A stretch of DNA of 64,000 nt, from sequence record MZ574432.2, one strand, 5' to 3'. Made by a program: the position numbers and the translations under genes. Below, in pieces: positions 1 to 64,000 of the stretch. How positions within the stretch are numbered: the stretch's first letter is position 1; the number at the start of each line of letters is the position of its first letter. The notes beneath the pieces are model-generated. The model made no database searches, had not been told where the DNA came from, and saw only the letters and a list, made by a program, of their open reading frames with translations.

Positions 1-1
1 C

Positions 2-106
2 GATCTCGTCACCCTGACGGCCCAGGCCAGCGCCGGCGTCGTCACCTTCAAGCTCTCTTTTTCCGAACCCACGAGCGGCCCCATCAAGCTGCTCTACAAA
101 TCCTGA
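2..106 (+). CDS. 3' end of an upstream gene (partial; ...DLVTLTAQASAGVVTFKLSFSEPTSGPIKLLYKS*)
   Basis: Open frame from the window edge to TGA at 104-106, 3 nt before the next ATG. Confidence 0.6.
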   Translation, partial: DLVTLTAQASAGVVTFKLSFSEPTSGPIKLLYKS

Positions 107-109
107 TCC

Positions 110-850
110 ATGGCGCGCCTTTCCAAAGACCAGTCCGCTGGCACCCTGCATCCTCGCGAGAACTACGTCGCCAATGGCACGCTCGGCAGCGTCAACGCCG
201 AGATCGTCCTGGAGACCCACGGCAATTCCACCGTCACCCTGGACCTGCGCGGCACCTTCAACCTGACCGTCGAGCTTCAAGGCTCGGTGGACCTGATCAA
301 CTGGGTGGCCCTGCCCACCCTGCCGCTGATGGAAAACAGCGGCCTGTCGATGAACATCGCCGGCTCCACGCCCGGTAGCTGGATGGCGCGGTGCGCCGGC
401 TTCCAGCGGCTGAAGGCCAAGGTGACCGGCTACACCTCGGGCGCGGCGACCGCGACCATGGTGGCGTCCACGGCCCCCTTCGGCCTGGGCGCGGAGCCCA
501 CGACCCCCAACATCGTCACCGCCACGGGCTCGGCCGGCGCGGCGGTCACCCTGACCCTGCCGACCGCAGCGCCCCTGACCCACCACATCACCTTCATCTC
601 GATCACGCGCTTTGCCGCCGTCGCGCTCACCGCCAACGGCGCGCCCTCGATCGTGACGACGACCAACCTTCCTGGCGGCTTGGCCTACAGCCTGCCGCGC
701 GAGGCCGCCGCCCTGGGCTCGGCGTTCAGCATGCGCGAGGACTACTCCAACGCCTTGCGCGCCTCCGACGTTGGACCCACCACCATCGTCCTGCCGGCCA
801 CGACCGGTGTCATCTGGCGTGTCACGGTCGGCTACTACAACGCCCCCTGA
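110..850 (+). CDS. Hypothetical virion-associated protein, 246 aa
   Basis: Clean GC3-rich ORF, Thr/Ala/beta-strand rich, within the structural gene block. Confidence 0.75.
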   Translation: MARLSKDQSAGTLHPRENYVANGTLGSVNAEIVLETHGNSTVTLDLRGTFNLTVELQGSVDLINWVALPTLPLMENSGLSMNIAGSTPGSWMARCAGFQRLKAKVTGYTSGAATATMVASTAPFGLGAEPTTPNIVTATGSAGAAVTLTLPTAAPLTHHITFISITRFAAVALTANGAPSIVTTTNLPGGLAYSLPREAAALGSAFSMREDYSNALRASDVGPTTIVLPATTGVIWRVTVGYYNAP

Positions 851-926
851 TCGCCACAGGCCTTCTAAACCGCTGCAAACCGTCAACGCCAAGGCCCTGG
901 TCTCGGTGACGCGAACCCTTGCGCGA

Positions 927-942
927 TGACGCAATCCTTGAC
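927..942 (+). promoter_or_regulatory. Conserved phage promoter motif TGWCG-N5-CTTGAC (copy 1)
   Basis: tgacg-caatc-cttgac in the intergenic gap upstream of the 1006-16529 operon. Confidence 0.7.
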
Positions 943-1005
943 ACGCGGCACATCTTGTGGCACATGTCAAGATCATTTTCCCCCCAAAAATTTGGAGAGC
1001 GCCCC

Positions 1006-1122
1006 ATGCGTCGTCCCATCGTGCTTCGCGACGGTTTCAGCGGCCTGGGTGACGGGGGCGGCGGCTGCATCGGCGATGGCGGCAGCGAAGGCCTCACCGG
1101 GGACGGCGGCACCCAGATTTAA
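1006..1122 (+). CDS. Small Gly/Asp-rich ORF, 38 aa (MRRPIVLRDGFSGLGDGGGGCIGDGGSEGLTGDGGTQI)
   Basis: GGAGAG Shine-Dalgarno at 994-999; first ORF after the motif promoter. Confidence 0.5.
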   Translation: MRRPIVLRDGFSGLGDGGGGCIGDGGSEGLTGDGGTQI

Positions 1123-1143
1123 CCTTAACCAGCGGACCTCCTC

Positions 1144-1515
1144 GTGCCGAATTTCACCTACCTCATTCATGACGAACTGGTCGATCGCCTCGCAGGCGCC
1201 AAGGCCGGCGTCCTGACGGGTGCGCCAAACCCGGACGGCACGGGCGTGTTCGAGCCCAGCGTCGCCGACGGCTACGCGCGCCAGGACTTCGTGTTCAACG
1301 TCACCAAGTCCCAGGGCGTCACCACCATCTCCAATAGCCAGCCCCTCGTCTTCGGCCCGGCGCTGAACCAATGGCTGGCGGTCACCTATTTTGGCCTGTT
1401 CGACGGCGTGTCGGGCGACCTGCTGCTCTATGGCCGCCTGCGCTCCACGCGCGTGGCCAATGCCGGCGACTCCCTCTCGTTCCAGGTGGATGCGATCAAC
1501 ATCGGACTGCGCTAG
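1144..1515 (+). CDS. Small phage virion/fibre-associated protein, 123 aa
   Basis: Recurrent phage structural signature (W..VTYFGLFD..SG.LL.YG.L...R.....DSLSF....I.I). Confidence 0.7.
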   Translation: MPNFTYLIHDELVDRLAGAKAGVLTGAPNPDGTGVFEPSVADGYARQDFVFNVTKSQGVTTISNSQPLVFGPALNQWLAVTYFGLFDGVSGDLLLYGRLRSTRVANAGDSLSFQVDAINIGLR

Positions 1516-1518
1516 TCC

Positions 1519-3402
1519 GTGGCCGTCGCGCAGCTTCAATCCAATGCCAAGCTGGAAGTTGTGGTCGACGCCAATCTGGCCGTCTTCCTCGACAATCCGG
1601 CTGATGGCGACAGCGAACTGCGCTGCAACACCTTCGACATGTGGTTGGAGGTGGGCGAGGACATCAACATCCGCCACGCCCAGCCGCTGGTGTTTGGCAC
1701 CCAGCCCGAGGACGAAGGTCCCACGGCCGGCGTCCTGGAAGCCTGCGATGTGGAGACCTTCTGCGGGCCTTGCGGCACGGGTGGGTCGACGGGCGGCGGC
1801 GGCGGCGAGTTCGACGGCACGGGCTTTGACATCGTCCTTGGTCCGGTCGCCCAGCAGGGTGATGGCTCCTGGGATGGCGCTGCGCCCCTGAACGACAGCA
1901 CGCCGGTTTCGGAGGCTATCGATCGCCTCAACGAAATCCTCGGCCGGCTGGTGCCCAGCGCGCCGCCGGAATTCCCCAACGGGACCCTGTCGGTGTCCAA
2001 CGCCAGCGGCGCCTCGCCAAGGCTGGCCTCGGGCGTCTCCGACAACAGCGGCGATGCGCCCTACGCGCCCGGCGCGAGCGTCACGCGGATCACCGCCTCG
2101 GGGGTCTCGTGCTTCACGTTCAACGACGTGGGTCCGGGCAACAGCGGCGCCATCCAGGTGCTGGTCAACGGCGCGATCGCCGCGACCCGGACGCTGACGG
2201 GCGCCGACGAGGGCAACTACGCCGGCTTGGTCATCTCTGACCAGAAGGACTACCCGGTTGCCACGCCGGGCTTCTACAAGTCGCTGGACGCGACCGCCTC
2301 GGGCGTCGCCGCGCCCGTCGGCGTCAACAAGTTCCAGATGAAGCACACCGGCGCTGGCCAGACCAACACCGTCTACTTCGTCCGTGACGCCTTCACTGCC
2401 TCGCCGCAGGTGACCTCCCCGTCCCTGGCGCTCCAGGCTCTGGGCACGCCGGCCTACTCGTCCAGCGTGCCCCACTTCGGTACGGGCGGCCAGCTTCTGG
2501 TCGGCGCGTCGAGCAACAACTTCTCGGGTGAGACCTACTATGGTGGGTCTGACCCGTTCAGCGTTTCGGGCTCGGGCGGCATCATGTCCACCCAGAGCTT
2601 CGGCTACGGCGCCTTGGGTCTTTCGGTCCCGTTCGCCCGCAACACCACGGCCGCCGCCGCCCTGACCCCGCAGGTGGTCAACATCGACGGCTCGGTCCAT
2701 GGCGTGGGGCAGGTGTCGGGCACGGCCCGCAACGTCAATGGCTCGGGCAGCGCGCTTCTGGCCTCGACCCTGATCCTGGTGAAGCGCGGCGGCGCCGGCG
2801 GCCGGATCGACGAGATGAACGTGCCGGTCTCGGGCCTGGGGTCGAGCCCCAATGGTCTTGCCGCCGTCCGCGTCGGCCTGGGCAATGGCGACACGCCCGG
2901 CGGCGCGGCGCAGGCCTGGGACAGCAGCGCCGGGCTGGACGCCTGGGAAGCGGCGGTCGTGGCCGGCGTCCTGGCCCACAACCAGACGGACTATTCCTCG
3001 GGCGTCTACCTGCCGCAAGGCCCCGACCTCTCGATCGGCCGCAGCGGCGCCCAGTACGTCACCTTCCTGTTCCAGCGCGCGCCGCTGTCGCAGTTCAAGA
3101 TCGCGGTGACCGGCTCCTACGCCGGCTGCTGGACCAAGCTCCCCGGCGTGTCGGACGCGACGCTCAATGCGCCCAACGGGTGGTGGAACGGCTTCAAGGC
3201 CTACGACGGCGCGGGCGTGCCGGGCGAGGCGGGCGACCCAGACGCCGGCTGCGCCACGGGCGCGGTCATGACCGGCGGCTCGGGCACCTTCACCATGACC
3301 TTCGGGACCCAGTCCTCCACCAACGCGACCGGCAACACGATCCTGGTCCGCTTCAAGCTCAACCCAGGGCAGTCGATCACTGCCCTCTCCTTCACCGCCT
3401 AG
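1519..3402 (+). CDS. Virion/filament protein A, 627 aa (unique N-terminus plus shared C-terminal module)
   Basis: From GDGSWDGA... to ...NPGQSITALSFTA it is clearly paralogous to the C-terminal ~520 aa of 3411-5591. Confidence 0.8.
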   Translation: MAVAQLQSNAKLEVVVDANLAVFLDNPADGDSELRCNTFDMWLEVGEDINIRHAQPLVFGTQPEDEGPTAGVLEACDVETFCGPCGTGGSTGGGGGEFDGTGFDIVLGPVAQQGDGSWDGAAPLNDSTPVSEAIDRLNEILGRLVPSAPPEFPNGTLSVSNASGASPRLASGVSDNSGDAPYAPGASVTRITASGVSCFTFNDVGPGNSGAIQVLVNGAIAATRTLTGADEGNYAGLVISDQKDYPVATPGFYKSLDATASGVAAPVGVNKFQMKHTGAGQTNTVYFVRDAFTASPQVTSPSLALQALGTPAYSSSVPHFGTGGQLLVGASSNNFSGETYYGGSDPFSVSGSGGIMSTQSFGYGALGLSVPFARNTTAAAALTPQVVNIDGSVHGVGQVSGTARNVNGSGSALLASTLILVKRGGAGGRIDEMNVPVSGLGSSPNGLAAVRVGLGNGDTPGGAAQAWDSSAGLDAWEAAVVAGVLAHNQTDYSSGVYLPQGPDLSIGRSGAQYVTFLFQRAPLSQFKIAVTGSYAGCWTKLPGVSDATLNAPNGWWNGFKAYDGAGVPGEAGDPDAGCATGAVMTGGSGTFTMTFGTQSSTNATGNTILVRFKLNPGQSITALSFTA

Positions 3403-3410
3403 GAACTCCA

Positions 3411-5591
3411 GTGGCCATCAGTGACAGCGAAAAGGTCGACTTCCTCTGGAAGAAGATCATCTACGGCGCCACCAAGACGGCGAGCGCGGCCAACAAGGCT
3501 GGCTCGAACGAAGCCATCCCCTCGCCGGTGGTGGCCTTCTCCGACTACGTCTGGACGCAGTCCAATCTGATCCCGCTGAGCCCGCCGACCAATTCGACCC
3601 CGATCGTCGAGGTCTATACCGGCGTCCACCGCATCCAGATGACCAACGACCCGACCTCGCCGGTCAATCAGTCCTGGCTGGCCACGGTCCTGCCGCCTGA
3701 TCTGGCCAGCCGCGTCGGCGACTTCATCCCGCCCGCGTTCGGCACCGGCTACGCCGTCAAGGTCTTCATCGGCGATCCGGCGACGGGTCCGGCCGCGCGT
3801 ATCTTCCCCGAGACGACCAACGAAGAGTGGGTGTTCGACTACTCGGCGGGCGTGGTCACCTTCCCCAACAGCGTGCCGGGCTCCAAGGCCGCCACCATCG
3901 GTACGGGCACGGTGGCCGTGGGCACCCATGGCATCTTCGTCGAGGGCTACCAGTACATCGGCAAGACCGGCGGCGGCGCGGGCGAACTGGTCATCGAAAG
4001 CGGCTTTGACCTGCCGCTGGGCGAGACCGCCACGGCCGGCGACGGCTCCTGGACCGACGGGGCCATCCCGTTCACCGACGACACCAAGGTCTCCGACGCC
4101 ATCGACCAGTTGAACGAGGTCCTGGGCCTGCTCGTCCCGGCCCAGCCGCCGGCCTTCCCCAACGCCGCCCTGACCGTGGCCAACAGCACGGGTAGCAGCC
4201 CGCGTCTGGCTGTGGGCGTGACCGACAACTCGACGACCTCGACGATCACCGCCGGCTCGGCCGTCACCCGCATCACCGCCGCTGGCGTCTCGTCCAACCT
4301 CTACAACGACGTCGGTCCGGGCAAGAACGGCAACGTCGCCCTCTTCGTCAACGGCGCGATCGTGGGCCAGCGCGCCCTGGTCGGCTCGGGCGACAATGGG
4401 ACCTACAACGGTCTGGTCATCGCCGACCAGAAGGACTTCCCCGTCGCCACGCCGGGCTTCTGGAAGTCGGTCGACATCTCGGTCAACCTCGCCACCGTCC
4501 CCGACGGCGTCAACAGCTTCCAACTGGCCCACAGCGGCGCGGGCGCGACGGGCGTCGTCTACTTCGTCAAGGACAACATGACCGCCGTGCCGGCGCTGTC
4601 GACGACCTCGGTGGTCGAGGCCAGCCTGGGCACGGTCGCCTATTCGTCATCGATCCCGCACTACAACACCGGCGCGTCCCTCACCGTCCAGGCGTCGATG
4701 AACAACATCGCCGGCGAGACCTTCTATGGCGGCGCTGATCCCCTGACCCTCCAGGGCACCAACAGCATCGCCACGGCCCAGACCTACGACTACACCGCCC
4801 TGGGCATCACCACGCCGATCGCGCGCCAGACCACCACCCCGGTCATCCTCTCGCCGGTCACCATCCAGATCAACGGCGCCAACGTCCACGCCGCCGGCAC
4901 GATCCAGGGCTACGGCAAGAACCCGGCCGGCCAGGGGGCGGCGGCCAACATGTCGCTGACCTCGATCCTGGTTAAGCGCGGCAGCGCCGGCGCCCGCATC
5001 GACGAGATGAGCGTCCCGGTCACGGGCCTGGGCTCCTCGCCCAACGCCAACAACGCCGTGCGCGTTTCGGCGGGCTCGGGCGACACCCCGACCGGCTCGG
5101 CCACCGCCTGGAACAGCGCCAACGCCCTGGCCACCCATGAGGCGGCCGTGGTCGGCGGCGTGCTCAAGCACGACCAGACCAACTACACCACCGGCGTCCT
5201 GCCGGTCGGCCCGGACCTGTCGGTGGGACGCAGCGGCGCGCAGTACGCCACCTTCAGCTTCAACCGCTCGGCGCGCTCGGGCTTCAAGATCGTCATCGCC
5301 GGCAGCTACGCCGGCTGCTGGGTCAAGCTGCCGGGCGTTTCGACGGCCCAGCCCAACGCGGCCGGCGGCTGGTGGAACGCCTTCCAGGCCTATGACGGCG
5401 CGGGCATCCCCGGCGAAGCGGGCGACCCCAACGCCGGCTGCGCCACCGGCGCGGTCATGAACGGCGGCTCGGGCACCTTCGCCATCACCTTCGGCACCGA
5501 GTCGTCCACCAACGCCACCGGCAACGAAATCATCGTCCGCCTCAAGCTGAACCCTGGCCAGTCGGTGACGGCGCTCAGCTTCACCAACTAG
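3411..5591 (+). CDS. Virion/filament protein B, 726 aa (N module plus C module)
   Basis: GTG at 3411 with AGGA SD, in frame with the listed 3180 ORF. N-terminus matches 5604-6296; C-terminus matches 1519-3402. Confidence 0.8.
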   Translation: MAISDSEKVDFLWKKIIYGATKTASAANKAGSNEAIPSPVVAFSDYVWTQSNLIPLSPPTNSTPIVEVYTGVHRIQMTNDPTSPVNQSWLATVLPPDLASRVGDFIPPAFGTGYAVKVFIGDPATGPAARIFPETTNEEWVFDYSAGVVTFPNSVPGSKAATIGTGTVAVGTHGIFVEGYQYIGKTGGGAGELVIESGFDLPLGETATAGDGSWTDGAIPFTDDTKVSDAIDQLNEVLGLLVPAQPPAFPNAALTVANSTGSSPRLAVGVTDNSTTSTITAGSAVTRITAAGVSSNLYNDVGPGKNGNVALFVNGAIVGQRALVGSGDNGTYNGLVIADQKDFPVATPGFWKSVDISVNLATVPDGVNSFQLAHSGAGATGVVYFVKDNMTAVPALSTTSVVEASLGTVAYSSSIPHYNTGASLTVQASMNNIAGETFYGGADPLTLQGTNSIATAQTYDYTALGITTPIARQTTTPVILSPVTIQINGANVHAAGTIQGYGKNPAGQGAAANMSLTSILVKRGSAGARIDEMSVPVTGLGSSPNANNAVRVSAGSGDTPTGSATAWNSANALATHEAAVVGGVLKHDQTNYTTGVLPVGPDLSVGRSGAQYATFSFNRSARSGFKIVIAGSYAGCWVKLPGVSTAQPNAAGGWWNAFQAYDGAGIPGEAGDPNAGCATGAVMNGGSGTFAITFGTESSTNATGNEIIVRLKLNPGQSVTALSFTN

Positions 5592-5603
5592 GGGAGGGGA
5601 TGA

Positions 5604-6296
5604 GTGACCATCACCATCGACCAGAAGGTCGACTTCCTCTGGAAGCGGTTGATCTACGGGGTCACCAAGACCGCGACGGCGGACGATAAGGCCGGCTCCA
5701 ACGAGTCGATCCCGTCGCCGATCATCGTCTCGGCCAACGACGTCTGGTCCGATGTCGACCTGATCACCGCCAGCCCGCCCGTGGCGGACACTGCGGTGAT
5801 CAAGCTGTGGACGGGCCTGACCCGTCTTCGGGCCTCCAGCGATCCGACGGCTCAGCCGAACTTCACCTGGATCGCGACCAGCACCTTTGGCGATCTGGCC
5901 TCCCGTAAGGGCGAGTTCATCCCGCCCGGCTTCGGCTCTGGCTACGCCGTCAAGGTCTACATCGGCGACCCGGCGACGGGACCCGCCGCCCGCATCTTCC
6001 CCGACACCACGGGCGAAGAGTGGGTCTTCGATTACGCCGCAGGCGTACTCAACTTCGCCGGCGCAGTGCCGGCCAATAAAACCGCCACGATCGGTAGTGG
6101 AACAGTCTCGGTGGCCAGTAATGGCATTTACTTCGAGGCCTACCAGTACATCGGAGAAAAGGGCGGTGGCGGAGGCGTGGAACCCGAAGACTTGGGCACC
6201 ATGGCTTACCAGGACTCCGACGACGTCAACATCACTGGTGGCACTATCGCAAATGCCACTTTCATCAACGTCACCATCGATGGTGGCACTTTCTAA
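5604..6296 (+). CDS. Virion/filament protein C, 230 aa (N module only)
   Basis: KVDFLWK.IYG.TKTA... and GPAARIFP.TT.EEWVFDY.AG shared with 3411-5591; GGGAGG SD. Confidence 0.8.
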   Translation: MTITIDQKVDFLWKRLIYGVTKTATADDKAGSNESIPSPIIVSANDVWSDVDLITASPPVADTAVIKLWTGLTRLRASSDPTAQPNFTWIATSTFGDLASRKGEFIPPGFGSGYAVKVYIGDPATGPAARIFPDTTGEEWVFDYAAGVLNFAGAVPANKTATIGSGTVSVASNGIYFEAYQYIGEKGGGGGVEPEDLGTMAYQDSDDVNITGGTIANATFINVTIDGGTF

Positions 6297-6310
6297 GAGG
6301 AATTGCCGTC

Positions 6311-6727
6311 ATGGCCTCTCTCGTCTACAACTCGATGCTGGACGATCTCGTCAAGGGCGCGATCAACTTCAACAGCGATACCTTCAAGGTTATGCTGGTG
6401 ACTTCGGCCTACACGCCGAACAAGGACACCCACACCCGCAAGAACCAAGTCACCAACGAAGTGACGGGCACCGGCTACACCGCCGGCGGTCAGGCCTCGG
6501 CCGTGACCATCACGCCCGACACCACCAACGACCGCGAAGACCTGTCGTTCGCCACGGTGACCTGGACCTCGGCCACGATCACCGCGCGCGCCGCCGTGAT
6601 CTACAAGGACACCGGCACGGCGTCGACGAGCCCGCTGGTCGCCTATGTCGACTTCGGCTCGGACGTCTCCTCGACGAACGCCAACTTCGCCGTGTCGTTC
6701 TCCAGCCCGCTGCGCTTCCAGAACTAA
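6311..6727 (+). CDS. Conserved small phage virion protein, 138 aa
   Basis: Recognisable phage family (DTFKVMLVTSAYTP..DTH......NEVTGTGYTAGG...A..AVIYKD.G....PLVAYVDFG); GAGGA SD. Confidence 0.8.
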   Translation: MASLVYNSMLDDLVKGAINFNSDTFKVMLVTSAYTPNKDTHTRKNQVTNEVTGTGYTAGGQASAVTITPDTTNDREDLSFATVTWTSATITARAAVIYKDTGTASTSPLVAYVDFGSDVSSTNANFAVSFSSPLRFQN

Positions 6728-6731
6728 GCGC

Positions 6732-6771
6732 GACCTGATGGCGACGCCTTCGGGCGTCGCATCGGTCTTTC
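6732..6771 (+). terminator. Intrinsic terminator-like hairpin
   Basis: gacc-t-gatg-g-cgacgcc-TTCG-ggcgtcg-catc-ggtc followed by ttt. Confidence 0.7.
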
Positions 6772-6801
6772 CTTGAACCCCCGCTCCCAGGACCCCTGAC
6801 G

Positions 6802-9800
6802 TTGGTCGATCTCGTCGCCGGCTCGCCCGCTTCCGTTGCCTATTCTGGCAGCGCGGTGGACTATGTCGTCAAGGCGGCCGGTCAGGTGGACATCCATCTC
6901 TGGGGCGGCGCGGGCGGCGGTGGCTATTACGCCAACGGCGCCAGCAGCACCGCCAAGTTTGGCGGAGCCGGCGGCTACACCAACCTGCGCTTCATGGCTG
7001 ACGTCAATGACGTCATCACCGTTGAAGTGGGGCAGGGTGGTCGCGTCGCGACGGGTGCGAACGGCACAGCTACGGCCGGTGGCTTGGGTGGCTGGCCTGA
7101 TGGCGGCTTTGCGGCAATCAATTCCGGCGCTGCCTGGGTCGCCCCTGGTGGTGGCGGTGGCTCCACGCGCATCTACAAGAACGGCGAACTGATCGGGGTA
7201 GCCGGCGGCGGCGGCGCTACGGGTTTCTACGGCGGCGGCAACGGCGGCGGCGCGCTCGGCATGGCGTCGACCGATACCAGTTCAGGCGCCGGCGGCACGC
7301 AGACGGCCGGTGGCGTGGCAGGTTCAGGCACGCTTGCTATCCAGTCCGGCTCCTATTTCAAGGGTGGGTGTGGCGGCACGACCAATACCACCTCCAACGC
7401 CTTCACGGGCGGCGGCGGCGGCGGCGGACTCTACGGTGGCGCATCGAACGGTGGTGGCACGGGCAGCCACGGCTCGGGTGGTGGCGGCTCTGGCTGGATT
7501 GTGCAGACGACCGATGTCGCTGGCATGTGCCGCGCCGCGCCGCAGGACGGCTCAGGCGCGCCGATTAATCCGGCCGGCATCAGCATCCCGGCCGGCACCG
7601 CCCAAGGCGGCACCGGACCCTTGGTCGCGAATACCGGCTGGGCCTCCATCACGCCCGGCGGTAATGGCTTTGCCTATCTGAGCCTGACCGATCCTTCCGC
7701 CACGGCGGCAGGCCTGCCTTCGGGCGCCACCACGGTCAGCTACACCGGGGCGCGCCAAGTCTACAAGGTCACCGACATCTGCTCGGTCGACTTCGAGATG
7801 TGGGGCGGCGGCGGCGGCGGCGGCTACTACGCTGCCGGAGGCAATTCCGCGCGCTTTGGCGGCGCGGCCGGCTACACCAAGCTCACCAAGATTCTGTACC
7901 CTGGCGACATCGTCGAGGTTGAGGTCGCTCAAGGTGGCCAGCCCCGAGCGGTGTCAGCCAGACGGGTGGCGCTGGCGGCTGGCCTAATGGCGGCGCCGGC
8001 GGACGACCGTCGAACCTTAACCCGAACTTTGGGGGAGGCGGCGGATCGACCAATGTTTGGGTCAACGGCCGCCTTCTGGCGGTCGCGGCAGGTGGTGGTG
8101 GCGCGACGGGCTTCTACTACGGCGGCGTGGGCGGCGGCCGTTTTGGCCTTCAGTCCACGGATCAGACGACCAACAACGGCACCGGGGGAACCTGGGGCGG
8201 CGTCAACACGACTTCCAGTCAGGCTCGCGGCTATTTCTTGCAGGGCGGGCATGGCTCGGCCTATGAATCTCAGACCCTGGTCAATCCGAACGCCGGCGCG
8301 GGCGGTGGCGGCGGCTTCTATGGCGGCGGCGGAGCCAAAGGCGGCAGCGGCACCCACGGTGCGGGCGGCGGCGGCTGCGGCTATACCTCCGGCGACAATA
8401 CCTACAACCGCGTCATGCAGGCCGGGACTCCGGCCACGGGCGTACCATACGATCCTGGCACCAAGCCGGCGGGCGTGGGTGCGGGCGGCGCTGGCGGCCT
8501 CGGTGCGACGGGCTATCTGACGACGACGGCTGGCGGCAACGGCGCGCTCAACCTGAACGTCACGCCCCTGACGGGCCTGCCGAGCCTGCCGACGGGCAAG
8601 ACCGTCTTCAGCTTCACCAACGCCGCCGAACACTATGTCGCAGCCTCCACGGGCGTCATGGCTCTGAAGGTCTGGGGCGCGGGGGGCGGCGGCTGCACCC
8701 GATCGTCGGGCACGCTGCGGCGCGGCGGCGGCGGCGGCTTCCTCAAGATCGATCTCATCAAGATCACCGCTGGCGACATTGTCACCTTCGTCGTGGGCGA
8801 GGGTGGCAAGGGCATGCCCGGCGCTAACCTGGGCGGTCGAGGCGGCTTCCCGAACGGCGAAGGCGGTAACGCCGGTGACGCCACTGGCGGTAACGGTGGT
8901 GGTGGCGGCTCGTCGCACGTCTACATCAATGGCAAGCTCGTCGCCGTGGCGGCGGGCGGCGGCGGCGGCGCGATCTCGTTCGACGGCGGCACCGGGGGCC
9001 TGTCGTCCTATCCGCCCAGCGGTGACGGCTTTGGTCCTTCGGGGGCCTCGCTCTATTACGGGGGCTACTCGCCCCAGCGCGGCGCCGAAGGCAACAACCG
9101 TGGCGTCTTCATGCTGGCCGGCATCGGTCAGATCGATGGCGCTTCGCTCGATACGCCCAACAACCTGGGCGGCGGCGGCGGCGGCGGCGGTTATTGGGGC
9201 GGCGCGGGCTCGACGCCGAACAACTCGCGCTTCCAGCCCGGCGGCGCGGGCTCGACCTACATCCTGCCCGGCTATGTGGGCACCCAGCAAGTGGGCACCA
9301 ATAGCGGCACCAACACCACCGACGCCGATTGGGGCTCGTCCGCCAGCGTCGGTGGCCAAGGCTCCAACACCCCTGGTAACGCGATCACCAACGGTGGTCA
9401 TGGCCGCATCGTCTGCCAATTCGGCATCCCCGCGACGCTGAACGAGAGCGTCAGCGCCAACACGCCTACCACAGCCCAATTGCAGACCTTCATGGTCGGC
9501 AATGACGGCACCTTGACGCTGAAGACCTGGGGCGCGGGTGGTGGTGGCGCCATGATGACCGCCAACTCCGGCACGGAGCTTGCGGGCGGCGGCGGCTACG
9601 CGACCGCGACGCTTGATGTCAAGCAGGGCCAAATTCTCCGCGTCTACAACGGCAACGGCGGTCAGGGCGCGCAATACACCAGCGGCGTCGGTGGCGCGTT
9701 CGTCGGAACGGGCGGTCCGGGCGGCTGGCCCGACGGTGGTCAAGGCGGCATGCACGTCTCGGGCATCTTCGGTGGTGGTGGCGGCTCCACGCGGGTCTAT

Positions 9801-12800
9801 CTCGACGAAGTTCTGCTCCTGGTCGCGGGCGGCGGCGGCGGCGGTGGTATCCACACCACCACTACCACGGCCGGCGGCGGCGGCGGCGCGACGGGTCAAA
9901 ACTCCGACACCGTCACGGTTTTCAACACCGGCGGCCAGACTTACCGTGGTGGTGTCAACACCGGCCGCCCCACCGATGCGACCACGTCGGGTAGTTGGTT
10001 CAAGGGTGGCGCGGGCTATCTCGCCGGCACCACCGCCTCGACCAGCAGCATCAGCAACGGCGGCGGTGGCGGCGGCGGTCTCTATGGTGGCTCGGGCTCG
10101 GGCTCCACCAACCAATCCTCAACGGGCTGGCTTGGCGGCGCGGGTGGCTCCGGCTTTGTCGCCGACGGCTGGGACATCACCGAGTCCGACTATCTGCGCG
10201 ACTACGTCGCGGCGCAGTATAGCTTCGACACGACTGGCGGCGTCGCCGATGACGCGCGCAAGCTCAACACCCTGCTGCTCGACACCGCGCCGACCATCAC
10301 CACGTCTGGCCCGAAGTATGGCACCTCCTGCCTGAACATCAACGGCGGCCACCTAACGACCACGATCCCGGCGATCGGTCAACAGGACTTTACCCTGGAA
10401 GGTTGGTTCAACCCGTCGTCCGTGGCGACGGGCGTGATGATGATCCTGGGCGACCAGAGCATCGGCGGCTTGTCGCTGCACTACTTCCCGGCTGTCACCA
10501 CCCTCGGTTTCCGCTACAACAACGCCGCGTCGACCTCCGATCTTACCTACGCAGATACTGCCCGCGCCGCCAACGTCTGGGCGCACTATGCGATCGTGCG
10601 CGACATCGGCGGCACGCGTATCTACAAGGACGGCATCCTGGTCGCGACCCAGACCGGCTCGCCGTTCGCGATCACCGCTACCACCCTGACGCTGGGCAAC
10701 TATCTCGCCGGCGCCGGCGCTAGCACGCGTTTTGCTGGTAAGGTCGACGAAGTCCGCCTGACGATCGGCGCGGCCCGCTATCGCCAGAACTTCAAGCCTG
10801 TCCAGTTCCGCAACAAGCGGACCCTGGGCCTGTCGAATACGGCCCTCGTCCAAGGCGCCAACAGCGGCAATGGCCTGCCTGCCTCGACGGGCGTAGCAGG
10901 CTATGTCGCGGGCCGTGGCGTCGGCGCGGCGGTCAAGACCACGGCCGCCAACGGCAACAGCGGCGGCGACGGTCAGGTCAACTACTTTTTGCAGACCTCG
11001 ACGGTCGCGGCCACGGGTCCGATCGGCACGGTCAATGTCGGCGGACTGGTCACCGCTGCGGCCGGCGCCTTTTATCCTCTACCGGCCGCCGGCACGAAGA
11101 CCGTCCACAGCTACACCGGCTCGCGGATCAACTACGTCGTCGAGGAACCCGGCGGCGCGCGTATTCGCGTCGAACTGTGGGGCGCTGGCGGCGGAGGCTG
11201 CTCGGCGACCAACTCCAGCACGTCAACGGGCGGTGGCGGCGGTGGCTACACCGTCTATGAGATGGACCTTGTCTACGACGACAGGATCACCTTGCAGACG
11301 CCGTCGGGCGGCTTTGGCGCCACGACCGCTGGTGGCAACGATGCCTCGGGCATCAATGCGGGCGGATACCCCGACGGTGGCAATGGCTATAAGCCGGCCT
11401 TCACCGCCTTCAACGGCGGCGGCGGCGGCTCAGCGCGCATGTGGGCGCGGGGCGATCTGGCGGCTGTTGCGGGAGGTGGCGGCGGCGGCGCCTATGGATC
11501 GGTCGCCTACGACTTCAACGGCGGCGCGGGTGGCGGCACGACGGGCGGCTCTGGCGCCTATGATGGCGTCAACGCGACCTTTCCAAACACCGGCGGTACG
11601 CAGACTACGGGTGGTTCAGGCTCGCCGAACGGCTTTGCTGGCTCGTTCATGCAAGGCGGGAACGGCGGCGTCACCATCAGCATCGCCAACAACGGTCCTG
11701 GCGGCGGCGGCGGCTATTATGGCGGCGGCGGCGGAGGCGCCTACAAGGCGGCCGGCGGCGGTTCCAGCTACGTAAACACCCTCCTGACGGGCTACCGCAC
11801 CGGCTCCACGACCGGTGGCTCGGGTAACCTGCCCGGTGGCATGGCCTCGCCCAACTACGCCGCAGGCGTGGGCGTGGGTTCCAACAACAAGCCCGGTGTT
11901 CGCGACGGCGGCGCCGGCCGGATCGTCTTGTCGGTTATTACGCCGACCCCCGGTAACGCGGCAGGCACAATCGGGACGGTCAACGTCTCGGGCCTTGACA
12001 CGACCGGACGGCTGATCGGGGTTCCGACCGGCGCGCTGCCGACCATCAACCTCATCAATCTGGTGGGCCAGTTTGGCTTCCCAGCCAACGTCAATGTGCC
12101 GCTCCCGTCGGCCATTCTCGTCAATCCGGTCGAATCCAATCCGACGACCAGCGCCCTGGTCATCGTCCCGATCAACGACAACACCTCGATCTCGATCACC
12201 GGGATCAATCCGGCCCCGTTCCACATCGATGCCGAAGGCGTGGGCGAAACGCTTCCGGTGCTGGTGCTGGCGCCGGAAGCCACGGTCTCCGTCCCGGCGG
12301 CCGTCAGCGGCTCGCTGGTCGACATCACGATCGAGCCTGTCGAGGCCACGCTAGACGTCATCGCGCCGGTTCAGGCGACCGGCGACATTGGCACGATCAC
12401 GATCGAGCCGCTCCAGGGCGTGACGGACGTCAACAACGACGTCTTCCCGTCGGGCCTGCTCGGCACCATCTTGGTCGCCGCGCCCGAAGGCGTGGCCGAA
12501 CCGGGCGATCCAACCGCGATCGGCGGTCTCACGACCATCACCGTCGTGGCGCCCGCAGGCTCGGCGCGTTCGTCGGCCACCATTCCGGGGACCATCGGCG
12601 ACGTCACGATCAGCCCGCCTGAAGGCGGTGTCGATGGTACTGGCCAAGGAGACGTGAGCGAGACCGCCATCCAGGTGGTTCCGCCGCTGGTCTCGGTGGT
12701 GATCTCCCAGGATGGCGAGACGGACGTTGTCGCCGACATCGGACTGATCTACGTCTACGGGCCGCGCGGCAATTTGCTGGTCATCGGCGACGACGAATTC

Positions 12801-15071
12801 TTCCACGTCCTGCCCGATCCGATCGTCGTCACCACCACCGCGCCCAACGCGACCGCGCGCGGTGATGTTCGCACGATCAGCGGGCTTGAGACCGTCACGG
12901 TCACGCCGCCAGAAGCCACGGTCTCTGTCCCGGCGGTCGTCGAAGCCTACACCGGCGACTTCATCATCCTGGCGATCCCGCCGTTCCCGCTGCTCGATCT
13001 GGCCGCCAACATCGCCGTCGCGATGCCGGCGCAGGTCGTCATCAACGGCAACGACGCCGAAGCCTCGACCGACATTACGGTCCCGCTCACGGCGGCCGAC
13101 ATTCTGGTCACCGCGCCGGAAGCCAATCCGACGGGCGTCCATGGCGGTGATCTGGCCACGATCGTCGTCACCCCGCCCCAAGGCGGCCCGCAGATCGACG
13201 CCAATGCGGCGGGCACGGTCGGCACGATCCAGATCGAGCCGGTTCGCTCCTACCGCATCCCATCGATCACCGTCATCCCGCCTGAAGGTCAGGCGCTGGA
13301 CGCGATCTCGGTCGACCTCAATCTGCCACTGCCGCCGGCCATCACCCTCAACACCATCGAGGGCGGTTTCCAGGTCGGCGTCAACGTCTCGCTGCCGCTG
13401 ACGACGATCTTCGTCTCGTCGATCTCGGCCATGGTCGTGATCGCCGCCGACGCCAAGGGCGCGATCGACACCATCGACGTGACGGGTCCCAGCGCCATCG
13501 TCCGCGTGCCGATCGCCATCAGCGGCACGGTCGGCACCATCCAAGTCCAGGCGCCCAACGTCTATGCGGGCGTTCCAGGCGATGCGACCGGCGCCCTGAC
13601 GGTCATCAACCTCGAACCGCCTTCGACGACCGTGACCGGCGCGGTCCTGGCCTCGCGTCCGATCGACACCATCGACGTCACCGCGCCCGTCGGCATCCCC
13701 CGCGTGCCGATCGCGACCTCGGGCGATCTGGCCACGATCATCGTCTCCACGCCGACGGGCCAAGCTGTCGTCGACGCGGTCAACGTCGCTGGCGATCTGA
13801 CCACCATCACCGTCACCTCGCCGACGGGTTCGGCGACGGGTCGCGCCCTGGGCACGGGCTCGATCGGCGTCATCACCGTGACGCCGCCGGTGGCCCATGT
13901 CGATGTTCCTGCTGCGGTCACCGGCACGGTGGGCACGATCATCGTCACCTCGCCCGAGCCCCTGGCCGGCGTCGCCGTTGATCTTTCCCTCGCCCTGGGC
14001 GTCATCACGCTCACCGCGCCCGAGGCTTCGACCCAGATCATCCCGCCGGTCCTGACGTCCGGCGACATCGGCACGATCATCGTCACGCCGGTGCCGGGCG
14101 CTTCGATCGTTCACGGCCAGAACTTCAGCCGCGCGATGCCGCCGGCGATCGCCGTCACCGCGCCCGTGGCCGACGTCAGCGCCGGCGTGGACCTGATCAC
14201 CGAGCCGGAACTGACGGTGATCATCGGCACGCCCCAGCCGCTGCTCTACCAGGAAGCCAATGTCATCGTCGGCTTCCCGACGATCTTCGTCTACGCACCC
14301 GACGCCACGGCCCTGGAAATCGCCGAATTCGTCTCGGTGATCGTCACGCCGCCGGACTGCTATGTGACCGTGCCGCTGGCCGAGGGCGAGGCGCGCGTGC
14401 GCTACCGCCGCAGCCAGATCAAGGGGACGGCGCCGGCTTCCTTGCAACCGCTTGAGATTGCGCTTAATGAGTATGATGGCGTTCTCTTCACGCGTGACGG
14501 CTCGGGTAACGTCAAGCCGACGCCGCTGGGTTCGCTAGTCGACACCGGCCTGCCGCCTGAAGGCGGTGACGAAGGTCAGGCTCTGAACGGAGCCTTGTCC
14601 TGGGCCGAGGTCGAGGCCACCTACACCGGTCCGATCCGCAACGCCCCGCCCGCCGGCGCCACCGTGCCGCTGAGCGATGGCGTGGTCGGGTCTGGCACCT
14701 TCACCCCGACCGTCGGCTTCACCTACACGCGTCCGTTCTTCGTGGCGCGGGAGATGGAGATCGATCACCTCGCCGTCGACGTGGTGACCAGCGTCGCCGC
14801 CACGGCGACCTGCGCCATCATCGAGTGGAGCCTGACGGGCACGCCCGGCGCGACCCTGGCGACGGGCGATGTCTCGACGGCCACGATCGGCGTGACGGCG
14901 GTGCCCGGCACGGCCATCACCCTGGCGCCGGGCTGGTACGCGGCCACCTTCGTCGTCAACGGCGCGGCGGGCGCAACCTTCCGTGCGGCGGTTTCGCCGG
15001 CCACGGTCGCGCCCGACATGACCACCACCCAGTCGACGCCGGCCTATGTCCTGGCGGCTTTGGAGACCTGA
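6802..15071 (+). CDS. Giant Gly-rich, LamG/ConA lectin-domain filament/fibre protein (~2,756 aa if joined), interrupted by a -1 frameshift at ~7942-7945
   Basis: Repeated modules (WGAGGGG...GGGGGST.VY.NG.L..VAGGGGG) run through frame 6802-7945 and continue in the 8127 frame, which is open back to TGA 7920-7922. LamG-like domain ~10200-10800; V/I/T/P-rich repeats ~11950-14380; terminal modules 14400-15071. Confidence 0.8.
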
Positions 15072-15745
15072 TGACCCTCGTCACCTTCCCTCAGGATTCG
15101 GTGATCTACCCCGAAGCGATCAAGATCAACGGCGGCTCGATCCCGCCGGGCTCGGTCGCGCCGGGTGAACTCTATCTCGACGAGGAGCACCGCCTACTGT
15201 ACGTCGACACCTCCGCCGGCCTGGAGGGCGTGCCCCTTGATGTGGTGGCCGTACCGCCCCTGATCGATCGGACCGCCGACGACAGCCTCGTCCTGGTGCG
15301 CACCACGACGGGTGCGGTGTGGGATAAGCTCGACGCGGGCGGCGGCGGCACCATCTACGACAACGGCTCCTTTCGTGTGCCGGGTCTGGCGCCTTCCGCG
15401 CTTGGCGTCCTGGTCTTGCCGGCAGGCGCCGGCGGGCGGGCGATCTTCGAGATGTCCCAGCCGGGAACCATCGTCGCCATCGGTGCGCGCGCCAAGTCAG
15501 GCTCGGGCGCGATCAGCTTCAGCCTCCATGCCTGGAACGGCGCCTTGGGGCCTTCGCTGATCACGCAGAACCTCTCCTTCGCCGGCGTCGAGGCCAAGGT
15601 CGCCAATATCAGCGTCGCGCTCGATGCGGGGCAATATGCCTGGACCTGGACATCGACGGCCACGCTAACCCTGGAAACCGTCGAAGGCTTCCTGCCGTGG
15701 TCGAAGGGCGCCGAGGCCCATCCCGCTTTCATGCAGGTCGCCTAA
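15071..15745 (+). CDS. Fibre-tip-like protein, 224 aa
   Basis: ATG overlaps the upstream TGA (in frame with the listed 14825 ORF); paralogous to the C-terminal modules of the giant protein. Confidence 0.75.
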   Translation: MTLVTFPQDSVIYPEAIKINGGSIPPGSVAPGELYLDEEHRLLYVDTSAGLEGVPLDVVAVPPLIDRTADDSLVLVRTTTGAVWDKLDAGGGGTIYDNGSFRVPGLAPSALGVLVLPAGAGGRAIFEMSQPGTIVAIGARAKSGSGAISFSLHAWNGALGPSLITQNLSFAGVEAKVANISVALDAGQYAWTWTSTATLTLETVEGFLPWSKGAEAHPAFMQVA

Positions 15746-15746
15746 G

Positions 15747-16529
15747 ATGGCCATTCAGAACCTCCACTCCTTCACGACCGGCACGATCCCGAATCTGCTG
15801 CCGGGCATGCTCGCGATCAACATCCCCGACGATGTCTTCTGGATTCGCAAGGATGGCCGTCGCACGCCGGTCAAGCTGACGGAGGTCCGCGAGCGCGCTG
15901 TCCCCGCCACGGGCCTTCCTGGCGCGCCCCTGGTGCGCGAGGGCGGTAAGGCTGTCTGGGACAACGCCCAGGCCCCTTCGAGCGTGGTCAACGGCGTCAT
16001 CCGCGTTGACCTGCCGCCGGCCCCAGGTGTTTTCGCCATCCCTGGCGCCCAGATCAATGGCTTTGCCGCCGACAAGACCCTGGGCGTCAATGCGGTGGAG
16101 ATCGCCCCGTTCTATGTGCGCTCCGACAGCGTCACCATCACCCACCTGTCGGTCGGCATCAAGTCGGCAGCACCTGGGCCAGTGCGCATCGGCATCTGCG
16201 ATAGCCTTGGCATCATCATCACCGATCAGTTGATCTCTTCGCCTGTGCAAGGCGCCAATGTCGTCGCCCTGGGCGCGCCGCGTCTCTTGCCGCGCGGCAC
16301 CTACCGCACCATCCTCTGGTGCTCGGCGATCACCACCTTCGGCGTGGCCAACGCTGTCCAGCCGGAACAGGGCTGGAGCCTCAACAACCCCAGCCTCCTG
16401 TTCACCCGCGCCTATCAAGGCATCAAGGACATGAGCGCGGGCATCGGCAGTCTGCCGGCCCTATCCTCGCGCAATACCTCCGAGCCGGGCCAGGACAAGA
16501 TGGTCATGCTGCGCTGGACCGTGCCCTGA
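15747..16529 (+). CDS. Fibre-tip-like protein, 260 aa
   Basis: N-terminal P.NLLPGMLAINIPDDVFWIRKDG and C-terminal APFYV...ITHLSV...RIGI module resemble the end of the giant protein. Confidence 0.75.
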   Translation: MAIQNLHSFTTGTIPNLLPGMLAINIPDDVFWIRKDGRRTPVKLTEVRERAVPATGLPGAPLVREGGKAVWDNAQAPSSVVNGVIRVDLPPAPGVFAIPGAQINGFAADKTLGVNAVEIAPFYVRSDSVTITHLSVGIKSAAPGPVRIGICDSLGIIITDQLISSPVQGANVVALGAPRLLPRGTYRTILWCSAITTFGVANAVQPEQGWSLNNPSLLFTRAYQGIKDMSAGIGSLPALSSRNTSEPGQDKMVMLRWTVP

Positions 16530-16532
16530 CGC

Positions 16533-16561
16533 AAAAGGGCGGCCCACTACAGGCCGCCCTT
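16533..16561. terminator. Terminator hairpin between convergent genes
   Basis: aaaagggcggcc-cactaca-ggccgccctt. Confidence 0.7.
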
Positions 16562-16595
16562 CCCTGGTTGATGAAAGAGACGAAGAAGACCTGGA

Positions 16596-16955
16596 TCAGG
16601 TCTTGCCGGCCCCCGATCGCTCATGCAGCCAGGGCATGATGTCCTGACCCGTGAAACGGCTTCCCTGCTGACTCTTCAGGTCGTCCAACTGGTCGACCGA
16701 GACGCCCAGCGACTGCGCCACGGCGTTGCGGTCGTCGAACGAGACGTCGAGGGCGTCCTGCTTGCCGAGCACCGAGGTCGACAACCCCCTCTGGAACGCC
16801 TGGACGATCTCGGGCGTGGCCTGGATCGTCTGGGTCTTGCCATCCGCCTCGATGGTGATCGTGGCGTTGGACGAGCCCGCGCCGCTGAGCGCTTGGAGCG
16901 CCCCGTAGGCTTGGACATATTGGGACTTGTCGGCCGGCAGATTCAGTTCACGCAT
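16596..16955 (-). CDS. Hypothetical protein, 119 aa
   Basis: Purine-rich SD (GAGGGAG) upstream on the minus strand, protein-like composition, minus-strand TTGACA at 17076-17071. Confidence 0.65.
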   Translation of the reverse strand: MRELNLPADKSQYVQAYGALQALSGAGSSNATITIEADGKTQTIQATPEIVQAFQRGLSTSVLGKQDALDVSFDDRNAVAQSLGVSVDQLDDLKSQQGSRFTGQDIMPWLHERSGAGKT

Positions 16956-17070
16956 GCGTAACTCTCCCTCAGGATCAGGACTGCGCCATCGACGCCAAAA
17001 CAGCGCCTGAGAAGGACGCTATGCCCGGCCCAAACCGGCGTCAACCGGCCAAAATGAAAAAATGACGCGT

Positions 17071-17105
17071 GTCAAGCACTACATCCCCGTGACGTAATTC
17101 TTGAC
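17071..17105. promoter_or_regulatory. Divergent promoters; plus-strand motif copy 2 (tgacg-taatt-cttgac, 17090-17105)
   Basis: TTGACA on both strands in the gap between divergent genes. Confidence 0.65.
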
Positions 17106-17156
17106 ATGGTTAATCCGTGAGCCTATCGTGCGGCTCCAGACTTCAGGAGTGCCGCT

Positions 17157-17465
17157 GTGACTGTCCGTGTTTATGCCCCCGATGGAGAGCCGTTCGACAT
17201 CCCAGCGCACCGGGAAGCCGATCTGCTGCTCTACAAGGGCTTCAGCCGGACGCCGCACGACCCCAACGCCGAGCCGATCGTCCAGGACGTTCCGGGCTAC
17301 CGCGCGCTCAAGCAGCGCGAGTGGGAAGAACTCGAAGCCGAACGCGACTACATCGCCGGCCAAGAGATCGACTTTGGCGCGCTGCTGGGCGGTGAGCCGA
17401 CCGTGCAGCCGATCGAGGAAGAACCCAAGCCCCGACCGCGTCGCCGCCGCAAGGCCGCCGCGTGA
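17157..17465 (+). CDS. Hypothetical protein, 102 aa, basic C-terminal tail
   Basis: GTG start with AGGAG SD; overlaps the next gene (GTGA). Confidence 0.7.
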   Translation: MTVRVYAPDGEPFDIPAHREADLLLYKGFSRTPHDPNAEPIVQDVPGYRALKQREWEELEAERDYIAGQEIDFGALLGGEPTVQPIEEEPKPRPRRRRKAAA

Positions 17466-17968
17466 GGGTCATCAACCTCTATGGCGGCCCAGGCGCTGGC
17501 AAGTCGACCACCAGGGCAGGCCTCTTCTATCAAATGAAGATGGCCCACCTCAAGGTCGAAGAAGCCCCTGAGTACGCCAAGGACCTGACCTACGAGAAGA
17601 ACTGGACGGCCCTGTCCAACCAGTGGCTCGTGATCGGCGAGCAGAACCATCGGCTCAACCGCCTGCGCGGGCAAGTCGACTACGCCGTCAGCGACAGCCC
17701 TCTGCCGCTGGGACTGATGTTCGCCACCCCGGCCTTCCAGACCGAGTGGTTCTCCGATGCTGTCTGGGGTCTCTACGACACCTACGACAACGTCAACGTG
17801 TTCATCGAGCGCGTCCAGCCCTATCAGGCGTTCGGGCGCAATCAGTCGGAAGATGAGGCACGCCTGATCGACCGAAAACTACGCCACCTGATGCGCGACC
17901 GGATCGACCTCTACGTCCCTGGCGACGAGAGCGCTCCGGCCCGGATCATGGGGTTCCTGGGCCTCTAA
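17462..17968 (+). CDS. P-loop NTPase/nucleotide kinase (NadR/AAA_28-like), 168 aa
   Basis: N-terminal INLYGGPGAGKST Walker A, EY..D, V.DSPL and GRNQ.E.EA..ID lid pattern. Confidence 0.8.
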   Translation: MRVINLYGGPGAGKSTTRAGLFYQMKMAHLKVEEAPEYAKDLTYEKNWTALSNQWLVIGEQNHRLNRLRGQVDYAVSDSPLPLGLMFATPAFQTEWFSDAVWGLYDTYDNVNVFIERVQPYQAFGRNQSEDEARLIDRKLRHLMRDRIDLYVPGDESAPARIMGFLGL

Positions 17969-17979
17969 GGCCCACCGGT

Positions 17980-18054
17980 GCGGCTATAGCTCAGTGGTAG
18001 AGCGCCTGCTTGCCATGCAGGAGGTCGAGGGTTCGAGCCCCTCTAGCCGCTCCA
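17980..18054 (+). tRNA. tRNA-Gly(GCC)
   Basis: Cloverleaf GCGGCTA/TAGCCGC, anticodon stem cctgc/gcagg, loop ttGCCat, U73, CCA. Confidence 0.95.
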
Positions 18055-18076
18055 TTCTAAGCACAAGGACAAGACT

Positions 18077-18337
18077 ATGAAATCGCGCGACTTCTGTTAT
18101 TGGCTCCAGGGCCTGTTCGAACTGCAAAACCCCGTGGTGATCAACGAGACCCAGACCCGCCTGATCAAGGCGCATCTGAACATGGTCTTCACCCACGAGA
18201 TCGACCCCAGCTTCCCGGCCGCCCAGCAGGCGGCGTTGAACGCCGATCACGAGGCCGGCAAGAAGCCCGCGTCGAAGAACAACGGCTTCTTCGAGATTGT
18301 CGATTCGGGCCGCCAAGAAGGCCTCATGCGCTGCTGA
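18077..18337 (+). CDS. Conserved phage hypothetical protein, 86 aa
   Basis: AAGGA SD; recurrent phage N-terminus M..RDFCYWLQG.FEL. Confidence 0.7.
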   Translation: MKSRDFCYWLQGLFELQNPVVINETQTRLIKAHLNMVFTHEIDPSFPAAQQAALNADHEAGKKPASKNNGFFEIVDSGRQEGLMRC

Positions 18338-18367
18338 CGCGGCGCCCACTTCCCAGGACAATTCATC

Positions 18368-18658
18368 ATGCAGACCGTCGACCTTCTGGGCGACGCGCCA
18401 TTCTGCGCGCGTCCAGGCTACCATCTGCGCGACTTCCGCAAGGGCGTACTGGGCGAGGCCTCCAAGGTCCGTGAGGAGACCGAGGAGTTCCTGGACGCCG
18501 TCGAGCAAGGCTCGCTGATCATGGCGTTGGTGGAGCTTTCCGATCTCCACGGCGCCATCGAAGCCTATCTGGCCAAGCATGCGCCGGGCGTCACCATGGA
18601 CGATCTCGCCCAAATGTCCGCCATCACCAAAAGGGCCTTCCGTCATGGACGTCGCTAG
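18368..18658 (+). CDS. MazG-like nucleotide pyrophosphohydrolase fold, 96 aa
   Basis: K..EE..E...A........ELSDL all-alpha NTP-PPase pattern. Confidence 0.65.
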   Translation: MQTVDLLGDAPFCARPGYHLRDFRKGVLGEASKVREETEEFLDAVEQGSLIMALVELSDLHGAIEAYLAKHAPGVTMDDLAQMSAITKRAFRHGRR

Positions 18659-19223
18659 CTGGAAACGCCTTTCGCAGGCGATCGAGTTCTACACCGCGCG
18701 CGGCTACACCTATGTCGACGCGCCCTGGGCCGTACGCCGGCCGGTCATGGACATGACCTGCCCGCGCCCCGATCTAGCCAGTCCTCTGGGCGAGAAGTTC
18801 CTGGTCGGTTCGGCCGAGCAGTCCTTCCTGGACCTGGAGATCGACGTCCTGGGCAAGGGACGCTTCGTGGCCTTGACGCCGTGTTTCCGCGTCGCCGATG
18901 AAGGCCGCTCACCGCTGCATGACGGCTACTTCATGAAGGTCGAGCTTTACGCCAATCTCACCGAGAACCGAGGGCGTGTCCTCAATCGCATGATCGACGA
19001 CGCCATGACCTGTTTCCGATCCTTCGGGGCCGGTGACCTGGACGTCTACAACACCTTCGAGCAGGACGCCAAGCTGACCCGCGACATCGTCATGCGCGGC
19101 GTGGAGATCGGCTCCTATGGCATGCGCACGCGTCGCCATCCCGTGCTCGACGAGGACCACACCTGGGTCTACGGCACTGGCCTTGCCGAACCGCGCTTCT
19201 CGCGCGCCCTCCAGCGCCTCTGA
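18645..19223 (+). CDS. Stand-alone class II aminoacyl-tRNA synthetase-like catalytic core, 192 aa
   Basis: Motif 2-like LTPCFRVADE...LHDGYFMKVELY and motif 3-like VYGTGLAEPRF; no anticodon-binding domain; ATG 18645 overlaps the upstream gene. Confidence 0.7.
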   Translation: MDVASWKRLSQAIEFYTARGYTYVDAPWAVRRPVMDMTCPRPDLASPLGEKFLVGSAEQSFLDLEIDVLGKGRFVALTPCFRVADEGRSPLHDGYFMKVELYANLTENRGRVLNRMIDDAMTCFRSFGAGDLDVYNTFEQDAKLTRDIVMRGVEIGSYGMRTRRHPVLDEDHTWVYGTGLAEPRFSRALQRL

Positions 19224-19234
19224 TTAGGATTTCA

Positions 19235-19258
19235 CGACACGCTGTCGTAATCCTTGAC
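19235..19258 (+). promoter_or_regulatory. Motif promoter (copy 3) with palindrome CGACA-N3-TGTCG
   Basis: cgaca-cgc-tgtcg-taatc-cttgac; predicted start site coincides with ATG 19290. Confidence 0.7.
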
Positions 19259-19289
19259 AAGCACGAATTTCTGTGAGACACGTCGCCTT

Positions 19290-19355
19290 ATGACCTTCTC
19301 GATCTTCCTTTTCCGAGAGACCGGCTCGCCGAGCCGAGATACCAGCGCCTCCTAG
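19290..19355 (+). CDS. Putative leader peptide 1 (MTFSIFLFRETGSPSRDTSAS, 21 aa)
   Basis: Apparently leaderless ATG at the predicted start site; overlaps alternative hairpins just before tRNA-Glu. Confidence 0.45.
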   Translation: MTFSIFLFRETGSPSRDTSAS

Positions 19356-19383
19356 GCTGCTGGTACGACGGCTCGCGCTATGT

Positions 19384-19460
19384 GGGCCTGTCTTCTAAAT
19401 GGACTAGGAATCTCGGCTTTCAATCGAGCAATGCGGGTTCGAGCCCCGTCAGGCCTACCA
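19384..19460 (+). tRNA. tRNA-Glu(UUC)
   Basis: GGGCCTG/CAGGCCT acceptor, loop ctTTCaa, TTCGA T-loop, CCA. Confidence 0.9.
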
Positions 19461-19484
19461 ACATCACAATCGAAAGCCACCCTG

Positions 19485-19560
19485 GGCTCTAGGGTGTGAA
19501 GGTTAGCAGCGCCGGCTTGTCAGGCCGGAGGAAGGGGTTCGAGTCCCCTTAGAGTCGCCA
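19485..19560 (+). tRNA. tRNA-Asp(GUC)
   Basis: GGCTCTA/TAGAGTC acceptor, stem ccggc/gccgg, loop ttGTCag, G73, CCA. Confidence 0.9.
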
Positions 19561-19808
19561 TTTGCCCAAGCGGGCACATCCAATCGAAAGCGCCGGGCAA
19601 GAGACTTAGCGGTCTCCAAGCGCCTGGGTCGAGCCAAAAACGCAGGGGTCGTCGGGTCCGCAAGGACAGCCCTGGTCAGTGAGCGATGGCGGATAAGAAA
19701 TGGGTCCCAACCTGCTGAAGGTGGTTGGCGCCGCCGAGGGCGTTACCTCGGATTTCACGTGACGACACTGCCCCACTGGCTTTTGCCATGCGCGTCCGTT
19801 GCTCTAGG
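19561..19808 (+). ncRNA. Candidate structured ncRNA (~250-290 nt) co-transcribed with tRNA-Glu/Asp
   Basis: No credible ORF; many short hairpins (GCAA-capped gtcc/ggac, gagac/gtctc, ccgagg/cctcgg), long-range gtcgtc/gacgac pairing, ends at a terminator. Confidence 0.5.
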
Positions 19809-19809
19809 A

Positions 19810-19848
19810 CCCCAGGACAGGCTAGCCCTCTCCTGGGGTTTCCTTTTT
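19810..19848 (+). terminator. Intrinsic terminator
   Basis: ccccagga...tcctgggg stem followed by tttcc-ttttt. Confidence 0.75.
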
Positions 19849-19888
19849 GTGGGACCCAAGAAATTTTTCACGGATTCGTGCATCGTTT

Positions 19889-19923
19889 CTTGACATCCTC
19901 TTGAGCCTGTGTCATAGGCTCAA
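19889..19923 (+). promoter_or_regulatory. Promoter of the large tRNA operon (CTTGACA; degenerate motif) overlapped by inverted repeat ttgagcct/aggctcaa
   Basis: TTGACA at 19890-19895 directly after a terminator; inverted repeat 19901-19923 covers the -10 region. Confidence 0.6.
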
Positions 19924-19969
19924 TCCTCAACAGCCCAGATCGGGCTTTCACTCCGCCGGAACAAGGTCC

Positions 19970-20089
19970 ATGACCCGCATCCATACCACGCTGACGACCG
20001 CCAAGCCCGCCTCCACCGGCGCGCTTACGCTCGCCTCGTGGCCGGCGTCGAGCAAGCCGCTATTGCGGCACTCAGCGGTTCTCGCCTAA
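19970..20089 (+). CDS. Putative leader peptide 2 (MTRIHTTLTTAKPASTGALTLASWPASSKPLLRHSAVLA, 39 aa)
   Basis: AAGG SD; 33/39 residues are amino acids of the 12 downstream tRNAs; end of ORF forms one arm of a long hairpin. Confidence 0.65.
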   Translation: MTRIHTTLTTAKPASTGALTLASWPASSKPLLRHSAVLA

Positions 20090-20214
20090 CAGGCGACCGC
20101 TCCGGGTGCCGCTTCTAAGCCGCACCCGATCTCTCCTCCGACACATCTTCCCAAAACGTCGTAGCTGAACCGGGTGCTCCTGATCTCTCAGGAGATCGCC
20201 ATCTATTTCAGTTT

Positions 20215-20290
20215 CGGTGTGTAGCTCAGTTGGTAGAGCACGGGGTTTGGGACCTCGGGGTCGGAGGTTCGAGCCCTCTTGCACCGACCA
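20215..20290 (+). tRNA. tRNA-Pro(UGG)
   Basis: CGGTGTG/TGCACCG acceptor, loop ttTGGga, CCA. Confidence 0.9.
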
Positions 20291-20360
20291 ATTCGCCCTC
20301 CGCCGGCCTTAGGCCGGACCGCGATCGCTTGAGCGTCGGCGGAGGCGTGTTCTTTGTCGT

Positions 20361-20439
20361 GCCGGTATAGCTCAGTCTGGTAGTCAGCGACTGCCTCGTA
20401 AGCAGTAGGTCCGGGGTTCGAATCCTCGTGCCGGCACCA
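20361..20439 (+). tRNA. tRNA-Thr(CGU)
   Basis: GCCGGTA/TGCCGGC, stem actgc/gcagt, loop ctCGTaa, CCA. Confidence 0.9.
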
Positions 20440-20483
20440 CCAAGAACACGATCAACAGAAGGATCAACAAGACACAGACTTTC

Positions 20484-20570
20484 GGGCGAGTAGCCGAGTG
20501 GTTAAAGGCACCTGACTCTTAATCAGGCGTGAGAAATCCTACGTGGGTTCGAATCCCACCTCGCCCTCCA
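20484..20570 (+). tRNA. tRNA-Lys(CUU) with atypical long variable arm
   Basis: GGGCGAG/CTCGCCC, stem cctga/tcagg, loop ctCTTaa, 15-nt variable region, U73, CCA; 87 nt. Confidence 0.85.
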
Positions 20571-20657
20571 TCGATAAAGACTTCCATGTTCCCGTACGGG
20601 AACATTTCGGCCAGGACAAGGGTCCTGGGATGGAAATGTTCCCGATCGGGATCACGG

Positions 20658-20744
20658 GCGGGTGTGGCGAAGTTGGTAGCCGCGCGAGTCTCAGGTACTC
20701 GTGGTCGAAAGGCCGGGGAGGTTCGAATCCTCTCACCCGCACCA
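20658..20744 (+). tRNA. tRNA-Leu(CAG)
   Basis: GCGGGTG/CACCCGC, stem cgagt/actcg, loop ctCAGgt, long variable arm, A73, CCA. Confidence 0.92.
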
Positions 20745-20756
20745 ACACTCCTCTGG

Positions 20757-20843
20757 GCGGCGCTGGCGGAATGGTAGACGCGCCGGCTTCAAGTCCCGTG
20801 TGTCCGTAAGGATGTCCGAGTTCGAATCTCGGGCGCCGCACCA
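20757..20843 (+). tRNA. tRNA-Leu(CAA), weak anticodon stem
   Basis: GCGGCGC/GCGCCGC, Leu-type D arm and variable arm, loop ttCAAgt; stem ccggc/cccgt has two mismatches. Confidence 0.75.
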
Positions 20844-20886
20844 AGACGAGGGTTGGCGATGGAAAGCGAAGGTCAAAGCGAGACGT

Positions 20887-20973
20887 GCGGAAGTGGCGTA
20901 ACGGTAGCCGCGCCAGACTGAGTATCTGGTGATCTAAAGGGTCGTGGAGGTTCGAGTCCTCTCTTCCGCACCA
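20887..20973 (+). tRNA. tRNA-Leu(GAG)
   Basis: GCGGAAG/CTTCCGC, stem ccaga/tctgg, loop ctGAGta, long variable arm, CCA. Confidence 0.92.
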
Positions 20974-21008
20974 AACACAAGGAGAGGTAAGAGACAGATT
21001 TGGTTTGT

Positions 21009-21080
21009 GCTGAAATGGCCTAGCGGTAAAGGCGCTGCATTGTGGATGCAGACACGATGGTTCGAATCCATCTTTCAGTG
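21009..21080 (+). tRNA. tRNA-His(GUG), no encoded CCA, no G-1
   Basis: GCTGAAA/TTTCAGT, stem ctgca/tgcag, loop ttGTGga; abuts tRNA-Ala with a 1-nt spacer. Confidence 0.85.
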
Positions 21081-21081
21081 C

Positions 21082-21157
21082 GGGGATATAGCTCAGTTGG
21101 TAGAGCAGTTGCTTTGCAAGCATCAGGTCGTCGGTTCGAGCCCGACTATCTCCACCA
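21082..21157 (+). tRNA. tRNA-Ala(UGC)
   Basis: GGGGATA/TATCTCC with G3:U70, loop ttTGCaa, CCA. Confidence 0.92.
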
Positions 21158-21222
21158 GACCAGGGGACCCAGGCTGCGGCGCCGGATCGGCGACCACCTG
21201 GGTCCGTGACAACAAGAAAACT

Positions 21223-21316
21223 GGAGGGCTGGCAGAGCCTGGGTTAATGCACCCGTTTCGAAAACGGGCAGGGGCTGAAAGGTCCCTCGGGGGTTCAAAT
21301 CCCTCGCCCTCCGCCA
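21223..21316 (+). tRNA. tRNA-Ser(CGA)
   Basis: GGAGGGC/GCCCTCC, stem cccgt/acggg, loop ttCGAaa, long variable arm, G73, CCA. Confidence 0.92.
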
Positions 21317-21335
21317 ACACCAAGCCGGCATCTTT

Positions 21336-21427
21336 GGAAGGATGGCTGAGCCGGCTGAAAGCACCCGCCTGGAAAGTGGGTCGACCTCACAAGGGTCGCG
21401 GGGGTTCGAATCCCTCTCCTTCCGCCA
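21336..21427 (+). tRNA. tRNA-Ser(GGA)
   Basis: GGAAGGA/TCCTTCC, loop ctGGAaa, long variable arm, G73, CCA. Confidence 0.92.
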
Positions 21428-21462
21428 GATACCGAGCCGGCGCGGATCGCCGGCCGAAGCTA

Positions 21463-21552
21463 GGTGGGTTGACCGAGTGGTAAGGTGCGCGGTTGCTAAC
21501 CGCAGGTCAGCCTGGAAGGGCTGCGGGGGTTCGATCCCCTCACCCACCGCCA
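21463..21552 (+). tRNA. tRNA-Ser(GCU)
   Basis: GGTGGGT/ACCCACC, loop ttGCTaa, long variable arm, G73, CCA. Confidence 0.92.
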
Positions 21553-21567
21553 TAGCTTCGACGATGC

Positions 21568-21644
21568 AGGGGTGTAGCTCAACTGGCTAGAGCGTCGGTC
21601 TCCAAAACCGAAGGTTGCGGGTTCGAGTCCCGCCGCCCCTGCCA
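21568..21644 (+). tRNA. tRNA-Trp(CCA)
   Basis: AGGGGTG/CGCCCCT, stem tcggt/accga, loop ctCCAaa, G73, CCA. Confidence 0.92.
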
Positions 21645-21666
21645 ACATTTTCCGCGATTCAGGACC

Positions 21667-21945
21667 ATGACCAAGAAAGGAGGACCCCTGATGAAACCCG
21701 CACCCACTATGACCCAATGCCGCTTGACGCGCGGTGACCAGGGCGTCCAAGTCTCCTGGATTCCCAGCGAGTTCGCCCAGGTCGGCCGCATCGTCGATCT
21801 GAAGGAAAAGGACTACTGGTCCAACGGCTGGCGGGTCGACCAGACCTGGGGCACCATGGACGCCAGCGTGATCGCCGATCGCAGTCGAGATCACCTCAAC
21901 CACAGCAAGGCCACCGGCGATCGATGGCCCACCGCCCGCGCCTAG
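21667..21945 (+). CDS. Hypothetical protein, 92 aa (start could be 21691)
   Basis: AGGA and GGAGG SD sites; last ORF before a terminator. Confidence 0.7.
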   Translation: MTKKGGPLMKPAPTMTQCRLTRGDQGVQVSWIPSEFAQVGRIVDLKEKDYWSNGWRVDQTWGTMDASVIADRSRDHLNHSKATGDRWPTARA

Positions 21946-21948
21946 CGC

Positions 21949-21982
21949 AAAAAGGCCGCCCAGGTCTCCCTGGGCGGCCTTT
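21949..21982. terminator. Bidirectional terminator
   Basis: aaaaaggccgcccagg-tct-ccctgggcggccttt between convergent genes. Confidence 0.8.
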
Positions 21983-21988
21983 CACGTT

Positions 21989-22489
21989 CTAGGCGTGTGG
22001 TGGGAAGTCACCCGTCAGGACGCCCGCCGTGCGCGCGTAGCAGAACCAGTAGGAGCCGGTCCAGCGCAGCATGGCCACTTCGGGGACATGCACGGCCTCG
22101 ACAAGGCGTTGATAGCCTGTGCCATCGCCCTCAGTATCCGCTTTGCCGTCCATATCCACATCAGGCTGCGAGGCCTGGGGAACCTGTAAGGTCAGAGCCG
22201 CCGAAACATCGGAGAAGACGATGCGAGGGTTTGCGACCCCGTAGTGAGGACGTGCGAAGACGACAACCTGAGAGGAGCCAAAGGCCGTATTTGTCCTCGG
22301 ATAGAACTGAAGCTGAAGCTCATCGCCGACTTCCGTCGCCGGCATGAGCGAAGCGTAGAAGGACCCTTGAAACGGTTGATCGGGATCGACTTGCTTCGTG
22401 TAGATGTCGATGATGCCGACCTCGCCATTGGCGTTCAGGATTTCGGCGGCGGCCTCGTAGACCGTGTTGATGACGATGGTTCTGGACAT
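21989..22489 (-). CDS. Hypothetical protein, 166 aa (paralog 1 of a tandem pair)
   Basis: Shares HYGVANPRIVF, D.DGKAD.EGDG.GYQRL and LRWTGS.WFCYAR with 22510-22995. Confidence 0.8.
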   Translation of the reverse strand: MSRTIVINTVYEAAAEILNANGEVGIIDIYTKQVDPDQPFQGSFYASLMPATEVGDELQLQFYPRTNTAFGSSQVVVFARPHYGVANPRIVFSDVSAALTLQVPQASQPDVDMDGKADTEGDGTGYQRLVEAVHVPEVAMLRWTGSYWFCYARTAGVLTGDFPPHA

Positions 22490-22509
22490 GTGTCTGGTTA
22501 CCCTAGGCT

Positions 22510-22995
22510 TTAGAGTGAGAGGCTGTCAGTGGTCATCATGCCGAGCGAGCGGGCATAACAGAACCAGAACGAGCCCGTCCACCGAAGGAGTGCAACGAGA
22601 GGGACGCCGGGGGCTTCGCCCAAGCGCTGGTAGCCAGGACCATCACCCTCGACGTCAGCCTTGCCGTCGAAGTCCAGGTCTTTCTGCTCTATCGCACCCG
22701 CGTACAGAGCCATAGCATCTGTGATGTTCGGCGCACGATCAGCGAAAACGATCCTCGGGTTGGCCACACCATAGTGCGGCAAGGCGAAGATCAGCACGGT
22801 AGCGAAGCTACCCTTGCTGGCGGGGAAGACCTGAACCTGGAGGTCGTCTCCGACCTCTCGACCGGGAGCGAGGGCGGCGTAGAGAAAGCCACCACCGATT
22901 TCAGGAATGATGTTGATCACCCCTTTGAGGCCGTTGGGATTTATCGGCTCAGCTAATTGCCGTTCGGTGGCGCGCACCAGCACGTTCATCGCCAT
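22510..22995 (-). CDS. Hypothetical protein, 161 aa (paralog 2)
   Basis: ATG at 22995 with AAGGA SD; homology to paralog 1 begins here, so the listed 23265 start is too long. Confidence 0.8.
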   Translation of the reverse strand: MAMNVLVRATERQLAEPINPNGLKGVINIIPEIGGGFLYAALAPGREVGDDLQVQVFPASKGSFATVLIFALPHYGVANPRIVFADRAPNITDAMALYAGAIEQKDLDFDGKADVEGDGPGYQRLGEAPGVPLVALLRWTGSFWFCYARSLGMMTTDSLSL

Positions 22996-23115
22996 CGGGA
23001 GTCTATCCTTAGGAAGGCCGGCCCAGCGCCGGCAAAGCTCCCTACCCGATCTAGGAACACCGATCGACCCAAGATCGCAAACTATCCACAGCAACTTTTG
23101 CGACAGTCTAACGAC

Positions 23116-23143
23116 AAAAAGAAAGGCTCCCGAAGGAGCCTTC
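23116..23143 (-). terminator. Terminator for the minus-strand gene 23504-23148
   Basis: Minus strand ggaaggctcc-TTCG-ggagcctttc-ttttt. Confidence 0.7.
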
Positions 23144-23147
23144 CAAA

Positions 23148-23504
23148 TCACGCCATCGCTGCGTTGCGTTTCCCGCGCTGCTTTTCCAACGCGGCCTCCA
23201 TCGACTGCCAAACGAGCCGAGGCCGCCACGGCTCCTCGTTGTAAGGCGTGTCCAGGTAGCACCACCCCTCGCTAGGGGTCGCCAGGATCGGAAGACCTTC
23301 GAAGTCTTCGTCCTGCTGCTCCTCGGGGGTCAAACGCCGCGTCGACCAACGCAACCCGCCGCTCGGCAGCTTGGCGAATTCCAGGCCGCTAGGATCGCGG
23401 TCCTCGTCGAGGATGTCGAAGAGTTCGATGAGGTCCTGGGCATTGACCAGGAAGGCCTCGGTCTGTTCGTCGGGATTGATCGCCCGCACGAGATAGAGCG
23501 CCAT
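23148..23504 (-). CDS. Hypothetical acidic protein, 118 aa
   Basis: ATG 23504 with AAAGGAG SD (MALYLVRAINPDEQTEAFLV...). Confidence 0.75.
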   Translation of the reverse strand: MALYLVRAINPDEQTEAFLVNAQDLIELFDILDEDRDPSGLEFAKLPSGGLRWSTRRLTPEEQQDEDFEGLPILATPSEGWCYLDTPYNEEPWRPRLVWQSMEAALEKQRGKRNAAMA

Positions 23505-23591
23505 GGGTGTCTCCTTTATTGGCAAAGCCAAGGTGGGAGACAAGGACCGGGTTGTCCAGGCACTATAGTGCTGAAAAGATGTCCAGACACG

Positions 23592-23618
23592 AAAAAGGAC
23601 TCCCGAAGGAGCCCCTTG
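23592..23618 (-). terminator. Terminator closing the minus-strand non-coding unit
   Basis: Minus strand ggggctcc-TTCG-ggagtcc-ttttt. Confidence 0.75.
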
Positions 23619-23629
23619 CGTAGGGTTCA

Positions 23630-24462
23630 AAGGCTTGAGACACTAGGGCCTTCACGACGAGACCTCAGGGATTATCCTTGTTCAGGTTCCCCTGGGTGTC
23701 CAGGAGCCTTTCGGCTTCTCTGTCCCGCCAACGACGGTCATTTTAGGTCCACCACAGACCGTCCTGATGTACTACTCAGCCTCTCCACTACCATCAAAGG
23801 CTGGCCGGCCCTCAAAGGAAGCTTCCTGACACTCGTTACGACACCTTGCGAGGTCCCGCAACGTCCCTGCTAAGCCGAAGCCCAGGGAACGTAGTCGTCT
23901 ATTGCACACCAGCGGCCAGACTTTCGCTTTTGCTTCGTCAGCCAAATGATGATTGGAGGTTGGTTTACGCCCCCAGCTTGCCTTCCCTAGTGACGACGTG
24001 CTGTCCAGAGCTTCGTGGCTTTTGGCCACAAAATACTCGACGCCGTCCTGATCCCTAGATGGGACCGATCTGATCCGATTTCCCCTCCAGGTGCTTTTCA
24101 CACCCAGCTTGGAACCCAGAACAAATTGGGTCTCGCCCTAAGCCGGTATCACTCCGACCTCGAACTGTCGCAGATAGCTGTCGCTGATCCGCCCCCTACA
24201 CCTGAATCCTCGTCCACTCGGTCGTTTTGAGTTGACATGTCCGGTGGTTCTCAGGCCACACCAGAGCGTCTCACGACGCCTTTCGAACACATCACGACCT
24301 CATCGACTATCCTCCACCCCCGCTTTTAACGGGCTATGAAGGACGGGCTGGTTAGACCCGGTCTTCGATGCCTGCTTGAGTGGTCCCGGTTGCCCAGGCG
24401 ACGAGGGGTAGGTCCCCCGCCCAGCCTCCGAGTTGCCCCGGCGGCCCCGCTCTCAAGCGATG
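23630..24462 (-). ncRNA. Candidate large structured ncRNA (~830 nt; size and context recall the GOLLD class)
   Basis: Promoter-to-terminator unit with no credible ORF; many GNRA/UUCG-capped hairpins on the minus strand; 5'/3' ends complementary (GCUUGAGA/UCUCAAGC). Confidence 0.65.
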
Positions 24463-24468
24463 ACTGGG

Positions 24469-24499
24469 TTGTAGACGGACGATTTCCGGCGGTCAACAG
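24469..24499 (-). promoter_or_regulatory. Minus-strand sigma70-type promoter (TTGACC-N16-CTACAA)
   Basis: Reverse complement of ttgtag-acggacgatttccggc-ggtcaa; back-to-back with the plus-strand motif promoter. Confidence 0.55.
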
Positions 24500-24534
24500 C
24501 CAAATCGCACTTTTTTCGAAAAAGTTTCGATCGG

Positions 24535-24558
24535 CGTCGCGATGACGCGTTTCTTGAC
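24535..24558 (+). promoter_or_regulatory. Motif promoter (copy 4) with palindrome CGTCG-N3-TGACG
   Basis: cgtcg-cga-tgacg-cgttt-cttgac. Confidence 0.7.
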
Positions 24559-24589
24559 CCGCCCTTCGCGATCAGGCAGAACCATCGGC

Positions 24590-24918
24590 GAGGGCGCCAC
24601 GCGTAGTGGAAGAATCCGTGATCCCGCCCAAGGCGACGCCGCGTATCGACCTACGGTCATGCGCAATAGGCCGACCCTAAGCCGCATCGCGTCGACTACC
24701 TGCATGCTCCAGGCACTGAGCAAATCCCGGTCCGGCGGACATCCCACGAAGCTGGTGGAGATAACCGGAGGTTACCGTTCCTGTGGAGCGGATGGAAGGA
24801 AGGGTCTCAGTCGAGCCCTGGTAGGCCGTCCAGCCAGTAGCGCTGCTGTCTGGGTCCGGGACCGCCCAATCGACGACTCGCGAAAAGAGCCCGGCTGGTT
24901 TCGCGGCTGGCCGGGCTC
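24590..24918 (+). ncRNA. Candidate structured RNA or long 5' leader (~330 nt)
   Basis: Follows a motif promoter; multi-helix junctions (cgacgc/gcgtcg, tcccggtcc/gggtccggga, agggtctc/gagccct); ends in hairpin gagcccggc/gccgggctc. Confidence 0.45.
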
Positions 24919-24927
24919 ACTAACCGC

Positions 24928-25263
24928 TTGAGAACCCTCATGATCGACAACACCTTCATCCAGGCCGACGGCCCGCTCTATCTGACGCTGGAAGCGGCCC
25001 TGGAGGCGCCCGGCGCGATCTACACCCACGTCAAGAAGGGCGGCATCTATCGCCGTATGGGTGAGGCCAAGTACGCCGGCGACGCGGCGGCCCAGACGCT
25101 GGAAGGCGTGATGATGGCCGTCTATGAGCACCTCTACCCATACGCGCACTCCTTCTTTGTGCGTCCTCAAAGTGAGTTTGTCGAGGTCGTGCGGACCCAG
25201 CATGGCGAGCACCGCCGTTTCGTCTTTCACACCAATGAGATACTGACCGTTCTCGACACTTGA
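24928..25263 (+). CDS. DUF1653-like protein, 111 aa
   Basis: Y.H.KKGG.Y.....A........MAVY..LY......FVRP.SEF...V......RF pattern. Confidence 0.7.
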   Translation: MRTLMIDNTFIQADGPLYLTLEAALEAPGAIYTHVKKGGIYRRMGEAKYAGDAAAQTLEGVMMAVYEHLYPYAHSFFVRPQSEFVEVVRTQHGEHRRFVFHTNEILTVLDT

Positions 25264-25300
25264 GGGTACGTGAGACCCCATACCGTGCCCTGCGGCATGG

Positions 25301-25316
25301 TGACGCAATCCTTGAC
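25301..25316 (+). promoter_or_regulatory. Motif promoter (copy 5)
   Basis: tgacg-caatc-cttgac upstream of the cadherin-repeat gene. Confidence 0.7.
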
Positions 25317-25365
25317 TTGGCCTACGATCTAGGGTAGAGACGAGACCCTCTCTCCCAAGGAAATC

Positions 25366-27090
25366 GTGATGCTCAAGCCGCAAGCCTCTTCGCGGCGCGC
25401 GCGCCTCGCGCCCGCGTCGATCCCCATCATTCCGGCTGACATCGCCCTGGTCGGCGCGGTCATCCCCGCCGGCAGTCCGGCCGGGACCCTGGTCGGCACG
25501 CTGAGCGCGCTACCGGCCGCCGGCGACTACGAGTTCACCCTACTCGACAGCGCGGGCGGGCGCTTTGCCATTCAGGGCTCGGCCCTGGTCGCGGGCGCCA
25601 CGCCTTCGGCCGGTGGGGAGAACCCGACGATTACCGTGCGCACCACGGCGGCGTTCTCGCGACTGACGTTCGACAAGACCTTCTCGATCGCTGTCCAGAC
25701 CGTCGTCGCCCCGATCACGCTGTCGCCGACCAATCCGACCGTCGCCGAGAACACTGCTGCCGGCGTGACGGTCGCGTCGATTTCCTCGCCCGGCGCGACC
25801 TTGAGCCTGACCGACAATGCCGGCGGCCGGTTCGCCATCAGCGGGACCAATCTGGTCACCGGCGCGACGGCGACCAACTATGAGGTGGCCACCAGCCACG
25901 ATGTGACCATCCGCGCCGAGTATAACGGCGATGTGACGACCAAGACCGTGACGGTCCAGGTCTCCAACGTCGTCGAGATCACCAATATCACCCTGGCCGC
26001 CAGCAGCATCCCCGAGAACTCGGCCGCCGGCGTGGTCGTCGGGCAACTGGCCTCGGTCCCGCCCGGTGCGGCCCTGACCCTGACCGACAGCGCCGGCAGC
26101 CGCTTTGCCATCGACGGCAGCAACCGTCTCGTGGCTGGCTCGGTCGCCACGGACTACGAGACCAACACCACACACGACGTCTCCGTGCGCGCCACCCAAG
26201 GCCCCGACGTCTACAACAAGACCTTCACCATCAGCGTCACCAACGTCAATGAACTGACCGACATCACCCTGTCGGCCAATTCGATCGCCGAGAACTCGGC
26301 CGCTGGCGTCGTGGTCGGCAACCTCGCCAGCGTGATCCCCGGCGCCTCGTTCGCTGTGACCGGCCAGACGCCGTCAGGGACCTACTTCACCGTCAACGGC
26401 TCCAACCAGCTTGTGACTGGGGCGACGGCGACCAACTTCGAAGTCAATGCCAGCCACTCGGTCACCGTCACCGCGACCAAGGGCACCGACACCTTCCAAA
26501 AGACCTTCACGATCAACGTCAGCAACCAGACCGAGATCACCGACATCAGCCTGAGCAACGCCAGTATCAACGAAGGTGTCGCCCAGGGCACCGCCGTCGG
26601 CACCCTGTCGTCGACCCCGACGGGCGCGACCTTCTCCTTGGCGCCAACCAACCCTGCGGGCACGCGCTTCCAGGTCTCGGGCACGACGCTGCAACAAGGC
26701 GCGACGCCGAACGATCGCGAAGCCACGCCGACCGTGACGGTGAAGATTCGCGGCACGCGCCAGAGCGAAACCTTCGACAAGGATTTCGTCATCACCATCA
26801 ACAACGTCGTCGAACTGACCGACTTCACGCTGTCGGGCCTGACGATCGACGAGAACGCCGTCCAGGGCACTCCGGTGGGGACGCTGTCGTCGACCCCGAC
26901 GGGCGCGACCTACACCCTGAACGACAATGCCGGCGGGCGCTTCCAGCTTGTCGCCGGCGCCATCCAGGCCGGCGCGGTGGCGACCGACTTCGATACCGCC
27001 ACCAGCCACGACATCATCGTCACAGCCTCCCGAGGCGGCGAGACGATGCAGAAGACCTTCACGATCACGGTCAACGACCTCGGCGACTAG
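25366..27090 (+). CDS. Cadherin-like repeat protein, 574 aa
   Basis: About six ~95-aa repeats (ITL...SI.EN.A.G..VG.L.S...GA...L.D.AG.RF.I.G..L..GA..T(N/D)YE....H.V.VRAT......KTFTI.V.NV.E). Confidence 0.85.
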   Translation: MMLKPQASSRRARLAPASIPIIPADIALVGAVIPAGSPAGTLVGTLSALPAAGDYEFTLLDSAGGRFAIQGSALVAGATPSAGGENPTITVRTTAAFSRLTFDKTFSIAVQTVVAPITLSPTNPTVAENTAAGVTVASISSPGATLSLTDNAGGRFAISGTNLVTGATATNYEVATSHDVTIRAEYNGDVTTKTVTVQVSNVVEITNITLAASSIPENSAAGVVVGQLASVPPGAALTLTDSAGSRFAIDGSNRLVAGSVATDYETNTTHDVSVRATQGPDVYNKTFTISVTNVNELTDITLSANSIAENSAAGVVVGNLASVIPGASFAVTGQTPSGTYFTVNGSNQLVTGATATNFEVNASHSVTVTATKGTDTFQKTFTINVSNQTEITDISLSNASINEGVAQGTAVGTLSSTPTGATFSLAPTNPAGTRFQVSGTTLQQGATPNDREATPTVTVKIRGTRQSETFDKDFVITINNVVELTDFTLSGLTIDENAVQGTPVGTLSSTPTGATYTLNDNAGGRFQLVAGAIQAGAVATDFDTATSHDIIVTASRGGETMQKTFTITVNDLGD

Positions 27091-27093
27091 CAG

Positions 27094-27119
27094 AAAGCCC
27101 GGCTCCGGCCGGGCTTTTT
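27094..27119 (+). terminator. Intrinsic terminator
   Basis: aaagcccggc-tccg-gccgggcttttt. Confidence 0.85.
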
Positions 27120-27194
27120 CGTTGACGGCGTCATTGCGCCGCTTATGGTGGCCTCACGGCGGAGAGATCGCGCCGTTCAGAAGGAGAAACCACC

Positions 27195-27728
27195 ATGACC
27201 ATGATCGTCAAGATCATGACGGGCCATGACCTGCCCGACGATTCCCCCTACAAGACCTTCACCCTGGTGTCCGAAGTCAAGAGCGCGACATTCCACACCC
27301 AGGAAGACAGTGAGGGCCGGCGCCACTCCTACATGCGCGCCTACATCGCTGATCCGGTCAAGACCGCCGAGGTCCCCGGTTTCAGCGAGCACGAAGTGGT
27401 CTATGACATCCCGCCCAACGTCAACGTCTACGTGATGAACGGCAACGGCAAGACCATCTCGTCCTGGACCGCGCCGCCCGTGGCCGAGGGAAAGTTCACC
27501 TTTTCCGCTTCGGCGCCGATCAAATTTGTCGACGTCAGCCGTGACACCCTCTACGGGCGCATGGAAGCCTACTGCAAATATCGGGCAAATGGGTTCACCG
27601 CGATCAAGGCTGCCCTGGCCAGCGGCTTTCCTGATCCGACCAAGGTGATCGACGCGCTGGAAGCCGACCCACTCCTCATCTCCAGGATCGAGGAACTTTC
27701 GGCCCAGGCGTCCACCTCGACGACCTAG
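27195..27728 (+). CDS. Hypothetical protein, 177 aa
   Basis: AAGGAG SD, phage-typical codon usage. Confidence 0.8.
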   Translation: MTMIVKIMTGHDLPDDSPYKTFTLVSEVKSATFHTQEDSEGRRHSYMRAYIADPVKTAEVPGFSEHEVVYDIPPNVNVYVMNGNGKTISSWTAPPVAEGKFTFSASAPIKFVDVSRDTLYGRMEAYCKYRANGFTAIKAALASGFPDPTKVIDALEADPLLISRIEELSAQASTSTT

Positions 27729-27754
27729 GCCGGACGGGCCTGTCGAAAAACACG

Positions 27755-27802
27755 CGTCACGATGTCGTATTTCTTGACAGGCCCAAAAGCCTCCTGTATA
27801 AG
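27755..27802 (+). promoter_or_regulatory. Motif promoter (copy 6), palindrome CGTCA-N3-TGTCG, TTGACA-N17-TATAAG
   Basis: Near-consensus -35 (27774-27779) and -10 (27797-27802); predicted start site at ATG 27810. Confidence 0.85.
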
Positions 27803-27809
27803 CCCCGTT

Positions 27810-27908
27810 ATGAGCAAGTCGTATCGCCAATTTGTGCGCCAGATTCAGTTCGTCCGAGTTAATCGGGCGGGCCGTTCGCGCATGGATGATGGTGGGACCC
27901 GAGTGTAG
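27810..27908 (+). CDS. Putative leader peptide 3 (MSKSYRQFVRQIQFVRVNRAGRSRMDDGGTRV, 32 aa)
   Basis: Leaderless ATG at the predicted start site; codons 5-18 are all readable by the 8 downstream tRNAs; contains an antiterminator strand. Confidence 0.7.
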   Translation: MSKSYRQFVRQIQFVRVNRAGRSRMDDGGTRV

Positions 27909-27937
27909 GGTCCAAAGACCTCTCAATCCATTTCTGC

Positions 27938-27980
27938 GAAGGCCCGCCCAGGTAACCCCTCGGCGGGCCTTCTGCGTTTT
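27938..27980 (+). terminator. Attenuator-like terminator upstream of tRNA cluster 2
   Basis: gaaggcccgcc...ggcgggccttc-tgcgtttt; the 5' arm can instead pair with 27865-27879 inside the leader ORF. Confidence 0.65.
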
Positions 27981-28036
27981 CACCCTTCGTTTTCATCCGG
28001 TAGCGAGCGAGATCATGACCGGAAACTAACCCCTTC

Positions 28037-28126
28037 GGGTCGGCAGGTGGGCACTGGCATGAGCCCAAGGGACTGTAACTCCCCCGTCGAAAGGCTGTGT
28101 AGGTTCGAGTCCTACCCGACCCACCA
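28037..28126 (+). tRNA. tRNA-Tyr(GUA), atypical acceptor/D-arm connector
   Basis: GGGTCGG/CCGACCC, loop ctGTAac, long variable arm, A73, CCA; 5 nt rather than 2 before the D stem. Confidence 0.75.
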
Positions 28127-28159
28127 TTCTTCCGTGGAGCCCGAGTAAACGGCCTCTGC

Positions 28160-28231
28160 GCTTCAGTAGCTCAGTGGTAGAGCGCCGTCTTGACATGGCG
28201 GAGGTCGAAGGTTCGAACCCTTCCTGAAGCA
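28160..28231 (+). tRNA. tRNA-Val(GAC), no encoded CCA
   Basis: GCTTCAG/CTGAAGC, loop ttGACat; 1-nt spacer to tRNA-Ile. Confidence 0.9.
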
Positions 28232-28232
28232 C

Positions 28233-28308
28233 GCTAGGTTAGCTCAGTTGGTAGAGCACCGGACCGATAATCCGGTTGTCACAGGTTCGAGCCCTGTACC
28301 TAGCACCA
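28233..28308 (+). tRNA. tRNA-Ile(GAU), C33
   Basis: GCTAGGT/ACCTAGC, stem ccgga/tccgg, loop ccGATaa, CCA. Confidence 0.88.
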
Positions 28309-28313
28309 AACAC

Positions 28314-28388
28314 TTATACGCTTTACCGTATAAAGTAAAAATATACGATCTAGCGTATAAAATGACTTGAACTTACCGAATTCGGTAA
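28314..28388. repeat. AT-rich cluster of three inverted repeats
   Basis: ttatacg-N6-cgtataa (28314-28333), tatacg-N6-cgtata (28342-28359), ttaccgaattcggtaa (28373-28388). Confidence 0.8.
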
Positions 28389-28423
28389 ATAAAAAGAGGT
28401 GAACAGAGGAAAGGACAAGTAAC

Positions 28424-28498
28424 GGGCCGGTAGCTCAGTGGTAGAGCGCTGCTGTCACATAGCAGATGTCGAGTGTTCGAGACACTCCCGGCCCACCA
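28424..28498 (+). tRNA. tRNA-Val(CAC)
   Basis: GGGCCGG/CCGGCCC, stem ctgct/agcag, loop gtCACat, CCA. Confidence 0.88.
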
Positions 28499-28505
28499 GT
28501 TCAGT

Positions 28506-28579
28506 TGAAGCATGGTGTAATGGTAGCACATCAGAGTTTGGTTCTGGGAGTCTAGGTTCGAGTCCTAGTGCTTCAGCCA
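28506..28579 (+). tRNA. tRNA-Gln(UUG)
   Basis: TGAAGCA/TGCTTCA, loop gtTTGgt, G73, CCA. Confidence 0.88.
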
Positions 28580-28633
28580 ACTGAAAGAGTTTCAGGTCTC
28601 ATGTGACGAGATCAGGAGAGAGAAGGCGAGTTT

Positions 28634-28708
28634 TTCCGAGTAGCTCAGCGGTAGAGCAGCGTGCTGTTAACACGACGGTCGGTGGTTCGATCCCACCCTC
28701 GGGAGCCA
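28634..28708 (+). tRNA. tRNA-Asn(GUU)
   Basis: TTCCGAG/CTCGGGA, loop ctGTTaa, G73, CCA. Confidence 0.92.
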
Positions 28709-28723
28709 TTACTTCTTCTCCAC

Positions 28724-28802
28724 GCCCGGTTAGCTCAGCGGAATTAAGAGCAGACGCCTACGAAGCGTAAGGTCGGGGGTTCGAATCCCTCACCGGGTGC
28801 CA
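28724..28802 (+). tRNA. tRNA-Arg(ACG)
   Basis: GCCCGGT/ACCGGGT, loop ctACGaa, CCA. Confidence 0.9.
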
Positions 28803-28831
28803 TTTTCACGTATGCAGTGCTTCGGCCCTGC

Positions 28832-28906
28832 GGGGATGTAGCTCAGTGGTAGAGCGGGAGACTGAAAATCTCCGCGTCGGTGGTTCGACCCCACCCTTCC
28901 CCACCA
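28832..28906 (+). tRNA. tRNA-Phe(GAA)
   Basis: GGGGATG/CTTCCCC (one U-U), stem ggaga/tctcc, loop ctGAAaa, CCA. Confidence 0.9.
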
Positions 28907-28926
28907 GTTCTCGGTGACCGCGAGGC

Positions 28927-28960
28927 GGCCGTCAGGATGTTCGATCCTGGCGGCCTTTTT
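28927..28960 (+). terminator. Intrinsic terminator of tRNA cluster 2
   Basis: ggccgtcaggat-gttcg-atcctggcggcc-ttttt. Confidence 0.85.
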
Positions 28961-29046
28961 CATGCCCGTGGTTCAGTGAACGTCGGCCTCTCGACATTGA
29001 GGCGAGTTCTGGATTAGGTAAAACGTCAGGATGTATTTACGACCCA

Positions 29047-29070
29047 CGTCACCGTGACGCAAATCTTGAC
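29047..29070 (+). promoter_or_regulatory. Motif promoter (copy 7) with palindrome CGTCA-N3-TGACG
   Basis: cgtca-ccg-tgacg-caaat-cttgac. Confidence 0.75.
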
Positions 29071-29208
29071 ATCTATCAGAGCTTCCCCTACCCTGCAAGC
29101 ACATTTTCAATGGCTCAAGTCGGGGACGAGAGCATGGCCCATGCCCATCAGCGTCCTCCCGAAGCGGCCTCGGAGGAAACCGAGCAAACGCCGCAAAGGA
29201 CAAATGCC

Positions 29209-29304
29209 ATGAAGACGCTCATTGAGCGCCTGCGAGCGGCCCACCTGGAGGCCGAAGCCGAGCGCGTTGCCCAGTACCTGTCCGCGCAAGCCTTGGAGGC
29301 CTAA
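29209..29304 (+). CDS. Small helical protein, 31 aa (MKTLIERLRAAHLEAEAERVAQYLSAQALEA)
   Basis: AAAGGA SD before ATG 29209, in frame with the listed 29110 ORF. Confidence 0.45.
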   Translation: MKTLIERLRAAHLEAEAERVAQYLSAQALEA

Positions 29305-29307
29305 GCT

Positions 29308-29652
29308 ATGACTTCCCAGGCCAACAATACCGCGCAGGCGCGTGAGCGTCACCTGCAAATCCAACTCTTCGAGACGATCAACGACAAGCTCGACAAGGTC
29401 GACGTCCGCTTCGACAAGGTCGAGGACCGCTTCGACAAGCTGTCGGACTCGATCACCGACGTCTCCACGCGCCTGACGCGCATCGAAGCCTCGGACGTGG
29501 CGTCCCGCGTCCAGAAGCTCGAAGACAGCCTTCACGAGAACGATCGCCGGATCACCAAGCTGGAGACGATCCTGCTGCCGGTGACGGGTCTGGGCTCGGC
29601 CCTGGCCGGCGCCCTCGCCACCTGGGTTTTCGGTTTGTTCCCGCATGCTTAA
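29308..29652 (+). CDS. Coiled-coil protein with C-terminal hydrophobic helix, 114 aa
   Basis: Heptad repeats (DKLDKVDVRFDKVEDRFDKL) and terminal LLPVTGLGSALAGALATWVFGLF. Confidence 0.75.
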   Translation: MTSQANNTAQARERHLQIQLFETINDKLDKVDVRFDKVEDRFDKLSDSITDVSTRLTRIEASDVASRVQKLEDSLHENDRRITKLETILLPVTGLGSALAGALATWVFGLFPHA

Positions 29653-29800
29653 GGTTTAACGGCTAAGCTTAGGCGACCTGAAGGTGCGTCAAACGACCTC
29701 AGGTTAATTTTTCATAAACACGCCTTCGCACCTCTTGTTCCTTCCGAAACAGTCGGTAGGGTCGATCCAACAAATCGATCCGGCGTTTTGAGGAGAGAAC

Positions 29801-30025
29801 ATGCTGGCCGCCGTTTCCGTTCCCGACCACCTGGAAAATTTTGATCTCCAGGAGGCGGTTGATCAGGCCCAAGGAAGCCTGATCGTGTCGTCCACCCAGC
29901 TTTCTGAACTGAGTGCGGAACCCCTGTCTGACACGGGTGTCGCGCGTCTGGTCAAGCTGGTCGCCCAGATCAATCACGATCTCTCGGCGACTGTCGAGGC
30001 CTGGAAAGCCAGTAATCCAGTGTAG
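29801..30025 (+). CDS. Hypothetical protein, 74 aa
   Basis: GAGGAG SD. Confidence 0.7.
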   Translation: MLAAVSVPDHLENFDLQEAVDQAQGSLIVSSTQLSELSAEPLSDTGVARLVKLVAQINHDLSATVEAWKASNPV

Positions 30026-30057
30026 TCCCTCGGCAGAGGGACCCGAAGGGAGTCCCT

Positions 30058-30933
30058 TTGACCGACCTGCTTCCTGACGACATGTTCGAGGCTCGTCCTC
30101 TGAACAAGGCCGCAGCCCGCGCCCAGCGGCGTTCCGCAGCCAAGAACAATCCCACCCCGGATCGTCGTCAACGCGCCGGAGACCAACCCGGCGCCAAGCC
30201 TCTCGAACCGAAGACGGCCAAGCAGGCCGAATATATCCAGTATCTTCAAGCCGGAAAGTCGGTCGCCGCCACTGGCGGCGCCGGCACCGGCAAGACCTAC
30301 GTAGCCGCCCGCGTCGCCGCGCGCGGCCTGATCGAGGGCAAGTACGAGAAGATCGTGCTGTGCCGCGTCGCGGTCTCCAAGGCCAAGCACGCCATGGGCT
30401 TCCTGCCCGGCAAGATCGAAGACAAGCTCAAGCCCTGGCTGGTTCCCGTGATCGACGGCCTTCGCGCCGAGGTCTCGGCCGGCACGCTCGAAGAGTGGAA
30501 GGCCAAGGGCATGTTCGAAGTCGTCGCCTTCGAGCACATGCGCGGCCGGACCTTCAACAACGCCTTCGTCATCATGGACGAGGCCCAGAACGCCGACTTC
30601 GGTGACCTGAAGCTGTTCCTGACCCGCACGGGCATGCACAGCCAGATCGTCCTGACCGGCGACATGGACCAGATCGACATCCACAACTCCGGCCTGTCCG
30701 AGGTGATCGACATGATCCTCGAATACGACGTGCCGGTCGAAGTGGTGCAGTTCACGTCGGCCGACGTGGTCCGCTCGCCGCTGGCCAAGGCGTTCGTCAC
30801 CGCGTTCGAGAAGCACGCCGCGCGCAAGGCCCAGGCGGTCAATGATGTGGGTGCTCAGGAGGCACGTGTCGCGTTTCTTGACGCGCCGCCTCGCTTCCTC
30901 GACAATGGCATCTCCAGGCGGCAAGCCGCCTAA
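30058..30933 (+). CDS. phoH: PhoH-like ATPase, 291 aa
   Basis: GGAGTGKT Walker A, GFLPG.IEDKL.PW, E.MRGRTF.NAFVIMDEAQN, LTGD.DQ.D motifs. Confidence 0.95.
   Translation: MTDLLPDDMFEARPLNKAAARAQRRSAAKNNPTPDRRQRAGDQPGAKPLEPKTAKQAEYIQYLQAGKSVAATGGAGTGKTYVAARVAARGLIEGKYEKIVLCRVAVSKAKHAMGFLPGKIEDKLKPWLVPVIDGLRAEVSAGTLEEWKAKGMFEVVAFEHMRGRTFNNAFVIMDEAQNADFGDLKLFLTRTGMHSQIVLTGDMDQIDIHNSGLSEVIDMILEYDVPVEVVQFTSADVVRSPLAKAFVTAFEKHAARKAQAVNDVGAQEARVAFLDAPPRFLDNGISRRQAA
30867..30882 (+). promoter_or_regulatory. Motif promoter (copy 8), inside the 3' end of phoH
   Basis: tgtcg-cgttt-cttgac ~140 nt upstream of the neck genes. Confidence 0.6.
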
Positions 30934-31022
30934 GCCTTCCGACAATTAGCCGCCGTAATGGCAGGACCTCGTGTCAGGCGCAGGATTGTGCCGCGCACGG
31001 GGTCCATTTTTCTGGAACCCTC

Positions 31023-31568
31023 ATGTCCTTCACCTTCGTCGTCGAGACGGGTCAGGCTCTACCTGACGCCACGTCCTACGTCAACATCGAATTCGCCGAC
31101 GACTATGTCGAGCAGGACATTCACAAGTCCGACGAGTGGCTGGGCCTGGACGAGGACGTCAAGGAGCGGCTGCTGTCGCGCGCCAGCAAGATGCTCGACA
31201 GCCGCGTCCAGTGGAAGGGCCGCAAGTACGACAGCGACAGTGGCCTGAAGTGGCCGCGCGTGGGGGTGATGGACCCCGACAGCTACACGATGATCTCCGA
31301 CGACGTGGTGCCCCGCATCGTCATGGAAGCCACCGTGGAATACGCCAAGTATTTCATGGAGGACGACATCGTCGCCGGCTCGACGATCTCCAACTACCGC
31401 GAAATCCAGGTCGACGTGATCGAACTGAAGATCAACAACGAAACCAACCCGGCCCTGGTCCCCGACGTCGTCAAGACGATGATCGAGAATTCCGGCCTGG
31501 GCACCGTCGATGACGGCACCTCCTCCACCAACGGGCGGATGGGCTTCAAGAAGATTCGTCGCACCTAA
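31023..31568 (+). CDS. Putative head-tail adaptor (DnaT-like domain family), 181 aa
   Basis: FVVETG...PDATSYV...AD.Y...L..A...LD....W.G.K......L.WPR pattern; first gene of the neck block. Confidence 0.75.
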   Translation: MSFTFVVETGQALPDATSYVNIEFADDYVEQDIHKSDEWLGLDEDVKERLLSRASKMLDSRVQWKGRKYDSDSGLKWPRVGVMDPDSYTMISDDVVPRIVMEATVEYAKYFMEDDIVAGSTISNYREIQVDVIELKINNETNPALVPDVVKTMIENSGLGTVDDGTSSTNGRMGFKKIRRT

Positions 31569-31948
31569 TGGCCTCGCTGAGCAAGGTAATCCAGCGCGGC
31601 GTCGACACCGCGTTCAAGGCGATCGGCGACATTGCCAAGCCCGGCACGTGGCGGCAAATCCGCACGACCGGCACGAACGCGATCGACATCACCGGCGGCG
31701 TCCCGATCCAGCCCTACACCGACTACCCACTCCCTCGCGTCGTCTTCGCCCGCTTCAAGCAGGAAGAGACCGACCACACGACCATCACCCTCAATGACCA
31801 GAAGGTGCTGTTTCCTCGCCAGGACCTGCCGGTCGAACCGGCCGACAGTGACGCGGTGATCGACAGCAAGGGCCGCCTTTGGCAGGTCGTGCGGGTCATG
31901 AGCCCGCCGGCCGACGCCGTGGTCATCTGTCAGGTCAGAGCGTCGTGA
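31568..31948 (+). CDS. Putative head-closure/stopper protein, 126 aa
   Basis: Size, synteny and ...D..G..W.V..V...PA..V...QVR C-terminus. Confidence 0.65.
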   Translation: MASLSKVIQRGVDTAFKAIGDIAKPGTWRQIRTTGTNAIDITGGVPIQPYTDYPLPRVVFARFKQEETDHTTITLNDQKVLFPRQDLPVEPADSDAVIDSKGRLWQVVRVMSPPADAVVICQVRAS

Positions 31949-32454
31949 CGACGCGCGGCGGCGGCTCGAAGTTCACGGCCGGCGTCCAGGGCAACTGGCG
32001 CCGCACGTTCGAGGCCTTCAAGCTGACGGCCAATCGCGCCTTCAATCGCTACATCGATCGCTTCGCTGTGGCGCTCAACGAAAACCTCCTGGGCAACACG
32101 CCGGTCTGGGAAGGCACCACGGCGCGCAACTGGAACTGGTCGGTGGGCTCAGCGGATCGCTCGGCGGCGCTGCCGGCCGAGGGCGACGGCCCCACCGGAC
32201 GAACCAACGCCATGCCGCTCGGTCCCGAACCGAGACGCCCGGCCAACGAGAACGCCGAAGAAAGCGATTTCGAGAATTTCCGCCGGCAACTGGCGGCCCA
32301 AACCAAGCCGGTCAACATCTACGTGACCAACACCTCACCCAACGCCGTCTCCCTGGAATTCGGCATGCTGCCCACCCCCGCCACCTCGCGTCGCAAGAAG
32401 GGCATGCTTTTGCTGTCCGTCGTCGAGACGCTGGCGGCCATGGGTGTGCGCTAG
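31945..32454 (+). CDS. Putative neck/tail completion protein (HK97 gp10-like), 169 aa
   Basis: GTG overlapping the upstream TGA; TPVWEGT.ARNW and IYVTN..P.A..LEFG motifs. Confidence 0.7.
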   Translation: MTTRGGGSKFTAGVQGNWRRTFEAFKLTANRAFNRYIDRFAVALNENLLGNTPVWEGTTARNWNWSVGSADRSAALPAEGDGPTGRTNAMPLGPEPRRPANENAEESDFENFRRQLAAQTKPVNIYVTNTSPNAVSLEFGMLPTPATSRRKKGMLLLSVVETLAAMGVR

Positions 32455-32479
32455 GCCCATTTCTTGCTAGGAGCCACCG

Positions 32480-32929
32480 ATGGCCGATGAAACCTTCGCC
32501 TTTGAAGAACTGCGCAAGCGCTTCCTGACCGAAGCGATCCAGGCGGCCAACACCGCTGGCCTGGGCGACGTCTTCAAGACGCCCGGCTACCCGTTCGTCC
32601 AGCCGCAAGCCACGCCCTGGGTCGAGTTCACCTACGAGGTCGGCAAGACCTTCCCCGCCAGCCTGGGCGCCGGAGAGGACCTGGACGCGCCCGACTACAC
32701 CGTCGGCATCTTCCAGTTCGACGTCTATGTGCCTGAGGATAGCGGCACCGGTCCCGGAACCATCCTGGGCGAGAAGCTGCGCAAGCAGGTCAATCGCAAG
32801 GAGTGGCTGGTGGGTGACGTCGGGCACGTCAAGCTCGGGGCCTTCTCCACCCAGCCGGTGAACACCACCATGAAGGGCTGGAACTGCATCTGCGTGCGCG
32901 GCTCCTACGGATTCTGGCACCGAGGCTAA
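32480..32929 (+). CDS. Putative tail terminator protein, 149 aa
   Basis: AGGAG SD; position before the tail tube; GIFQFDVYVP..SG.G pattern. Confidence 0.7.
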   Translation: MADETFAFEELRKRFLTEAIQAANTAGLGDVFKTPGYPFVQPQATPWVEFTYEVGKTFPASLGAGEDLDAPDYTVGIFQFDVYVPEDSGTGPGTILGEKLRKQVNRKEWLVGDVGHVKLGAFSTQPVNTTMKGWNCICVRGSYGFWHRG

Positions 32930-32973
32930 GCCTCCGACGAAAATCTGACCTAAGCTGGCGGTGACACGAACCG

Positions 32974-32997
32974 CGTCACGATGACGTGTTTCTTGAC
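32974..32997 (+). promoter_or_regulatory. Motif promoter (copy 9) with palindrome CGTCA-N3-TGACG
   Basis: cgtca-cga-tgacg-tgttt-cttgac upstream of the tail tube gene. Confidence 0.8.
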
Positions 32998-33091
32998 TTT
33001 AGGAATTAATTCCTATACGGTCCCCACCAGCCTTTGATGCGCCACCGGGGCGGTGCGCCATCCGCAACCCCACAACTTTAGGTGACGCCTG

Positions 33092-34924
33092 ATGGTCGCA
33101 ATTTTCGCCGACTCGAACCGCGCTCGTATGCGCTACATCAAGTCCGTTGATGGCTGGGGCACCACCCCCGCCGACGGTCGCACCCGTGAGCTTCGCTACA
33201 CCGGCTCGTCCGTGACCGCCTCCAAGGAGACGACGGTCTCGGAAGAAATCCGTGCGGACCGCATGGTCTCGGACATCATTGAAACGTCCGCCAAGTCGGC
33301 GGGCGAGATCAACATCGAATTCTCGGCCGGCTCGCACGACGACTTCCTGGAGTCGTTCATGATGGGCGCCTGGACGCGTCCGATGACCTTCGACAGCGCC
33401 CAGGGCAAGTCGCTCGTCTTCGCCGACGCCGACACGATCTACATCAAGGGCAAGGACGTCACCGACTACTTCTTCGCGGGTCGCCGCATCCGCACCAACG
33501 GCTTCGTCAACCCGGCCAACAACAACTACTGGCAGATCGACACGATCACGTTCAACTCGGGCGCCAACCGCACCGAGATCACGCTGACGACCGCCACGGC
33601 CGTCGCCGAGAACGGCACCGCCAACACCTTCATGTATGACGCCAACGACGTCATCGTCCTGCGCAACACCAACATCCGCGCCGGCACCAGCGGCCTGCCG
33701 ACCTTCGACTCGAACGGCACCAACGCCTTCGCCTCGGCGATCGCTGCGGGTCAGATCGTTCCGGGCCAGAAGATTTTCGTCGACGGCCTGGGCTTCGCCA
33801 CCGGCACGGTCACCCTGACGGGTCAACCGGCGGCCGGCTCCAAGGTGCGCCTGTCGGACGGCAAGAAGGCCATCACGTTCCAATTCGGCGGCGTCTTCAC
33901 CCAGACGGTCGAAGGCGTGGACCTGGGCACGGACTTCAACCAGACGGCCGAGAACCTCGCCCTGGCCGTGAACCAAGCGCGCTCGGTGGGCAAGATCAAC
34001 GCCTCGGCGACCTTCGCCGGTGGTGTGGTCACCATCAAGCTGCAAGCGGACGCCGGCACCCTGACCGAAGTGACCGACACCGGCAACGTCATCGCCGTGG
34101 CCAACTTCACGGGTGGCGACACGAGCCTGCACGGCATCTTCACGATCCTGTCGGCGACCGACGACGTCCTGGAAGTCTCGCCGGCCCCGACCACGTTCGC
34201 CAACGGCGCCAACCGCCCGGTGACGATCAAGGGCTCGATGCTGCGCAACCCGCACCTCGTCGAAGACATCACGCCGCAGGACTACGTCCTGGAGACGGGC
34301 TTCGAAGACGTCGGCCAATACTTCATCGCCGACGGTCAGCGCGTGGGCGGCTTCAGCTACGACGTCACGTCGAACTCGATCCTGACCGGCTCGTTCACCT
34401 TCTCGGGCCGCGCCATGACCCGTTCGGACGTCAGCGTCCTGGGCGACGAGGCCATCTACACGGTCCTGGGCACCACCTCGACCGAAGTGGCCAACGCGAC
34501 CGTGAACGTCGGTAACGTTAACATCAACGGCGAAGTGCTGTCGACCGCGCTCCAGTCGATCCAACTGACCGGCGACAACAACCTGCGTGACCAGAACGCG
34601 GTGTCCTACAAGTTCCCGGCCGGCATCGGCTCGGGCCGCATGGACATCACCGGCTCGGTCAACGCCTACTTCGCCGACGGCTCGCTGTGGGACAAGTTCC
34701 TCAACCACGAGACCGTGTCGCTGTCCTACTCGGTGACGGACGTGGCGGGTCACACCTACCACTTCACGATCCCCTCGGCCAAGTTCTCGTCGGACCAAGT
34801 CAACCCGGCCGGCGGCAACCAGGACGTCATGGAAGCGCTGGAATTCACCGCCAAGCGCGACCCGGAAACCGAGTGCCAAATCCAGATCGACCGGTTCTCC
34901 TCGAACCACCCGATCACCGCCTAA
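33092..34924 (+). CDS. Major tail tube protein with inserted accessory domains, 610 aa
   Basis: SEEIRADRMVSD...SA.GEINIEFS N-terminus and DNNLR.Q.AV...G.GR.DITGSVNAYF.D..L C-terminus. Confidence 0.85.
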   Translation: MVAIFADSNRARMRYIKSVDGWGTTPADGRTRELRYTGSSVTASKETTVSEEIRADRMVSDIIETSAKSAGEINIEFSAGSHDDFLESFMMGAWTRPMTFDSAQGKSLVFADADTIYIKGKDVTDYFFAGRRIRTNGFVNPANNNYWQIDTITFNSGANRTEITLTTATAVAENGTANTFMYDANDVIVLRNTNIRAGTSGLPTFDSNGTNAFASAIAAGQIVPGQKIFVDGLGFATGTVTLTGQPAAGSKVRLSDGKKAITFQFGGVFTQTVEGVDLGTDFNQTAENLALAVNQARSVGKINASATFAGGVVTIKLQADAGTLTEVTDTGNVIAVANFTGGDTSLHGIFTILSATDDVLEVSPAPTTFANGANRPVTIKGSMLRNPHLVEDITPQDYVLETGFEDVGQYFIADGQRVGGFSYDVTSNSILTGSFTFSGRAMTRSDVSVLGDEAIYTVLGTTSTEVANATVNVGNVNINGEVLSTALQSIQLTGDNNLRDQNAVSYKFPAGIGSGRMDITGSVNAYFADGSLWDKFLNHETVSLSYSVTDVAGHTYHFTIPSAKFSSDQVNPAGGNQDVMEALEFTAKRDPETECQIQIDRFSSNHPITA

Positions 34925-35231
34925 AACTCGCGGCGCCGGCGCAAGCCGGCTGTCCGTCCGCCTCGCCGGAGGGCGTTAACTTCCGGTTCCCATTTCGCCC
35001 GAACGGGCAACCTGACCAGCGCCCCCTGCTAGGAGGGGAAACGCCCTGATCCCTCACCAGGATCAGCCCGGCCGCCAAGGCCGCCGGGACCAAAACACCC
35101 CGACAGAGAAACAGAGCTTCGGACCCTCGCGGTCCCTCCCAAAGCTCACCGGTGAGCCGGACGGTGGGAGAGTTCTGTCGGGGTTCTCTCCCACCATCCA
35201 CCCCGACCTAAAACCCCGAAACCTGTAGGAA

Positions 35232-35663
35232 TTGAAGACCATGAGCACCGTGCTCGACGACCTGTTCGCGACCAACACCACCGCCGAAGAAGACGGCGTC
35301 TGGGTTGACGTCACCGCCACCCTGAAGCTGAAGGTCCGCGCCTATAGCGCCAAGGTCGTGGGCGACCTGCGCGACAAGCTGACCAAGCCCTATCAGATGC
35401 TGCTGCGTCAGAACCTGAAGATTCCCGACGAGCAGAACGAAGACATCGCTCTGAAGGTGATCGCCGGCGGCGTTCTGGCCGACTGGAAGGGCCTGACCGC
35501 CAAGAACCAAGACGGCGTCGAAGTCGACGTGCCGTTCACGGCCGAAACCGCCTACGACTACCTGAAGCGCCTGCCCAAGCTGGCCAACTTCATCGTCGGC
35601 GTCGCCACCGACAGCACGTTCTTCAAGGATGAAGAACTGCGCGAGGACGGCGCAAAAAACTGA
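35232..35663 (+). CDS. Tail assembly chaperone, 143 aa
   Basis: Between tail tube and tape measure; ends GAKN* on the slippery site A AAA AAC (35654-35660). Confidence 0.85.
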   Translation: MKTMSTVLDDLFATNTTAEEDGVWVDVTATLKLKVRAYSAKVVGDLRDKLTKPYQMLLRQNLKIPDEQNEDIALKVIAGGVLADWKGLTAKNQDGVEVDVPFTAETAYDYLKRLPKLANFIVGVATDSTFFKDEELREDGAKN

Positions 35664-36067
35664 GAGCGGCGCTAGACGCCGCCTTGTCCAAGAAGACGGA
35701 CAAGGTCTCGAAGTTTCTGGAAGACCTCCGGGCGGAAGGGATCATTGATGGTCCCTCCGAGCCGGAGAACAAGCAGATCGAGGTCTACACCGATCTCATC
35801 TGGGTCTGGAACGCTTTTTGGCGTCTATCCGCCGCACGAGACATCGGTTTCGACCGCCCCAACCGCATCAAGGTCTCTGAAGTCAAGGCCTATGCCGACC
35901 TGAAGAGACTGGCCCCTCACAAGGCCTCCGAACTCCTCTTCTACGTAGACGTCCTCGACGAGTGCTGGATGGAGCACGCCGAAGACGCCCGCGCCAAGGC
36001 CGAGGAGGAGCGGAAGAAGAAGCAGAAAGACATCACACCAACCAAAGCACGCCCCAAAGGGCGGTAG
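35654..36067 (+). CDS. -1 frameshift extension of the tail assembly chaperone (G-T type fusion)
   Basis: A_AAA_AAC heptamer; the -1 frame (CTG AGA GCG...) runs uninterrupted into the listed 35684-36067 ORF. Confidence 0.8.
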   Translation, partial: KKLRAALDAALSKKTDKVSKFLEDLRAEGIIDGPSEPENKQIEVYTDLIWVWNAFWRLSAARDIGFDRPNRIKVSEVKAYADLKRLAPHKASELLFYVDVLDECWMEHAEDARAKAEEERKKKQKDITPTKARPKGR

Positions 36068-36073
36068 GGGACA

Positions 36074-39000
36074 ATGCAAGCCGAGGCTCTCCAGCTTACA
36101 GTCGACTCGAAGGGCGCCGTTGCCGACCTCGGCGCCCTTTCGCGTGCCTTGGATGGAGCCGGCCGCGCGTTCGACGGCTTCGAGAAGAAGGTCTCCTCCG
36201 ACGCGGGCAAGATCGACGCCGCGCTCCAGAAGTCCATGCGCTCGGCCGAGAAGTCGGCCAAGGTCGCCCAGCTTCTGGGTCAGGTCAAGATCAACGGCGG
36301 CTCGGCTTCCGCCCTCAAGGATTTCGCCGGCGCCCTGGACAGCCTGGGCCGCGCGCGCACCTTCACCGACGCCAAGCTCAAGGGTCTCCAGGAGTTCATC
36401 AAGCTCCTGCCGCAAATCCGCGTCCCCGGCGGCGTGGGCCAGCTTCAGCAGTTCATGACGACCATCGGCGGCGCCAAGGCCCCGTCGCAGGCCCAAATCC
36501 GCAATCTCTCCGAGTTCCTGAAGGTCCTGTCGTCGTATCGGGGCTCCTCGGCGACGCGCGGCGCAGGTCAGATCACCCAGTTCCTGCAAGCCCTTTCCGG
36601 CGCCACCGCTCCGAGCGCGGCGACGATCAAGCGCCTGGGCGACTTCCTCTCGACCCTGGCCAACGCCAAGGGCATCCCCAACGCCTCCCGTATCGCCAAT
36701 GACCTGATGATGGTCGCCAACGCCGCCCAGCGCGCCTCGGCGGCCTTTGGCACGCTTCCCAACAACCTGCGCGGCTTTGCCGCCCCAGCCGGCGCGGCGA
36801 GCACGGCCGCCAGCAGCCTTGCGCGTAACGCCGCCAACGCCGGCAAGACGATCGCCGGCAGCGGCACGCAGATCGCCGGCGCACGCACCCACGTCAAGGG
36901 CCTGGGCGTCGACCTGGGCGGCCTGGGCGATCGCTTCAAGCTCTCCTACCAAGCCGGCACGATCTTCTCGGCCCTGTTCTCCTCGTTCACGATCGGTCAG
37001 TTCGTGAAGGGCATCTATGATGCCGGCATCGAGATGGCCAAGCTGCAAAAGGCCATGCTGTTCACCACCGGCTCGTTCGATGGCGCCCAACGCGCGACCG
37101 GCGAGTACATGGCGATGGCCCAGAACCTGGGTCTGTCGATCGACAAGACCGCCGAATCGTTCGGTCGCTTCTCGATCACCGCCAAGACCGCCGGCCTGTC
37201 GGCTGAGTCGTCCAAGAAGATTTTCTCTTCGATCAGTAAGTCCCTGCAAGTCGTCGGTGCGTCCAACGAACAGACGCAGTATGCGTTCTACGGTTTGACG
37301 CAGATGATGCAAAAGGGCAAGGTTTCGTCCGAAGAATTCAACCGCCAGATCGGCGAACAACTTCCAGGTAACGCTGAAGCTGGTCGTCGTGCTTTGTCTA
37401 AGCTTGAAGGTCGCGCCGTCTCGATGGGCGAATTCTTCAAGAAGATGTCGACGGGCTCGATCATGTCGGCTGACTTCGTGCCCGCCTGGGCCGAAGAACT
37501 GAACAAGATGTTCGACCCGCTGAACGCGATCGCCCAAAAGCGCCCCGACGTGGCGCTGAACCGTCTGGGCAACGCCTTCAAGCTGTTCTCGGCGACGGCC
37601 GCCAACGCCGGCTTCATGGGCGCGGCAGGCAAGTCGTTCGACGAACTGGCCAAGAAGATGGTCGTGACCAAGGACGGCATGCTCGAACTCACGCCCGAGT
37701 TCCAGGCGCTGGCCGACCGCATCGGCACCAACCTCGGCAAGGCCGTCAAGACCGCCGGCGACTTCCTGAAGTTCCTGGCCGAGAACATCGACACCGTCGT
37801 CAATGCCGCCAAGCTCCTGCTGGCGATCAAGATCGGCTCGACCGTGGTCCAGTGGGGCCGTGACGCCACCGACGCCGCGAAGGGCTTTGGCATCCTGGCT
37901 GAGAAGATCGGCTTGGCGACGGCCGCCAGCGCGGCTCAGCAGGAAGTCAAGATCGGTACGGGCGTCGCGGCGACCACCGCCGACATCATCGCCTCCCGTG
38001 GTCGCGGTGGCGGTCGTGGTGAGACCGGCCGTCCGATGACCGCGTCGAACTTCGGCCCGGCGGGTTTCGCCGTCGACGCCATGAGCAGCTTCGGCAAGCG
38101 CCGGGGCGGCGTGGGCGCGGCACAAACCGCTGGCCGTGTCATCCAGGGCGGTCGCGGTCTCGGCGGCGTGACCGCCACGGTCGGCGCCAACGCCGCCATG
38201 TCGGTCATGAAGAGTGAGCCGCTGCTGGGCGCAGGCGCGCGCGCAGGTCTGACGGGCCTGATGGGTCCGCTGCGCTCGGTGCTGGGCCTGCTCTCCAACG
38301 CCCACCCCCTGCTCAAGGCGCTCTATGTCACCCTGATCGCCGCCGGCGCGGCCTGGGCGGTCTTCGGCAACAAGATGACCGAGGTACAGGGCAAGCAGGT
38401 CAAGGTCAACGACGTCCTGGGCGCCAGCTTCAAGATTCTGGGCAACAACCTCAAGCAAGGTTGGATGGACGGGATCGGCAAGAACTTCCAGAACTTCAAC
38501 AAGTACCTCGATGAGGTCGCCAAGGGTAGTGGCGGCTTCGTCACCCAGATCGCCACCGGCCTTGTCTGGCTGGGCGAGTTCGTGGGCAAGCTTGGCCAGC
38601 AGATGGCCTACGACCTGCTGAAGCCGTTCAAGCAGGTCATGGCCGCGATCGAGGCCTGGAAGAAGACCGGCAAGGTCACCGACGCCATCAGCGCCGCTGA
38701 CAAGTTCAACGCGCCCGCCAATCAGCCGCTGGCGCAAATGCGCTCGTGGAAGGACATCCAGGCCGAGGTCGAAAAGACCGCGATCAAGACGGCCGAGGAT
38801 CGTAAGAACGCCACGGTCAACTCGGGCAAGAGCCCTGCCGAACTGGCGGCGCAAGAAGCGCGGCAACGTCAGAATCGCGAGAACGCCGCTGCCGAAGCGC
38901 AAGGCCGCCTTGAGCAACTGCGCGACATCCTCTCGCCGGTCAAGACGCCCACGATCGAGGAACTGCAAAAGTCGTTCGTCGATCTGGCCGCTGCCGCCAA

Positions 39001-42000
39001 TCAGGCCACCGACAAGGTCAAGGCCATGGGCGAGACGGGCACCGTCGCGCTAATGGGCGGCGACTCCAAGGAGATGGCCTATAGCCTGATCAAGAAGAAG
39101 GAAGGCTATAAGGAAAAGGCCTACTGGGACGTCAACGCTTGGCGTGCCGGCTTCGGCTCGGACACCTGGACCGACGACAAGGGCGGCGTCCACAAGGTCA
39201 CCAAGGACTCCAAGGTCGGCGGTCGCGAAGCCGCCGCTGACTTGCAGCGCCGCATCGGCATCTTCCAGGACAGCGCCTCCAAGAAGGTCGGCGCGGACAA
39301 CTGGAACAAGCTGGCGGACACCACCAAGGCTGCCCTGACCTCGATCACCTACAACTACGGTCAACTGCCGGGCCGACTGGTCGCGGCGGTCAAGACCGGC
39401 GACAACAACAAGATCGCCTCGGCGGTCGAAGGCCTCGCTGGCGACAACAAGGGCGTCAACCGCTCGCGTCGCATGGAAGAAGCGGCCCTGATCCGTGGCG
39501 GCAAGCAGCATCCGATCGGCGCCAACGACATCGAGGACCTCGCCGAGAAGTTCAACAACGCCCGAGGCACCTGGGAAGGCCTTGCCGCGTCGCTGAACCC
39601 TGGCGCTGCTGCGGTCTCGGACCTCAACAAGTTCATCCTGACGCTGGAGGACCTGCGCAAGAAGCAGGAGGACTTCAACAAGGCCAAGCCCGGCGCGCCG
39701 CAGATCGTCGACACCAAGGTGCTCGACCAACTGATCGCGCGCAAGCGCCAGGAAGTCGAGGACCTGACCAATCCGCTGGGCAAGGACAACCGGGACGCCG
39801 AAAAGGCGCTCGAAATCGACCGCATGCGCGCCAACGGCCTGGAAGATATGGCCACGTGGCAGGAGAAGCTGAACCGTCTCCAGGATCAAGGCTACGACCT
39901 GTCGACCCTGAACCTGGACGCTGAGAAGCAGCGCTTCCTCCAGGTCCAGAACGCTAACCGCGTGCTCGAAGCCCAAGTCTCCCTGGCTGGCAAGCTGCGC
40001 GACATCGAGGCCCAGCGCGTCGCCCGCACGGGCAACGGCTTCCAAGCCGCCGAAGCCAACGCCGTGGCCAACCTGGGTCAGGGCCAGGAGACGCTTGACC
40101 AGACGCGTGCCCGCCTCCAGGCGCAAGGCACCTACAATCCCCTGGTCCAAGGCATCCAAGCCCAGGAAGGCGAGCGCCGCGCCGCCGCCATGCAGAACGC
40201 GCGCGACCAGTTCTCCGAAATGCGCGCCACGACGGGCCTGTCCGACAAGGACAAGCGCTATCGCGAGGCCTATAAGCAGTACCTGAAGGACCTGACCGGC
40301 GCCCAGAGCGATGCGCTCTCGACGATCGAGCAGTCGGCGACGGCTGCCGAGCGCAAGATGGCGGCCGGCTACACCACCCTGCTGCGCCAACTGGAAAACC
40401 CGCCGGGCTTCCAGCGCTGGGCGCAGGCGCTGCAACCGTTCGCCGATCGACTCCAGGACATCAAGTCCAACTTCATGGACGGCCTGTCGGACGGCATCAC
40501 CGCCGCCCTGACCGGCGATAAGTTCGACTGGCGCCAGATGCTGCATGGCATCTCCCAGCAACTGGTCAAGGCCCAGGTCGACTCGATGCTGAGCGGCGTC
40601 GTGACCGCGATCACCGGCAAGCCGGCGGCCCTCAAGCCAGAGCAGCAGGCTATGCTGGCGGCGGAGACGCAAACCAACGCGGCCATGACGCAAGGCCAAG
40701 CCGCGCAGATCAACCTGCAAGCAGCCCAGACGATCGCCCAAGCGGCGGGCGGCATGGGCGTGGCGGGTCCTGCCGGTTCGCCGGCCGGCGCCTTTGGCGT
40801 CCTGGCCAACGCGCAACGCCAAGGCGCCGGCGAGATCGCCAGCGCTGTGACCCAGTCGTCGGTCAACGGTCAGCAAGCCCTGGCCTCGATCGGCTCGATC
40901 CTGAACAAGCCCACGGCGCCGACCACGGCCTACGGCGCGGCGAGCAGCAGCATCGCCACGACCGGCGCCATGGACGTCACCAACGCGGCCATGCAGGTCG
41001 CCCAGTCGCAGATGAACGTCTCGGCCACGAGCGTCTCGCTCAACGCCGCCCAAGTCAATGGCCTGGGTGGTGGTGGTGGCGTCGCCGGCGCGGCCAGCGG
41101 ACTGCTGAACACCGGCCTGGGCAGCGTCACCGGCGGCACGGTCGGTGGCAACGGCATCCAGGGCCTGGGCAACATCCTGGGCGGTCTGGGCGGCATCACC
41201 TCCTCGATCATGGGCAGCCTGAGCGGCGGCGCCAGTTCGCTGGCCAACATCACCAACAACGCCGTGTCGGTGGCCGACAACATCCTCAAGCCTCTGGTGC
41301 TGGACAGCACGGGCGGTCCTGGCTTCCAGGCGGCGGGCTCGTTCATGTCTTCGCTGGGCAAGATCACCCCTCCGGGTGGCGCGGGCGGCCTGGGCGGTCT
41401 GTTCTCCAGCCTGGGCAGCGGCATGAGCGGACTGATGCAGGGCGCGGGCAGCATCTTCAGCATGTTCGCCGGTCCGCTGCTGGGCCAACTGACCAAGCCC
41501 AAGGCGGCCAAGTCGCAGAAGTTCAACACCGACAAGCCGCTCAACGGCATCATCGGCGAGCGTCGCGCGGTCAACCTGGAAGGTCGCGCCGTCGGCCCCA
41601 AGCAGAACATCATCGGCACGATCCTGAGCATCGCCACCGACCTCTTCAACCCGGTCGGCGGCATCATGAGCGGCATGGGCATCGCCAGCAGTGCGGCAGG
41701 CGCAGCAGGCGCGGCCGGCAGCGCTGGCGGCCTGGGCGGTCTCATGAGCATGTTCAGCGGCGGCGGCGCTGGCGGCATGGGCGGCCTGATGAGCATGTTC
41801 AGCGGCGGCGGCATGATGGGCGGCGCTGGCGGCATGGGCGGTCTGATGGGCCTGCTCAACGGCGGTGGCGGCGGCATGGGCGGTCTGGGTGGCCTTTTCG
41901 GCGGCATGTCGGGCCAAGGCGGCGGTCTGGGCGGCCTCTTCGGTGGCCTCTTCGGAGCCTTCGAGGAAGGCGGCATCGTCGGCGCCCCGGTGTCCAAGGT

Positions 42001-42295
42001 CATGGGCATGGTCAGCTTCCGTGATGCGCCACATTACAAGGAAGGCACGGCCAACACCTCGGGCATCCCGTCGATCCTGCACCCGAACGAAGCGGTCATC
42101 CCGCTGAGCCGTGGTCGCTCGGTCCCGGTCGAGATGAACGACAATGGCCGCTCCCAGCCGATCAACGTCAGTTCGAGCTTCACGATCGTGACCCCGGACG
42201 CCAACAGCTTCCGCCAGTCGAACGGCTCGATCATGCGCGAGCAGAACAAGCAGCAAAAGCGCGCCGCGCGCCGCAACCTGACCCCCGGCGGCTAA
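36074..42295 (+). CDS. Tape measure protein with internal GH24-like lysozyme domain, 2073 aa
   Basis: Tape-measure domain (QMMQKGKVSSEEFNRQIGEQLPG), helical Ala/Gly-rich body, IKKKEGY...AYWDVN.WR.GFG...RRMEEA, and C-terminal G.P.ILH.NEAVIPL. Confidence 0.95.
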   Translation: MQAEALQLTVDSKGAVADLGALSRALDGAGRAFDGFEKKVSSDAGKIDAALQKSMRSAEKSAKVAQLLGQVKINGGSASALKDFAGALDSLGRARTFTDAKLKGLQEFIKLLPQIRVPGGVGQLQQFMTTIGGAKAPSQAQIRNLSEFLKVLSSYRGSSATRGAGQITQFLQALSGATAPSAATIKRLGDFLSTLANAKGIPNASRIANDLMMVANAAQRASAAFGTLPNNLRGFAAPAGAASTAASSLARNAANAGKTIAGSGTQIAGARTHVKGLGVDLGGLGDRFKLSYQAGTIFSALFSSFTIGQFVKGIYDAGIEMAKLQKAMLFTTGSFDGAQRATGEYMAMAQNLGLSIDKTAESFGRFSITAKTAGLSAESSKKIFSSISKSLQVVGASNEQTQYAFYGLTQMMQKGKVSSEEFNRQIGEQLPGNAEAGRRALSKLEGRAVSMGEFFKKMSTGSIMSADFVPAWAEELNKMFDPLNAIAQKRPDVALNRLGNAFKLFSATAANAGFMGAAGKSFDELAKKMVVTKDGMLELTPEFQALADRIGTNLGKAVKTAGDFLKFLAENIDTVVNAAKLLLAIKIGSTVVQWGRDATDAAKGFGILAEKIGLATAASAAQQEVKIGTGVAATTADIIASRGRGGGRGETGRPMTASNFGPAGFAVDAMSSFGKRRGGVGAAQTAGRVIQGGRGLGGVTATVGANAAMSVMKSEPLLGAGARAGLTGLMGPLRSVLGLLSNAHPLLKALYVTLIAAGAAWAVFGNKMTEVQGKQVKVNDVLGASFKILGNNLKQGWMDGIGKNFQNFNKYLDEVAKGSGGFVTQIATGLVWLGEFVGKLGQQMAYDLLKPFKQVMAAIEAWKKTGKVTDAISAADKFNAPANQPLAQMRSWKDIQAEVEKTAIKTAEDRKNATVNSGKSPAELAAQEARQRQNRENAAAEAQGRLEQLRDILSPVKTPTIEELQKSFVDLAAAANQATDKVKAMGETGTVALMGGDSKEMAYSLIKKKEGYKEKAYWDVNAWRAGFGSDTWTDDKGGVHKVTKDSKVGGREAAADLQRRIGIFQDSASKKVGADNWNKLADTTKAALTSITYNYGQLPGRLVAAVKTGDNNKIASAVEGLAGDNKGVNRSRRMEEAALIRGGKQHPIGANDIEDLAEKFNNARGTWEGLAASLNPGAAAVSDLNKFILTLEDLRKKQEDFNKAKPGAPQIVDTKVLDQLIARKRQEVEDLTNPLGKDNRDAEKALEIDRMRANGLEDMATWQEKLNRLQDQGYDLSTLNLDAEKQRFLQVQNANRVLEAQVSLAGKLRDIEAQRVARTGNGFQAAEANAVANLGQGQETLDQTRARLQAQGTYNPLVQGIQAQEGERRAAAMQNARDQFSEMRATTGLSDKDKRYREAYKQYLKDLTGAQSDALSTIEQSATAAERKMAAGYTTLLRQLENPPGFQRWAQALQPFADRLQDIKSNFMDGLSDGITAALTGDKFDWRQMLHGISQQLVKAQVDSMLSGVVTAITGKPAALKPEQQAMLAAETQTNAAMTQGQAAQINLQAAQTIAQAAGGMGVAGPAGSPAGAFGVLANAQRQGAGEIASAVTQSSVNGQQALASIGSILNKPTAPTTAYGAASSSIATTGAMDVTNAAMQVAQSQMNVSATSVSLNAAQVNGLGGGGGVAGAASGLLNTGLGSVTGGTVGGNGIQGLGNILGGLGGITSSIMGSLSGGASSLANITNNAVSVADNILKPLVLDSTGGPGFQAAGSFMSSLGKITPPGGAGGLGGLFSSLGSGMSGLMQGAGSIFSMFAGPLLGQLTKPKAAKSQKFNTDKPLNGIIGERRAVNLEGRAVGPKQNIIGTILSIATDLFNPVGGIMSGMGIASSAAGAAGAAGSAGGLGGLMSMFSGGGAGGMGGLMSMFSGGGMMGGAGGMGGLMGLLNGGGGGMGGLGGLFGGMSGQGGGLGGLFGGLFGAFEEGGIVGAPVSKVMGMVSFRDAPHYKEGTANTSGIPSILHPNEAVIPLSRGRSVPVEMNDNGRSQPINVSSSFTIVTPDANSFRQSNGSIMREQNKQQKRAARRNLTPGG

Positions 42296-42322
42296 GCCGT
42301 CGGGGACGCTGCTCCTTTCCCA

Positions 42323-42338
42323 TGACGTTTTTCTTGAC
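42323..42338 (+). promoter_or_regulatory. Motif promoter (copy 10); -10 region overlapped by palindrome gtgtcac-N5-gtgacac
   Basis: tgacg-ttttt-cttgac upstream of the baseplate genes. Confidence 0.7.
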
Positions 42339-42413
42339 CGGTGTCACCATCCGTGACACTAAGGTCGCCTGCGCCGTTAACCATGGCGCCAACCTCCAAA
42401 AGCACCTCCCCAC

Positions 42414-43064
42414 ATGCCTGTCTTCCATGAAGTCCTCTTCCCCGAGGACATTTCCTATTCGAGCGGCGGCGGTCCGAAGTTCAAGACCACCGTCTTCATG
42501 TCCGATTCGGGCTACGAGCAGCGCAACATCGACTGGTCGAACTCGCGGGCCGAGTACGATGTCAGCCAGGGCATCAAGAACCAGGACCAGATGGACGTCC
42601 TCACCGCGTTCTTCTACGCGCGGCGCGGCAAGGCCTACGGCTTCCGGTTCAAGGACTTCAACGACTATCGCATCAAGCAGCAGGTGCTGGGCGTCGGCGA
42701 CGGCGTCAAGACCAAGTTCCAACTGATCAAGACCTACATCAACGGTCAGACCGAATCCGGCGAATCCTACACCTACACCCGCAAGATCACCAAGCCCGTC
42801 TGGGGTACGGTGGCGGGCGTGACCGTCGGCGTCGCCGTGAAGGTTTCCCCCGACGACTACGAGGTCGACTACACCACCGGGATCATCACGTTCTTCGTGC
42901 CGCCGCCCATGGGCGCCCAGGTCAAGGTCGGATCGGCCCAGTTCCATGTGCCGGTCCGCTTCGACACCGACCAACTCGACGCCACCCACGAATTTTGGAA
43001 CCACCAGACCTGGGGCTCCATCCCCCTGGTCGAGGTCCGCGACTGGACGGATGTCTTCGCATGA
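42414..43064 (+). CDS. Distal tail protein (DUF2460, GTA-like), 216 aa
   Basis: FHEVLFP.DISY.S.GGP.F.T...SG.EQRN..W...F.ARRG...GFRFKD and F.VPVRFDTD.L. Confidence 0.92.
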   Translation: MPVFHEVLFPEDISYSSGGGPKFKTTVFMSDSGYEQRNIDWSNSRAEYDVSQGIKNQDQMDVLTAFFYARRGKAYGFRFKDFNDYRIKQQVLGVGDGVKTKFQLIKTYINGQTESGESYTYTRKITKPVWGTVAGVTVGVAVKVSPDDYEVDYTTGIITFFVPPPMGAQVKVGSAQFHVPVRFDTDQLDATHEFWNHQTWGSIPLVEVRDWTDVFA

Positions 43065-44710
43065 AGGACTTGACCGACAAGCTCCTGGAGCACCTGCGCG
43101 GCGGCGTCACCACGATCTGCACGTGCATCGAGATCGTGCGCAAGGACAAGAAGTCCTTCCGGTTCACCGATCACGACGAGCCCCTGACGGTGGCCAACGC
43201 CATCTACGTGCCCTATGCCTCCTATGCCCGCACCTCGATCTCGACCTCGATCGAGAACGAGGTCGACGAGATGGAGATCAGGGGCATCCTGAACTCCAAC
43301 TACATCGCCCGCGATGACGTGGCCGCCGGCCTCTTCGACCACGCCGACGTGTCCATCTTCGTCGTCAACTACAGCGATCCCGACAGCGGCACCTGCGTGC
43401 TCCGCACCGGCTGGATCGGCGAAGTGACGATGAACGAGGACAACACCTACGTCGCCGAAATCCGGGGCCTGTCGCAAATCCTGACCTACCGGATCGGCGA
43501 GGCCTATTCCCCCGAGTGCCGCGCCGACCTGGGTGACAGCCGCTGCAAGCTCGCCCTCTCGCCACCGCGCTGGCAGCGCAACTATCGCTATGCGCGCGGG
43601 ACGAGCGTTCTGGGCGTGATCAACCCGGCCTACCTCTATCTGAACCTCAACTTCGTCAACCCGTCCTTCGACCAGGAGGGCTATGTCGAACTGACCCGCG
43701 ACGTCGAGGGTTGGACCACCTACGGTGATCCGCGAGGCCGCTGGTCGATCCGTCAGGACCCGTTCTACAACACGCCGGGCAAGGAAGGCCACGCCCTCTT
43801 CGGGACCGACGACGGCAAGGACCAGGACCCGGTCAAGCACACCGTGGCCGACATCGGCATCTATCAGGACCTCGACCTCGTCGAGCAGGGCGTCGACGAG
43901 TACGACATCGACAGCGGCGAGTGCCGGCTTTACGCGACGCTCTACAGCGCCTGCGTCAACGGCACCGAGGCCGGTACGCGTTTCCGCATCTATGCGCTGA
44001 ACGAATTCGGCGGCCAAATCTCGCCGGCCGCGATCTACGACACCGGCCAGAAGAAGACCGCCGAGGACAAGTGGTTCCAGACCATCGTCCAGGACCTGCT
44101 GATCCCGGCCGGCACGCGCAAGCTGCGCTTCGATCTCTTCGCCCACAAGCGCCCCCGCTACGAGGAAGGCGCGGCCTTCGACACCATCACCGCCGCGATC
44201 AACATGCCCGGCGGCAACTACGGCTCGGCCGATCAATACGGCGACGTGGCCTTCCTGGCGCTCACCGACGGGGTCAGCGGCGACACCGAGCCGGCGTGGG
44301 GCAACCTGCTCAACACCACCTACACCGACGGCTCCATCACCTGGAAGGCGGTCAAGTCTTGGAAGCGCACGACCTATGTCGACAGCGCCACCAACGGCGG
44401 GCGCAACATCGTGCCGACCTACGTGCCCGAGGGCAACGGCTACTATGACGGCGGACTGATCACCTGGGAGACGGGCAAGAACGCCGGCAAGTCCCAGGAG
44501 ATCAAGTCGTGGAAGGACGGCGTCCTCACCACCTTCCAGCGCCCGTTCTACCTGCCCAAGGAAGGCGATCGCTTCGTCATTCACCCCGGCTGCGACAAGC
44601 GCCGGGTGACGTGCAAGGAGAAGTTCGCCAACATCCTGAACTTCCGGGGCGAACCCGACGTGCCCGGCCAGGACAGCTACTACTCCACGCCTGACGCGCC
44701 GGTGGCCTGA
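43061..44710 (+). CDS. Baseplate hub protein (DUF2163, GTA-like) with inserted domain, 549 aa
   Basis: ATG 43061 overlaps the upstream TGA; FTDHD, CRA.LGD.RC and GCDK...TC..KF.NILNFRG.P.VPG.D motifs. Confidence 0.9.
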   Translation: MKDLTDKLLEHLRGGVTTICTCIEIVRKDKKSFRFTDHDEPLTVANAIYVPYASYARTSISTSIENEVDEMEIRGILNSNYIARDDVAAGLFDHADVSIFVVNYSDPDSGTCVLRTGWIGEVTMNEDNTYVAEIRGLSQILTYRIGEAYSPECRADLGDSRCKLALSPPRWQRNYRYARGTSVLGVINPAYLYLNLNFVNPSFDQEGYVELTRDVEGWTTYGDPRGRWSIRQDPFYNTPGKEGHALFGTDDGKDQDPVKHTVADIGIYQDLDLVEQGVDEYDIDSGECRLYATLYSACVNGTEAGTRFRIYALNEFGGQISPAAIYDTGQKKTAEDKWFQTIVQDLLIPAGTRKLRFDLFAHKRPRYEEGAAFDTITAAINMPGGNYGSADQYGDVAFLALTDGVSGDTEPAWGNLLNTTYTDGSITWKAVKSWKRTTYVDSATNGGRNIVPTYVPEGNGYYDGGLITWETGKNAGKSQEIKSWKDGVLTTFQRPFYLPKEGDRFVIHPGCDKRRVTCKEKFANILNFRGEPDVPGQDSYYSTPDAPVA

Positions 44711-45132
44711 TGCGCCGCCAGGAGATCATCGACGAGGCCCGCCGCTACGTGGCCGCCCGCACCCGCTGGCGCCCGCGCGGCCGGTCCATCCAGGCCGTCG
44801 ATTGCATCGGCTTGGTTGCCTGTGTCGGCACGGCGTTCGGGGTGCCGTACGAAGACATCGACGGGTACTCCCAAAATCCCGACGGCCGCTTCGTCGACCA
44901 CATCCGAAAGTTCATGATCTATCGCGATCCCCAGACGGTCGTTCCAGGCTGCGCGGTGATCTTCAACGACAACCACCAAGCCTGCCACATCGGGATCATT
45001 GGCGAGCGCTATGGCCAGCGCTCGCTGATCCACGCCTCCTTGGCGCAACGCCAAGTCGTCGAGGAGGAATATGACGGCCATTGGACGAGCCGCTTCCGCT
45101 GCGCGCTCGATTTCCCCGGAGTAGAGGACTAG
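44710..45132 (+). CDS. NlpC/P60 cell-wall peptidase, 140 aa
   Basis: DCIGLV catalytic Cys, HIGI and LIHA motifs; GTA-like synteny. Confidence 0.9.
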   Translation: MRRQEIIDEARRYVAARTRWRPRGRSIQAVDCIGLVACVGTAFGVPYEDIDGYSQNPDGRFVDHIRKFMIYRDPQTVVPGCAVIFNDNHQACHIGIIGERYGQRSLIHASLAQRQVVEEEYDGHWTSRFRCALDFPGVED

Positions 45133-48100
45133 ATGGCTCAAGCAGCCGCGTTCGCCGCCACCCAGGCTTTGAAGATCGGGATCAGCTATCTGTTCCCGAG
45201 CGATGGCCCGCGCCTGAAGGACCTCAAGCTCACCGCCTCGACCTATGGCGCTGCGATCCCCTGGGTGTTTGGCATGATGCGCGTGCCCGGCAACATGATC
45301 TGGGCCAAGCCGATCCGCGAAAAGAAGAAGAAGAAGTTCGCCGGCAAGGGCGGCTTCTACAACCAGTACACCTACTATGGCACCTTCGCCATGGCCCTGT
45401 GCAAGGGTCCGGTCAAGTCGATCCTGCGCATCTGGGCCGACAACAAGATCATCTACGACGCCACCGCCGGCACCCCGCGCAAGGAAGGCACCCTGCCGTC
45501 GGGAACGCTCAAGCAGTACATCCGCACCCTGGCCCTGGAGGCAGGCAACCAGATCACCTCGTCCAAGTACAAGATGCGCTTCTACACCGGCTCGGAGGAC
45601 CAAGTCCCCGACTCGACCATGGACGCGCACCTGGGCGTGGGCAATGCGCCCGCCTTCCGAGGCACCGCCTACATCCTCTTCGACGACATCCCGCTGGCCG
45701 ACTTCGGCAACCGCATCCCCCAGATCACCGCCGAGGTCTTCATCGGCGAGTTGAACGAGACGGTGATCGTCGAGAACCTCTTCGAGGCCGATGGCGACAC
45801 GCCCCTGGCGACCGACTATTCGGTGACCGACGCGGCCTTCGACTGGAGCCGCAACTACGCCTTCCTGCGCTACGGGACCTCCGTCACCCAGGTCAATCTG
45901 CGCACCTACCATGCCGTCAAGACCTATGGGACCACTGAGTTCCAGTTCCCCGGCGGCGCGGAGATCGCCAAGCTGCATGCCTGCGGCCAGGACAGCTTCG
46001 TCTATGCGACCTACGGCCCCGACGCTCCGACCATGCCGCTGGCCAAGCTCGATCCCTATTCGTTGCAGATGGTCGCCACCCAAACCATCGCCAAGCCGTT
46101 GGAGGTCTCCACGGCCACCGACAGCACCGCGATCGAGCACGTCATCGCCATCTCCGAGACGGGCGCCTACACCGTCATGAAGGCCGCCGACCTGTCGATC
46201 GAAGGCGCCGACCAGATCGGCTCCGGCCCGCACCTGGGCAATTTCAAGGTCTGCGGTCGCGACCCGGACGTGACGACCAAGTCCACCTTCTATGTCTTCC
46301 ACAAGGAGGACGACAACACGCTCAAGCTCGTGCGCATCAATGGCGCGGGCCAGAATGTCGTCGACACCATGGTCGGCACGGGCATGGAAGTGGGCGGCGC
46401 CTTCTGGGACACGGTGATCCCTGGCGTGATCCTGTTCTGGAAGTCGGGCGGCCAAGCCTACATCTCCAAGTGGGGCGAGGATCGCGGCGCCGAGGTCTGG
46501 CGCGCGTCCATCCCCGGCTATCCCGAGCGCTTCGATGCGCAGACGCGGATCAACGGTCAGCTTTTCTGCTGGGAGTACGGCAGCGCCCTGTTCGGCGTCG
46601 ACACCTCCAATGGCCTCTTCAAGGACCAGATCGTCGACCCGGCGACTGGCGAAGTGAACGCCAACGTCGGCAAGATCGACTGGGACGACTACATGAACCG
46701 CTACCCCGACGTCCAGGCCGCGTGGCTCTCGTCGGGAACGTCCGTCGCCGGCTCGCGCGAGGGCTTCGCCCAGTGGCACTACGAGAACTACGGCAAGTCC
46801 GAGGGCCGCACGGTCAACAACATCGGCGAGGGTCAGGGCCAGGGCTTCCCCCTGCCCGAAGCCTTCGAGGGTGAGCACGCCGTGCTGCAAGCCTTCAGCC
46901 CCCAGCAGGGCCTGCTGGTCGCTCTGGGCGGCATCGACGGCATCGTGCGCGTCAACACCATCTCCTCGGGCGTGAGCGTCGCTACGGTCCTGGAGCGCCT
47001 GTTCCTGGAAGCGGGCCTGACCTCCGCCCAGATGGACCTCAACAGCCTCTACCAAATCCCCATTCGGGGCTACGGCTGGGCCAACGGCACCGACATCAAG
47101 TCGATCATCGACGAGTTGGGCCGGCTCTACCTCTTCGACATCTCCGAGCGCCAGGGCGTGATGACCGCCATCCCCCGCGCCCCCGACAACGAGTTTGGCC
47201 CCTCCACCCAGACCATTCCGCAAAACGCGCTGGGCTCGTCGAGCCCGGACGCGGTCGACTTCTGGCAGGAAACGCGCCTCCAGGAGGTCGACCTGCCGTC
47301 CCAGGTCTCCCTGACCTACATGAACTGGGACCAGGACTACGAGACCGGCGTGGTGCGCTCCAAGCGCATCACCAACCCCAAGCCGACGATGTATTCGCGG
47401 CAGCAGGTCAACCTCGAAATGAACATGGTCATGTCGCCCACCGAGGCGAAGGTCCAGGTCAACAAGATTCTCTATTCGCAGTGGGGTGAGCGGACCAAGC
47501 ACACCTCGACCCTGCCGTGGGCCTTGCTCAACCTCGATCCGTCCGACATCGTGACGGTCGAGTTCAATGACGGCCGCAGCTACATCGAGCGCGTCCACCG
47601 TCTGGAGTTCGGCGCCGACTACCACATGGCGTTCGAATCCTATGGCCAGGACAGCGGCGCCTACGAGAACTGGGACGAGATCACCACCGCCGACGGCGGC
47701 GACGGCAAGCTGCCGGCCGTGCTCGACGACGCGCCCCGCACCGCCATTCCGTTCATCCTTAACACCCCGCTACTGCGCGACTCCGACGACGCGGGCGGCG
47801 CGGTCTCGCGCTACTATGTCGGGATCGGTAACGGCTATCCGGGCGCCTACCAGGGCGCGGGTCTGTTCAAGTCCACCAATCTGCTGGACTACACGCAGAT
47901 CGATGGCGGCGACAATGACGTCGAGTGGGCCACGGTCGTGGGCAAGCTGCCCGTGCCGCACGCCGGCCCGTTCGCCATGGATTGGCAGACCCGGCTGAAG
48001 CTCGTGCCGGCCGTATCCTGGTTCGAGCTAGAGTCGATCACCGACGATGAGCTTTGGCAGGGCCTCAACCCGGTCATGGTCGGCGACGAGGTCATCCAGT

Positions 48101-48738
48101 TCCGCGACGCCATCGAGAACGACGACGGGACCTGGACGATCTGGAACCTGCTGCGCGGCCGGCGCGGCACTGAGTACGCCTGCAACAACCACGTCAACGG
48201 CGAGCGGTTCATCTTCCTCAACGATTCGACCATCTCCCAGCAAGGCGAGTTGATCAACGCCAGGGGACAGGCGCGCTACTTCAAGGCCGTCGCCCAGGAT
48301 CGCACCCTCCAGGAAACCGCCGCCACGACGATCCTCTACGAACCGCGCGACTTGATGCCCTACGCACCAGTCGACATCCGTCGTGAGTTCGCCACCGACA
48401 ACAGCTTGGACATCACCTGGGCGCGCCGCACGCGCTATGGCGGCGGCATGGTCGACGGGACCGGAGAGGTTCCCCTGGGCGAGCGGTTCGAGCGCTACGA
48501 GGTCTATGTCCTGCCCTCGGCCTTCTCGGGCGACCTGTCGCGCGGCGCCGAGCCTGTGGGCTACACCCGCAAGTTCGAGACCACCAACTCGACCATCAGC
48601 TACACGCCGGAGATGCAGGCTGTCGATGGCTTCAATCGAGCCTCCGACACCCTGCACCTTGCCGTCTACCAGCTTTCCGACGCCGTGGGCCGGGGTTTCC
48701 CCGGCGTGCGCTCCATCCTGCCGACCAATCCGTTCTAA
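45133..48738 (+). CDS. Tail tip / central fibre protein 1 (GTA megatron-like), 1201 aa
   Basis: STYG..IP..FG..R..GN.IW, PA.RG.AY..F.D..L.DFGN.IPQI..EV, GDE.IQF..A......W....LLRGRRGTE. Confidence 0.9.
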   Translation: MAQAAAFAATQALKIGISYLFPSDGPRLKDLKLTASTYGAAIPWVFGMMRVPGNMIWAKPIREKKKKKFAGKGGFYNQYTYYGTFAMALCKGPVKSILRIWADNKIIYDATAGTPRKEGTLPSGTLKQYIRTLALEAGNQITSSKYKMRFYTGSEDQVPDSTMDAHLGVGNAPAFRGTAYILFDDIPLADFGNRIPQITAEVFIGELNETVIVENLFEADGDTPLATDYSVTDAAFDWSRNYAFLRYGTSVTQVNLRTYHAVKTYGTTEFQFPGGAEIAKLHACGQDSFVYATYGPDAPTMPLAKLDPYSLQMVATQTIAKPLEVSTATDSTAIEHVIAISETGAYTVMKAADLSIEGADQIGSGPHLGNFKVCGRDPDVTTKSTFYVFHKEDDNTLKLVRINGAGQNVVDTMVGTGMEVGGAFWDTVIPGVILFWKSGGQAYISKWGEDRGAEVWRASIPGYPERFDAQTRINGQLFCWEYGSALFGVDTSNGLFKDQIVDPATGEVNANVGKIDWDDYMNRYPDVQAAWLSSGTSVAGSREGFAQWHYENYGKSEGRTVNNIGEGQGQGFPLPEAFEGEHAVLQAFSPQQGLLVALGGIDGIVRVNTISSGVSVATVLERLFLEAGLTSAQMDLNSLYQIPIRGYGWANGTDIKSIIDELGRLYLFDISERQGVMTAIPRAPDNEFGPSTQTIPQNALGSSSPDAVDFWQETRLQEVDLPSQVSLTYMNWDQDYETGVVRSKRITNPKPTMYSRQQVNLEMNMVMSPTEAKVQVNKILYSQWGERTKHTSTLPWALLNLDPSDIVTVEFNDGRSYIERVHRLEFGADYHMAFESYGQDSGAYENWDEITTADGGDGKLPAVLDDAPRTAIPFILNTPLLRDSDDAGGAVSRYYVGIGNGYPGAYQGAGLFKSTNLLDYTQIDGGDNDVEWATVVGKLPVPHAGPFAMDWQTRLKLVPAVSWFELESITDDELWQGLNPVMVGDEVIQFRDAIENDDGTWTIWNLLRGRRGTEYACNNHVNGERFIFLNDSTISQQGELINARGQARYFKAVAQDRTLQETAATTILYEPRDLMPYAPVDIRREFATDNSLDITWARRTRYGGGMVDGTGEVPLGERFERYEVYVLPSAFSGDLSRGAEPVGYTRKFETTNSTISYTPEMQAVDGFNRASDTLHLAVYQLSDAVGRGFPGVRSILPTNPF

Positions 48739-51700
48739 TGGCCGATCAGCTTTTTTCCTTCGCCACCGACCAAGTCGTCAACATCGGGGTCAGCTTCCTG
48801 TTCCCGAGCAAGGGTCCGCGCCTGAAGGACCTGAAGATGAGCGCCTCGACCTATGGCGCGGCGATCCCGATCGTCTTTGGCTCCACCCGCGTGCCGGGCA
48901 ACATGATCTGGGGAACCGGGATCAAGGAGCACAAGCGCAAGAAGCTTTCGGTTGCAGGTAAGGGCGGCTTCTATCTGAAGTACACCTACACCGCATCGGT
49001 CGCCTTTGCCTTCTGCAAGGGGCCGATCACCTCGTTCCGGCGTATCTGGGCCGACGGCAAGGTGATCTATGACAACACCGGCAAGTCCAAGGTCGCCAAC
49101 AAGAAGAAGTACAAGTTCCGCTTTTACCTGGGCGACGAGGATCAGGTCCCCAACTCGACGATCGAGGCGGACAAGGGCGTGGGCAATGCCCCGGCCTATC
49201 GCGGCTTGGCCTACATGGTCATCGAGGACATGCCGCTTGAGGACTTCGGCAATCACATCCCTCAGATCACCGCCGAAGTCTACAACATGGAGCGCTTCAC
49301 CGACACGCCCCAGGTGCCGGTGACGGCGCTCAAGGAAGATGGCACGCCGCGTCCGCTCAGCTACCAGGGCAACTCGTTTTCTGCCGACACCACGCGCGGC
49401 TACTTCTACCTGACCGACCACGACTTCAAGCATACGGGCAAGACCGTCCTTCGCCGCTTCAACATGGAGACGGGCGACGAGGACATGGCCATCCAGCCTG
49501 AGTTCATGAACACCGCCGCCGGGGTCGGCATCTATGACGATCAGTCGCTGCTCTACCTGCACGGGGTGAAGCGCGACGGCACGCTGTTCGTCGCCAATGG
49601 CGGCCTCAACAACTACGTGGCTGCCTCGCTCATCGAGCCGCAGGGCTATAACACCATCGCTACCCAGGGCGTCAGCGACGCCTTTGGGCGATCGAACGCG
49701 GGCCTGGGCCTGGAAGCGGGCTACCCACCCACCGATGGTTCGGCCCGGACGACGGCCTATTCGATCACTGGCAATGGCCGCGAGATGTTCCTGTGGTGGG
49801 GCCTCTTTGGCGACGTCACCACCTTCGACGTCACCGACGTCAACCAGTTCCAGAGGACAGGCGGCACGACGTGGCCGGTTCGGTTCGGTTCGGTCTACAA
49901 CGGCGCCTGCGTCTGCGGCTCCGAAGGGCTGGCCAGCAACCAGTTCTATGGAGCCCTCGGCGCTGAAAACCCGGACCAAGCGGCGGGCATCGGGCTCTAC
50001 GACATCACGACCGGGGGTCCTGGCCGGCTGCTGGGCTTCCTGGAGCGAAAGATCGCAGGCCTGGGCCTGCTGCCGTACTGGATCATGTACGACGCCTATG
50101 ATCCTGGCATCCTCATGGCCTACACCGAGGGCGATAGCTCGGTGTGGATGGCCAAGTTCTCCCTGACGAACATGGATTGGCGCTGGCGCAAGCGCGTGGC
50201 CTACGACGCCATCAGTCTCGATCCGCGCCTGGGCACGATCGTCAACGGCGAGTATGCGTGGCTTCAATCCACGCCCTACGGTCCCACGGCCGTGGCGGTC
50301 TATGTGATCGATACCCTCACGGGCCAGTACATCCAGAAGACGGCCCTGCCGCCGGAACTGATCGATCCAGACGACGTCCAAAGCCCCTACGTGCCCGATG
50401 AGGATTATCACGGCATCCCGGTCGATCGTCCTGGCCTGACCGCGACCGGCTCTCAATTCTTCAACACCCGCAACTTCAGCATCGTCTCGGTGCAGACCTT
50501 CGCCGGCGTCGGCGACAATCGCATCACCTTCCTGGGTCCCAAGAATGGCTATTGCAGCCTGGGGTTCATCTGCGACCGCCTGCTGCGCATGGCGGGCCTG
50601 ACCTCCAAGCAGATCGACATGTCGCGCCTGATGGACACGCCGGTCTTGGGCTATGGCTGGGCGCAGGCCACCGATCTCAAGTCGGTCCTCGACCAGTTGA
50701 AGATGATCTACCTCTTCGACATCGTCGAGAGCGACGGCAAGATGACGGGCTTCCTGCGCACGGAAGGCTCCAACGAAGGCGCGCCCGTCGCCTTTATCAA
50801 GAAGGCCGCCCTGGGCTCGTCGAGCCCGGACGCGGTTGACTACTGGACTGAAACGCGCCTCCAGGAAGCCGAAATCCCGCAAAGAATTTCGCTCACCTAC
50901 CTCAACTACGATCGCGACTACCAGGAGTCGGTCGCGATGTCGAAGCGCGTCGTCAGCCCCTACGCCACGATGCAGTCCAACCAGTTGGTCGCCATCGAGG
51001 CCAATCTGATCCTCAAGCCGTCCGAGGCCAAGGAGCGTGTCAACCACATGCTCTACGACCAGTGGAACGAGCGCACGCGGCACACCACCAACCTGCCCTG
51101 GGCCTACCTTGATCTTGATCCGTCGGACTGGATCGAGGTTCGCCTGGACGACGATCGGACCTATTCCGACCGCATCCAGCGCATGGAGGTTGGGGCCGAC
51201 TTCGCGCTCTCGGTGGAGGCCTACGGACGTGACGGCGGCGCCTACGAGCCGCAGGCCGTGGCGGCCGACGGGGGCACCAGCCCCACCCAGACGATCCACG
51301 ATCCGGGGCAGTCCGCTCCGTTCGTCATCAACACCCCGCTGCTGCGCGACAGTGACGATAGCGGTGGCAACCTGAGCGTCTTCTACTATGGCGTCGGCAA
51401 CAACACCTCCAAGGCGTTTGACGGCTCCAGCCTCTATCGTTCGCTGGACCAGATCAACTACGACGAACTCGACAATTTCGACAAGGACCTGGAATGGGGC
51501 GTGACGACCAACGTCCTGCCCAAGGCCCGTCACGGCCACTTCGCCCTCGACTGGGAAAGCCGCCTGACGATCCAGCCCTACGCCCTTTGGTTCGAGCTTG
51601 AGTCGATCACCGACGATGAACTCTGGGCCGGGCATAACGCCCTGCTCGTGGGCGACGAGATCATCCAGTTCCGCGACGCGGTCGAGAACCCCGACAAGAC

Positions 51701-52328
51701 CTGGACGATCTGGAACCTGCTGCGCGGCCGGCGCGGCACCGAGTACGCCACCCACACCCACAAGAAGGGTGATCGGGTCATCGTGCTCCAGAACGAAGGC
51801 ACGCTGGAGAAGGCCGGCGAGACAATCGACGTCAACGGGCAGGTTCGCTACTACAAGGCCGTCTCTCGCGGGCAGGATTTTGGCGAGGGCCTGACCCAGA
51901 CCCTCGTCTACCGCCCGCGCGACCTGATGCCCTACGCGCCCAAGGACATCCGCCGGTCGATCAACGGCGACGGGACCATGACCTTCACCTGGAGACGCCG
52001 CACCCGGCTGGGCGGCGGCTTACAGGACTACACCGGAACCGTGCCGGTCAACGAGACGACCGAGCGCTACGAGGTCTACATCTACGTCAACACGACGCCT
52101 GCGGTCGACCTTTCCGCCGGGGTCGTCGATCCGTCCTATGTCACCAGGGCGGAGACCACGACCGACAGCTTCGTTTGGAGCTATGCCGACCTGAAAGACT
52201 GGATGTCACTTCCCGTGACATTTGACGTCAATCTTGACACGGTGACCGTGGTGGTCTATCAAGTTTCATCCGCTGTTGGACGCGGATTCCCCGGCATGCG
52301 TGTGATCGAGCCCTGGCAGGACTTCTAG
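48738..52328 (+). CDS. Tail tip / central fibre protein 2 (paralog), 1196 aa
   Basis: Same N- and C-terminal motifs as 45133-48738, unrelated central ~400 aa. Confidence 0.9.
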   Translation: MADQLFSFATDQVVNIGVSFLFPSKGPRLKDLKMSASTYGAAIPIVFGSTRVPGNMIWGTGIKEHKRKKLSVAGKGGFYLKYTYTASVAFAFCKGPITSFRRIWADGKVIYDNTGKSKVANKKKYKFRFYLGDEDQVPNSTIEADKGVGNAPAYRGLAYMVIEDMPLEDFGNHIPQITAEVYNMERFTDTPQVPVTALKEDGTPRPLSYQGNSFSADTTRGYFYLTDHDFKHTGKTVLRRFNMETGDEDMAIQPEFMNTAAGVGIYDDQSLLYLHGVKRDGTLFVANGGLNNYVAASLIEPQGYNTIATQGVSDAFGRSNAGLGLEAGYPPTDGSARTTAYSITGNGREMFLWWGLFGDVTTFDVTDVNQFQRTGGTTWPVRFGSVYNGACVCGSEGLASNQFYGALGAENPDQAAGIGLYDITTGGPGRLLGFLERKIAGLGLLPYWIMYDAYDPGILMAYTEGDSSVWMAKFSLTNMDWRWRKRVAYDAISLDPRLGTIVNGEYAWLQSTPYGPTAVAVYVIDTLTGQYIQKTALPPELIDPDDVQSPYVPDEDYHGIPVDRPGLTATGSQFFNTRNFSIVSVQTFAGVGDNRITFLGPKNGYCSLGFICDRLLRMAGLTSKQIDMSRLMDTPVLGYGWAQATDLKSVLDQLKMIYLFDIVESDGKMTGFLRTEGSNEGAPVAFIKKAALGSSSPDAVDYWTETRLQEAEIPQRISLTYLNYDRDYQESVAMSKRVVSPYATMQSNQLVAIEANLILKPSEAKERVNHMLYDQWNERTRHTTNLPWAYLDLDPSDWIEVRLDDDRTYSDRIQRMEVGADFALSVEAYGRDGGAYEPQAVAADGGTSPTQTIHDPGQSAPFVINTPLLRDSDDSGGNLSVFYYGVGNNTSKAFDGSSLYRSLDQINYDELDNFDKDLEWGVTTNVLPKARHGHFALDWESRLTIQPYALWFELESITDDELWAGHNALLVGDEIIQFRDAVENPDKTWTIWNLLRGRRGTEYATHTHKKGDRVIVLQNEGTLEKAGETIDVNGQVRYYKAVSRGQDFGEGLTQTLVYRPRDLMPYAPKDIRRSINGDGTMTFTWRRRTRLGGGLQDYTGTVPVNETTERYEVYIYVNTTPAVDLSAGVVDPSYVTRAETTTDSFVWSYADLKDWMSLPVTFDVNLDTVTVVVYQVSSAVGRGFPGMRVIEPWQDF
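52223..52238 (+). promoter_or_regulatory. Motif promoter (copy 11), inside the 3' end of tail tip 2
   Basis: tgacg-tcaat-cttgac, preceded by palindrome tgtcac-N5-gtgaca (52204-52220). Confidence 0.65.
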
Positions 52329-52375
52329 TCCTGTCGCGACGTGCGCGTTAGCGCCCGCTTTTCTCCCTGGACAAT

Positions 52376-53206
52376 ATGGCCAATTCGCCCATCCTCAACC
52401 TGCCCCAGGTTGCGCCGAACCAAAATCAAAAGGAATCCACGATCAACACCGCCCAGGGCATCCTGGAAGCGGCAGCGAACGATGGGATCAACCTTGCCGT
52501 CGCGGCCAACCGGACCCTGACCGCCGACGAGTACACCAGGGCCTTCATGCTGACCCTGACCGGGCTGGCCAGCCCGTTCACCGTGTCGGCGCCCAACACC
52601 AAGCGCTTCTTCGCGGTGAGCAACACCGGCGCCTCCAACGCGACCATTAAGGTTAGCGGATCGTCCGGGGCGACGGTCGTGGTCGAACCGGGCAAGCGGA
52701 CGCTGATCTACAGCAACGGCGTCGACATGGTCGCCATCAGTTCGGGCAACAGCAACCTGTCGGGCATGAGCGACACGGCCGGCGTCGACGACGCCAGCGA
52801 TGGCCAAGCCCTGGTCTGGGACGCCTCGTCCTCGCGCTGGACCCCGGCGGACATGCCCTCGGACCACTCGATCACGAGCATCCCCAAGCCGACCAACGGC
52901 CAGACGCTCTACAAGTACGTCTTCACCCGCAACGAGCGCTTCTACAGCGACTACTCTGGCTCCCAGGGCCATGCGGACGATACCGCCACCGCCACGACGG
53001 TCTTCAACGTCTATAAGAACACCACCCTGGTCGGCCACGTCACCTTCACCGCTGGCTCGGCCACGCCGACCTTCAGCACCGATCTTGGCTCAGGCTCCTC
53101 TTCGGTCACCTACGCGCCTGGAGACCGCATGACGGTCACCGGGCCGGCCGTCGCCGACGCCACCCTGGCGCGCCTCTCCTTCACCCTGCGGGCTGTGTAC
53201 CTCTAA
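52376..53206 (+). CDS. DUF2793-like fibre adaptor protein, 276 aa
   Basis: P.L.LP.VAPNQ.QKE.TIN.A..ILE N-terminus shared with the next gene. Confidence 0.75.
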   Translation: MANSPILNLPQVAPNQNQKESTINTAQGILEAAANDGINLAVAANRTLTADEYTRAFMLTLTGLASPFTVSAPNTKRFFAVSNTGASNATIKVSGSSGATVVVEPGKRTLIYSNGVDMVAISSGNSNLSGMSDTAGVDDASDGQALVWDASSSRWTPADMPSDHSITSIPKPTNGQTLYKYVFTRNERFYSDYSGSQGHADDTATATTVFNVYKNTTLVGHVTFTAGSATPTFSTDLGSGSSSVTYAPGDRMTVTGPAVADATLARLSFTLRAVYL

Positions 53207-53207
53207 G

Positions 53208-56200
53208 ATGACCGACTACACGCCCATGCTCCACCTGCCCCTGGTTGCCCCCAACCAGGACCAGAAGGAAGCCACGATCAACACCGCCCTCGCCATCCTT
53301 GAGGCGGCGAACAACGACACGCTCCAGGTGTCGCTGTCTGCGGGCGACGTGACGCTGAACACCGATCAGTTCACCAAGTATTTCCACCACCAGTTCTACG
53401 GCCACACCACGGCGCGCAGCGTCACCCTGCCCGACACCAATCGCTGGTTCGCGGTGGAAAACCAGGGCACGGCCACCATCACCTTCGTGATCAGCGGGTC
53501 CTCGGGCCTCTCGGCGGAGCTTGCCTCGGGCAAGATCGGTCTGGTCGTGTCCGACGGCACGGACCTGCGTTTTGTCGTCCCCGATCCGACCAGCGGGCTT
53601 GGCCTGCTGTCTGACCTCTCCGATGTCGACGGCGGCCAGACCGACGGCCAGCTTCTGCGCTGGTCCAATGCCGAGAGCGCCTGGAAGCCGTGGACGCTCG
53701 ACTTCTCGTTCCTGAACCTCAACGACACGCCCACCACCTACGTGTCCAACATCGGCAAGCTGGTGGCGGTCAAGTCCGACGGCACCGGCCTGGAGTTCGT
53801 CTCCTCGGCCGCCAACGTCAATTCGTTCGTCGACCTGGACGACACGCCCGACGGCTATGCGGGCTATGCCAACCGCACCGTCAAGGTCAACGGCGCCGCC
53901 AATAGCCTGATCTTCGATTGGCCTAAGCTGACGGAAGCCTCCGACTTCCCGTCGTCCTACGCCGGCGCGGCCAACAAGTTCCTGCGCGTCAACGCCGGTA
54001 CGAACGCCGTGGAATTCCATGCGCCGGTCGTGGCCGACCTTTCCGACGGGCCGGGCGCGCCCACGGGCAACGCCCTGAAGTACCTGCGCGTCAAGGCTGA
54101 CGGGACCGGCGTCGAATACGCCACGGGCACCGGCGGCCCGGACGACTTCCTCGAATTGCTCGACACCCCCGACAGCTACGCGGGCAAGGGTCTCTACTTC
54201 GTGCGGGTCAAGTCCGACCTCTCGGGCCTGGACTTCCTGCGCGCCAGCTTCACCGACCTGATCGACGTGCCCAGCACCTATTCGGGGCAGGGCGGCAAGT
54301 ACGTCAAGGTCAATGGTGGCGGGACGGGCTTGACCTTTTCGGCGCCGACAGTGCAGGAACTGTCCAACGGGCCGGGCAATCCGGCAGGTCAGGCCAACAA
54401 GGTTGTGCGCGTCAAGTCCGACGGCACCGCCCTTGAGTACGCGACCTTGCCGATCACCACGCTCTCGGGCTTCCCGTCGAGCTTCGCGGGCCAGGGCGGC
54501 AAGTACCTCCAGGTCAAGGGCGACGAGACTGGCGTCCAGTTCGTCACCTCCTCCTATACGACCAACTTCCTGGCCCTGACCGACACGCCGAGCAGCTACG
54601 TCGGGCAAGCTAACAAGCTGATCGCCGTCGACCCGACGGGCACGGGCCTGATCTTCGTCTCGCCGTCCAGCGGCGGGGCGACGAAGCTCGATGATCTCAA
54701 CGACGTGGAGTTCCCGACCGGCACGCCGGCCGATGGCATGGTGCTGACCTTCCGGGGCGGTATGTGGTCGCCGGAGGTCTCGGCTGGAGGTTCCGATGGA
54801 ACCCTGGCCGGCTTGACCGACGTGGCCCTGACCACGCCTGAGGAGGGTCAGGCGCTCGTCTATCGAAGCGGCGCCTGGACCAACGAGGACCAAAGCTCCA
54901 CCGCGATCGGCGTGCCCTCGTACGGCGCGCATGCTTATTGGCGCCTGCTGCTGCACACGACGGATGGATCGACCATCCAGTACGGCATCCAGGAAATCCA
55001 GTTCAAGGCGACGCGCGACGGCCCTGATCTGGCCAACGGCGGCACCGCCTCGGCCAGCACCGACGAATTCGGCACCGTCACGGGCGCGTTCGACAACATC
55101 ATCAGTGGCGCATGGTTCTCGACCACCGCCGCCGATGGTGAGTGGATCAAGTACCATTTCACCGCGCCGGCCGGCGTGCGCTATGTCACGATCCAAGGCT
55201 CGCAGTCCCAGCCGTCGACGTCGCCGGCCTCGTTCTCGGTTCAGTACAGCGACGACGACGCCGAATGGACCACGGCCTGGGAAGTCATCGGTCAGACCGG
55301 CTGGGCGCCGGGCCAGACGCGCATGTTCCATGGTCCGATGGACCTCTTCTTCACCGATCTGGCCGACGCGCCCCAGTCCTATGTCGGGCAAGCGGGCAAG
55401 TCGCTGCGGGTCAACACCGGCGGCACCGCCCTGGAGTTCTTCACCCTGCCCTTCGTGCCGGTGTCGATCGGCGATCTGGCTGACGTGGAGATGGGCACGG
55501 GCACGCCGGCCAACGGCTCGGTCCTGACCTGGAAGGACGGCGTCTGGCAGGCGGAGCCAAACACCGGTGGTGGAGGCGGCGGCGGCGCGAGTTCCTTCCT
55601 GGGCCTCAACGACACACCCGACAGCTACGTCGGCGAGGGTGGTAATGCCATCCGTGTCAAGATGACCGAAGATGGTTTGGAATTCTACACCGCCGGGACC
55701 GGAGGGGGTGGAGGCGGTAGCTGGCGCGGCGGCTGGGCGGCGGGCGCCGAGCAGGTCTTCATCGATTTCGAATCGGGTAGCCTCAATCCGGCGTTCACCT
55801 ACGATGCGTCGGGCTTTGCCGTCGTTGTCCAGCCCGATACCTTGGCGGGCACGACCAATGCACTGAAGTTCCGTCCGATTGGCAATGGCGCGACCTGCTA
55901 CTGCGAACTGCCGATCACGGACGTTCTCAGCGTCTCAAGCCTGAAGGTGCGCTACAAGGTCTCTTCCGAAGGCCCAGACTTTTTCCGCGTCTTGCAGGAC
56001 GGGTCGCAGGTTCACCAGGACAGCGGCAACACCGGTCTTTACGAAGAATTCTCGCTGGCCACGACGGGTGACCACACCCTGCGATTCTCCTATACCAAGG
56101 ACGGATCGCTCGCGGTTGGCGACGACACCGTCTATATCTCGCAGATCACCTACTACAAGACCCTGGATAATCCGTACGTCTATGGCGATACGGTCACCTA

Positions 56201-58058
56201 CCAGGGCGCCTATTGGCTGTGCCGCCAAGCAGGTACGTCCGAAGCCCCCGGCGCTGGCGATGACTGGATCAAGCTGCCCGAGACCTTGGCGTTGCTCAAG
56301 GACATCGACTTTTCGACTCCTCCGTCGGACGGTCAGGCGCTCGTCTATGATGGCGCCTCCAACAAGTTCAAGGCCGCAGACGTCGCGGGTGGCACAAGCG
56401 GCGGCAACAGATACAACATCGGCGTGACCCCGCGCACGCGCCTGCACCGCGCCGCTGTTCAGTCGATCCCGACCTCGACCTGGACGGCCGTCCAATGGGA
56501 TACCGAAACCGAGGACGCGGTCAACGCTTTCGTCTCCGGCGCCAACACCCGCGTCACCATCCCCGTGGGTGTAAAGGCCGCCCGCGTGACGGCCTACGCC
56601 AACTGGGTCACCTCGGTTGATGCTGCGAACGTCGGCATGGCCCTTCGCCGCAACGGCGTTGAGATCGGCTCGACTGGCGGTTCGCCGATCGCGGCCTCGC
56701 GCCCAGGTCAGTACCAGTCTCATCTGAACTTCACCTCGGAGTGGTTCACGGTCACCGCCGGTGACTACTACGAGATGTTCGTCTTCCAAAATTCCGGCTC
56801 AAGCCAGGACCTGAACGGTCCGGTCACCAACTTTGGCGAGAACACCTATCTCCAGTTCGAATGGGACGAAGGGGTGCCGGTCTCGTCGATCGAAGCTGGC
56901 GACTTCCACGCCCCGCACCAGGGCTGGAGAATGTTGGTTCTGGACAGCCAGACGGGCACCTACGCCACGATCACGGAGTTGAAGTTCTACGACCGCAGTG
57001 GCGTGCAGATCGCCACGACGGGTGGCAAGCTGTTCGACACCAATTCCCACCCCAGCTACCCGGTGCAGCAAGCGTTCGATGGCTCGACCACCTACTGGTC
57101 GTCGTCCCAGACGACCTCGACCGGTCAACTTGCCGGCCCTGGCTACATCTTCGCCGCGCCTGTCGATGTCGGTTCGGTCAAGGTCACCTCGCCCAGCACC
57201 GACTTCAACGCCACCAACTCGCCCAAGAACTTCGTCATCCAGTACAGCGACGACGCCGGCGCCACGTGGCTGACCTTCGCCATGTTCACCAACCAGACCG
57301 CCTGGGGTGATCGCGAAGAACGCACCTTTGTCCTGCCGACGAGTGGTGTCGCCCGCGTCGGGGGCGCCCGTACACTCGACGAACTCAACGACGTCGCGAT
57401 CGGCGTGCCCAAGCATGGGGACCTGCTGACCTACGATGGCGCGACCTCGACCTGGAAGCAGAAGACCCGCTGGGGCTATGCTCCGCCTAAGGCGGCAGAC
57501 TTCCCGACGGCCGTGGGCGCGGTCGCCCTGACCCTGTCGGATGACGATGAAGCTGGGTTGATGATCGACTGCGGCGCCAGCGCCACCTCGGACATTCAGC
57601 GCGGCGTTTTCAAAAGCCTGCCGACGGGTGACTGGTCCGTTACGGCCAAGATCATCGATCATCTGGCGCCGGTCTACTATAACGCCGTCGGGATCATGCT
57701 GCGCGAGTCGGCCACCGGCAAGCTCGTACTGCTGGGCTGCGAGGTCGCCGGATCGAGCTTCACAGTTCCGATGCGCCAAGTGCGTTACTCGCGACTGCCG
57801 GGCCTGTCCGGCTTCACGGCCAATGACTATGGCCGTCCCTCCCCGTCGATCCCGCAATGGTATCGGATTTCCTTGACGGGCAGCACCCTGAAGGCAGAAG
57901 TCTCGGCCGACGGGAAGTTCTGGCGCACCATCGTCACGCAGGCTGTGACGACCGGGTTCACGACCAAGCCTGACCAGATCGGTCTGGGCTGTTCGCTGAA
58001 CTATACCGATACCCAGAGCGCCATGCTCTCGGTTCCCTACTGGAACCAGTCCTTCTAA
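53208..58058 (+). CDS. Tail fibre / receptor-binding protein, 1616 aa
   Basis: DUF2793-like N-terminus, ~9 repeats of L.D.P.SY.GQ..K...VK.DGTG.EF, two discoidin/F5-8-like domains (..QYSDD...W.......QT.W..G..R.F), lectin-like C-terminus. Confidence 0.88.
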   Translation: MTDYTPMLHLPLVAPNQDQKEATINTALAILEAANNDTLQVSLSAGDVTLNTDQFTKYFHHQFYGHTTARSVTLPDTNRWFAVENQGTATITFVISGSSGLSAELASGKIGLVVSDGTDLRFVVPDPTSGLGLLSDLSDVDGGQTDGQLLRWSNAESAWKPWTLDFSFLNLNDTPTTYVSNIGKLVAVKSDGTGLEFVSSAANVNSFVDLDDTPDGYAGYANRTVKVNGAANSLIFDWPKLTEASDFPSSYAGAANKFLRVNAGTNAVEFHAPVVADLSDGPGAPTGNALKYLRVKADGTGVEYATGTGGPDDFLELLDTPDSYAGKGLYFVRVKSDLSGLDFLRASFTDLIDVPSTYSGQGGKYVKVNGGGTGLTFSAPTVQELSNGPGNPAGQANKVVRVKSDGTALEYATLPITTLSGFPSSFAGQGGKYLQVKGDETGVQFVTSSYTTNFLALTDTPSSYVGQANKLIAVDPTGTGLIFVSPSSGGATKLDDLNDVEFPTGTPADGMVLTFRGGMWSPEVSAGGSDGTLAGLTDVALTTPEEGQALVYRSGAWTNEDQSSTAIGVPSYGAHAYWRLLLHTTDGSTIQYGIQEIQFKATRDGPDLANGGTASASTDEFGTVTGAFDNIISGAWFSTTAADGEWIKYHFTAPAGVRYVTIQGSQSQPSTSPASFSVQYSDDDAEWTTAWEVIGQTGWAPGQTRMFHGPMDLFFTDLADAPQSYVGQAGKSLRVNTGGTALEFFTLPFVPVSIGDLADVEMGTGTPANGSVLTWKDGVWQAEPNTGGGGGGGASSFLGLNDTPDSYVGEGGNAIRVKMTEDGLEFYTAGTGGGGGGSWRGGWAAGAEQVFIDFESGSLNPAFTYDASGFAVVVQPDTLAGTTNALKFRPIGNGATCYCELPITDVLSVSSLKVRYKVSSEGPDFFRVLQDGSQVHQDSGNTGLYEEFSLATTGDHTLRFSYTKDGSLAVGDDTVYISQITYYKTLDNPYVYGDTVTYQGAYWLCRQAGTSEAPGAGDDWIKLPETLALLKDIDFSTPPSDGQALVYDGASNKFKAADVAGGTSGGNRYNIGVTPRTRLHRAAVQSIPTSTWTAVQWDTETEDAVNAFVSGANTRVTIPVGVKAARVTAYANWVTSVDAANVGMALRRNGVEIGSTGGSPIAASRPGQYQSHLNFTSEWFTVTAGDYYEMFVFQNSGSSQDLNGPVTNFGENTYLQFEWDEGVPVSSIEAGDFHAPHQGWRMLVLDSQTGTYATITELKFYDRSGVQIATTGGKLFDTNSHPSYPVQQAFDGSTTYWSSSQTTSTGQLAGPGYIFAAPVDVGSVKVTSPSTDFNATNSPKNFVIQYSDDAGATWLTFAMFTNQTAWGDREERTFVLPTSGVARVGGARTLDELNDVAIGVPKHGDLLTYDGATSTWKQKTRWGYAPPKAADFPTAVGAVALTLSDDDEAGLMIDCGASATSDIQRGVFKSLPTGDWSVTAKIIDHLAPVYYNAVGIMLRESATGKLVLLGCEVAGSSFTVPMRQVRYSRLPGLSGFTANDYGRPSPSIPQWYRISLTGSTLKAEVSADGKFWRTIVTQAVTTGFTTKPDQIGLGCSLNYTDTQSAMLSVPYWNQSF

Positions 58059-58073
58059 AACCCCGAGTAGCTT

Positions 58074-58718
58074 ATGCGTCATTACTGGAAGGTCCCCCGG
58101 CTTTGGGCCGGGGAGACCTGCGTCATCATTGGCGGCGGCCCCAGCGTCGCCGATGTCGATCTCTCCCAGATCAAGGGCCGCGCCCGTGTGATCACCCTCA
58201 ACAACGCTTGGGAACTGGTCCCTTTCAACGACATCCAGTTCTTCGCCGACACCCGCTGGTGGCGCTGGCATGGCGACAAATTCCCGGCTGATTATCCGGC
58301 TCGGATCGTCACGGTCTCCAAGGGCGACTTGCCCAACGGCGAGCGGGTCTTCCGGCTGCGCAAGGAGCATGAGGGCGGCATCTGCACCGATCCGCAGGCT
58401 GTGTTCGGCCGCGACAGCGGGCTGATGGCGATGAACCTTGCCTTCAATCTCGGGGTGGGGCGCATCGTCCTGATCGGCTATGACATGCGCTTCACGGGCG
58501 GCCAAGGGCACTGGCACGAGGATCACCCGATCCCCGGCAAGGAAAGCTACTATACCGACGACTTCGCGCCGCTCTATCCGCCGGCGGTCGCCAAGATGCA
58601 GCAAGTGGGCGTCGAGGTGCTGCGCGTGACGCCCTCGGCCCTTGACTTCATCCCCCAGGTCACGCTCGAAGACGCACTCTCGCGCCCACCGCGCCACCGA
58701 AGCGATCTCTATGCCTAG
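58074..58718 (+). CDS. MptE-like / glycosyltransferase-related protein, 214 aa
   Basis: CVIIGGGPS....DL......VI..N.A......D..FF.D..W and A.NLA...G...IVLIG.D. Confidence 0.7.
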   Translation: MRHYWKVPRLWAGETCVIIGGGPSVADVDLSQIKGRARVITLNNAWELVPFNDIQFFADTRWWRWHGDKFPADYPARIVTVSKGDLPNGERVFRLRKEHEGGICTDPQAVFGRDSGLMAMNLAFNLGVGRIVLIGYDMRFTGGQGHWHEDHPIPGKESYYTDDFAPLYPPAVAKMQQVGVEVLRVTPSALDFIPQVTLEDALSRPPRHRSDLYA

Positions 58719-59535
58719 AGCCTATGTCGATCTCAAGGACACGCCCCACTATCGGCTGACGAGTTTCATCAACGGCTTTGCGCGCCTGGGCTTCATGGTG
58801 CGACGCGGAGCGCCCGACCAGCCGCTGGGTCCCGACGACGCGGTCGTGGTCTGGAACCGGATGGGGCGCTCGCTGAAGGCCGAAACCATGGCCAGGGAAG
58901 GTGGAGCGGCGCTGATCGTCGCCGAGAACGGCTACCATGGCAAGGACGCCGACGGCATCCAAAGCTATGCCCTGGCGCTGGATGGCCACAATGGCTCGGG
59001 CCGTTGGTTCGTCGGCGACGACGAGCGCCTGAAGGCCTTGCGCATCGATTTCAAGCCCTGGCGCGTGCAGCAGACCGGCAAGTTCCTGATCGCCGCCCAG
59101 CGCGGGATTGGCTCACCCTTGATGCGTTCTCCGCCGCACTTCGCCGAACGGCTGGTCGAGCGGGTGGAAGCCCAGGGCATGCGCGCCTATATCCGCCCCC
59201 ATCCAGGTCAGCACACGCCGCCAACGACCCTGCTCCAGGACCTGGAGGACAAAGAGGGCCTGCTGGTCTGGTCCTCGAACGCGGCGACCCAGGCATTGAT
59301 CCACGGTGTGCCTGTTCATTACATGGCGCCGTCGATCGTGACGCGAGGCGCGGCCAAGCGCTTGACAACTCCTTTCTTGTGGAATAGCTCTGCGGATGCT
59401 CGCCCGGAGGCTTTCCAGCGGATGGCGTGGGCGCAGTGGTTCTTGAGCGAGATCGCTTCTGGCGAAGCGCTCAGAACCTTACTCGACGTCCACCAGGGCA
59501 AGCTGCCCTCCGTCCAAGAAGGATTTGGTATTTGA
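58711..59535 (+). CDS. Capsule-synthesis-like (KpsS-like) glycosyltransferase 1, 274 aa
   Basis: ATG 58711 overlaps the upstream gene; VAENGY, IRPHP, WSSNAA..ALI.GVP, L.AQW...EI.SG. Confidence 0.7.
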   Translation: MPRAYVDLKDTPHYRLTSFINGFARLGFMVRRGAPDQPLGPDDAVVVWNRMGRSLKAETMAREGGAALIVAENGYHGKDADGIQSYALALDGHNGSGRWFVGDDERLKALRIDFKPWRVQQTGKFLIAAQRGIGSPLMRSPPHFAERLVERVEAQGMRAYIRPHPGQHTPPTTLLQDLEDKEGLLVWSSNAATQALIHGVPVHYMAPSIVTRGAAKRLTTPFLWNSSADARPEAFQRMAWAQWFLSEIASGEALRTLLDVHQGKLPSVQEGFGI

Positions 59536-60392
59536 GCGATTTTGGGGTCTTCAAGCCTCCCTTCGTCGTGATCCAGCGCGGCAAGGAAAAGTCCGAGATG
59601 CTGGCCTCGGCCGTCGTCAAGGGCTATGGCATGGGCGTGGGCCAGATCGGCTACGGCACGCCCCTGGCGGACATCCCCGAGACGTTCATGCCGGTCTACG
59701 TCGGGGTCCACCCCCAGACGATCCAGTCGCTCCGCGACTGCCACGCCGCCCAGCGCCCCTTCGTCACGGTCGATAACGGCTATTTCAAGGGCTACAAGCG
59801 CGGCGGCTATTTCCGCCTGACGACCAACGCCATGCAGTGGGCGCACCGCCGCCATGGGGCCAACGCCCAGGACATGGCTCGCTTCAAGGCCCTGGACATG
59901 CCGGTCCAACCTCTGCGTCTGGGCCAGGGCGAACATATCCTGATCGCCTGCCAGTCGCCGACTTGGTATCAGATGATGGGCCTCGAAAGCGTCGAGGCCT
60001 GGGTCAATCCGCTGATTGATCGCCTGCGGCTGGTCACCGACCGACCGATCCGCGTGCGCCAAAAACCCCTCAAGGGCGTCAAAGAGCCGCCGATCGAGGA
60101 AGACCTGGAAAAATCCTGGGCCGTGGTGGCCTATTCGTCCAACACCTTGATCGAGGCGGCCCTAATGGGCATCCCGATCTTCCCTATGGCGTTCAGCGCT
60201 GCAACGCCTCTGGGCTCGACCGACCTCTCCACCATCGAGAGCGCGCCTTTCCGAAATCAGCGCACCATCAACCGTCCCGAGGTCTTTGCCCAATTGGCAG
60301 GCGCCCAATGGACGATCCCCGAAATCGAGTCGGGCAAGGCGTGGCTGGACCTAAGCCAGCGCTACGATCCCGACTTCAAGCCGCTGGCCTAA
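59532..60392 (+). CDS. Capsule-synthesis-like glycosyltransferase 2 (paralog), 286 aa
   Basis: TTG 59532 overlaps the upstream TGA; VDNGYF, VRQKP, YSSN..IEAAL.GIP, LA.AQW...EI.SG. Confidence 0.7.
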   Translation: MSDFGVFKPPFVVIQRGKEKSEMLASAVVKGYGMGVGQIGYGTPLADIPETFMPVYVGVHPQTIQSLRDCHAAQRPFVTVDNGYFKGYKRGGYFRLTTNAMQWAHRRHGANAQDMARFKALDMPVQPLRLGQGEHILIACQSPTWYQMMGLESVEAWVNPLIDRLRLVTDRPIRVRQKPLKGVKEPPIEEDLEKSWAVVAYSSNTLIEAALMGIPIFPMAFSAATPLGSTDLSTIESAPFRNQRTINRPEVFAQLAGAQWTIPEIESGKAWLDLSQRYDPDFKPLA

Positions 60393-60401
60393 GGACCCAC
60401 C

Positions 60402-61208
60402 ATGCCCCATCACGTCTTCGTCGGCTATGACAGCCGCGAGCAGGCCGCCTACGACGTCTGTGTCGACAGCCTCGTCGAGCATAACAAAGGTGACGACAAC
60501 GACATCGTCGTCCACAAGCTGGAGCACCGCGACCTGCGGCGGCGTGGCCTCTTCACCCGGCCCTGGCGGATCGACGAGACGGGTCAGTTCTGGGACGAGC
60601 GCGACGGACGACCGTTCTCGACCGAGTTCAGCCACAGTCGCTTCCTGGTGCCGACCCTGGCCTCGCAGATGGGCATCGTCTCGCCGGTCATGTTCGTCGA
60701 CTGCGACTTTCTGTTCGTCGAGCCGGTGCAGAACCTCTTCCACGAGGTCCTGGCGACCAAGCCCTTCGAGGACGGCAGCAATCCGCTCTGGGTGGTCAAG
60801 CACGAATTCAGCAAGGCCGAGGAAGGCGTCAAGATGGACGGCATGGTCCAGCAGGCCTACTTCCGCAAGCTGTGGTCGAGCCTGATGATCTACGACCTGC
60901 GCTTCCCGCTGCGATGGTTCCCGACCGCCGGCGAGGCCAACCACCATTCCGGCTCGCATCTGCACGGCTTCTACATCGCCCCCAACCTGCCGATGGAGGA
61001 TGATGTCATCGGAGCCCTTGATCCGGCCTGGAACTGGATTCCGGGCCATTCCTCGGACGACATCAAGCCCAAGGCCGTCCACTGGTCCCTAGGCGGGCCG
61101 TGGATGGACGGCTATGAAGACACCCCCTACGCCGTGACGTGGCGGCAGTACCGCAAGGCCACCCTGCTGGAGCAGGCTGGCATCCTCAAGAAGACCAAGG
61201 CAGCCTGA
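60402..61208 (+). CDS. GT8-like glycosyltransferase, 268 aa
   Basis: VFVGYD.RE..AY.VC..S, STEFS.SRFLVP, MFVDCDFL (DxD), RK.WSS, H.SLGGPW. Confidence 0.85.
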   Translation: MPHHVFVGYDSREQAAYDVCVDSLVEHNKGDDNDIVVHKLEHRDLRRRGLFTRPWRIDETGQFWDERDGRPFSTEFSHSRFLVPTLASQMGIVSPVMFVDCDFLFVEPVQNLFHEVLATKPFEDGSNPLWVVKHEFSKAEEGVKMDGMVQQAYFRKLWSSLMIYDLRFPLRWFPTAGEANHHSGSHLHGFYIAPNLPMEDDVIGALDPAWNWIPGHSSDDIKPKAVHWSLGGPWMDGYEDTPYAVTWRQYRKATLLEQAGILKKTKAA

Positions 61209-61735
61209 TGTCGTCGACCATCTCCGAAGCCTACCGCCGGCTGAACGCCCAGCTACACGCCGAAAACGACAGCTACGGCGTCCATGGCTGGATGTGGCTG
61301 GGACCGGTGCTTCACTTCGCCCAGGCCGCTGGCGCCCGCTCCCTCCTCGACTATGGCTGCGGCAAGGACACCCTGGCGCGCTGGATGCCCGTGACCGCGC
61401 CGGCCATCCGCGTCGAAAGCTACGACCCGGCCATCCCCGAGCATGCGGCCGATCCGCCGCCTTGCGACTTCGTCGCCTGCCTGGACGTGATGGAGCACAT
61501 CGAGCCTGACCATCTCGATGCGGTGCTGGCCCATATCCGCACCAAGATGCGCAAGGGCGGCTTCATGGTCATCTGCCTGCGCGAGGCCAAGAAGTCGCTT
61601 CCCGACGGGCGTAACGCGCACCTGATCGTGGAGTCCTCGGACTGGTGGCTGGACAAGCTCCGCACGGTCTTCAGCCGCGTCGACAAGCTCAAGGGCCTGT
61701 CGAAGGATTCGCTGGTCGTGGTGGTGACCCCCTAA
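61208..61735 (+). CDS. Class I SAM-dependent methyltransferase, 175 aa
   Basis: ATG overlaps the upstream TGA; LLDYGCGK, YDP, C.DV.EHIEP motifs. Confidence 0.88.
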   Translation: MSSTISEAYRRLNAQLHAENDSYGVHGWMWLGPVLHFAQAAGARSLLDYGCGKDTLARWMPVTAPAIRVESYDPAIPEHAADPPPCDFVACLDVMEHIEPDHLDAVLAHIRTKMRKGGFMVICLREAKKSLPDGRNAHLIVESSDWWLDKLRTVFSRVDKLKGLSKDSLVVVVTP

Positions 61736-62604
61736 TGGGTATTGGCGACAAGATGATGGCGATCGGTGATGCCTGGAGGCTGCACCGAGACGATCCGTTC
61801 AACCGGCGCGTGGCGATCGGCGATGGCCGGATCATCGACCAGACCGACAACGACCTGCTCTTTGGCCTCAACTTCATCGCCCGCGCTGGCCACATGGTCG
61901 AGCGCGAAGAGGTCCAGTGGGTGATCAGCTACCCCGGAAATCGCCCGTACATCGACTATCAGGCGATGCGCCGCGCTCTGGTCGCCCAGGGCCAGCGGGT
62001 CTTCAAGCAGAAGAAGCTGGCCTCGACGTTGGGCCGGTACATCTGGAAGATGGACTATCGTCCAACGCCGGCGCCGATCAAGCAGACGGCCGAGGAGGAG
62101 ATGATCACCGCCCGCTGGGCCAAGACCCCCTTCGTGGCGATCGAGCCCTATATCAAGGACGCAGCGCCCCGCGCCAAGCAGTGGCCCGTCGAGTACATGG
62201 CCGAGACGGTGCGGCGCCTCCGCGATCAGGGCGTCAAGGTCGTGCAGATCAGCGCCGGCGGCCAGGACATCATGCCCGGTGCCACCATGGCGGCCACGCG
62301 ATCCTATCGAGAGGCCCTGGCGGTCCTGAAGGCTGCCTCGCTCTACATCGGCCCCGAGGGCGGGCTGCACCATGGCGCGGCTGCCATGGGCACCAAGGCC
62401 GTGGTCATGTTCGGCGGCTACATCGATCCGCTGGTCACCGGCTACGACATGCACGTCAACCTCACGGGCGGGGTCGAGCAGTCCTGCGGCGTCCGCGAGG
62501 GCCACTGCCCGCACTGCAAGGAGGCGATGGCGAAGATCACGCCCGATCTGGTCATGGATCACGCCGTCCGGTTGCTGCGAGAGACCGTCACGAAAGTGCC
62601 TTGA
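61735..62604 (+). CDS. GT9 (heptosyltransferase-like) glycosyltransferase, 289 aa
   Basis: ATG 61735 overlaps TAA; MGIGD.MM, K.WP, LYIGPEGGLHH.AAAMG...VV.FG motifs. Confidence 0.85.
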   Translation: MGIGDKMMAIGDAWRLHRDDPFNRRVAIGDGRIIDQTDNDLLFGLNFIARAGHMVEREEVQWVISYPGNRPYIDYQAMRRALVAQGQRVFKQKKLASTLGRYIWKMDYRPTPAPIKQTAEEEMITARWAKTPFVAIEPYIKDAAPRAKQWPVEYMAETVRRLRDQGVKVVQISAGGQDIMPGATMAATRSYREALAVLKAASLYIGPEGGLHHGAAAMGTKAVVMFGGYIDPLVTGYDMHVNLTGGVEQSCGVREGHCPHCKEAMAKITPDLVMDHAVRLLRETVTKVP

Positions 62605-62627
62605 CGCGTTCAGAAACCTCTGCTACG

Positions 62628-62643
62628 TGTCGTGATTCTTGAC
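62628..62643 (+). promoter_or_regulatory. Motif promoter (copy 12) for the lysis cassette
   Basis: tgtcg-tgatt-cttgac. Confidence 0.7.
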
Positions 62644-62661
62644 TTGAGACGTTAACCGTGA

Positions 62662-62688
62662 CACGAAAGGGGCCTCTCCCCTTTCGTG
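62662..62688 (+). promoter_or_regulatory. 11-bp hairpin over the endolysin ribosome-binding region
   Basis: cacgaaagggg-cctct-cccctttcgtg, ending 8 nt before ATG 62697. Confidence 0.65.
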
Positions 62689-62696
62689 AGCACCCT

Positions 62697-63332
62697 ATGC
62701 GCGTCTCCCCCGCAGGCTTGGCGCTGATCCAAGCCTGGGAAGGCATCGAAGACGGCGATCCGTCGACGGTCCTTCTCGACCCCTATATCGACATCGTCGG
62801 CATCTACACCATCGGCTGGGGCCACGTGCTCCTGACGCCGGCCGGCGTCCAGATCAACGTCAACACCTTCGGCAAGGCCAAGGCCGCCAAGCTCGCCAAG
62901 GAAGCCATGGTCCGCATGTTCGGCGCCGAGGCGATCACCCGCGAGAAGGCCGAAGAACTGCTTCGCGCCGACATCTTCTCGTTCGAGAGCTACGTGTCGG
63001 GCATCGTCGCTGCCGACACGACCCAGGGCCAGTTCGACGCCCTGTGCGCCTTCGCCTTCAACGTCGGCAAGCAGGGCCTTGCCAAGTCGAGCTTGCTGCG
63101 TCTGCACAACGCCGGCAAGCGCGCGGTGGGCACGCTCGACGTGGCCAACCTGATCGCCACCTCCAAGGCCCAGAAGGCGCCGACCAACATCCCGCAGGGC
63201 TTCACCTCCTGGTCCTACGCGGCCAAGAAGTGGACGCGCGGCCTCTTCCGCCGCCGCTGTTCCGAAGCCCTGGTCTATGGCGGCATGCCCGGCGCCCAGG
63301 CGTTCAAGCAGGTGCAGAGCTATGCCGCCTAA
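62697..63332 (+). CDS. Endolysin (GH24 lysozyme), 211 aa
   Basis: LI..WEG......Y.D.VG..TIGWGH, QGQFDALC.F.FN.G, GL.RRR..EA. Confidence 0.93.
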   Translation: MRVSPAGLALIQAWEGIEDGDPSTVLLDPYIDIVGIYTIGWGHVLLTPAGVQINVNTFGKAKAAKLAKEAMVRMFGAEAITREKAEELLRADIFSFESYVSGIVAADTTQGQFDALCAFAFNVGKQGLAKSSLLRLHNAGKRAVGTLDVANLIATSKAQKAPTNIPQGFTSWSYAAKKWTRGLFRRRCSEALVYGGMPGAQAFKQVQSYAA

Positions 63333-63636
63333 GCGCAGGCTGAGCGAGCAGTCGGTCAGTCGGGTCCGCCGGGCGATCTTCGCCTTTTTCCTGACCCTGC
63401 TCTCGTGGGCCAGCATCATGACGCTGGCCCGCTTTCCTGTGCCGGTGAACCAGGAGATCGTCATGAAGGCGATCGACTCCCTGGGCTTCTTCGCCACGGC
63501 CATCGGCCTGGGCTACATCGGCGGCTCGGTCGTCGATTTCTCGGGCATGTTCAGCGCCATCGGCGGCAAGTTCGGGATCAACATCCCTCAGGCCATGCCG
63601 CCTCAACAACGCAACGATGAGATTGGAGGCGTCTGA
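63322..63636 (+). CDS. Putative holin, 104 aa
   Basis: Basic N-terminus and two hydrophobic helices, between endolysin and spanin. Confidence 0.6.
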   Translation: MPPKRRLSEQSVSRVRRAIFAFFLTLLSWASIMTLARFPVPVNQEIVMKAIDSLGFFATAIGLGYIGGSVVDFSGMFSAIGGKFGINIPQAMPPQQRNDEIGGV

Positions 63637-64000
63637 TGCTCAGCGCCATCTTCGGTCATCTCGACCTCTTTGGCCTGATCTTTGGCCATCCCAAGCTCTG
63701 GCTTGGCATCCTGGTCCTGGCGCTCGCCGCCGGGGTCATCGTCTTCAAGGGCGCCTTCCTGAAGTTCCTGCTCAACGCCAGGACGCTTCTGGTGATCGCC
63801 GTGGCCGTGGGCCTGCTGTCGGTCGCCAGCCTCAAGAAGGACATGCAGGTCCTGGAGGCCAAGAACCAGCACCTGACCGAACAGGTCCAGGCTACCGCCG
63901 ACGGCATGGCCGCCGTCACCCACAAGTCAAAGGCTCAGCGCGTCAACGCCGTCAAGACCGCGCGCCTGCACGAGGTCATCTCCAATGCACAACCCGACCA
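63636..64000 (+). CDS. Putative inner-membrane spanin (partial)
   Basis: ATG overlaps the upstream TGA; hydrophobic N-terminus followed by a coiled coil (LKKDMQVLEAKNQHLTEQVQAT); runs off the window. Confidence 0.6.
   Translation, partial: MLSAIFGHLDLFGLIFGHPKLWLGILVLALAAGVIVFKGAFLKFLLNARTLLVIAVAVGLLSVASLKKDMQVLEAKNQHLTEQVQATADGMAAVTHKSKAQRVNAVKTARLHEVISNAQPD

Follow-up and report, generated by a model that had tools for sequence, protein, structure and literature searches.

Related attenuation systems

The closest known counterparts of the locus described here are the leader-peptide attenuators of operons for amino-acid biosynthesis (trp, his, leu, thr and above all ilvGMEDA and ilvBN, whose leaders mix several amino acids). 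Shared features include a promoter-proximal short ORF rich in codons linked to the product, predicted mutually exclusive hairpins and, ahead of the first structural gene, an intrinsic terminator, which is canonical in relatives but only a weak candidate in the present phage; in folding simulations, a stall at regulatory codons likewise favours the antiterminator. Unlike these attenuators, the phage leader would regulate tRNAs themselves and not enzymes, it lies in a phage genome, and its terminator in this phage is weak. Moreover, biosynthetic attenuators sample one to three amino acids in a short run, whereas the phage leader covers eight amino acids and 12 tRNA species in about 28 codons.

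The pheMST operon of E. coli, in which the leader peptide PheM controls phenylalanyl-tRNA synthetase via the level of charged tRNA, also combines leader-peptide attenuation with charged-tRNA sensing on a gene of the translation apparatus. Its target is a synthetase for one amino acid, while the output of the phage leader would be a tRNA pool, and its composition corresponds to an entire array of tRNAs. T-box riboswitches sense tRNA status as well and switch between terminator and antiterminator 5' of translation-related genes, but they bind uncharged tRNA directly without translation, by means of a Stem I with its specifier loop and the conserved T-box sequence, whereas the phage sensor is an in-frame ORF. 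In Rho-dependent attenuators of the tna type, a C-rich, G-poor rut site lies next to the leader stop codon; at the phage locus, some 35 nt (20131-20165) are C-rich. Ordinary tRNA operon leaders, such as those of phage T4 and E. coli that are processed by RNase P or RNase E, resemble the locus in that a promoter drives a polycistronic tRNA precursor whose 5' leader is a few hundred nucleotides long. To our knowledge, no such bacterial or phage leader has been described as encoding a matched peptide or an attenuator. Searches of full-text literature turned up neither a leader peptide nor an attenuator reported 5' of tRNA genes, and the phiCbK genome paper does not mention either.

The leader ORF and its match to the tRNA cluster

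The window (64,000 nucleotides of MZ574432.2, the whole stretch of DNA analysed) is a Bertelyvirus, the jumbo Caulobacter phage BL47/C1. All parts of the locus given below lie on the + strand. A terminator-like hairpin with T-run, AGCCCTCTCCTGGGGTT then TCCTTTTTGT (19824..19850, pattern scan), closes the upstream tRNA-Glu/Asp unit and divides it from the 12-tRNA unit. It is followed by a promoter (19887..19919) composed of TTCTTGACA (19887-19895, with the -35 TTGACA at 19890-19895) and the block CCTGTGTCATAGGC, which includes the extended -10-like TGTCATAGG (19910-19918). The motif TYCTTGACA was encountered five times in the window against 0.5 expected, always on the + strand; three of the five copies lie directly 5' of the three leader ORFs, one each, and thus form a repeated promoter class. 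Both the -35 and the CCTGTGTCATAGGC block are unchanged in C1, CcrSC and CcrBL9, in flanking DNA that is 62-65% identical.

Between this promoter and tRNA-Pro (20215) lies the leader ORF (19970..20089), composed of 39 codons plus TAA, with translation MTRIHTTLTTAKPASTGALTLASWPASSKPLLRHSAVLA. GenBank records list its product as a hypothetical protein (gp135 in phage C1). A Shine-Dalgarno-like AAGG (19963..19966) stands 3 nt 5' of its ATG, and the surrounding block CTCCGCCGGAACAAGGTCCATG is unchanged in three Bertelyviruses. A short ORF with start codon and ribosome-binding site is thus placed between promoter and putatively regulated genes, as expected of an attenuator. ARAGORN and Rfam tRNA matches identified 12 tRNA genes downstream (20215..21644), and ARAGORN assigned the anticodons Pro-UGG, Thr-CGU, Lys-CUU, Leu-CAG/CAA/GAG, His-GUG, Ala-UGC, Ser-CGA/GGA/GCU and Trp-CCA. 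Hairpins and a terminator-like element separate the leader ORF from the tRNAs. Directly 3' of tRNA-Trp is a small annotated CDS (21691..21945, gp136 in C1), which is probably co-transcribed with the tRNAs because in the pattern scan the interval from 21644 to 21691 was free of + strand terminators.

The eight amino acids of the downstream tRNAs (P/T/K/L/H/A/S/W) account for 33 of the 39 leader residues, and all eight occur. The match is concentrated in a regulatory core (codons 5-32, 19982..20065), where 27 of 28 codons specify them. Such enrichment in regulatory codons for the amino acids of the operon products is a further hallmark of leader-peptide attenuators. Residues from six-frame ORFs in the window belong to the eight amino acids in 48% of cases. 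Among 260 ORFs of 30-60 aa in the window, the fraction 33/39 was reached by only one other, an off-frame ORF within a large gene, and the 27/28 stretch was unique among 50,127 windows. When cluster sets were shuffled among the upstream regions of 497 tRNA clusters and scored by maximal-segment log-odds, a score of >=14 arose about 0.3 times per 497 units; the leader itself scored about 15. At a score of >=12, there were 17 real matches versus none from reverse-strand ORFs and a mean of 1.1 from permuted sets.

The match is one of amino acids; at the level of codons it could not be demonstrated. Codons CUG, UUG, CUC, CUU, UCG, UCC, AGC, ACG, AAG and UGG are all present, but only 22 of the 33 in-set codons are strictly decodable by the cluster tRNAs, against 22.6 expected from synonymous usage, and codon-level matching was rejected as evidence. 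Under standard wobble, ACC (four copies) and GCC (four copies) cannot be read by the CGU and UGC tRNAs. The sole unusual feature at this level was the spread of Leu codons, with five different codons among six (P = 0.004).

The window holds two further leader families, matched to tRNA sets that differ and do not overlap. The core of leader 3 (27810, YRQFVRQIQFVRVNR) has no residue type in common with that of the leader at 19970-20089, and its ORF is followed by a canonical terminator. A third conserved small ORF precedes tRNA-Glu/Asp with about 30 nt between ORF and tRNA. This leaves no room for a classical terminator, and the leaders therefore need not all work alike.

An initial annotation, made from the sequence alone, had already described the TTGACA at 19890, the AAGG, the ORF, the counts 33/39 and 27/28 with all eight amino acids represented, the listed Leu, Ser, ACG, AAG and UGG codons, and the absence of shared residue types between the two cores. 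All of these descriptions held; a codon-level match beyond synonymous usage did not follow from them. It had also named in advance an outcome that would refute the proposal, namely random short ORFs matching the cluster set equally often; among 260 ORFs, only one other did so.

Leaders of related phages

Relatives were located by synteny, since tblastn with the leader peptide (E-value up to 10) retrieved only copies from the same genus and gave no link between genera. Positional homologues of the leader were found in four other lineages: Colossusvirus, Kikimora, phiCbK-like phages and the IMG/VR contig L138. They read MTFLTHKPSTLKPATGAASLAHASLLTPATSKPSLSRSL in CcrPW and Colossus, VTKLSHKLSLHSTAATALSTLAHAPATLSPKSPTTGGVTSATETI in Kikimora and MFALSHNSLSTKAASPASLSLALLATATKPSTKPTTSASHSTDHL in Magneto, each directly 5' of the syntenic tRNA-Pro. 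In-set fractions ranged from 85 to 95% (binomial P 8e-7 to 5e-12). Frame, start and stop were kept in all five lineages, at 114-125 nt from the tRNA, although the DNA is barely alignable. Between genera, composition is kept while peptide sequence and structure are not, the sequence having diverged beyond BLAST detection.

Composition also co-varies with cluster content. Tryptophan was found solely in the Bertelyvirus leader, which belongs to the only lineage with a tRNA-Trp in this cluster. In contig L138, obtained with a tight long-arm tRNA-Lys pattern (an earlier, looser pattern was too unspecific), the cluster is broken up into three units, and every one of them has a promoter and a matched leader to itself. 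The leader of the first unit (TKPM), MITKTTTPMTMKPTKP..., precedes Pro x3, Met, Thr x3 and Lys, and includes Pro codons CCA, CCC and CCG and Thr codons ACC, ACA and ACG. That of the Leu unit (LLLL) includes ...TLLLLS... (UUA UUG CUA CUU) before five tRNA-Leu, and that of the HSA unit, ...THSSAHSSAASAASS..., precedes His, Ala x3 and Ser x4. The comparison with relatives of differing clusters that the initial annotation had proposed therefore came out in its favour.

Within the genus, CcrSC and CcrBL9 display a tRNA order identical to that of the 12-tRNA cluster. Their leader ORF is 98% identical to that of the window, while spacers are 43-82% identical; there are only two substitutions among the Bertelyviruses, a Thr replaced by Pro and a CUU by CUG, neither of which leaves the matched set. 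Leader ORF and hairpins together are 98-100% identical, which is the level of the best-conserved tRNAs, and this nucleotide conservation includes synonymous sites and reaches about 20 nt 5' and 40 nt 3' of the ORF. Recent recombination possibly accounts for part of this near-identity, because some tRNAs of the cluster are also 100% identical.

Outside Caulobacter phages, low-GC IMG/VR contigs displayed matched leaders followed by canonical terminators, such as FDFAFFAAEADE before Phe/Glu/His/Asp/Ala in contig L013. In the low-GC subset, a score of >=10 was obtained for nine real leaders versus none on the reverse strand and a mean of 2.3 with permuted sets. Support from outside Caulobacter phages is at this stage suggestive only.

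A separate observation concerns Thr-, His- and Tyr-like genes that were found by hand where leaders call for them. Rfam did not confirm them as tRNAs, giving just weak tRNA-Sec or reverse-strand matches, and they consequently remain tentative.

RNA structures and proposed attenuation

The region between the ORF end and tRNA-Pro can form several alternative pairings. In minimum-free-energy folds, the ORF end (20065-20078) pairs with 20097-20112 in a long helix (20065..20112) that encloses a stop-codon hairpin (20082-20096); this region is 98-100% conserved, and the helix is predicted to form only without a ribosome on the ORF end. When the A site was set on the stop codon, folding instead yielded a hairpin of CGGGUGC (20103-20109) with GCACCCG (20122-20128), which is thus predicted when the ribosome masks the ORF end. 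Its homologue in Magneto is the hairpin UCGGGUGC...GCCGCACCCG. As a terminator the hairpin at 20103..20128 was rejected: it lacks a following U-tract, and in Magneto the homologous hairpin stands 5' of a separate canonical terminator; a role in blocking the antiterminator is more likely. The proposed antiterminator (20122..20177) pairs GCACCCG (20122-20128) with a second CGGGUGC copy (20171-20177). The loop, a spacer (20131-20165) in which CUUCCCAAAAC occurs, has stayed C-rich at a mere 43-46% identity among Bertelyviruses, and a CUCCCAAA-like motif reappears in this loop in all lineages. The predicted leader fold had a z-score of -5. Rfam cmscan of 17000-30000 at E-values up to 1 found no T-box, riboswitch or other family in 19900-20214.

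A weak terminator candidate (20173..20214) consists of GGUGCUCCUGA-UCUC-UCAGGAGAUCGCC (20173-20200, with 20173-83 pairing with 20188-200) followed by AUCUAUUUCAGUUU. Its hairpin is 94% conserved and was scored by pattern scan as a 7-bp stem with five T in eight; the tail stops one base before tRNA-Pro. It is not canonical, in that the lower stem has an internal loop and the tail is an interrupted U-tract. The terminators of CcrPW and Colossus are likewise weak. Kikimora, Magneto and L138 display a canonical GC hairpin and U-run at the equivalent position, directly before the first tRNA, together with an upstream segment complementary to the 5' arm of the terminator, that is, a competing antiterminator.

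Ribosome stalling was simulated by folding, at equilibrium, only the RNA 3' of the ribosome; equilibrium folding of the whole leader with a masked ribosome was discarded, being dominated by implausible long-range pairs. In CcrPW, terminator probability was >=0.87 while the ribosome stood on the final 6-12 codons; at positions farther upstream it was mostly <=0.1, and the profile of Magneto was similar. In L138 it dipped to 0.16 at K-P codons, and in leader 3 of the window it was 0 at codons 12-15 and 0.13 at codon 11. For the leader at 19970-20089, values with the A site at codons 8-29 were mostly <=8% (15-35% at codons 15-16 and 22-23), rising to 0.3-0.8 at codons 30-34 and 38-40 with a noisy drop to near zero at 35-37. 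The simulation did not reproduce the attenuation logic in Kikimora. The folding model thus fits classical attenuation in CcrPW, Magneto, L138 and leader 3, and does so partially and noisily for the leader considered here.

The initial annotation had paired the ORF end with the segment after the stop codon and, alternatively, 20103-20109 with 20122-20128. Both pairings held; the terminator role suggested for the latter did not, and the hairpin at 20173-20200 with its AUCUAUUUCAGUUU tail is the better candidate. Folding with the ORF end masked, one of the checks it had proposed, tended in the expected direction, though noisily for this leader. Its broader claim, a matched leader acting by attenuation with the output left open, is supported by position, co-variation, the terminators of relatives and the masking folds, regulation itself remaining inferred without experiment.

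The leader at 19970-20089 is thus likely a ribosome-mediated (leader-peptide) transcription attenuator of a phage tRNA operon. The evidence establishes the ORF with its composition and conservation, the way its composition follows the content of the cluster, and the existence of alternative pairings. Leader translation, the direction of the switch, termination at this weak terminator and dependence on charged-tRNA supply are inferred, no expression, ribosome-profiling or 3'-end data being available. In the proposed mechanism, host RNA polymerase would start at the TTGACA promoter, near 19925, and a ribosome would translate the 39-codon leader, the core of which demands almost only the amino acids of the downstream tRNAs. 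With plentiful charged tRNAs, the ribosome would reach the ORF end or stop codon and cover 20065-20078; hairpin 20103-20128 would then form and sequester GCACCCG, allowing the full stem 20173-20200 to form before the U-rich tail, so that some transcripts would end before tRNA-Pro. If any sampled tRNA were scarce, the ribosome would stall within the core and the ORF end would pair with 20097-20112. GCACCCG, thereby freed, would pair with the second CGGGUGC (20171-20177), the terminator stem would lose its base and polymerase would read into the 12 tRNA genes. Because the tRNA products would relieve the stall, the circuit would amount to negative feedback and to an OR gate over 12 tRNA species. 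As the terminator is weak, the read-out in this window stays partly open.

One alternative accepts a translated leader that senses the same tRNAs but places the output elsewhere than in intrinsic termination, either in Rho access to the C-rich, G-poor 20131-20165 or in RNase E/RNase P processing and stability of the precursor. The weak or interrupted U-tract in Bertelyvirus and Colossusvirus speaks for it, as do the persistence of C-richness in a spacer of such low sequence conservation and the lack of room for a terminator at the Glu/Asp leader. Processing in particular is favoured by a long hairpin (20157-20214) that adjoins the 5' end of tRNA-Pro, where AGCUGAA (20161-20167) pairs with UUCAGUU (20208-20214). 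Against this stand the canonical intrinsic terminators at the same place in the Kikimora, Magneto and L138 homologues. A C-rich tract of about 35 nt is short for a rut site, and a stalled, uncoupled ribosome normally raises Rho termination, the opposite of useful feedback. A non-intrinsic output is thus considered unlikely.

Still less probable is a structured untranslated RNA in which the ORF is incidental, be it one that serves processing or stability of the tRNA precursor or one that pairs directly with tRNA anticodons in the manner of a T-box. Nucleotide-level conservation that includes synonymous sites and extends beyond the ORF on both sides, the strong predicted structure (z = -5) and the modest Shine-Dalgarno sequence would suit it; but frame, start and stop are kept at their distance from the tRNA in five lineages, the matched codons all lie in one frame, what is conserved between genera is composition and not sequence or structure, and the leader has no Rfam match, T-box included, at E-values up to 1. 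Less probable again is a coincidental likeness to the tRNA set, whether the ORF arose by chance in GC-rich DNA or encodes a small functional peptide rich in Ser/Thr/Ala/Pro. Off-frame ORFs in GC-rich DNA do often contain P, T, A, S and L, another ORF of the window equals the fraction, codon-level matching does not exceed synonymous usage and GenBank lists a hypothetical protein. Against it stand the two further leader families that match other tRNA sets, the exact division of the set along the transcription units of L138, the failure of reverse-strand ORFs and permuted sets to reproduce the matches, and the lack of peptide sequence conservation between genera. The attenuator reading is therefore retained, and its decisive support is the comparative evidence, more than composition alone.

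The purpose and control of phage tRNA genes are the subject of a decades-long debate, in which codon compensation and, lately, escape from tRNA-cleaving defences (PMC10264068, PMC11555353, PMC12409363) have been among the proposals. Ribosome-mediated attenuation as such is known, while its application to tRNA genes would be new and possibly widespread in phages. A bolder reading, for which acceptance and rejection seem equally defensible, is that the tRNA arrays of many unrelated phages carry self-referential leader-peptide sensors, one mini-ORF per unit naming its amino acids and in places isoacceptor codons. A phage would then make its tRNAs only when precisely these species run short in the host pool, for instance after cleavage by a host anticodon nuclease, and leaders would also be a key to non-canonical tRNAs missed by detection programs. 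As practical tools, leaders could mark the boundaries of tRNA transcription units and predict such hidden tRNAs, and they are searchable across phage genomes. If the attenuator reading is true, leader-peptide attenuation would extend from biosynthetic enzymes to tRNA genes, a phage would be able to gauge tRNA supply and react to it, and Caulobacter crescentus with its phiCbK-like phages would offer a simple circuit of this kind in a laboratory model.

Match between leader 2 and its tRNA operon

Positions 19600-21700 were identical (100 %) to Caulobacter phages C1, C2, J4 and BL47. These phages, with genomes of ~311-327 kb and C. vibrioides CB15 as host, belong to genus Bertelyvirus in subfamily Dolichocephalovirinae. 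Positions 27740-28920 displayed 100 % identity to BL47 and 99.9 % to C1. ARAGORN detected 22 tRNA genes in three groups. Leader 2 (ORF 19970-20089, translation MTRIHTTLTTAKPASTGALTLASWPASSKPLLRHSAVLA) is preceded by TTGACA (19890) and AAGG (19963-19966) and followed by 12 tRNAs (20215-21644, ARAGORN). GenBank labels it a hypothetical protein (gp135 in C1, gp144 in CcrSC, gp149 in CcrBL9). Residues from the set of eight amino acids carried by these tRNAs (P, T, K, L, H, A, S and W) occupied 33 of its 39 positions and 27 of the 28 positions 5-32, all eight being present. All sequence details given in the initial annotation proved correct.

In six-frame ORFs, 48 % of residues belong to these eight amino acids. 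Of the 260 window ORFs with 30-60 aa, only one other, off-frame within a large gene, equalled the in-set fraction of leader 2, and the 27/28 segment was unique among 50,127 windows. Taken from the loci analysed, 497 non-identical stretches preceding tRNA clusters each received a maximal-segment log-odds score. Leader 2 scored ~15; scores of at least 14 arose 0.3 times per 497 units when cluster sets were permuted among units, and never on the reverse strand. Scores of at least 12 were reached by 17 real units; the reverse strand yielded none and permuted sets averaged 1.1. No excess was found at codon level: synonymous usage predicts 22.6 strictly decodable codons among the 33 in-set codons of leader 2, and the cluster anticodons decode 22, the only oddity being the spread of Leu codons (five different among six, P = 0.004).

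Two further leaders were found in the window. Leader 3 (ORF 27810-27908, MSKSYRQFVRQIQFVRVNR...), located before Val, Ile, Val, Gln, Asn, Arg and Phe tRNAs, displayed a 15-residue run within its own tRNA set (maximum 8 elsewhere), and a homologue exists in Magneto. The third ORF (19290-19355, element 19251-19355; MTFSIFLFRETGSPSRDTSAS), situated between TCCTTGACA upstream and tRNA-Glu/Asp downstream, has homologues of 20-21 codons in every lineage, all with RE...RD retained. The motif TYCTTGACA occurred five times (0.5 expected), three of them directly ahead of the three leaders.

A full-length match to GOLLD RNA (RF02032, model positions 1-416) was observed at 23631-24048 (- strand), ~2 kb downstream of the 12-tRNA operon of this Caulobacter phage; it scored 104.4 bits (E = 4.6e-27), under the family gathering score of 150.

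Conservation and co-variation with tRNA content

Compared with CcrSC and CcrBL9 (~87 % overall identity), the leader 2 ORF displayed 98 % identity and the hairpins behind it 98-100 %, except for the last one (20166-20200, 94 %); spacers displayed 43-82 % and several tRNAs just 74-88 %. Only two substitutions affected the ORF (Thr to Pro, CUU to CUG), neither leaving the matched set, and the leader RNA folded much more strongly than shuffled sequences (z = -5). Recent recombination could have contributed to this near-identity, since some tRNAs were also 100 % identical. Identities across the cluster were mosaic: tRNA-Pro and tRNA-Thr were the least conserved (74-82 %), tRNA-Lys, Leu(CAG) and Leu(GAG) displayed 97-100 % to both phages, and tRNA-Ala 100 % to CcrSC and 79 % to CcrBL9.

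In other genera, an ORF of 39-45 codons immediately precedes the first tRNA-Pro in the syntenic cluster: MTFLTHKPSTLKPATGAASLAHASLLTPATSKPSLSRSL in CcrPW and, with one different residue, CcrColossus; VTKLSHKLSLHSTAATALSTLAHAPATLSPKSPTTGGVTSATETI in Brevundimonas phage Kikimora; and MFALSHNSLSTKAASPASLSLALLATATKPSTKPTTSASHSTDHL (gp080) in the phiCbK-like phage Magneto. No link between genera was recovered by tblastn with the leader peptides (E-value up to 10), and global identities were 28-51 %. These diverged leaders consisted of 85-95 % in-set residues (binomial P 8e-7 to 5e-12), with 114-125 nt between stop codon and tRNA in all genera compared. Composition was thus retained across genera while sequence was lost. 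Trp was confined to the Bertelyvirus leader, and only in Bertelyvirus does tRNA-Trp end the cluster; in Colossus, Kikimora and Magneto it belongs to a separate Trp-Gly-Gly group.

The strongest co-variation was encountered in IMG/VR contig L138 (IMGVR_UViG_3300001199_000001, 279 kb, 55 % GC), located via its unusual long-arm tRNA-Lys. Its tRNA order is that of Bertelyvirus, yet split into three units, each with its own TTGACA promoter and leader. MITKTTTPMTMKPTKPVGLSLRALKEQEPGG, with Pro codons CCA, CCC and CCG and Thr codons ACC, ACA and ACG, precedes Pro(CGG), Pro(UGG), Pro(GGG), Met, Thr(GGU), Thr(CGU), Thr(UGU) and Lys; MFTNAHTLLLLSDAFAASLVARAFGVKR, whose LLLL is encoded by UUA UUG CUA CUU, precedes five tRNA-Leu; and MIKTATHSSAHSSAASAASSTAARAVSASASSLS precedes His, three Ala and four Ser. 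The single long Bertelyvirus leader resembles the sum of these three.

Several tRNAs were non-canonical. The window's tRNA-Lys(CUU) (20484-20570, 87 nt) displayed a long variable arm (type-II shape) unusual for Lys, also seen at L004:3990-4079, L006:3813-3899 and L127:4851-4937; together with the same T-arm, it recurs in 34 IMG/VR contigs, some of them from phages with 26-45 % GC. tRNA-Thr(CGU) (20361-20439, 79 nt) displayed an enlarged D-region (agctcagtctggtagtcagcga). CcrSC and CcrBL9 carry tRNA-Thr(GGU) directly after tRNA-Gly (L002:666-738, L003:919-991); the window lacks it (18055-18076 compared), although leader 2 has four ACC codons. ARAGORN missed a tRNA-like gene at ~28038-28124 (+) with a 7-bp acceptor stem, T-arm, terminal CCA, long variable arm and anticodon loop CUGUAAC (GUA = Tyr), which in Rfam gave just a weak tRNA-Sec match (29.6 bits). 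A Tyr codon stands immediately ahead of the RQFV core of leader 3. In relatives, detection programs overlooked tRNA-like genes at L004:3714-3787 and 3793-3863, L006 ~3624-3696 and ~3700-3772, and L127:4668-4741, 4746-4815 and ~5324-5397, Thr(GGU)-like genes among them. The anticodon loop of their Thr(CGU)-like genes was 9 nt long, reading UUUCGUAGU or UUUCGUAAU, and the stems differed by compensatory changes; Magneto has a non-canonical His(GUG)-like gene. These Thr- and His-like genes were identified by eye and not confirmed by Rfam. Thr and Tyr tRNAs were reported absent, and His present solely in Colossus, in the phiCbK genome paper (PMC3556154); as the leaders contain Thr, Tyr and His codons, they tentatively point to hidden tRNA genes.

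Predicted folds and the output of leader 2

Kikimora, Magneto and L138 displayed a canonical intrinsic terminator (GC-rich hairpin and U-run) immediately 5' of the first tRNA, and an upstream segment complementary to its 5' arm. Leader 3 has a TTGACA-N17-TATAAG promoter (within 27771-27975) and a canonical terminator (27938-27972, then UGCGUUUUC), to whose 5' arm GGGCGGGCC inside the ORF is complementary. tRNA-Glu starts just 28-34 nt past the stop codon of the Glu/Asp leader, leaving too little room for a classical terminator.

Behind leader 2, in a series of alternative pairings, the ORF end (20065-20078) may pair with 20097-20112, CGGGUGC (20103-20109) with GCACCCG (20122-20128), and GCACCCG with a second CGGGUGC (20171-20177); a last putative stem (20173-20183 with 20188-20200) would precede AUCUAUUUCAGUUU. 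The pairings proposed in the initial annotation held and were present in the predicted folds. To simulate ribosome masking, a ribosome was positioned on each codon in turn, only the RNA 3' of it was folded, and the probability of the basal terminator pairs was recorded. This probability reached at least 0.87 at the last six codons of CcrPW (mostly <=0.1 upstream); in Magneto it stayed near 0 over codons 7-16, and stood at 0.83 for codon 35 and >=0.9 from codon 36 on. L138 displayed a dip to 0.16 at the K-P codons forming segment 1, and leader 3 reached 0 only over codons 12-15, with 0.13 for codon 11, and stood at 0.99 past codon 20. For leader 2, values stayed mostly <=8 % across codons 8-29, with exceptions of 15-35 % for codons 15-16 and 22-23; they rose to 0.3-0.8 over codons 30-34, fell to near 0 over codons 35-37 and returned to 0.3-0.8 over codons 38-40. 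Equilibrium masking folds did not reproduce attenuation logic in Kikimora. The trend in leader 2 fits the direction of classical attenuation, in which a stall in the core is predicted to favour read-through.

Comparative evidence strongly supports leader 2 as a sensor of its tRNAs, although regulation itself is inferred, without experiment; the attenuation reading of the initial annotation was supported and its observation confirmed. Intrinsic termination, also inferred, appears the best candidate for the output. Since the leader 2 terminator itself is weak, Rho-dependent termination or control of processing remain possible outputs in Bertelyvirus.

Wider distribution and relation to known systems

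The tRNA-Lys pattern also retrieved unrelated low-GC contigs, in which matched ORFs, with canonical terminators behind them, precede several tRNA clusters. In contig L013, FDFAFFAAEADE (1398-1487) precedes Phe, Glu, His, Asp and Ala, and TTGTTYQPKQYTQGG (10670-10774) precedes Pro, Gln, Tyr, Thr and Gly. Both leader regions (1398-1540, 10670-10830) displayed a canonical terminator after the leader and a shared promoter-like motif before it (ACTTTTAGTATATTTGCATATATTTAAT); further matched ORFs were seen in L028 (5382-5447), L079, L009, L026 and L140. Nine real units of the low-GC subset scored at least 10, versus none on the reverse strand and an average of 2.3 with permuted sets (maximum 7 in 50 permutations), which is suggestive of matched leaders beyond Caulobacter phages.

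A T-box was ruled out for leader 2, which lacks an Rfam match and whose sensor is an in-frame ORF. Matched leaders before tRNA genes were not described in the full-text literature searched (not all journals covered), and the phiCbK paper mentions neither leaders nor attenuators. The multi-amino-acid ilv leaders are the nearest match, and the pheMST attenuator is nearest in target class. By inference, leader 2 shares the mode of action of leader-peptide attenuators in amino-acid operons but, in contrast to these and to pheMST, the products it would regulate are the very tRNAs it consumes. Leader 2 would most likely represent a known mechanism, leader-peptide attenuation, in a new form.

Follow-up and report, generated by a model that had tools for sequence, protein, structure and literature searches.

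The analysed window, a stretch of 64,000 nucleotides, comes from the genome of the Caulobacter jumbo phage BL47 (genus Bertelyvirus, MZ574432.2, 327 kb; the region is 100% identical to the record). Window coordinates, used throughout, equal record coordinates minus 62000. A 1.4-kb gap between gp155c and gp156 contains a minus-strand unit in which two domains are enclosed between a predicted promoter and an intrinsic terminator (Table 1). This gap is devoid of annotation in all 11 Bertelyvirus GenBank records. The 22 phage tRNA genes of BL47 form two arrays that flank the unit, which bears out the setting beside phage tRNA clusters proposed in the first-pass annotation of this DNA; all the tRNA genes lie on the plus strand and the unit on the minus strand. 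A scan of the window with Rfam models at their gathering thresholds returned tRNAs only, and at E <= 0.001 the sole non-tRNA family in the whole window was RF02032 (GOLLD).

Among the neighboring proteins, no informative families were identified. The products of gp153c and gp154c are tandem paralogs (phrog_28405, function unknown). In the related phage CcrBL9, the gene adjoining the GOLLD locus belongs to the same family and resembles gp154c of BL47 (32% identity); gp155c is an extra BL47 gene, located between the gp153c-gp154c pair and the RNA, and is unrelated to the CcrBL9 neighbor. On the other side, gp157 encodes a protein consisting of repeated units of ~90 aa, with a weak match to the cadherin domain below the Pfam cut-off, and the corresponding CcrBL9 protein carries the annotation "T1SS secreted agglutinin RTX."

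Table 1. Features in and around the gp155c-gp156 gap of phage BL47 (window coordinates)
Feature	Position	Strand	Description
tRNA array	17980-21641	+	phage tRNA genes
gp153c	21989-22489	-	phrog_28405
gp154c	22510-22995	-	phrog_28405
gp155c	23148-23504	-	
Intrinsic terminator	23592-23618	-	GGGGCUCC-UUCG-GGAGUCC hairpin, then U5; -15.1 kcal/mol
GOLLD 3' domain	23631-24048	-	418 nt; RF02032 match
Linker	about 23989-23927	-	in 3' domain; contains no tRNA
P13/P14 hairpin	24029-24015	-	in 3' domain; CAAAA loop (A-rich L14)
GOLLD 5' domain	24049-24462	-	414 nt; outside the Rfam model and the published alignment
5' subdomain 1	24371-24462	-	stem P1 enclosing three hairpins
Stem P1	24458-24452 with 24380-24374	-	in subdomain 1; GCUUGAG with CUCAAGC
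GCAA-tetraloop hairpins	24441-24428, 24398-24385	-	two of the three in subdomain 1; from folding
RpoD (sigma-73)-type promoter, host	24468-24496	-	-35 TTGACCG (24496-24490), 14-nt spacer, -10 TCTACAAC (24475-24468)
Conserved non-coding block	24500-24939		~430 nt
Second RpoD-like promoter	24554-24583	+	TTGACCC-N15-GCAGAACC
Hairpin	24888-24919		14 bp; GAGCCCGGCUGGUU...GGCUGGCCGGGCUC
gp156	24940-25263	+	
gp157	25369-27090	+	573 aa
tRNA array	28160-28903	+	phage tRNA genes

The 3' domain and assignment to the GOLLD family

The RF02032 covariance model matched the minus strand from 24048 to 23631 over its full length (model positions 1-416 of 416) with a score of 104.4 bits (E = 5.3e-28; E = 2.3e-26 when the whole window was scanned). 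This match surfaced in a permissive scan, not at the gathering threshold: the score falls below the Rfam gathering score of 150 bits, which is an operational database cut-off and not a biological property. The homologous place in CcrBL9 and CcrSC scored 119-120 bits, and other alphaproteobacterial phages yielded 193.5 (Mesorhizobium phage Cp1R7A-A1), 165.3 (phiCbK), 141.9 (Erythrobacter phage L02), and 104.0 bits (Brevundimonas phage Bajun). Because these scores run continuously across the threshold, sequence comparison places BL47 inside the GOLLD family, at the divergent end of its score range.

The signature motifs of the 3' domain, namely, the CAAAA loop, AAAGCGAAAGUCU, GAGUAG, AUAAUCCC, and the UCUCA loop, all align to the RF02032 consensus. 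One consensus hairpin (about model positions 250-267) is absent in BL47, being replaced by an 18-nt gap, and the helices that enclose or neighbor this gap align poorly and carry non-standard pairs. A local hairpin at 23803-23777 may form an alternative fold at the gap; the Bertelyvirus sequences are invariant there and hence uninformative on covariation. Neither the Rfam scan nor ARAGORN detected a tRNA in the BL47 linker. The linkers of CcrBL9, CcrSC, and Bajun likewise contain no tRNA; a tRNA gene is present inside the 3'-domain linker of phiCbK (L006 1607-1680), the Mesorhizobium phage (L009 1577-1648), and the Erythrobacter phage (L008 1590-1665).

Kretsch et al. (Nature 2025, PMC12286853) assembled their set of GOLLD RNAs by searching phage genomes with cmsearch and the Rfam model, at a cut-off of E < 1e-5. 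The alignment in Supplementary File 3 of that study lists MZ574432.2:c86048-85631, which is exactly window 24048-23631, so that the locus had already been catalogued as GOLLD; other Bertelyviruses, phiCbK-like phages, and Bajun are included as well (PMC12286853). Thus, both the kind of element and the locus are already known, with the published catalogue covering the 3' domain only and consisting of the supplementary alignment only. A literature search found no paper on GOLLD in Caulobacter phages or Bertelyvirus. What is new here is the full unit, from the promoter via the 5' domain to the terminator, together with covariation support for the 5' domain. Given the full-length match of the 3' half, the size and two-domain layout resembling those of GOLLD env-38 (see below), and the presence of the interval in the published alignment, the unit is very probably a full-length GOLLD gene. 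The first-pass annotation, made from the raw sequence, had offered a choice between a GOLLD-class and a new large RNA; the former holds, and the latter is not needed, GOLLD identity being sufficient. The model of ROOL, another large phage RNA, matched nothing at E <= 10 within 23300-24800, and nothing at E <= 0.001 in the whole window.

The 5' domain and its conserved structure

The minimum free energy of the 5' domain is -182.1 kcal/mol (z = -3.64) and that of the whole unit -374.4 kcal/mol (z = -4.3), and in neither case did any shuffled sequence fold as well. The eight minus-strand hairpins listed in the first-pass annotation all fold as described, with energies from -5.0 to -15.0 kcal/mol. 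Between BL47 and CcrBL9, identity is lower in the 5' domain than in the 3' core (78% vs 89%), which fits the known weaker conservation of the GOLLD 5' region.

RNAalifold analysis of the Bertelyvirus alignment, which comprises four sequences from three effective lineages, predicted 264 pairs, 25 of which show changes on both sides, with ~16 of these 25 in the 5' half. Standard pairs occupy 99.4% of the cells of this alignment, compared with 35-49% when the partners are slid, and 0/500 shuffles reached the covariation score; the structure was derived from the same sequences. Across genera, MAFFT alignment of whole 5' domains was unreliable past about 130 columns, and it was replaced by a covariance model of subdomain 1 (R1), for which the 5' start (24462-24371) of the Bertelyvirus sequences was the only input. 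The top R1 match in each of the Bajun, Erythrobacter phage, Mesorhizobium phage, and phiCbK loci is correctly oriented and precedes the Rfam 3' domain by 373-391 nt, with scores of 37 (E = 6e-7), 33 (E = 6e-6), 21 (E = 0.007), and 20 bits (E = 0.014), respectively, against 16 bits for the best background match. Two of these four loci, phiCbK and the Mesorhizobium phage, exceed the Rfam GOLLD threshold (165 and 193 bits). In the R1-based alignment of seven sequences from five lineages (A7), which was fitted to the model and is thereby biased toward the structure, 21 of the 29 pairs change on both sides, standard pairs fill 92.9% of the cells vs 28-47% with slid partners, and 0/500 shuffles reached any of five measures. 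Even given this bias, the comparison ties the BL47 5' half to the 5' domains of GOLLDs that score above the Rfam threshold. Paired changes among homologs are thus found both within Bertelyvirus and across the five lineages. Searches of IMG/VR added no new relatives: the 5'-start motif was found in CcrBL9 and CcrSC only, and a generic 3'-domain pattern retrieved one contig that has no GOLLD match and is a chance hit.

Two pairings had been envisaged for the GCUUGAGA segment at the 5' end (24458-24451). The local one, with 24380-24374, corresponds to stem P1 and covaries (GCUUCG/CGAAGC in Bajun). The long-range one, with 23640-23633 near the 3' end, is contradicted by covariation: CcrBL9 and CcrSC read UCUCAACC at the 3' site, and the G-to-C change is compensated in a local 3' hairpin (A2 columns 822/836, C-G to G-C in both phages), not at the 5' end; furthermore, the complementarity of the two ends is absent in Bajun and phiCbK. 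A different long-range helix, proposed by RNAalifold (A2 columns 331-339 with 806-814), is probably an artifact because it is invariant in Bertelyvirus, clashes with a 3'-domain helix of the Rfam model, and lacks complementarity in Bajun.

These observations bear on the possibility that only the 3' 418 nt are GOLLD and that the upstream 414 nt are a separate structured RNA or a long leader, adjacent by chance. The Rfam model and the published alignment indeed cover the 3' half alone, the 5' half has no Rfam match, and the predicted fold of the env-38 5' end looks different. However, a single promoter and a single terminator bracket both halves, and no promoter- or terminator-like site was seen between them; in five lineages, subdomain 1 precedes the 3' domain by 373-414 nt; and env-38 is itself a single RNA with a 420/413 split. 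We therefore consider a chance juxtaposition very improbable and treat the two halves as domains of one GOLLD RNA. That this RNA is a decaying, non-functional relic might explain the score of 104 bits against the gathering score of 150 and the loss of one consensus hairpin. Nevertheless, compensatory changes preserve pairs across Bertelyvirus lineages, which diverge at 11-22% of positions, the promoter and the terminator are conserved, all key motifs of the 3' domain are intact, and Bajun, with an equal score, keeps the same layout. Decay of the gene appears highly improbable, and we regard the conserved structure as that of a maintained GOLLD RNA.

Transcription signals and coding potential

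The predicted promoter fits the consensus of RpoD, the principal sigma factor of Caulobacter (TTGaCgS / GCtANAWC; PMC8144410), and is preceded by an AT-rich stretch at about 24526-24508. The site is kept in CcrBL9 and CcrSC; Bajun and phiCbK have a promoter of the same type in the same relative place, followed by TCATCG. The start site is predicted near 24462-24460. The promoter elements identified in the first pass, TTGACC (24496-24491) and CTACAA (24474-24469) with a 16-nt spacer, are present, but the start coordinate given there, 24499, lies 3 nt too far upstream. A promoter scan found no site in the region because it uses the E. coli -10 consensus. Similarly, a generic terminator scan did not list the hairpin at 23618-23592, and direct folding confirmed it, at the energy given in Table 1, as the UUCG terminator with U5 that had been proposed. 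This terminator is kept, with base changes, in RB23, CcrBL9, and CcrSC, and equivalent terminators follow the UCUCA loop in Bajun and phiCbK. The RNA predicted from these boundaries measures 832 nt (414 + 418), counted from about 24462 to where the model match ends, and the unit including the terminator spans 871 nt.

The unit is conserved in full, both signals included, in CcrBL9 and CcrSC, and similarity between the phages collapses just past the terminator. Because similarity ends there and the next gene differs between phages, the sequences indicate that the unit is an independent module and not a leader. The unit does lie directly upstream of gp155c, gp154c, and gp153c, in the same orientation, as would be expected of a long cis-regulatory 5' untranslated region of these genes; against such a role, a strong terminator intervenes, the gene that comes first downstream differs between phages (gp155c in BL47, an unrelated gp154c-like neighbor in CcrBL9), and phiCbK and Bajun carry the RNA without those genes. 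Accordingly, a leader function is extremely improbable, and the unit is treated as an independent GOLLD gene in what follows.

The unit contains open reading frames (ORFs) of 109, 101, 71, and 70 aa in BL47. In CcrBL9 and CcrSC, the 109-aa ORF (24101-23772, minus strand), for which no Pfam match was found, is interrupted by five stops and a frameshift, and each ORF of the unit exceeding 36 aa is, in one or both of these phages, interrupted by a stop or altered in length by a number of nucleotides not divisible by three. Single- and two-base indels occur throughout the alignment of the unit, and substitutions are distributed over the three codon phases without periodicity (18/18/16). A 34-codon ORF with a TTG start (24456-24352, minus strand) is intact in all three phages, and its amino acids are poorly conserved. 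Stops, frameshifts, and the lack of codon periodicity refute the long ORFs as coding sequences, and none of the short ORFs is conserved in relation to CcrBL9 and CcrSC, in accord with the absence of a credible ORF that was noted at the outset. Although these frames exist in BL47, and the 34-codon ORF in three lineages, there is only a vanishingly small probability that the unit encodes one or more small proteins.

The space between the GOLLD promoter and the start codon of gp156 is occupied by a conserved non-coding block (24500-24939) that was found in Bertelyvirus only. The block is 85-86% identical in CcrBL9 and CcrSC, with indels of 1, 2, and 3 nt; RNAalifold yielded 10 pairs in which both partners vary, alongside about 14 that contain a broken cell. 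Within the block, a second RpoD-like promoter, also kept in CcrBL9, is directed toward gp156 and away from GOLLD, which suggests that it forms a divergent promoter pair with the predicted GOLLD promoter. Farther downstream, about 20 nt before the gp156 start codon, an invariant hairpin is followed by TTTT on the minus strand and is terminator-like in that direction. The equivalent position in the sister phages phiCbK and Bajun is taken by a permuted tmRNA gene, and tmRNA adjoins GOLLD in phiCbK-like, CcrRogue-like, and Brevundimonas phages. We identified no tmRNA in the BL47 block, either by ARAGORN or with Rfam models at E <= 10, nor an ANDN...AA-type tag or a T-loop motif; the Bajun tmRNA had no blastn match in any Bertelyvirus, and no tmRNA was detected with Rfam models in the tRNA region 17980-28903 at any threshold used. 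The block could be either a long structured leader of gp156 or another RNA.

Comparison with characterized GOLLD RNAs and proposed role

The family member with a solved structure, env-38, measures 833 nt. Residues 1-420 make up its less conserved 5' domain and residues 421-833 its universally conserved 3' domain, with a linker that is unresolved (PMC12286853). Cryo-EM showed that it forms a protein-free closed homo-14-mer cage, in which the 5' domains make up the caps and the 3' domains the rings (PMC12286853). At 832 nt, the predicted BL47 RNA is nearly identical in size and is likewise split at about residue 415-420 into a 5' domain, a linker, and a 3' domain; both RNAs come from phage or tRNA-island settings, and BL47 shares the CAAAA loop, AAAGCNAAAGUCU, GAGUAG, AUAAUCC, and UCUCA motifs, with a full-length match to the 3'-domain model. 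The two differ in that BL47 is GC-rich (about 57%) and env-38 AT-rich, and in that BL47 scores 104 bits, below 150, and lacks the hairpin at about model positions 250-267. Moreover, the tools applied here gave no alignment between the 5' domains of BL47 and env-38. When the env-38 5' end is folded as a single sequence, the subdomain-1 junction of BL47 is not recovered, and the same cap or copy number is therefore not assured.

Closer counterparts are found in the phages of related hosts. The phiCbK GOLLD (JX163858.1:105042-105528), from a phage with a Caulobacter host and of the same subfamily, Dolichocephalovirinae, has an RpoD-type promoter followed by TCATCG; its subdomain 1 precedes the 3' domain by 381 nt, and a terminator follows the UCUCA loop. 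Unlike BL47, it scores above the threshold (165 bits), contains a tRNA-Gly in its linker, and has a permuted tmRNA gene divergently upstream. The Bajun GOLLD (ON529858.1:c191902-191484) equals BL47 in score (104 bits) and in its tRNA-free linker, and it comes closest to BL47 in its promoter and 5' start (blastn E = 8e-6; 37 bits with R1), whereas its 5' domain is shorter (379 nt) and a permuted tmRNA lies divergently upstream. ROOL resembles GOLLD as a large ornate phage RNA that is found near tRNA islands and forms cages, but differs in sequence, secondary structure, and copy number, which is 8 (PMC12286853); the BL47 region has no ROOL match.

From these comparisons, a scheme for the working of the RNA can be proposed. 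During infection, host RNA polymerase with RpoD would start near 24462 and stop at the intrinsic terminator at 23592, yielding an RNA of about 832 nt (871 nt if the terminator is counted). This RNA would fold into a lineage-variable 5' domain (414 nt) and a universally conserved 3' domain (418 nt), with a short tRNA-free linker. By homology with env-38 (14 copies), copies of the RNA would most likely build a closed, protein-free multimeric cage, with the 5' domains forming the caps and the 3' domains the rings; for the BL47 RNA itself, we consider such assembly reasonably probable. The cage could act during infection in a translation-linked role, which is proposed because phage tRNA arrays constantly accompany the gene, as does a tmRNA gene in sister phages. 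Hints in the same direction come from other GOLLDs, for which pull-downs show ribosome binding, linkers sometimes contain tRNAs, and expression increases at lysis (PMC12286853). The translation-linked role is the best available guess.

Two further readings would, if true, be the most novel for this locus. One is that the GOLLDs of alphaproteobacterial phages, including Dolichocephalovirinae, share a distinct 5' "cap" domain that opens with a four-way junction bearing two GNRA-type loops, has no workable alignment to env-38, and may build cages differing in geometry or copy number. The other is that the 24500-24939 block of Bertelyvirus, in the slot taken in sister phages by a permuted tmRNA, is a new structured RNA functionally linked to GOLLD. 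Taken jointly, we hold these two readings to be doubtful.

GOLLD RNAs are among the largest non-coding RNAs of bacteria and phages. They form a cage free of protein, yet have no known function. The BL47 locus adds no new kind of element, and the call made from the raw sequence was correct for a gene that had been missed by the default threshold of Rfam and by all 11 GenBank records of the genus. Its analysis defines a full GOLLD gene, in all probability, in a phage of Caulobacter vibrioides CB15, a laboratory host that is harmless as well as genetically tractable. With such a gene in hand in a tractable Caulobacter system, deletion and expression tests of GOLLD function would be straightforward, in either BL47 or phiCbK.

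Follow-up and report, generated by a model that had tools for sequence, protein, structure and literature searches.

In the attenuators of the ilvGMEDA and thr operons of enterobacteria, the leader RNA can form 1:2, 2:3 and 3:4 helices, the last of which is an intrinsic terminator, and a ribosome stalled on segment 1 leads to read-through. The leader peptides, ilvL and thrL, are encoded by promoter-proximal open reading frames (ORFs) of about 20–32 codons, whose regulatory codons specify Ile, Val and Leu, or Thr and Ile. In E. coli, the attenuator in the pheST (pheM) leader controls Phe-tRNA synthetase by the level of charged tRNA-Phe. The role of the tRNA genes carried by large phages is debated, and it has been proposed that they compensate for codon usage, replace host tRNAs that have been degraded or help the phage to evade anticodon nucleases. 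Here we analyze an element upstream of a tRNA operon in Caulobacter phage BL47 (Bertelyvirus), within a 64-kb window of sequence record MZ574432.2. A first-pass annotation had read this element as a candidate tRNA-sensing attenuator. The observation is real, and its interpretation is supported by sequence comparison and modeling: we consider it likely that the element is a ribosome-mediated leader-peptide attenuator, which places an eight-gene tRNA operon under feedback by the supply of the matching aminoacyl-tRNAs.

The BL47 element and the ilvL and thrL leaders have in common a short multivalent leader and alternative helices. In contrast to those leaders, the regulated genes are tRNA genes rather than biosynthetic enzymes; the codons, for seven amino acids (eight in a second leader described below), are single and interspersed rather than tandemly repeated; the mRNA is apparently leaderless and the element is carried by a phage; and the ORF extends across segment 2, with its stop codon in the apical loop of the antiterminator. 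As an attenuator responding to tRNA supply, the pheST leader is conceptually the closest precedent, but it senses one amino acid and its output is a synthetase rather than a tRNA, so that the feedback acts on charging and not on tRNA abundance. The four-segment logic of trpL and hisL is shared, including termination when the leader is untranslated, which folding predicts for the phiCbK-like, Colossus and Brevundimonas-phage versions. Unlike the BL47 leader, trpL and hisL have tandem codons for one amino acid and initiate at a Shine-Dalgarno site. The trpL stop codon lies between segments 1 and 2, and the terminating ribosome therefore covers segment 2 directly; in the phage element segment 2 is behind the ribosome, and re-formation of helix 1:2, together with a ribosome wedged in the apical loop, would have to substitute. 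T-box riboswitches also read tRNA status and control a terminator and antiterminator before genes of the translation apparatus. Each T-box is specific for one tRNA, which it contacts directly and in uncharged form by means of a specifier codon and the conserved T-box sequence, with no translation, whereas the signatures of the BL47 element are those of a translated ORF and no T-box match was found in Rfam. An Rfam search of positions 17000–30000 at E <= 1 matched no T-box or leader family (for 27774–27985, this includes the Trp, His, Thr, Leu and Phe leaders), and we found no sequence or Rfam similarity of ilvL or thrL to the element. The resemblance to the amino-acid operon leaders in Rfam is mechanistic and not one of homology.

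By direct reading, a promoter-like site is present on the plus strand at 27774–27802 (TTGACA at 27774–27779, a 17-nt spacer, TATAAG at 27797–27802). It is followed on the same strand, at 27810–27908, by a leader ORF of 32 codons plus TAG, MSKSYRQFVRQIQFVRVNRAGRSRMDDGGTRV. The coordinates given in the first-pass annotation are all borne out. The ORF is nested within a longer ORF of the ORF list, carries no annotation in GenBank MZ574432.2, and lies between the promoter-like site and same-strand target genes, the first of which is tRNA-Tyr at 28037. The ATG at 27810 is 7 nt past the end of the −10 hexamer, a geometry typical of a leaderless mRNA, which would place the transcription start at or beside the A of the ATG. 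Although the spacer and −10 sequences diverge, the spacing (−35, N17–18, hexamer, N7, ATG) is kept in 14 of 14 phages from at least five lineages. Only three of the 18 TTGACA sites in the window have this promoter-to-ATG geometry, and two of the three precede tRNA clusters. Leaderless mRNAs are common in Caulobacter (375), with a translation efficiency equal to that of leadered ones (PMC4117421).

The tRNA genes begin just beyond the attenuator. The first, tRNA-Tyr (GTA) at 28037–28126 (plus strand), has no GenBank annotation; ARAGORN calls its cloverleaf only at a relaxed threshold, and its match to the Rfam tRNA clan is weak (29.6 bits). By relaxed ARAGORN, CcrSC, CcrBL9, Colossus and the Brevundimonas phages have a homologous tRNA at the corresponding site; for the phiCbK-like phages, no more than a GTA anticodon stem-loop can be read there by eye. 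The phiCbK genome paper describes no RNA elements beyond tRNAs and no Tyr tRNA (PMC3556154). The other seven genes, Val-GAC, Ile-GAT, Val-CAC, Gln-TTG, Asn-GTT, Arg-ACG and Phe-GAA, occupy 28160–28906 on the plus strand and are called by ARAGORN, Rfam and GenBank. The eight tRNAs listed in the first pass all stand. A terminator scan identified an intrinsic terminator, with a 12-bp stem followed by TTTTTC, that closes the operon at 28927–28960 (plus strand). In Bertelyvirus the operon also contains an AT-rich spacer with palindromes at 28309–28423. The spacer could hold an internal promoter, in which case the last five tRNAs would be outside the control of the leader.

Codons 5–18 of the leader (27822–27863, plus strand) read Y R Q F V R Q I Q F V R V N, and all 14 are readable by the eight downstream tRNAs. 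This correspondence, noted in the first pass, exceeds chance. The run is the longest cluster-readable run in the six frames of the window (the runner-up is a 9-codon Arg repeat), and the iid expectation for a run of 14 in the window is 1.2e-4. When amino acids rather than codons are scored, 14/14 is reached by only 2 of 95,956 stop-free windows of 14 codons. Half of the codons (7/14) are rare synonyms ending in A or T, compared with a background of 15% (p = 0.002); ATT is invariant in the run of all 14 phages, though it accounts for 6% of Ile codons (ATC 94%). The ORF is therefore enriched in codons whose decoding would report on the product of the genes downstream.

The comparative tests proposed in the first pass all favor its interpretation; one of them sets leader codons against cluster content across relatives. 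Nine of the 14 positions in the run vary among the 14 phages, often by radical swaps (F/N, V/R, N/I), and the run contains two independent 3-nt indels. Eleven of the 12 alternative residues nevertheless fall within the set {Y,R,Q,N,F,V,I} encoded by the cluster (p = 1.1e-5). These replacements support the view that composition, not residue order, is selected, with the qualification that pairing with segment 2 constrains part of the run as well, so composition and structure are not fully separable. The Arg codon beside segment 2 is CGA where the cluster encodes tRNA-Arg(ACG) and CGG where it encodes tRNA-Arg(CCG). CcrBL9 has a Ser codon inside the run. Outside Bertelyvirus the codon–anticodon match is imperfect: the phiCbK-like and Brevundimonas phages retain CGY Arg codons unreadable by their own Arg tRNAs (CCT, CCG, TCT), and the phiCbK-like phages retain an AAT codon with no convincing Asn tRNA.

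The codon run overlaps a set of competing RNA segments, all on the plus strand. Segment 1 (27834–27858, core GTTCGTCCGAG at 27848–27858), defined by the RNAalifold consensus and pair counts, is an anti-antiterminator strand inside the run. Segment 2 (27862–27887), ATCGGGCGGGCCGTTCGCGC followed by ATGGAT, can pair with either segment 1 or segment 3. Segment 3 (27926–27952), ATCCAT…GCGAAGGCCCGCCCAGG, has two roles, as 3' strand in the antiterminator and as 5' arm in the terminator, and segment 4 (27958–27981) consists of the terminator 3' arm, CCTCGGCGGGCC, and the U-tract TTCTGCGTTTTC. Between segments 2 and 3 lies a hairpin, in BL47 GGACCC-GAGTGTA-GGGTCC (27895–27913), that forms the apical part of the 2:3 structure. 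The leader stop codon (27906–27908) lies in or abuts the loop of this hairpin, which is found at the stop codon in 14/14 phages with at least five different stem sequences. The complementarity between gggcgggcc-g-ttcgc (27865–27879) and gcgaa-ggcccgccc (27936–27949) reported in the first pass is evident on direct reading. It does follow the codon run, as described there, but the ORF continues across segment 2, and its stop codon lies in the apical loop of 2:3 rather than directly after the run. Likewise, the attenuator layout is borne out for helices 2:3 and 3:4, but segment 1 had been missed; since codons 9–17 pair with segment 2 as an anti-antiterminator, the element is a full four-segment attenuator in its layout.

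All three helices covary across the relatives and are mutually exclusive. RNAalifold recovers 1:2 plus 3:4 as the consensus, and for these two helices 97.1% of cells are paired and six pairs show compensatory changes, compared with 27–51% paired in the slid controls for these helices (27–58% over all slid controls). In helix 1:2, columns 39–49/53–63 contain three compensatory pairs and columns 25–28/69–72 are 100% paired; helix 3:4 is 99% paired with three compensatory pairs. The 9-bp core of 2:3 is 100% paired with two compensatory pairs, and the alignment shows a TTCG/CGAA to CTCG/CGAG compensation in 2:3 in the Magneto group. In CcrSC and CcrBL9, segment 2 carries one G-to-A substitution that is accompanied by matching changes in segments 1, 3 and 4. 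This four-way compensation was among the results of the covariation check on 2:3 and 3:4 suggested in the first pass. Between the stop hairpin and segment 3 the columns of the MAFFT alignment cannot be relied on, which accounts for the low column score of the outer 2:3 helix; covariation in this region was for the same reason judged by folding the sequences separately. Folded without segment 4, every lineage gives a long 2:3 hairpin.

Helix 3:4 has the features of an intrinsic terminator. In BL47 the stem pairs GGCCCGCC (27941–27948) with GGCGGGCC (27962–27969) and is followed by TTCTGCGTTTTC. Across the set the stem is a G+C-rich helix of 8–11 bp, 11 of the 14 phages carry the canonical U-tract CTTTTCTTTT, and the GenBank records of CcrColossus, Karma and Swift have a rho-independent terminator annotated at the homologous site. 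The terminator hairpin of the first pass is thus confirmed in its stem and canonical in relatives, but the BL47 U-tract is weak: it is interrupted, and a simple terminator scan consequently does not call the site.

Fourteen distinct phages from five genera or lineages of the subfamily Dolichocephalovirinae share the element. In all of them the leader ORF retains its frame, the distance of its start from the promoter hexamers and the place of its stop codon. The ORF is 31–32 codons long in all 14, with indels only in multiples of three. In the second half of the peptide the amino acids vary freely while base pairing is retained, and the stop codon changes between TAG, TAA and TGA at a fixed position on the covarying hairpin. 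Frame +2, considered as an alternative conserved frame, is open in most phages, has no conserved start and is broken in the Brevundimonas phages. A pattern scan of IMG/VR with GGCGGGCCNTTCGNNCNTGG returned 19 loci, of which only those in BL10, Rogue and Colossus are real and the rest are chance matches. A segment-2…segment-3 pattern gave three matches in metagenomes and seven in GTDB genomes, all by chance and inside genes. The element is accordingly seen only in sequenced Dolichocephalovirinae, as judged by exact patterns that would miss diverged versions.

The effect of a ribosome on the leader was modeled by equilibrium thermodynamic folding with the footprint masked at a given A-site codon. 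With no ribosome, the terminator is predicted in Magneto, Colossus, Papperlapapp and Rogue. When the A site is at codons ~10–14 (2–15 in BL47), the predicted fold changes to the antiterminator, the stalled ribosome masking segment 1 and leaving segment 2 free. From about codon 15–17 to near the stop codon, the terminator is predicted to return. The sensitive window therefore spans about five codons in most lineages. The first-pass annotation had treated all codons of the run as sensors; the model agrees for the central ones, but because only stalls at about codons 10–14 flip the predicted switch, Tyr codon 5 and the last codons (16–18) may not be sensors. At equilibrium with no ribosome, BL47 is ambiguous (0.59 terminator) and CcrSC favors the antiterminator, and a mask at the stop codon returns both to the antiterminator. 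The switch in Bertelyvirus must then rely on kinetics and steric exclusion, neither of which is part of the model.

Based on these observations, we suggest the following mechanism. Host RNA polymerase would start at or beside the A of the ATG at 27810, and a 70S ribosome would load on the leaderless 5' AUG and trail the polymerase; the leaderless format would tightly couple this first ribosome to it. The ribosome would then meet the Tyr, Arg, Gln, Phe, Val, Ile and Asn codons in the first half of the ORF, many of them rare A/T-ending synonyms, in a stretch that would double as segment 1 by pairing with segment 2 (27862–27887). If decoding is fast, the ribosome would cross segment 2 to the stop codon in what would be the apical loop of the antiterminator. 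Behind it 1:2 would re-form, 3:4 (27941–27969 and the U-tract) would fold, and transcription would end before tRNA-Tyr. If a central codon is slow, the stalled ribosome would mask segment 1, 2:3 would pair in place of the terminator, and the tRNA genes would be transcribed. As phage tRNAs accumulate, the stall would be relieved and the operon would shut itself down. Since the leader codons match the tRNAs and overlap the switch, the phage probably transcribes these tRNAs only on shortage. The trigger may be starvation, tRNA decay or anticodon nucleases; such an attenuator would sense host tRNAs and amino-acid starvation as well, and hence would not be specific to phage tRNA levels. The analysis shows the anatomy of the locus, its conservation, the covariation of three helices, the set-preserving evolution of the run and the thermodynamic switch; where transcription starts, that the ORF is translated, which way regulation runs in vivo and what triggers it physiologically are inferred.

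One could ask whether codon identity matters at all. The leader might be a general sensor of translation coupling that reports whether a ribosome follows the polymerase, and so overall capacity, with codon identity of lesser importance, arising as a side effect of segment 2 pairing and common descent. The segment 1 core GTCGTCCGG is indeed fixed by complementarity to segment 2, few codons fall in the predicted sensitive window, and several lineages have leader codons unmatched by phage tRNAs. Pairing with the G+C-rich segment 2, however, does not explain the conserved rare codons TAT, CAA, TTT and ATT, and this proposal leaves unexplained both the confinement of radical replacements to the cluster's set and the presence of a second leader, of complementary composition, before the other cluster. 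We regard it as improbable.

Two further explanations each seem very unlikely, one giving the peptide and the other the RNA a function of its own. The ORF could be a conventional gene that encodes a small functional peptide and ends at a terminator of its own, the tRNAs being expressed, unregulated, by read-through or from other promoters. Its frame and length are conserved, its homologues in Brevundimonas phages are annotated as hypothetical proteins, and the second leader is an annotated CDS that forms PHROG 12742. Yet the first half is scrambled in order and radically substituted with its composition kept, unlike a functional peptide; the second half tracks RNA pairing rather than amino-acid similarity; the stop codon sits at a hairpin loop in all lineages; and three mutually exclusive covarying helices are needless for a simple gene with a terminator. 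No family in Pfam or PHROGs matched leader ORF 1. The strong conservation of RNA structure would instead fit a translation-independent switch that directly recognizes a ligand, a protein or a tRNA, the last as T-boxes do, or a terminated RNA of ~170 nt acting in trans, in either case with an incidental ORF. As reported for rnTrpL of Sinorhizobium, terminated alphaproteobacterial attenuator RNAs can act in trans (PMC7968998), which provides a precedent. An incidental ORF, however, would not retain the leaderless position of its ATG, restrict indels to multiples of three, hold the stop in place while the stop codon itself changes, or limit its codon replacements to those that preserve the set, and the region has no Rfam match, T-box included, even at E <= 1. 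A trans role of the terminated RNA would be additional to the attenuator function.

The leader-peptide attenuator appears to have a counterpart at the other tRNA cluster of BL47. There, a cluster in the order Pro-Thr-Lys-Leu-Leu-Leu-His-Ala-Ser-Ser-Ser-Trp (20215–21644) begins 125 nt downstream of a second leader ORF, MTRIHTTLTTAKPASTGALTLASWPASSKPLLRHSAVLA (19970–20089, plus strand), annotated as the hypothetical protein gp151. This leader is rich in P/T/K/L/H/A/S/W: 33 of its 38 residues belong to the amino-acid set of its own cluster and only 4 to that of the other. Taken alone, the composition is moderately unusual, as 57 of 65,778 windows reach 33/38, the off-frame G+C-rich sequence being rich in S/T/P/A. 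Its weight as evidence comes from the independent versions in phiCbK and Colossus. The analogous ORFs score 41/44 in the phiCbK-like phages and 35/38 in Colossus with unrelated peptide sequences; by blastn no DNA similarity to the BL47 leader 2 was detected outside Bertelyvirus, and the peptides are visibly different. Trp occurs in leader 2 only where tRNA-Trp belongs to its cluster. In the predicted minimum free energy fold, a ribosome mask near the 3' end of the phiCbK or Rogue leader 2 restores the terminator. Recurring in three lineages with a composition complementary to that of leader 1, leader 2 is, in sequence terms, an independent replicate of the principle.

We lean slightly towards a broader proposal, in which the tRNA genes of Dolichocephalovirinae are organized as separate demand-sensing regulons, each behind a multiplexed leader matched to its anticodons. 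Leader 1 may control Tyr/Phe/Val/Ile/Gln/Asn/Arg and leader 2 Pro/Thr/Lys/Leu/His/Ala/Ser(/Trp). If this is true, the phage gauges the host's decoding shortfall per codon family, whether it arises from codon-usage mismatch, host tRNA turnover in infection or tRNA-cleaving defence, and tops up only the tRNAs concerned. These would be the first tRNA genes under leader-peptide attenuation, and this would be the most highly multiplexed attenuator known. A full-text search of the literature yielded neither experiments on the element nor a description of tRNA-gene attenuation or of these leader ORFs; the novelty lies in ribosome-mediated attenuation with tRNA genes as the regulated output. Leader-peptide attenuation would thereby gain a new kind of output and the multiplexing of 7–8 amino acids. 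With respect to the debated role of phage tRNA genes, the mirroring of the controlled tRNAs in the sensor codons of their attenuator implies direct measurement of decoding capacity by the phage, with tRNAs expressed on demand; the leader would then be a natural read-out of the codons that become limiting during infection. Being compact and naturally evolved, the element may also be a model on which to build synthetic sensors that respond to tRNA supply.

The analysis also affects annotation. It reveals a conserved regulatory ORF that was unannotated, and BL47 gp151, phiCbK_235, Magneto gp080 and other "hypothetical proteins" can be reinterpreted as putative leader peptides; PHROG 12742, a family of unknown function, corresponds to the phiCbK-type leader 2. 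Genes for Tyr, Glu and Asp tRNAs that were missed in published annotations are recovered, and a third small leaderless ORF, located before tRNA-Glu/Asp, may be another such leader.

The region 27700–28160 is 100% identical to Caulobacter phage BL47 (MZ574432.2; Bertelyvirus, subfamily Dolichocephalovirinae), with record coordinates equal to window coordinates plus 62000. The GenBank annotation is blank from the end of gp158 (27728) to tRNA-Val (28160). Within this blank we find, by direct reading, a promoter-like site (TTGACA at 27774–27779, a 17-nt spacer and TATAAG at 27797–27802), followed after 7 nt by the ATG (27810) of a 32-codon ORF, leader 1, which ends with a TAG stop (27906–27908). 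Codons 5–18 (27822–27863), here called the run, precede a stretch (27865–27879, in segment 2) that is complementary to 27936–27949 in segment 3. A G+C-rich terminator hairpin pairs 27941–27948 with 27962–27969 and is followed by TTCTGCGTTTTC. The first-pass annotation had placed the promoter, ORF, codon run, complementarity and hairpin, and each is borne out. Its reading of the locus as a leader-peptide attenuator that senses tRNA is supported, with refinements, by comparative, structural and internal-replicate evidence, and from sequence and modelling we consider this mechanism quite probable.

By blastn against the phage collection, 45 records contain the element, each of them a Caulobacter or Brevundimonas phage of Dolichocephalovirinae; the conserved block covers the ORF and hairpins and not the flanking DNA. 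Fourteen distinct versions were extracted for comparison: Bertelyvirus BL47, CcrSC and CcrBL9; Shapirovirus phiCbK, Magneto, Karma and Swift, with which we placed BL57 (no genus in its record, near-identical leader); Poindextervirus Rogue and BL10; and, as the remainder, Colossusvirus and three Brevundimonas phages. In phiCbK, the most studied of these relatives, the element lies around 156,100–156,480 of JX163858. All 14 carry TTGAC[AC], 17–18 nt, a variable hexamer, exactly 7 nt and an ATG. The ORF is 31 or 32 codons long in every version, and the two independent indels within it are each exactly 3 nt. The stop codon may be TAG, TAA or TGA and is always in or at the loop of a small hairpin, the stem of which has at least five different sequences.

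The peptide itself is variable in a constrained manner. The run reads YRQFVRQIQFVRVN in BL47, YRQFVRQIQVVRNI in Magneto, YRQFVQIQVVRNF in Rogue, YRNNVRQIRVRQFN in Colossus and YRNNVQQIQVVRFN in Papperlapapp. Nine of its 14 positions vary, often radically (F/N, V/R, N/I), and 11 of the 12 alternative residues stay within the set {Y,R,Q,N,F,V,I} (binomial p = 1.1e-5, background 29%); only CcrBL9 departs from the set, with a Ser codon. In its second half (RAGRSRMDDGGTRV) the peptide shifts to the out-of-set residues L, T, H, C, A and E while base pairing is kept. An in-set first half joined to a pairing-bound second half is the pattern to be expected of a regulatory leader, and would not be expected of a functional peptide. 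The peptide matches no Pfam or PHROGs family.

The claim that all 14 codons of the run can be read by the eight downstream tRNAs holds under standard wobble rules, with A34-to-inosine conversion assumed in Arg-ACG. Across all six frames of the 64-kb window no other readable run is as long; the runner-up, an Arg repeat, has nine codons. With 23% of all triplets in the readable set, 1.2e-4 such runs would be expected. Synonyms ending in A or T account for 7 of the 14 codons, compared with 15% in the same amino-acid families of long phage ORFs (p = 0.002), where ATT, GTT, CGA and TTT have usages of 6%, 6%, 7% and 10%. At the Arg codon next to segment 2, the Bertelyviruses and Colossus, whose clusters carry Arg-ACG, have CGA; the phiCbK-like and Brevundimonas phages, with clusters that have Arg-CCG and lack Arg-ACG, use CGG there. 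This correspondence is partial, and as few as one or two evolutionary events may account for it. The latter two groups also retain CGY codons that their own Arg tRNAs cannot read.

Segments 2, 3 and 4 stand as first described; segment 1 had been missing and is added here from individual folds and RNAalifold, which pair codons 9–17 with segment 2. In the core of this 1:2 helix, the anti-antiterminator, GTTCGTCCGAG pairs with TCGGGCGGGC; GTGC and GCGC form an outer helix. Covariation in the 2:3 (antiterminator) and 3:4 (terminator) helices had been suggested as a check, and compensatory changes are indeed present. For 1:2 plus 3:4, 97.1% of alignment cells are paired, with six compensatory pairs (slid controls, 27–51%). 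The 9-bp core of 2:3 is 100% paired with two compensatory pairs; its slid controls (35–58%) were computed on the whole 14-pair helix, itself 86.7% paired. In CcrSC and CcrBL9, where A replaces a G of segment 2, segment 3 shows the matching C-to-T change and segment 4 the matching G-to-A change, and a U·G with segment 1 becomes a U-A pair. Such a four-way change is what attenuation predicts. The Magneto group exchanges TTCG/CGAA for CTCG/CGAG, and the CGA/CGG difference is compensated inside helix 1:2. When segment 4 is removed, individual folds from every lineage give a single long 2:3 hairpin, the tip of which is the stop-codon hairpin.

We modelled the switch by forcing a 28-nt ribosome footprint to be unpaired and computing pair probabilities on the RNA present when the terminator could form. 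The naked RNA of Magneto, Colossus, Papperlapapp and Rogue adopts the terminator (P ≥ 0.98). Placing the A site at about codons 10–14 (4–13 in Colossus) gives the antiterminator, and the terminator is restored from about codon 15–17 to the stop. In BL47 the balance is closer: the naked RNA gives 0.59 terminator, codons 2–15 the antiterminator and codons 16–31 the terminator. CcrSC favours the antiterminator at equilibrium. Because of this behaviour of BL47 and CcrSC, the outcome in Bertelyvirus must depend on co-transcriptional kinetics and on a ribosome in the apical loop separating the arms, neither of which the model represents. The sensitive window consists chiefly of Gln, Ile, Gln, Phe/Val, Val and Arg codons; a sensor role for the Tyr codon near the start and for the closing Val/Asn codons is uncertain. 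In this reading a start site at or next to the ATG, translation of leader 1 and the direction of regulation in vivo are all predicted features.

The same genome contains a second large tRNA cluster (20215–21644: Pro, Thr, Lys, three Leu, His, Ala, three Ser and Trp), preceded by a 39-residue ORF (leader 2, 19970–20089) that GenBank lists as hypothetical protein gp151. In BL47, 33 of its 38 post-Met residues belong to {P,T,K,L,H,A,S,W} and 4 to the leader 1 set; the leader 1 run scores 14/14 in its own set and 0/14 in that of leader 2. Taken alone, the BL47 composition is moderately unusual (57 of 65,778 windows score as high), because off-frame G+C-rich sequence abounds in S, T, P and A. The ORF at the same position has 41 of 44 residues in the set in phiCbK-like phages (MFALSHNSLSTKAASPASLSLAPLATATKPSTKPTTSASHSTDHL) and 35 of 38 in Colossus (MTFSTHKPSTLKPATGAASLAHASLLTPATSKPSLSRSL). 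Outside Bertelyvirus, blastn detects no similarity in this region except the tRNA-Pro gene, and the peptides differ throughout between lineages while the composition is common to all. Judged by composition, leader 2 is an independent replicate, and the phiCbK-like and Colossus ORFs add weight. Trp occurs in leader 2 of Bertelyvirus only, the sole lineage with tRNA-Trp in this cluster; in Colossus this tRNA lies in a separate Trp-Gly-Gly cluster, and the phiCbK-like cluster lacks it. A canonical terminator stands between the phiCbK-type leader 2 and tRNA-Pro, immediately before the latter; in a minimum-free-energy model it forms only with the ribosome near the 3′ end of the ORF.

In mechanism the element resembles the trp, his, thr and ilv leader-peptide attenuators. 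Its nearest precedents include the ilvGMEDA and thr leaders, which are multivalent and sense several amino acids; the pheST leader is also close, in that its output belongs to the translation apparatus. Unlike the trp/his/thr/ilv systems, leader 1 is carried by a phage, its output is tRNA genes, its mRNA is apparently leaderless and its ORF ends in the antiterminator apical loop; the leaders here also cover seven to eight amino acids as interspersed single codons. We would regard leader 1 as a variant of this type of attenuation, related by mechanism and not by homology. No homology to Rfam leader families or T-boxes was found, and full-text literature searches returned no description of tRNA-gene attenuation or of these ORFs. 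Pattern scans of IMG/VR, JGI metagenomes and GTDB genomes gave known phage genomes or chance matches only. In the founding phiCbK genome paper, Rfam detected only tRNAs as RNA elements (PMC3556154). C. crescentus has 375 leaderless mRNAs with a translation efficiency similar to that of leadered ones, and small leader CDSs have been noted there, for example before trpS (PMC4117421). Of 18 TTGACA sites in the window, three are followed by an ATG at the leaderless position, and two of these directly precede tRNA clusters.

As for the eight tRNAs behind leader 1, ARAGORN calls seven (28160–28906). The eighth, tRNA-Tyr(GTA) at 28037–28126, appears only at a relaxed ARAGORN threshold, with an acceptable cloverleaf, a long variable arm and a weak Rfam tRNA-clan match. 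A terminator scan places an intrinsic terminator at 28927–28955, closing the operon. Every lineage has a similar cluster: after the Tyr position come Phe, Val, Ile, Val, Gln, usually Asn, then Arg. Relaxed ARAGORN calls Tyr first in Bertelyviruses, Colossus and Brevundimonas phages; in phiCbK-like phages only a GTA anticodon stem-loop was read by eye at that position, 3′ of the terminator. The 2012 phiCbK genome paper found a Tyr tRNA in no phage of the group (PMC3556154). The BL47 record omits this tRNA-Tyr as well as tRNA-Glu(TTC) and tRNA-Asp(GTC) (19384–19560).

At the place of tRNA-Asn(GTT) in other lineages, phiCbK-like loci (L006–L012, ~2895–3042) give an ARAGORN call with anticodon AAT ('Ile') that folds poorly. 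With mismatches in its acceptor and anticodon stems, it may be an Asn tRNA in decay; one AAT codon is still kept in the leaders of these phages. Between the attenuator terminator and tRNA-Tyr (27990–28029) lies a small hairpin with a Shine-Dalgarno-like loop (GATC...GGAGATC) and then a 4–5-codon mini-ORF, with homologous sites in loci L004, L005, L006, L009 and L012. The mini-ORF encodes MTGN* in BL47 (28015–28029), MNNGG* in Colossus, Rogue, BL10 and BL57, and MTGGD* in Papperlapapp; the Magneto/phiCbK group lacks it. The sole AT-rich island of the window (28309–28423; GC 32–38% versus 64.5% overall) sits in the operon between tRNA-Ile and tRNA-Val(CAC), where other lineages have just a 34–45-nt spacer. 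Its three palindromes, two copies of TATACG-N6-CGTATA and TACCGAATTCGGTA, have conserved stems and variable loops in CcrSC and CcrBL9; the island may represent operators, processing hairpins or an internal promoter (TTGAAC-N17-TAAAAA). Directly 3′ of the gp158 stop, a hairpin (AGGCC-GGACG-GGCCT, 27729–27745) that covaries in CcrSC and CcrBL9 is followed by an A-rich stretch; it may be an opposite-strand terminator or a transcript-end structure insulating the leader promoter.

A third small ORF, within 19254–19355, also has leaderless geometry (TTGACA, N17, GACACG, N7, ATG 19290). It encodes MTFSIFLFRETGSPSRDTSAS, 28 nt upstream of tRNA-Glu/tRNA-Asp. Containing one Glu and one Asp codon, its match to these tRNAs is by itself not significant, and no terminator is evident. 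The codon pairs CGA-GAG and CGA-GAT are kept in CcrSC and Colossus, and the stop codon lies in the loop of a covarying hairpin (ACCAGC/GCTGGT versus ACCACC/GGTGGT). Between the two tRNA clusters, in a 1.4-kb GenBank-blank gap flanked by gp155c and gp156, the minus strand at 23631–24048 matches the full GOLLD RNA model (RF02032) at 104 bits (E = 4.6e-27), below the gathering score of 150.
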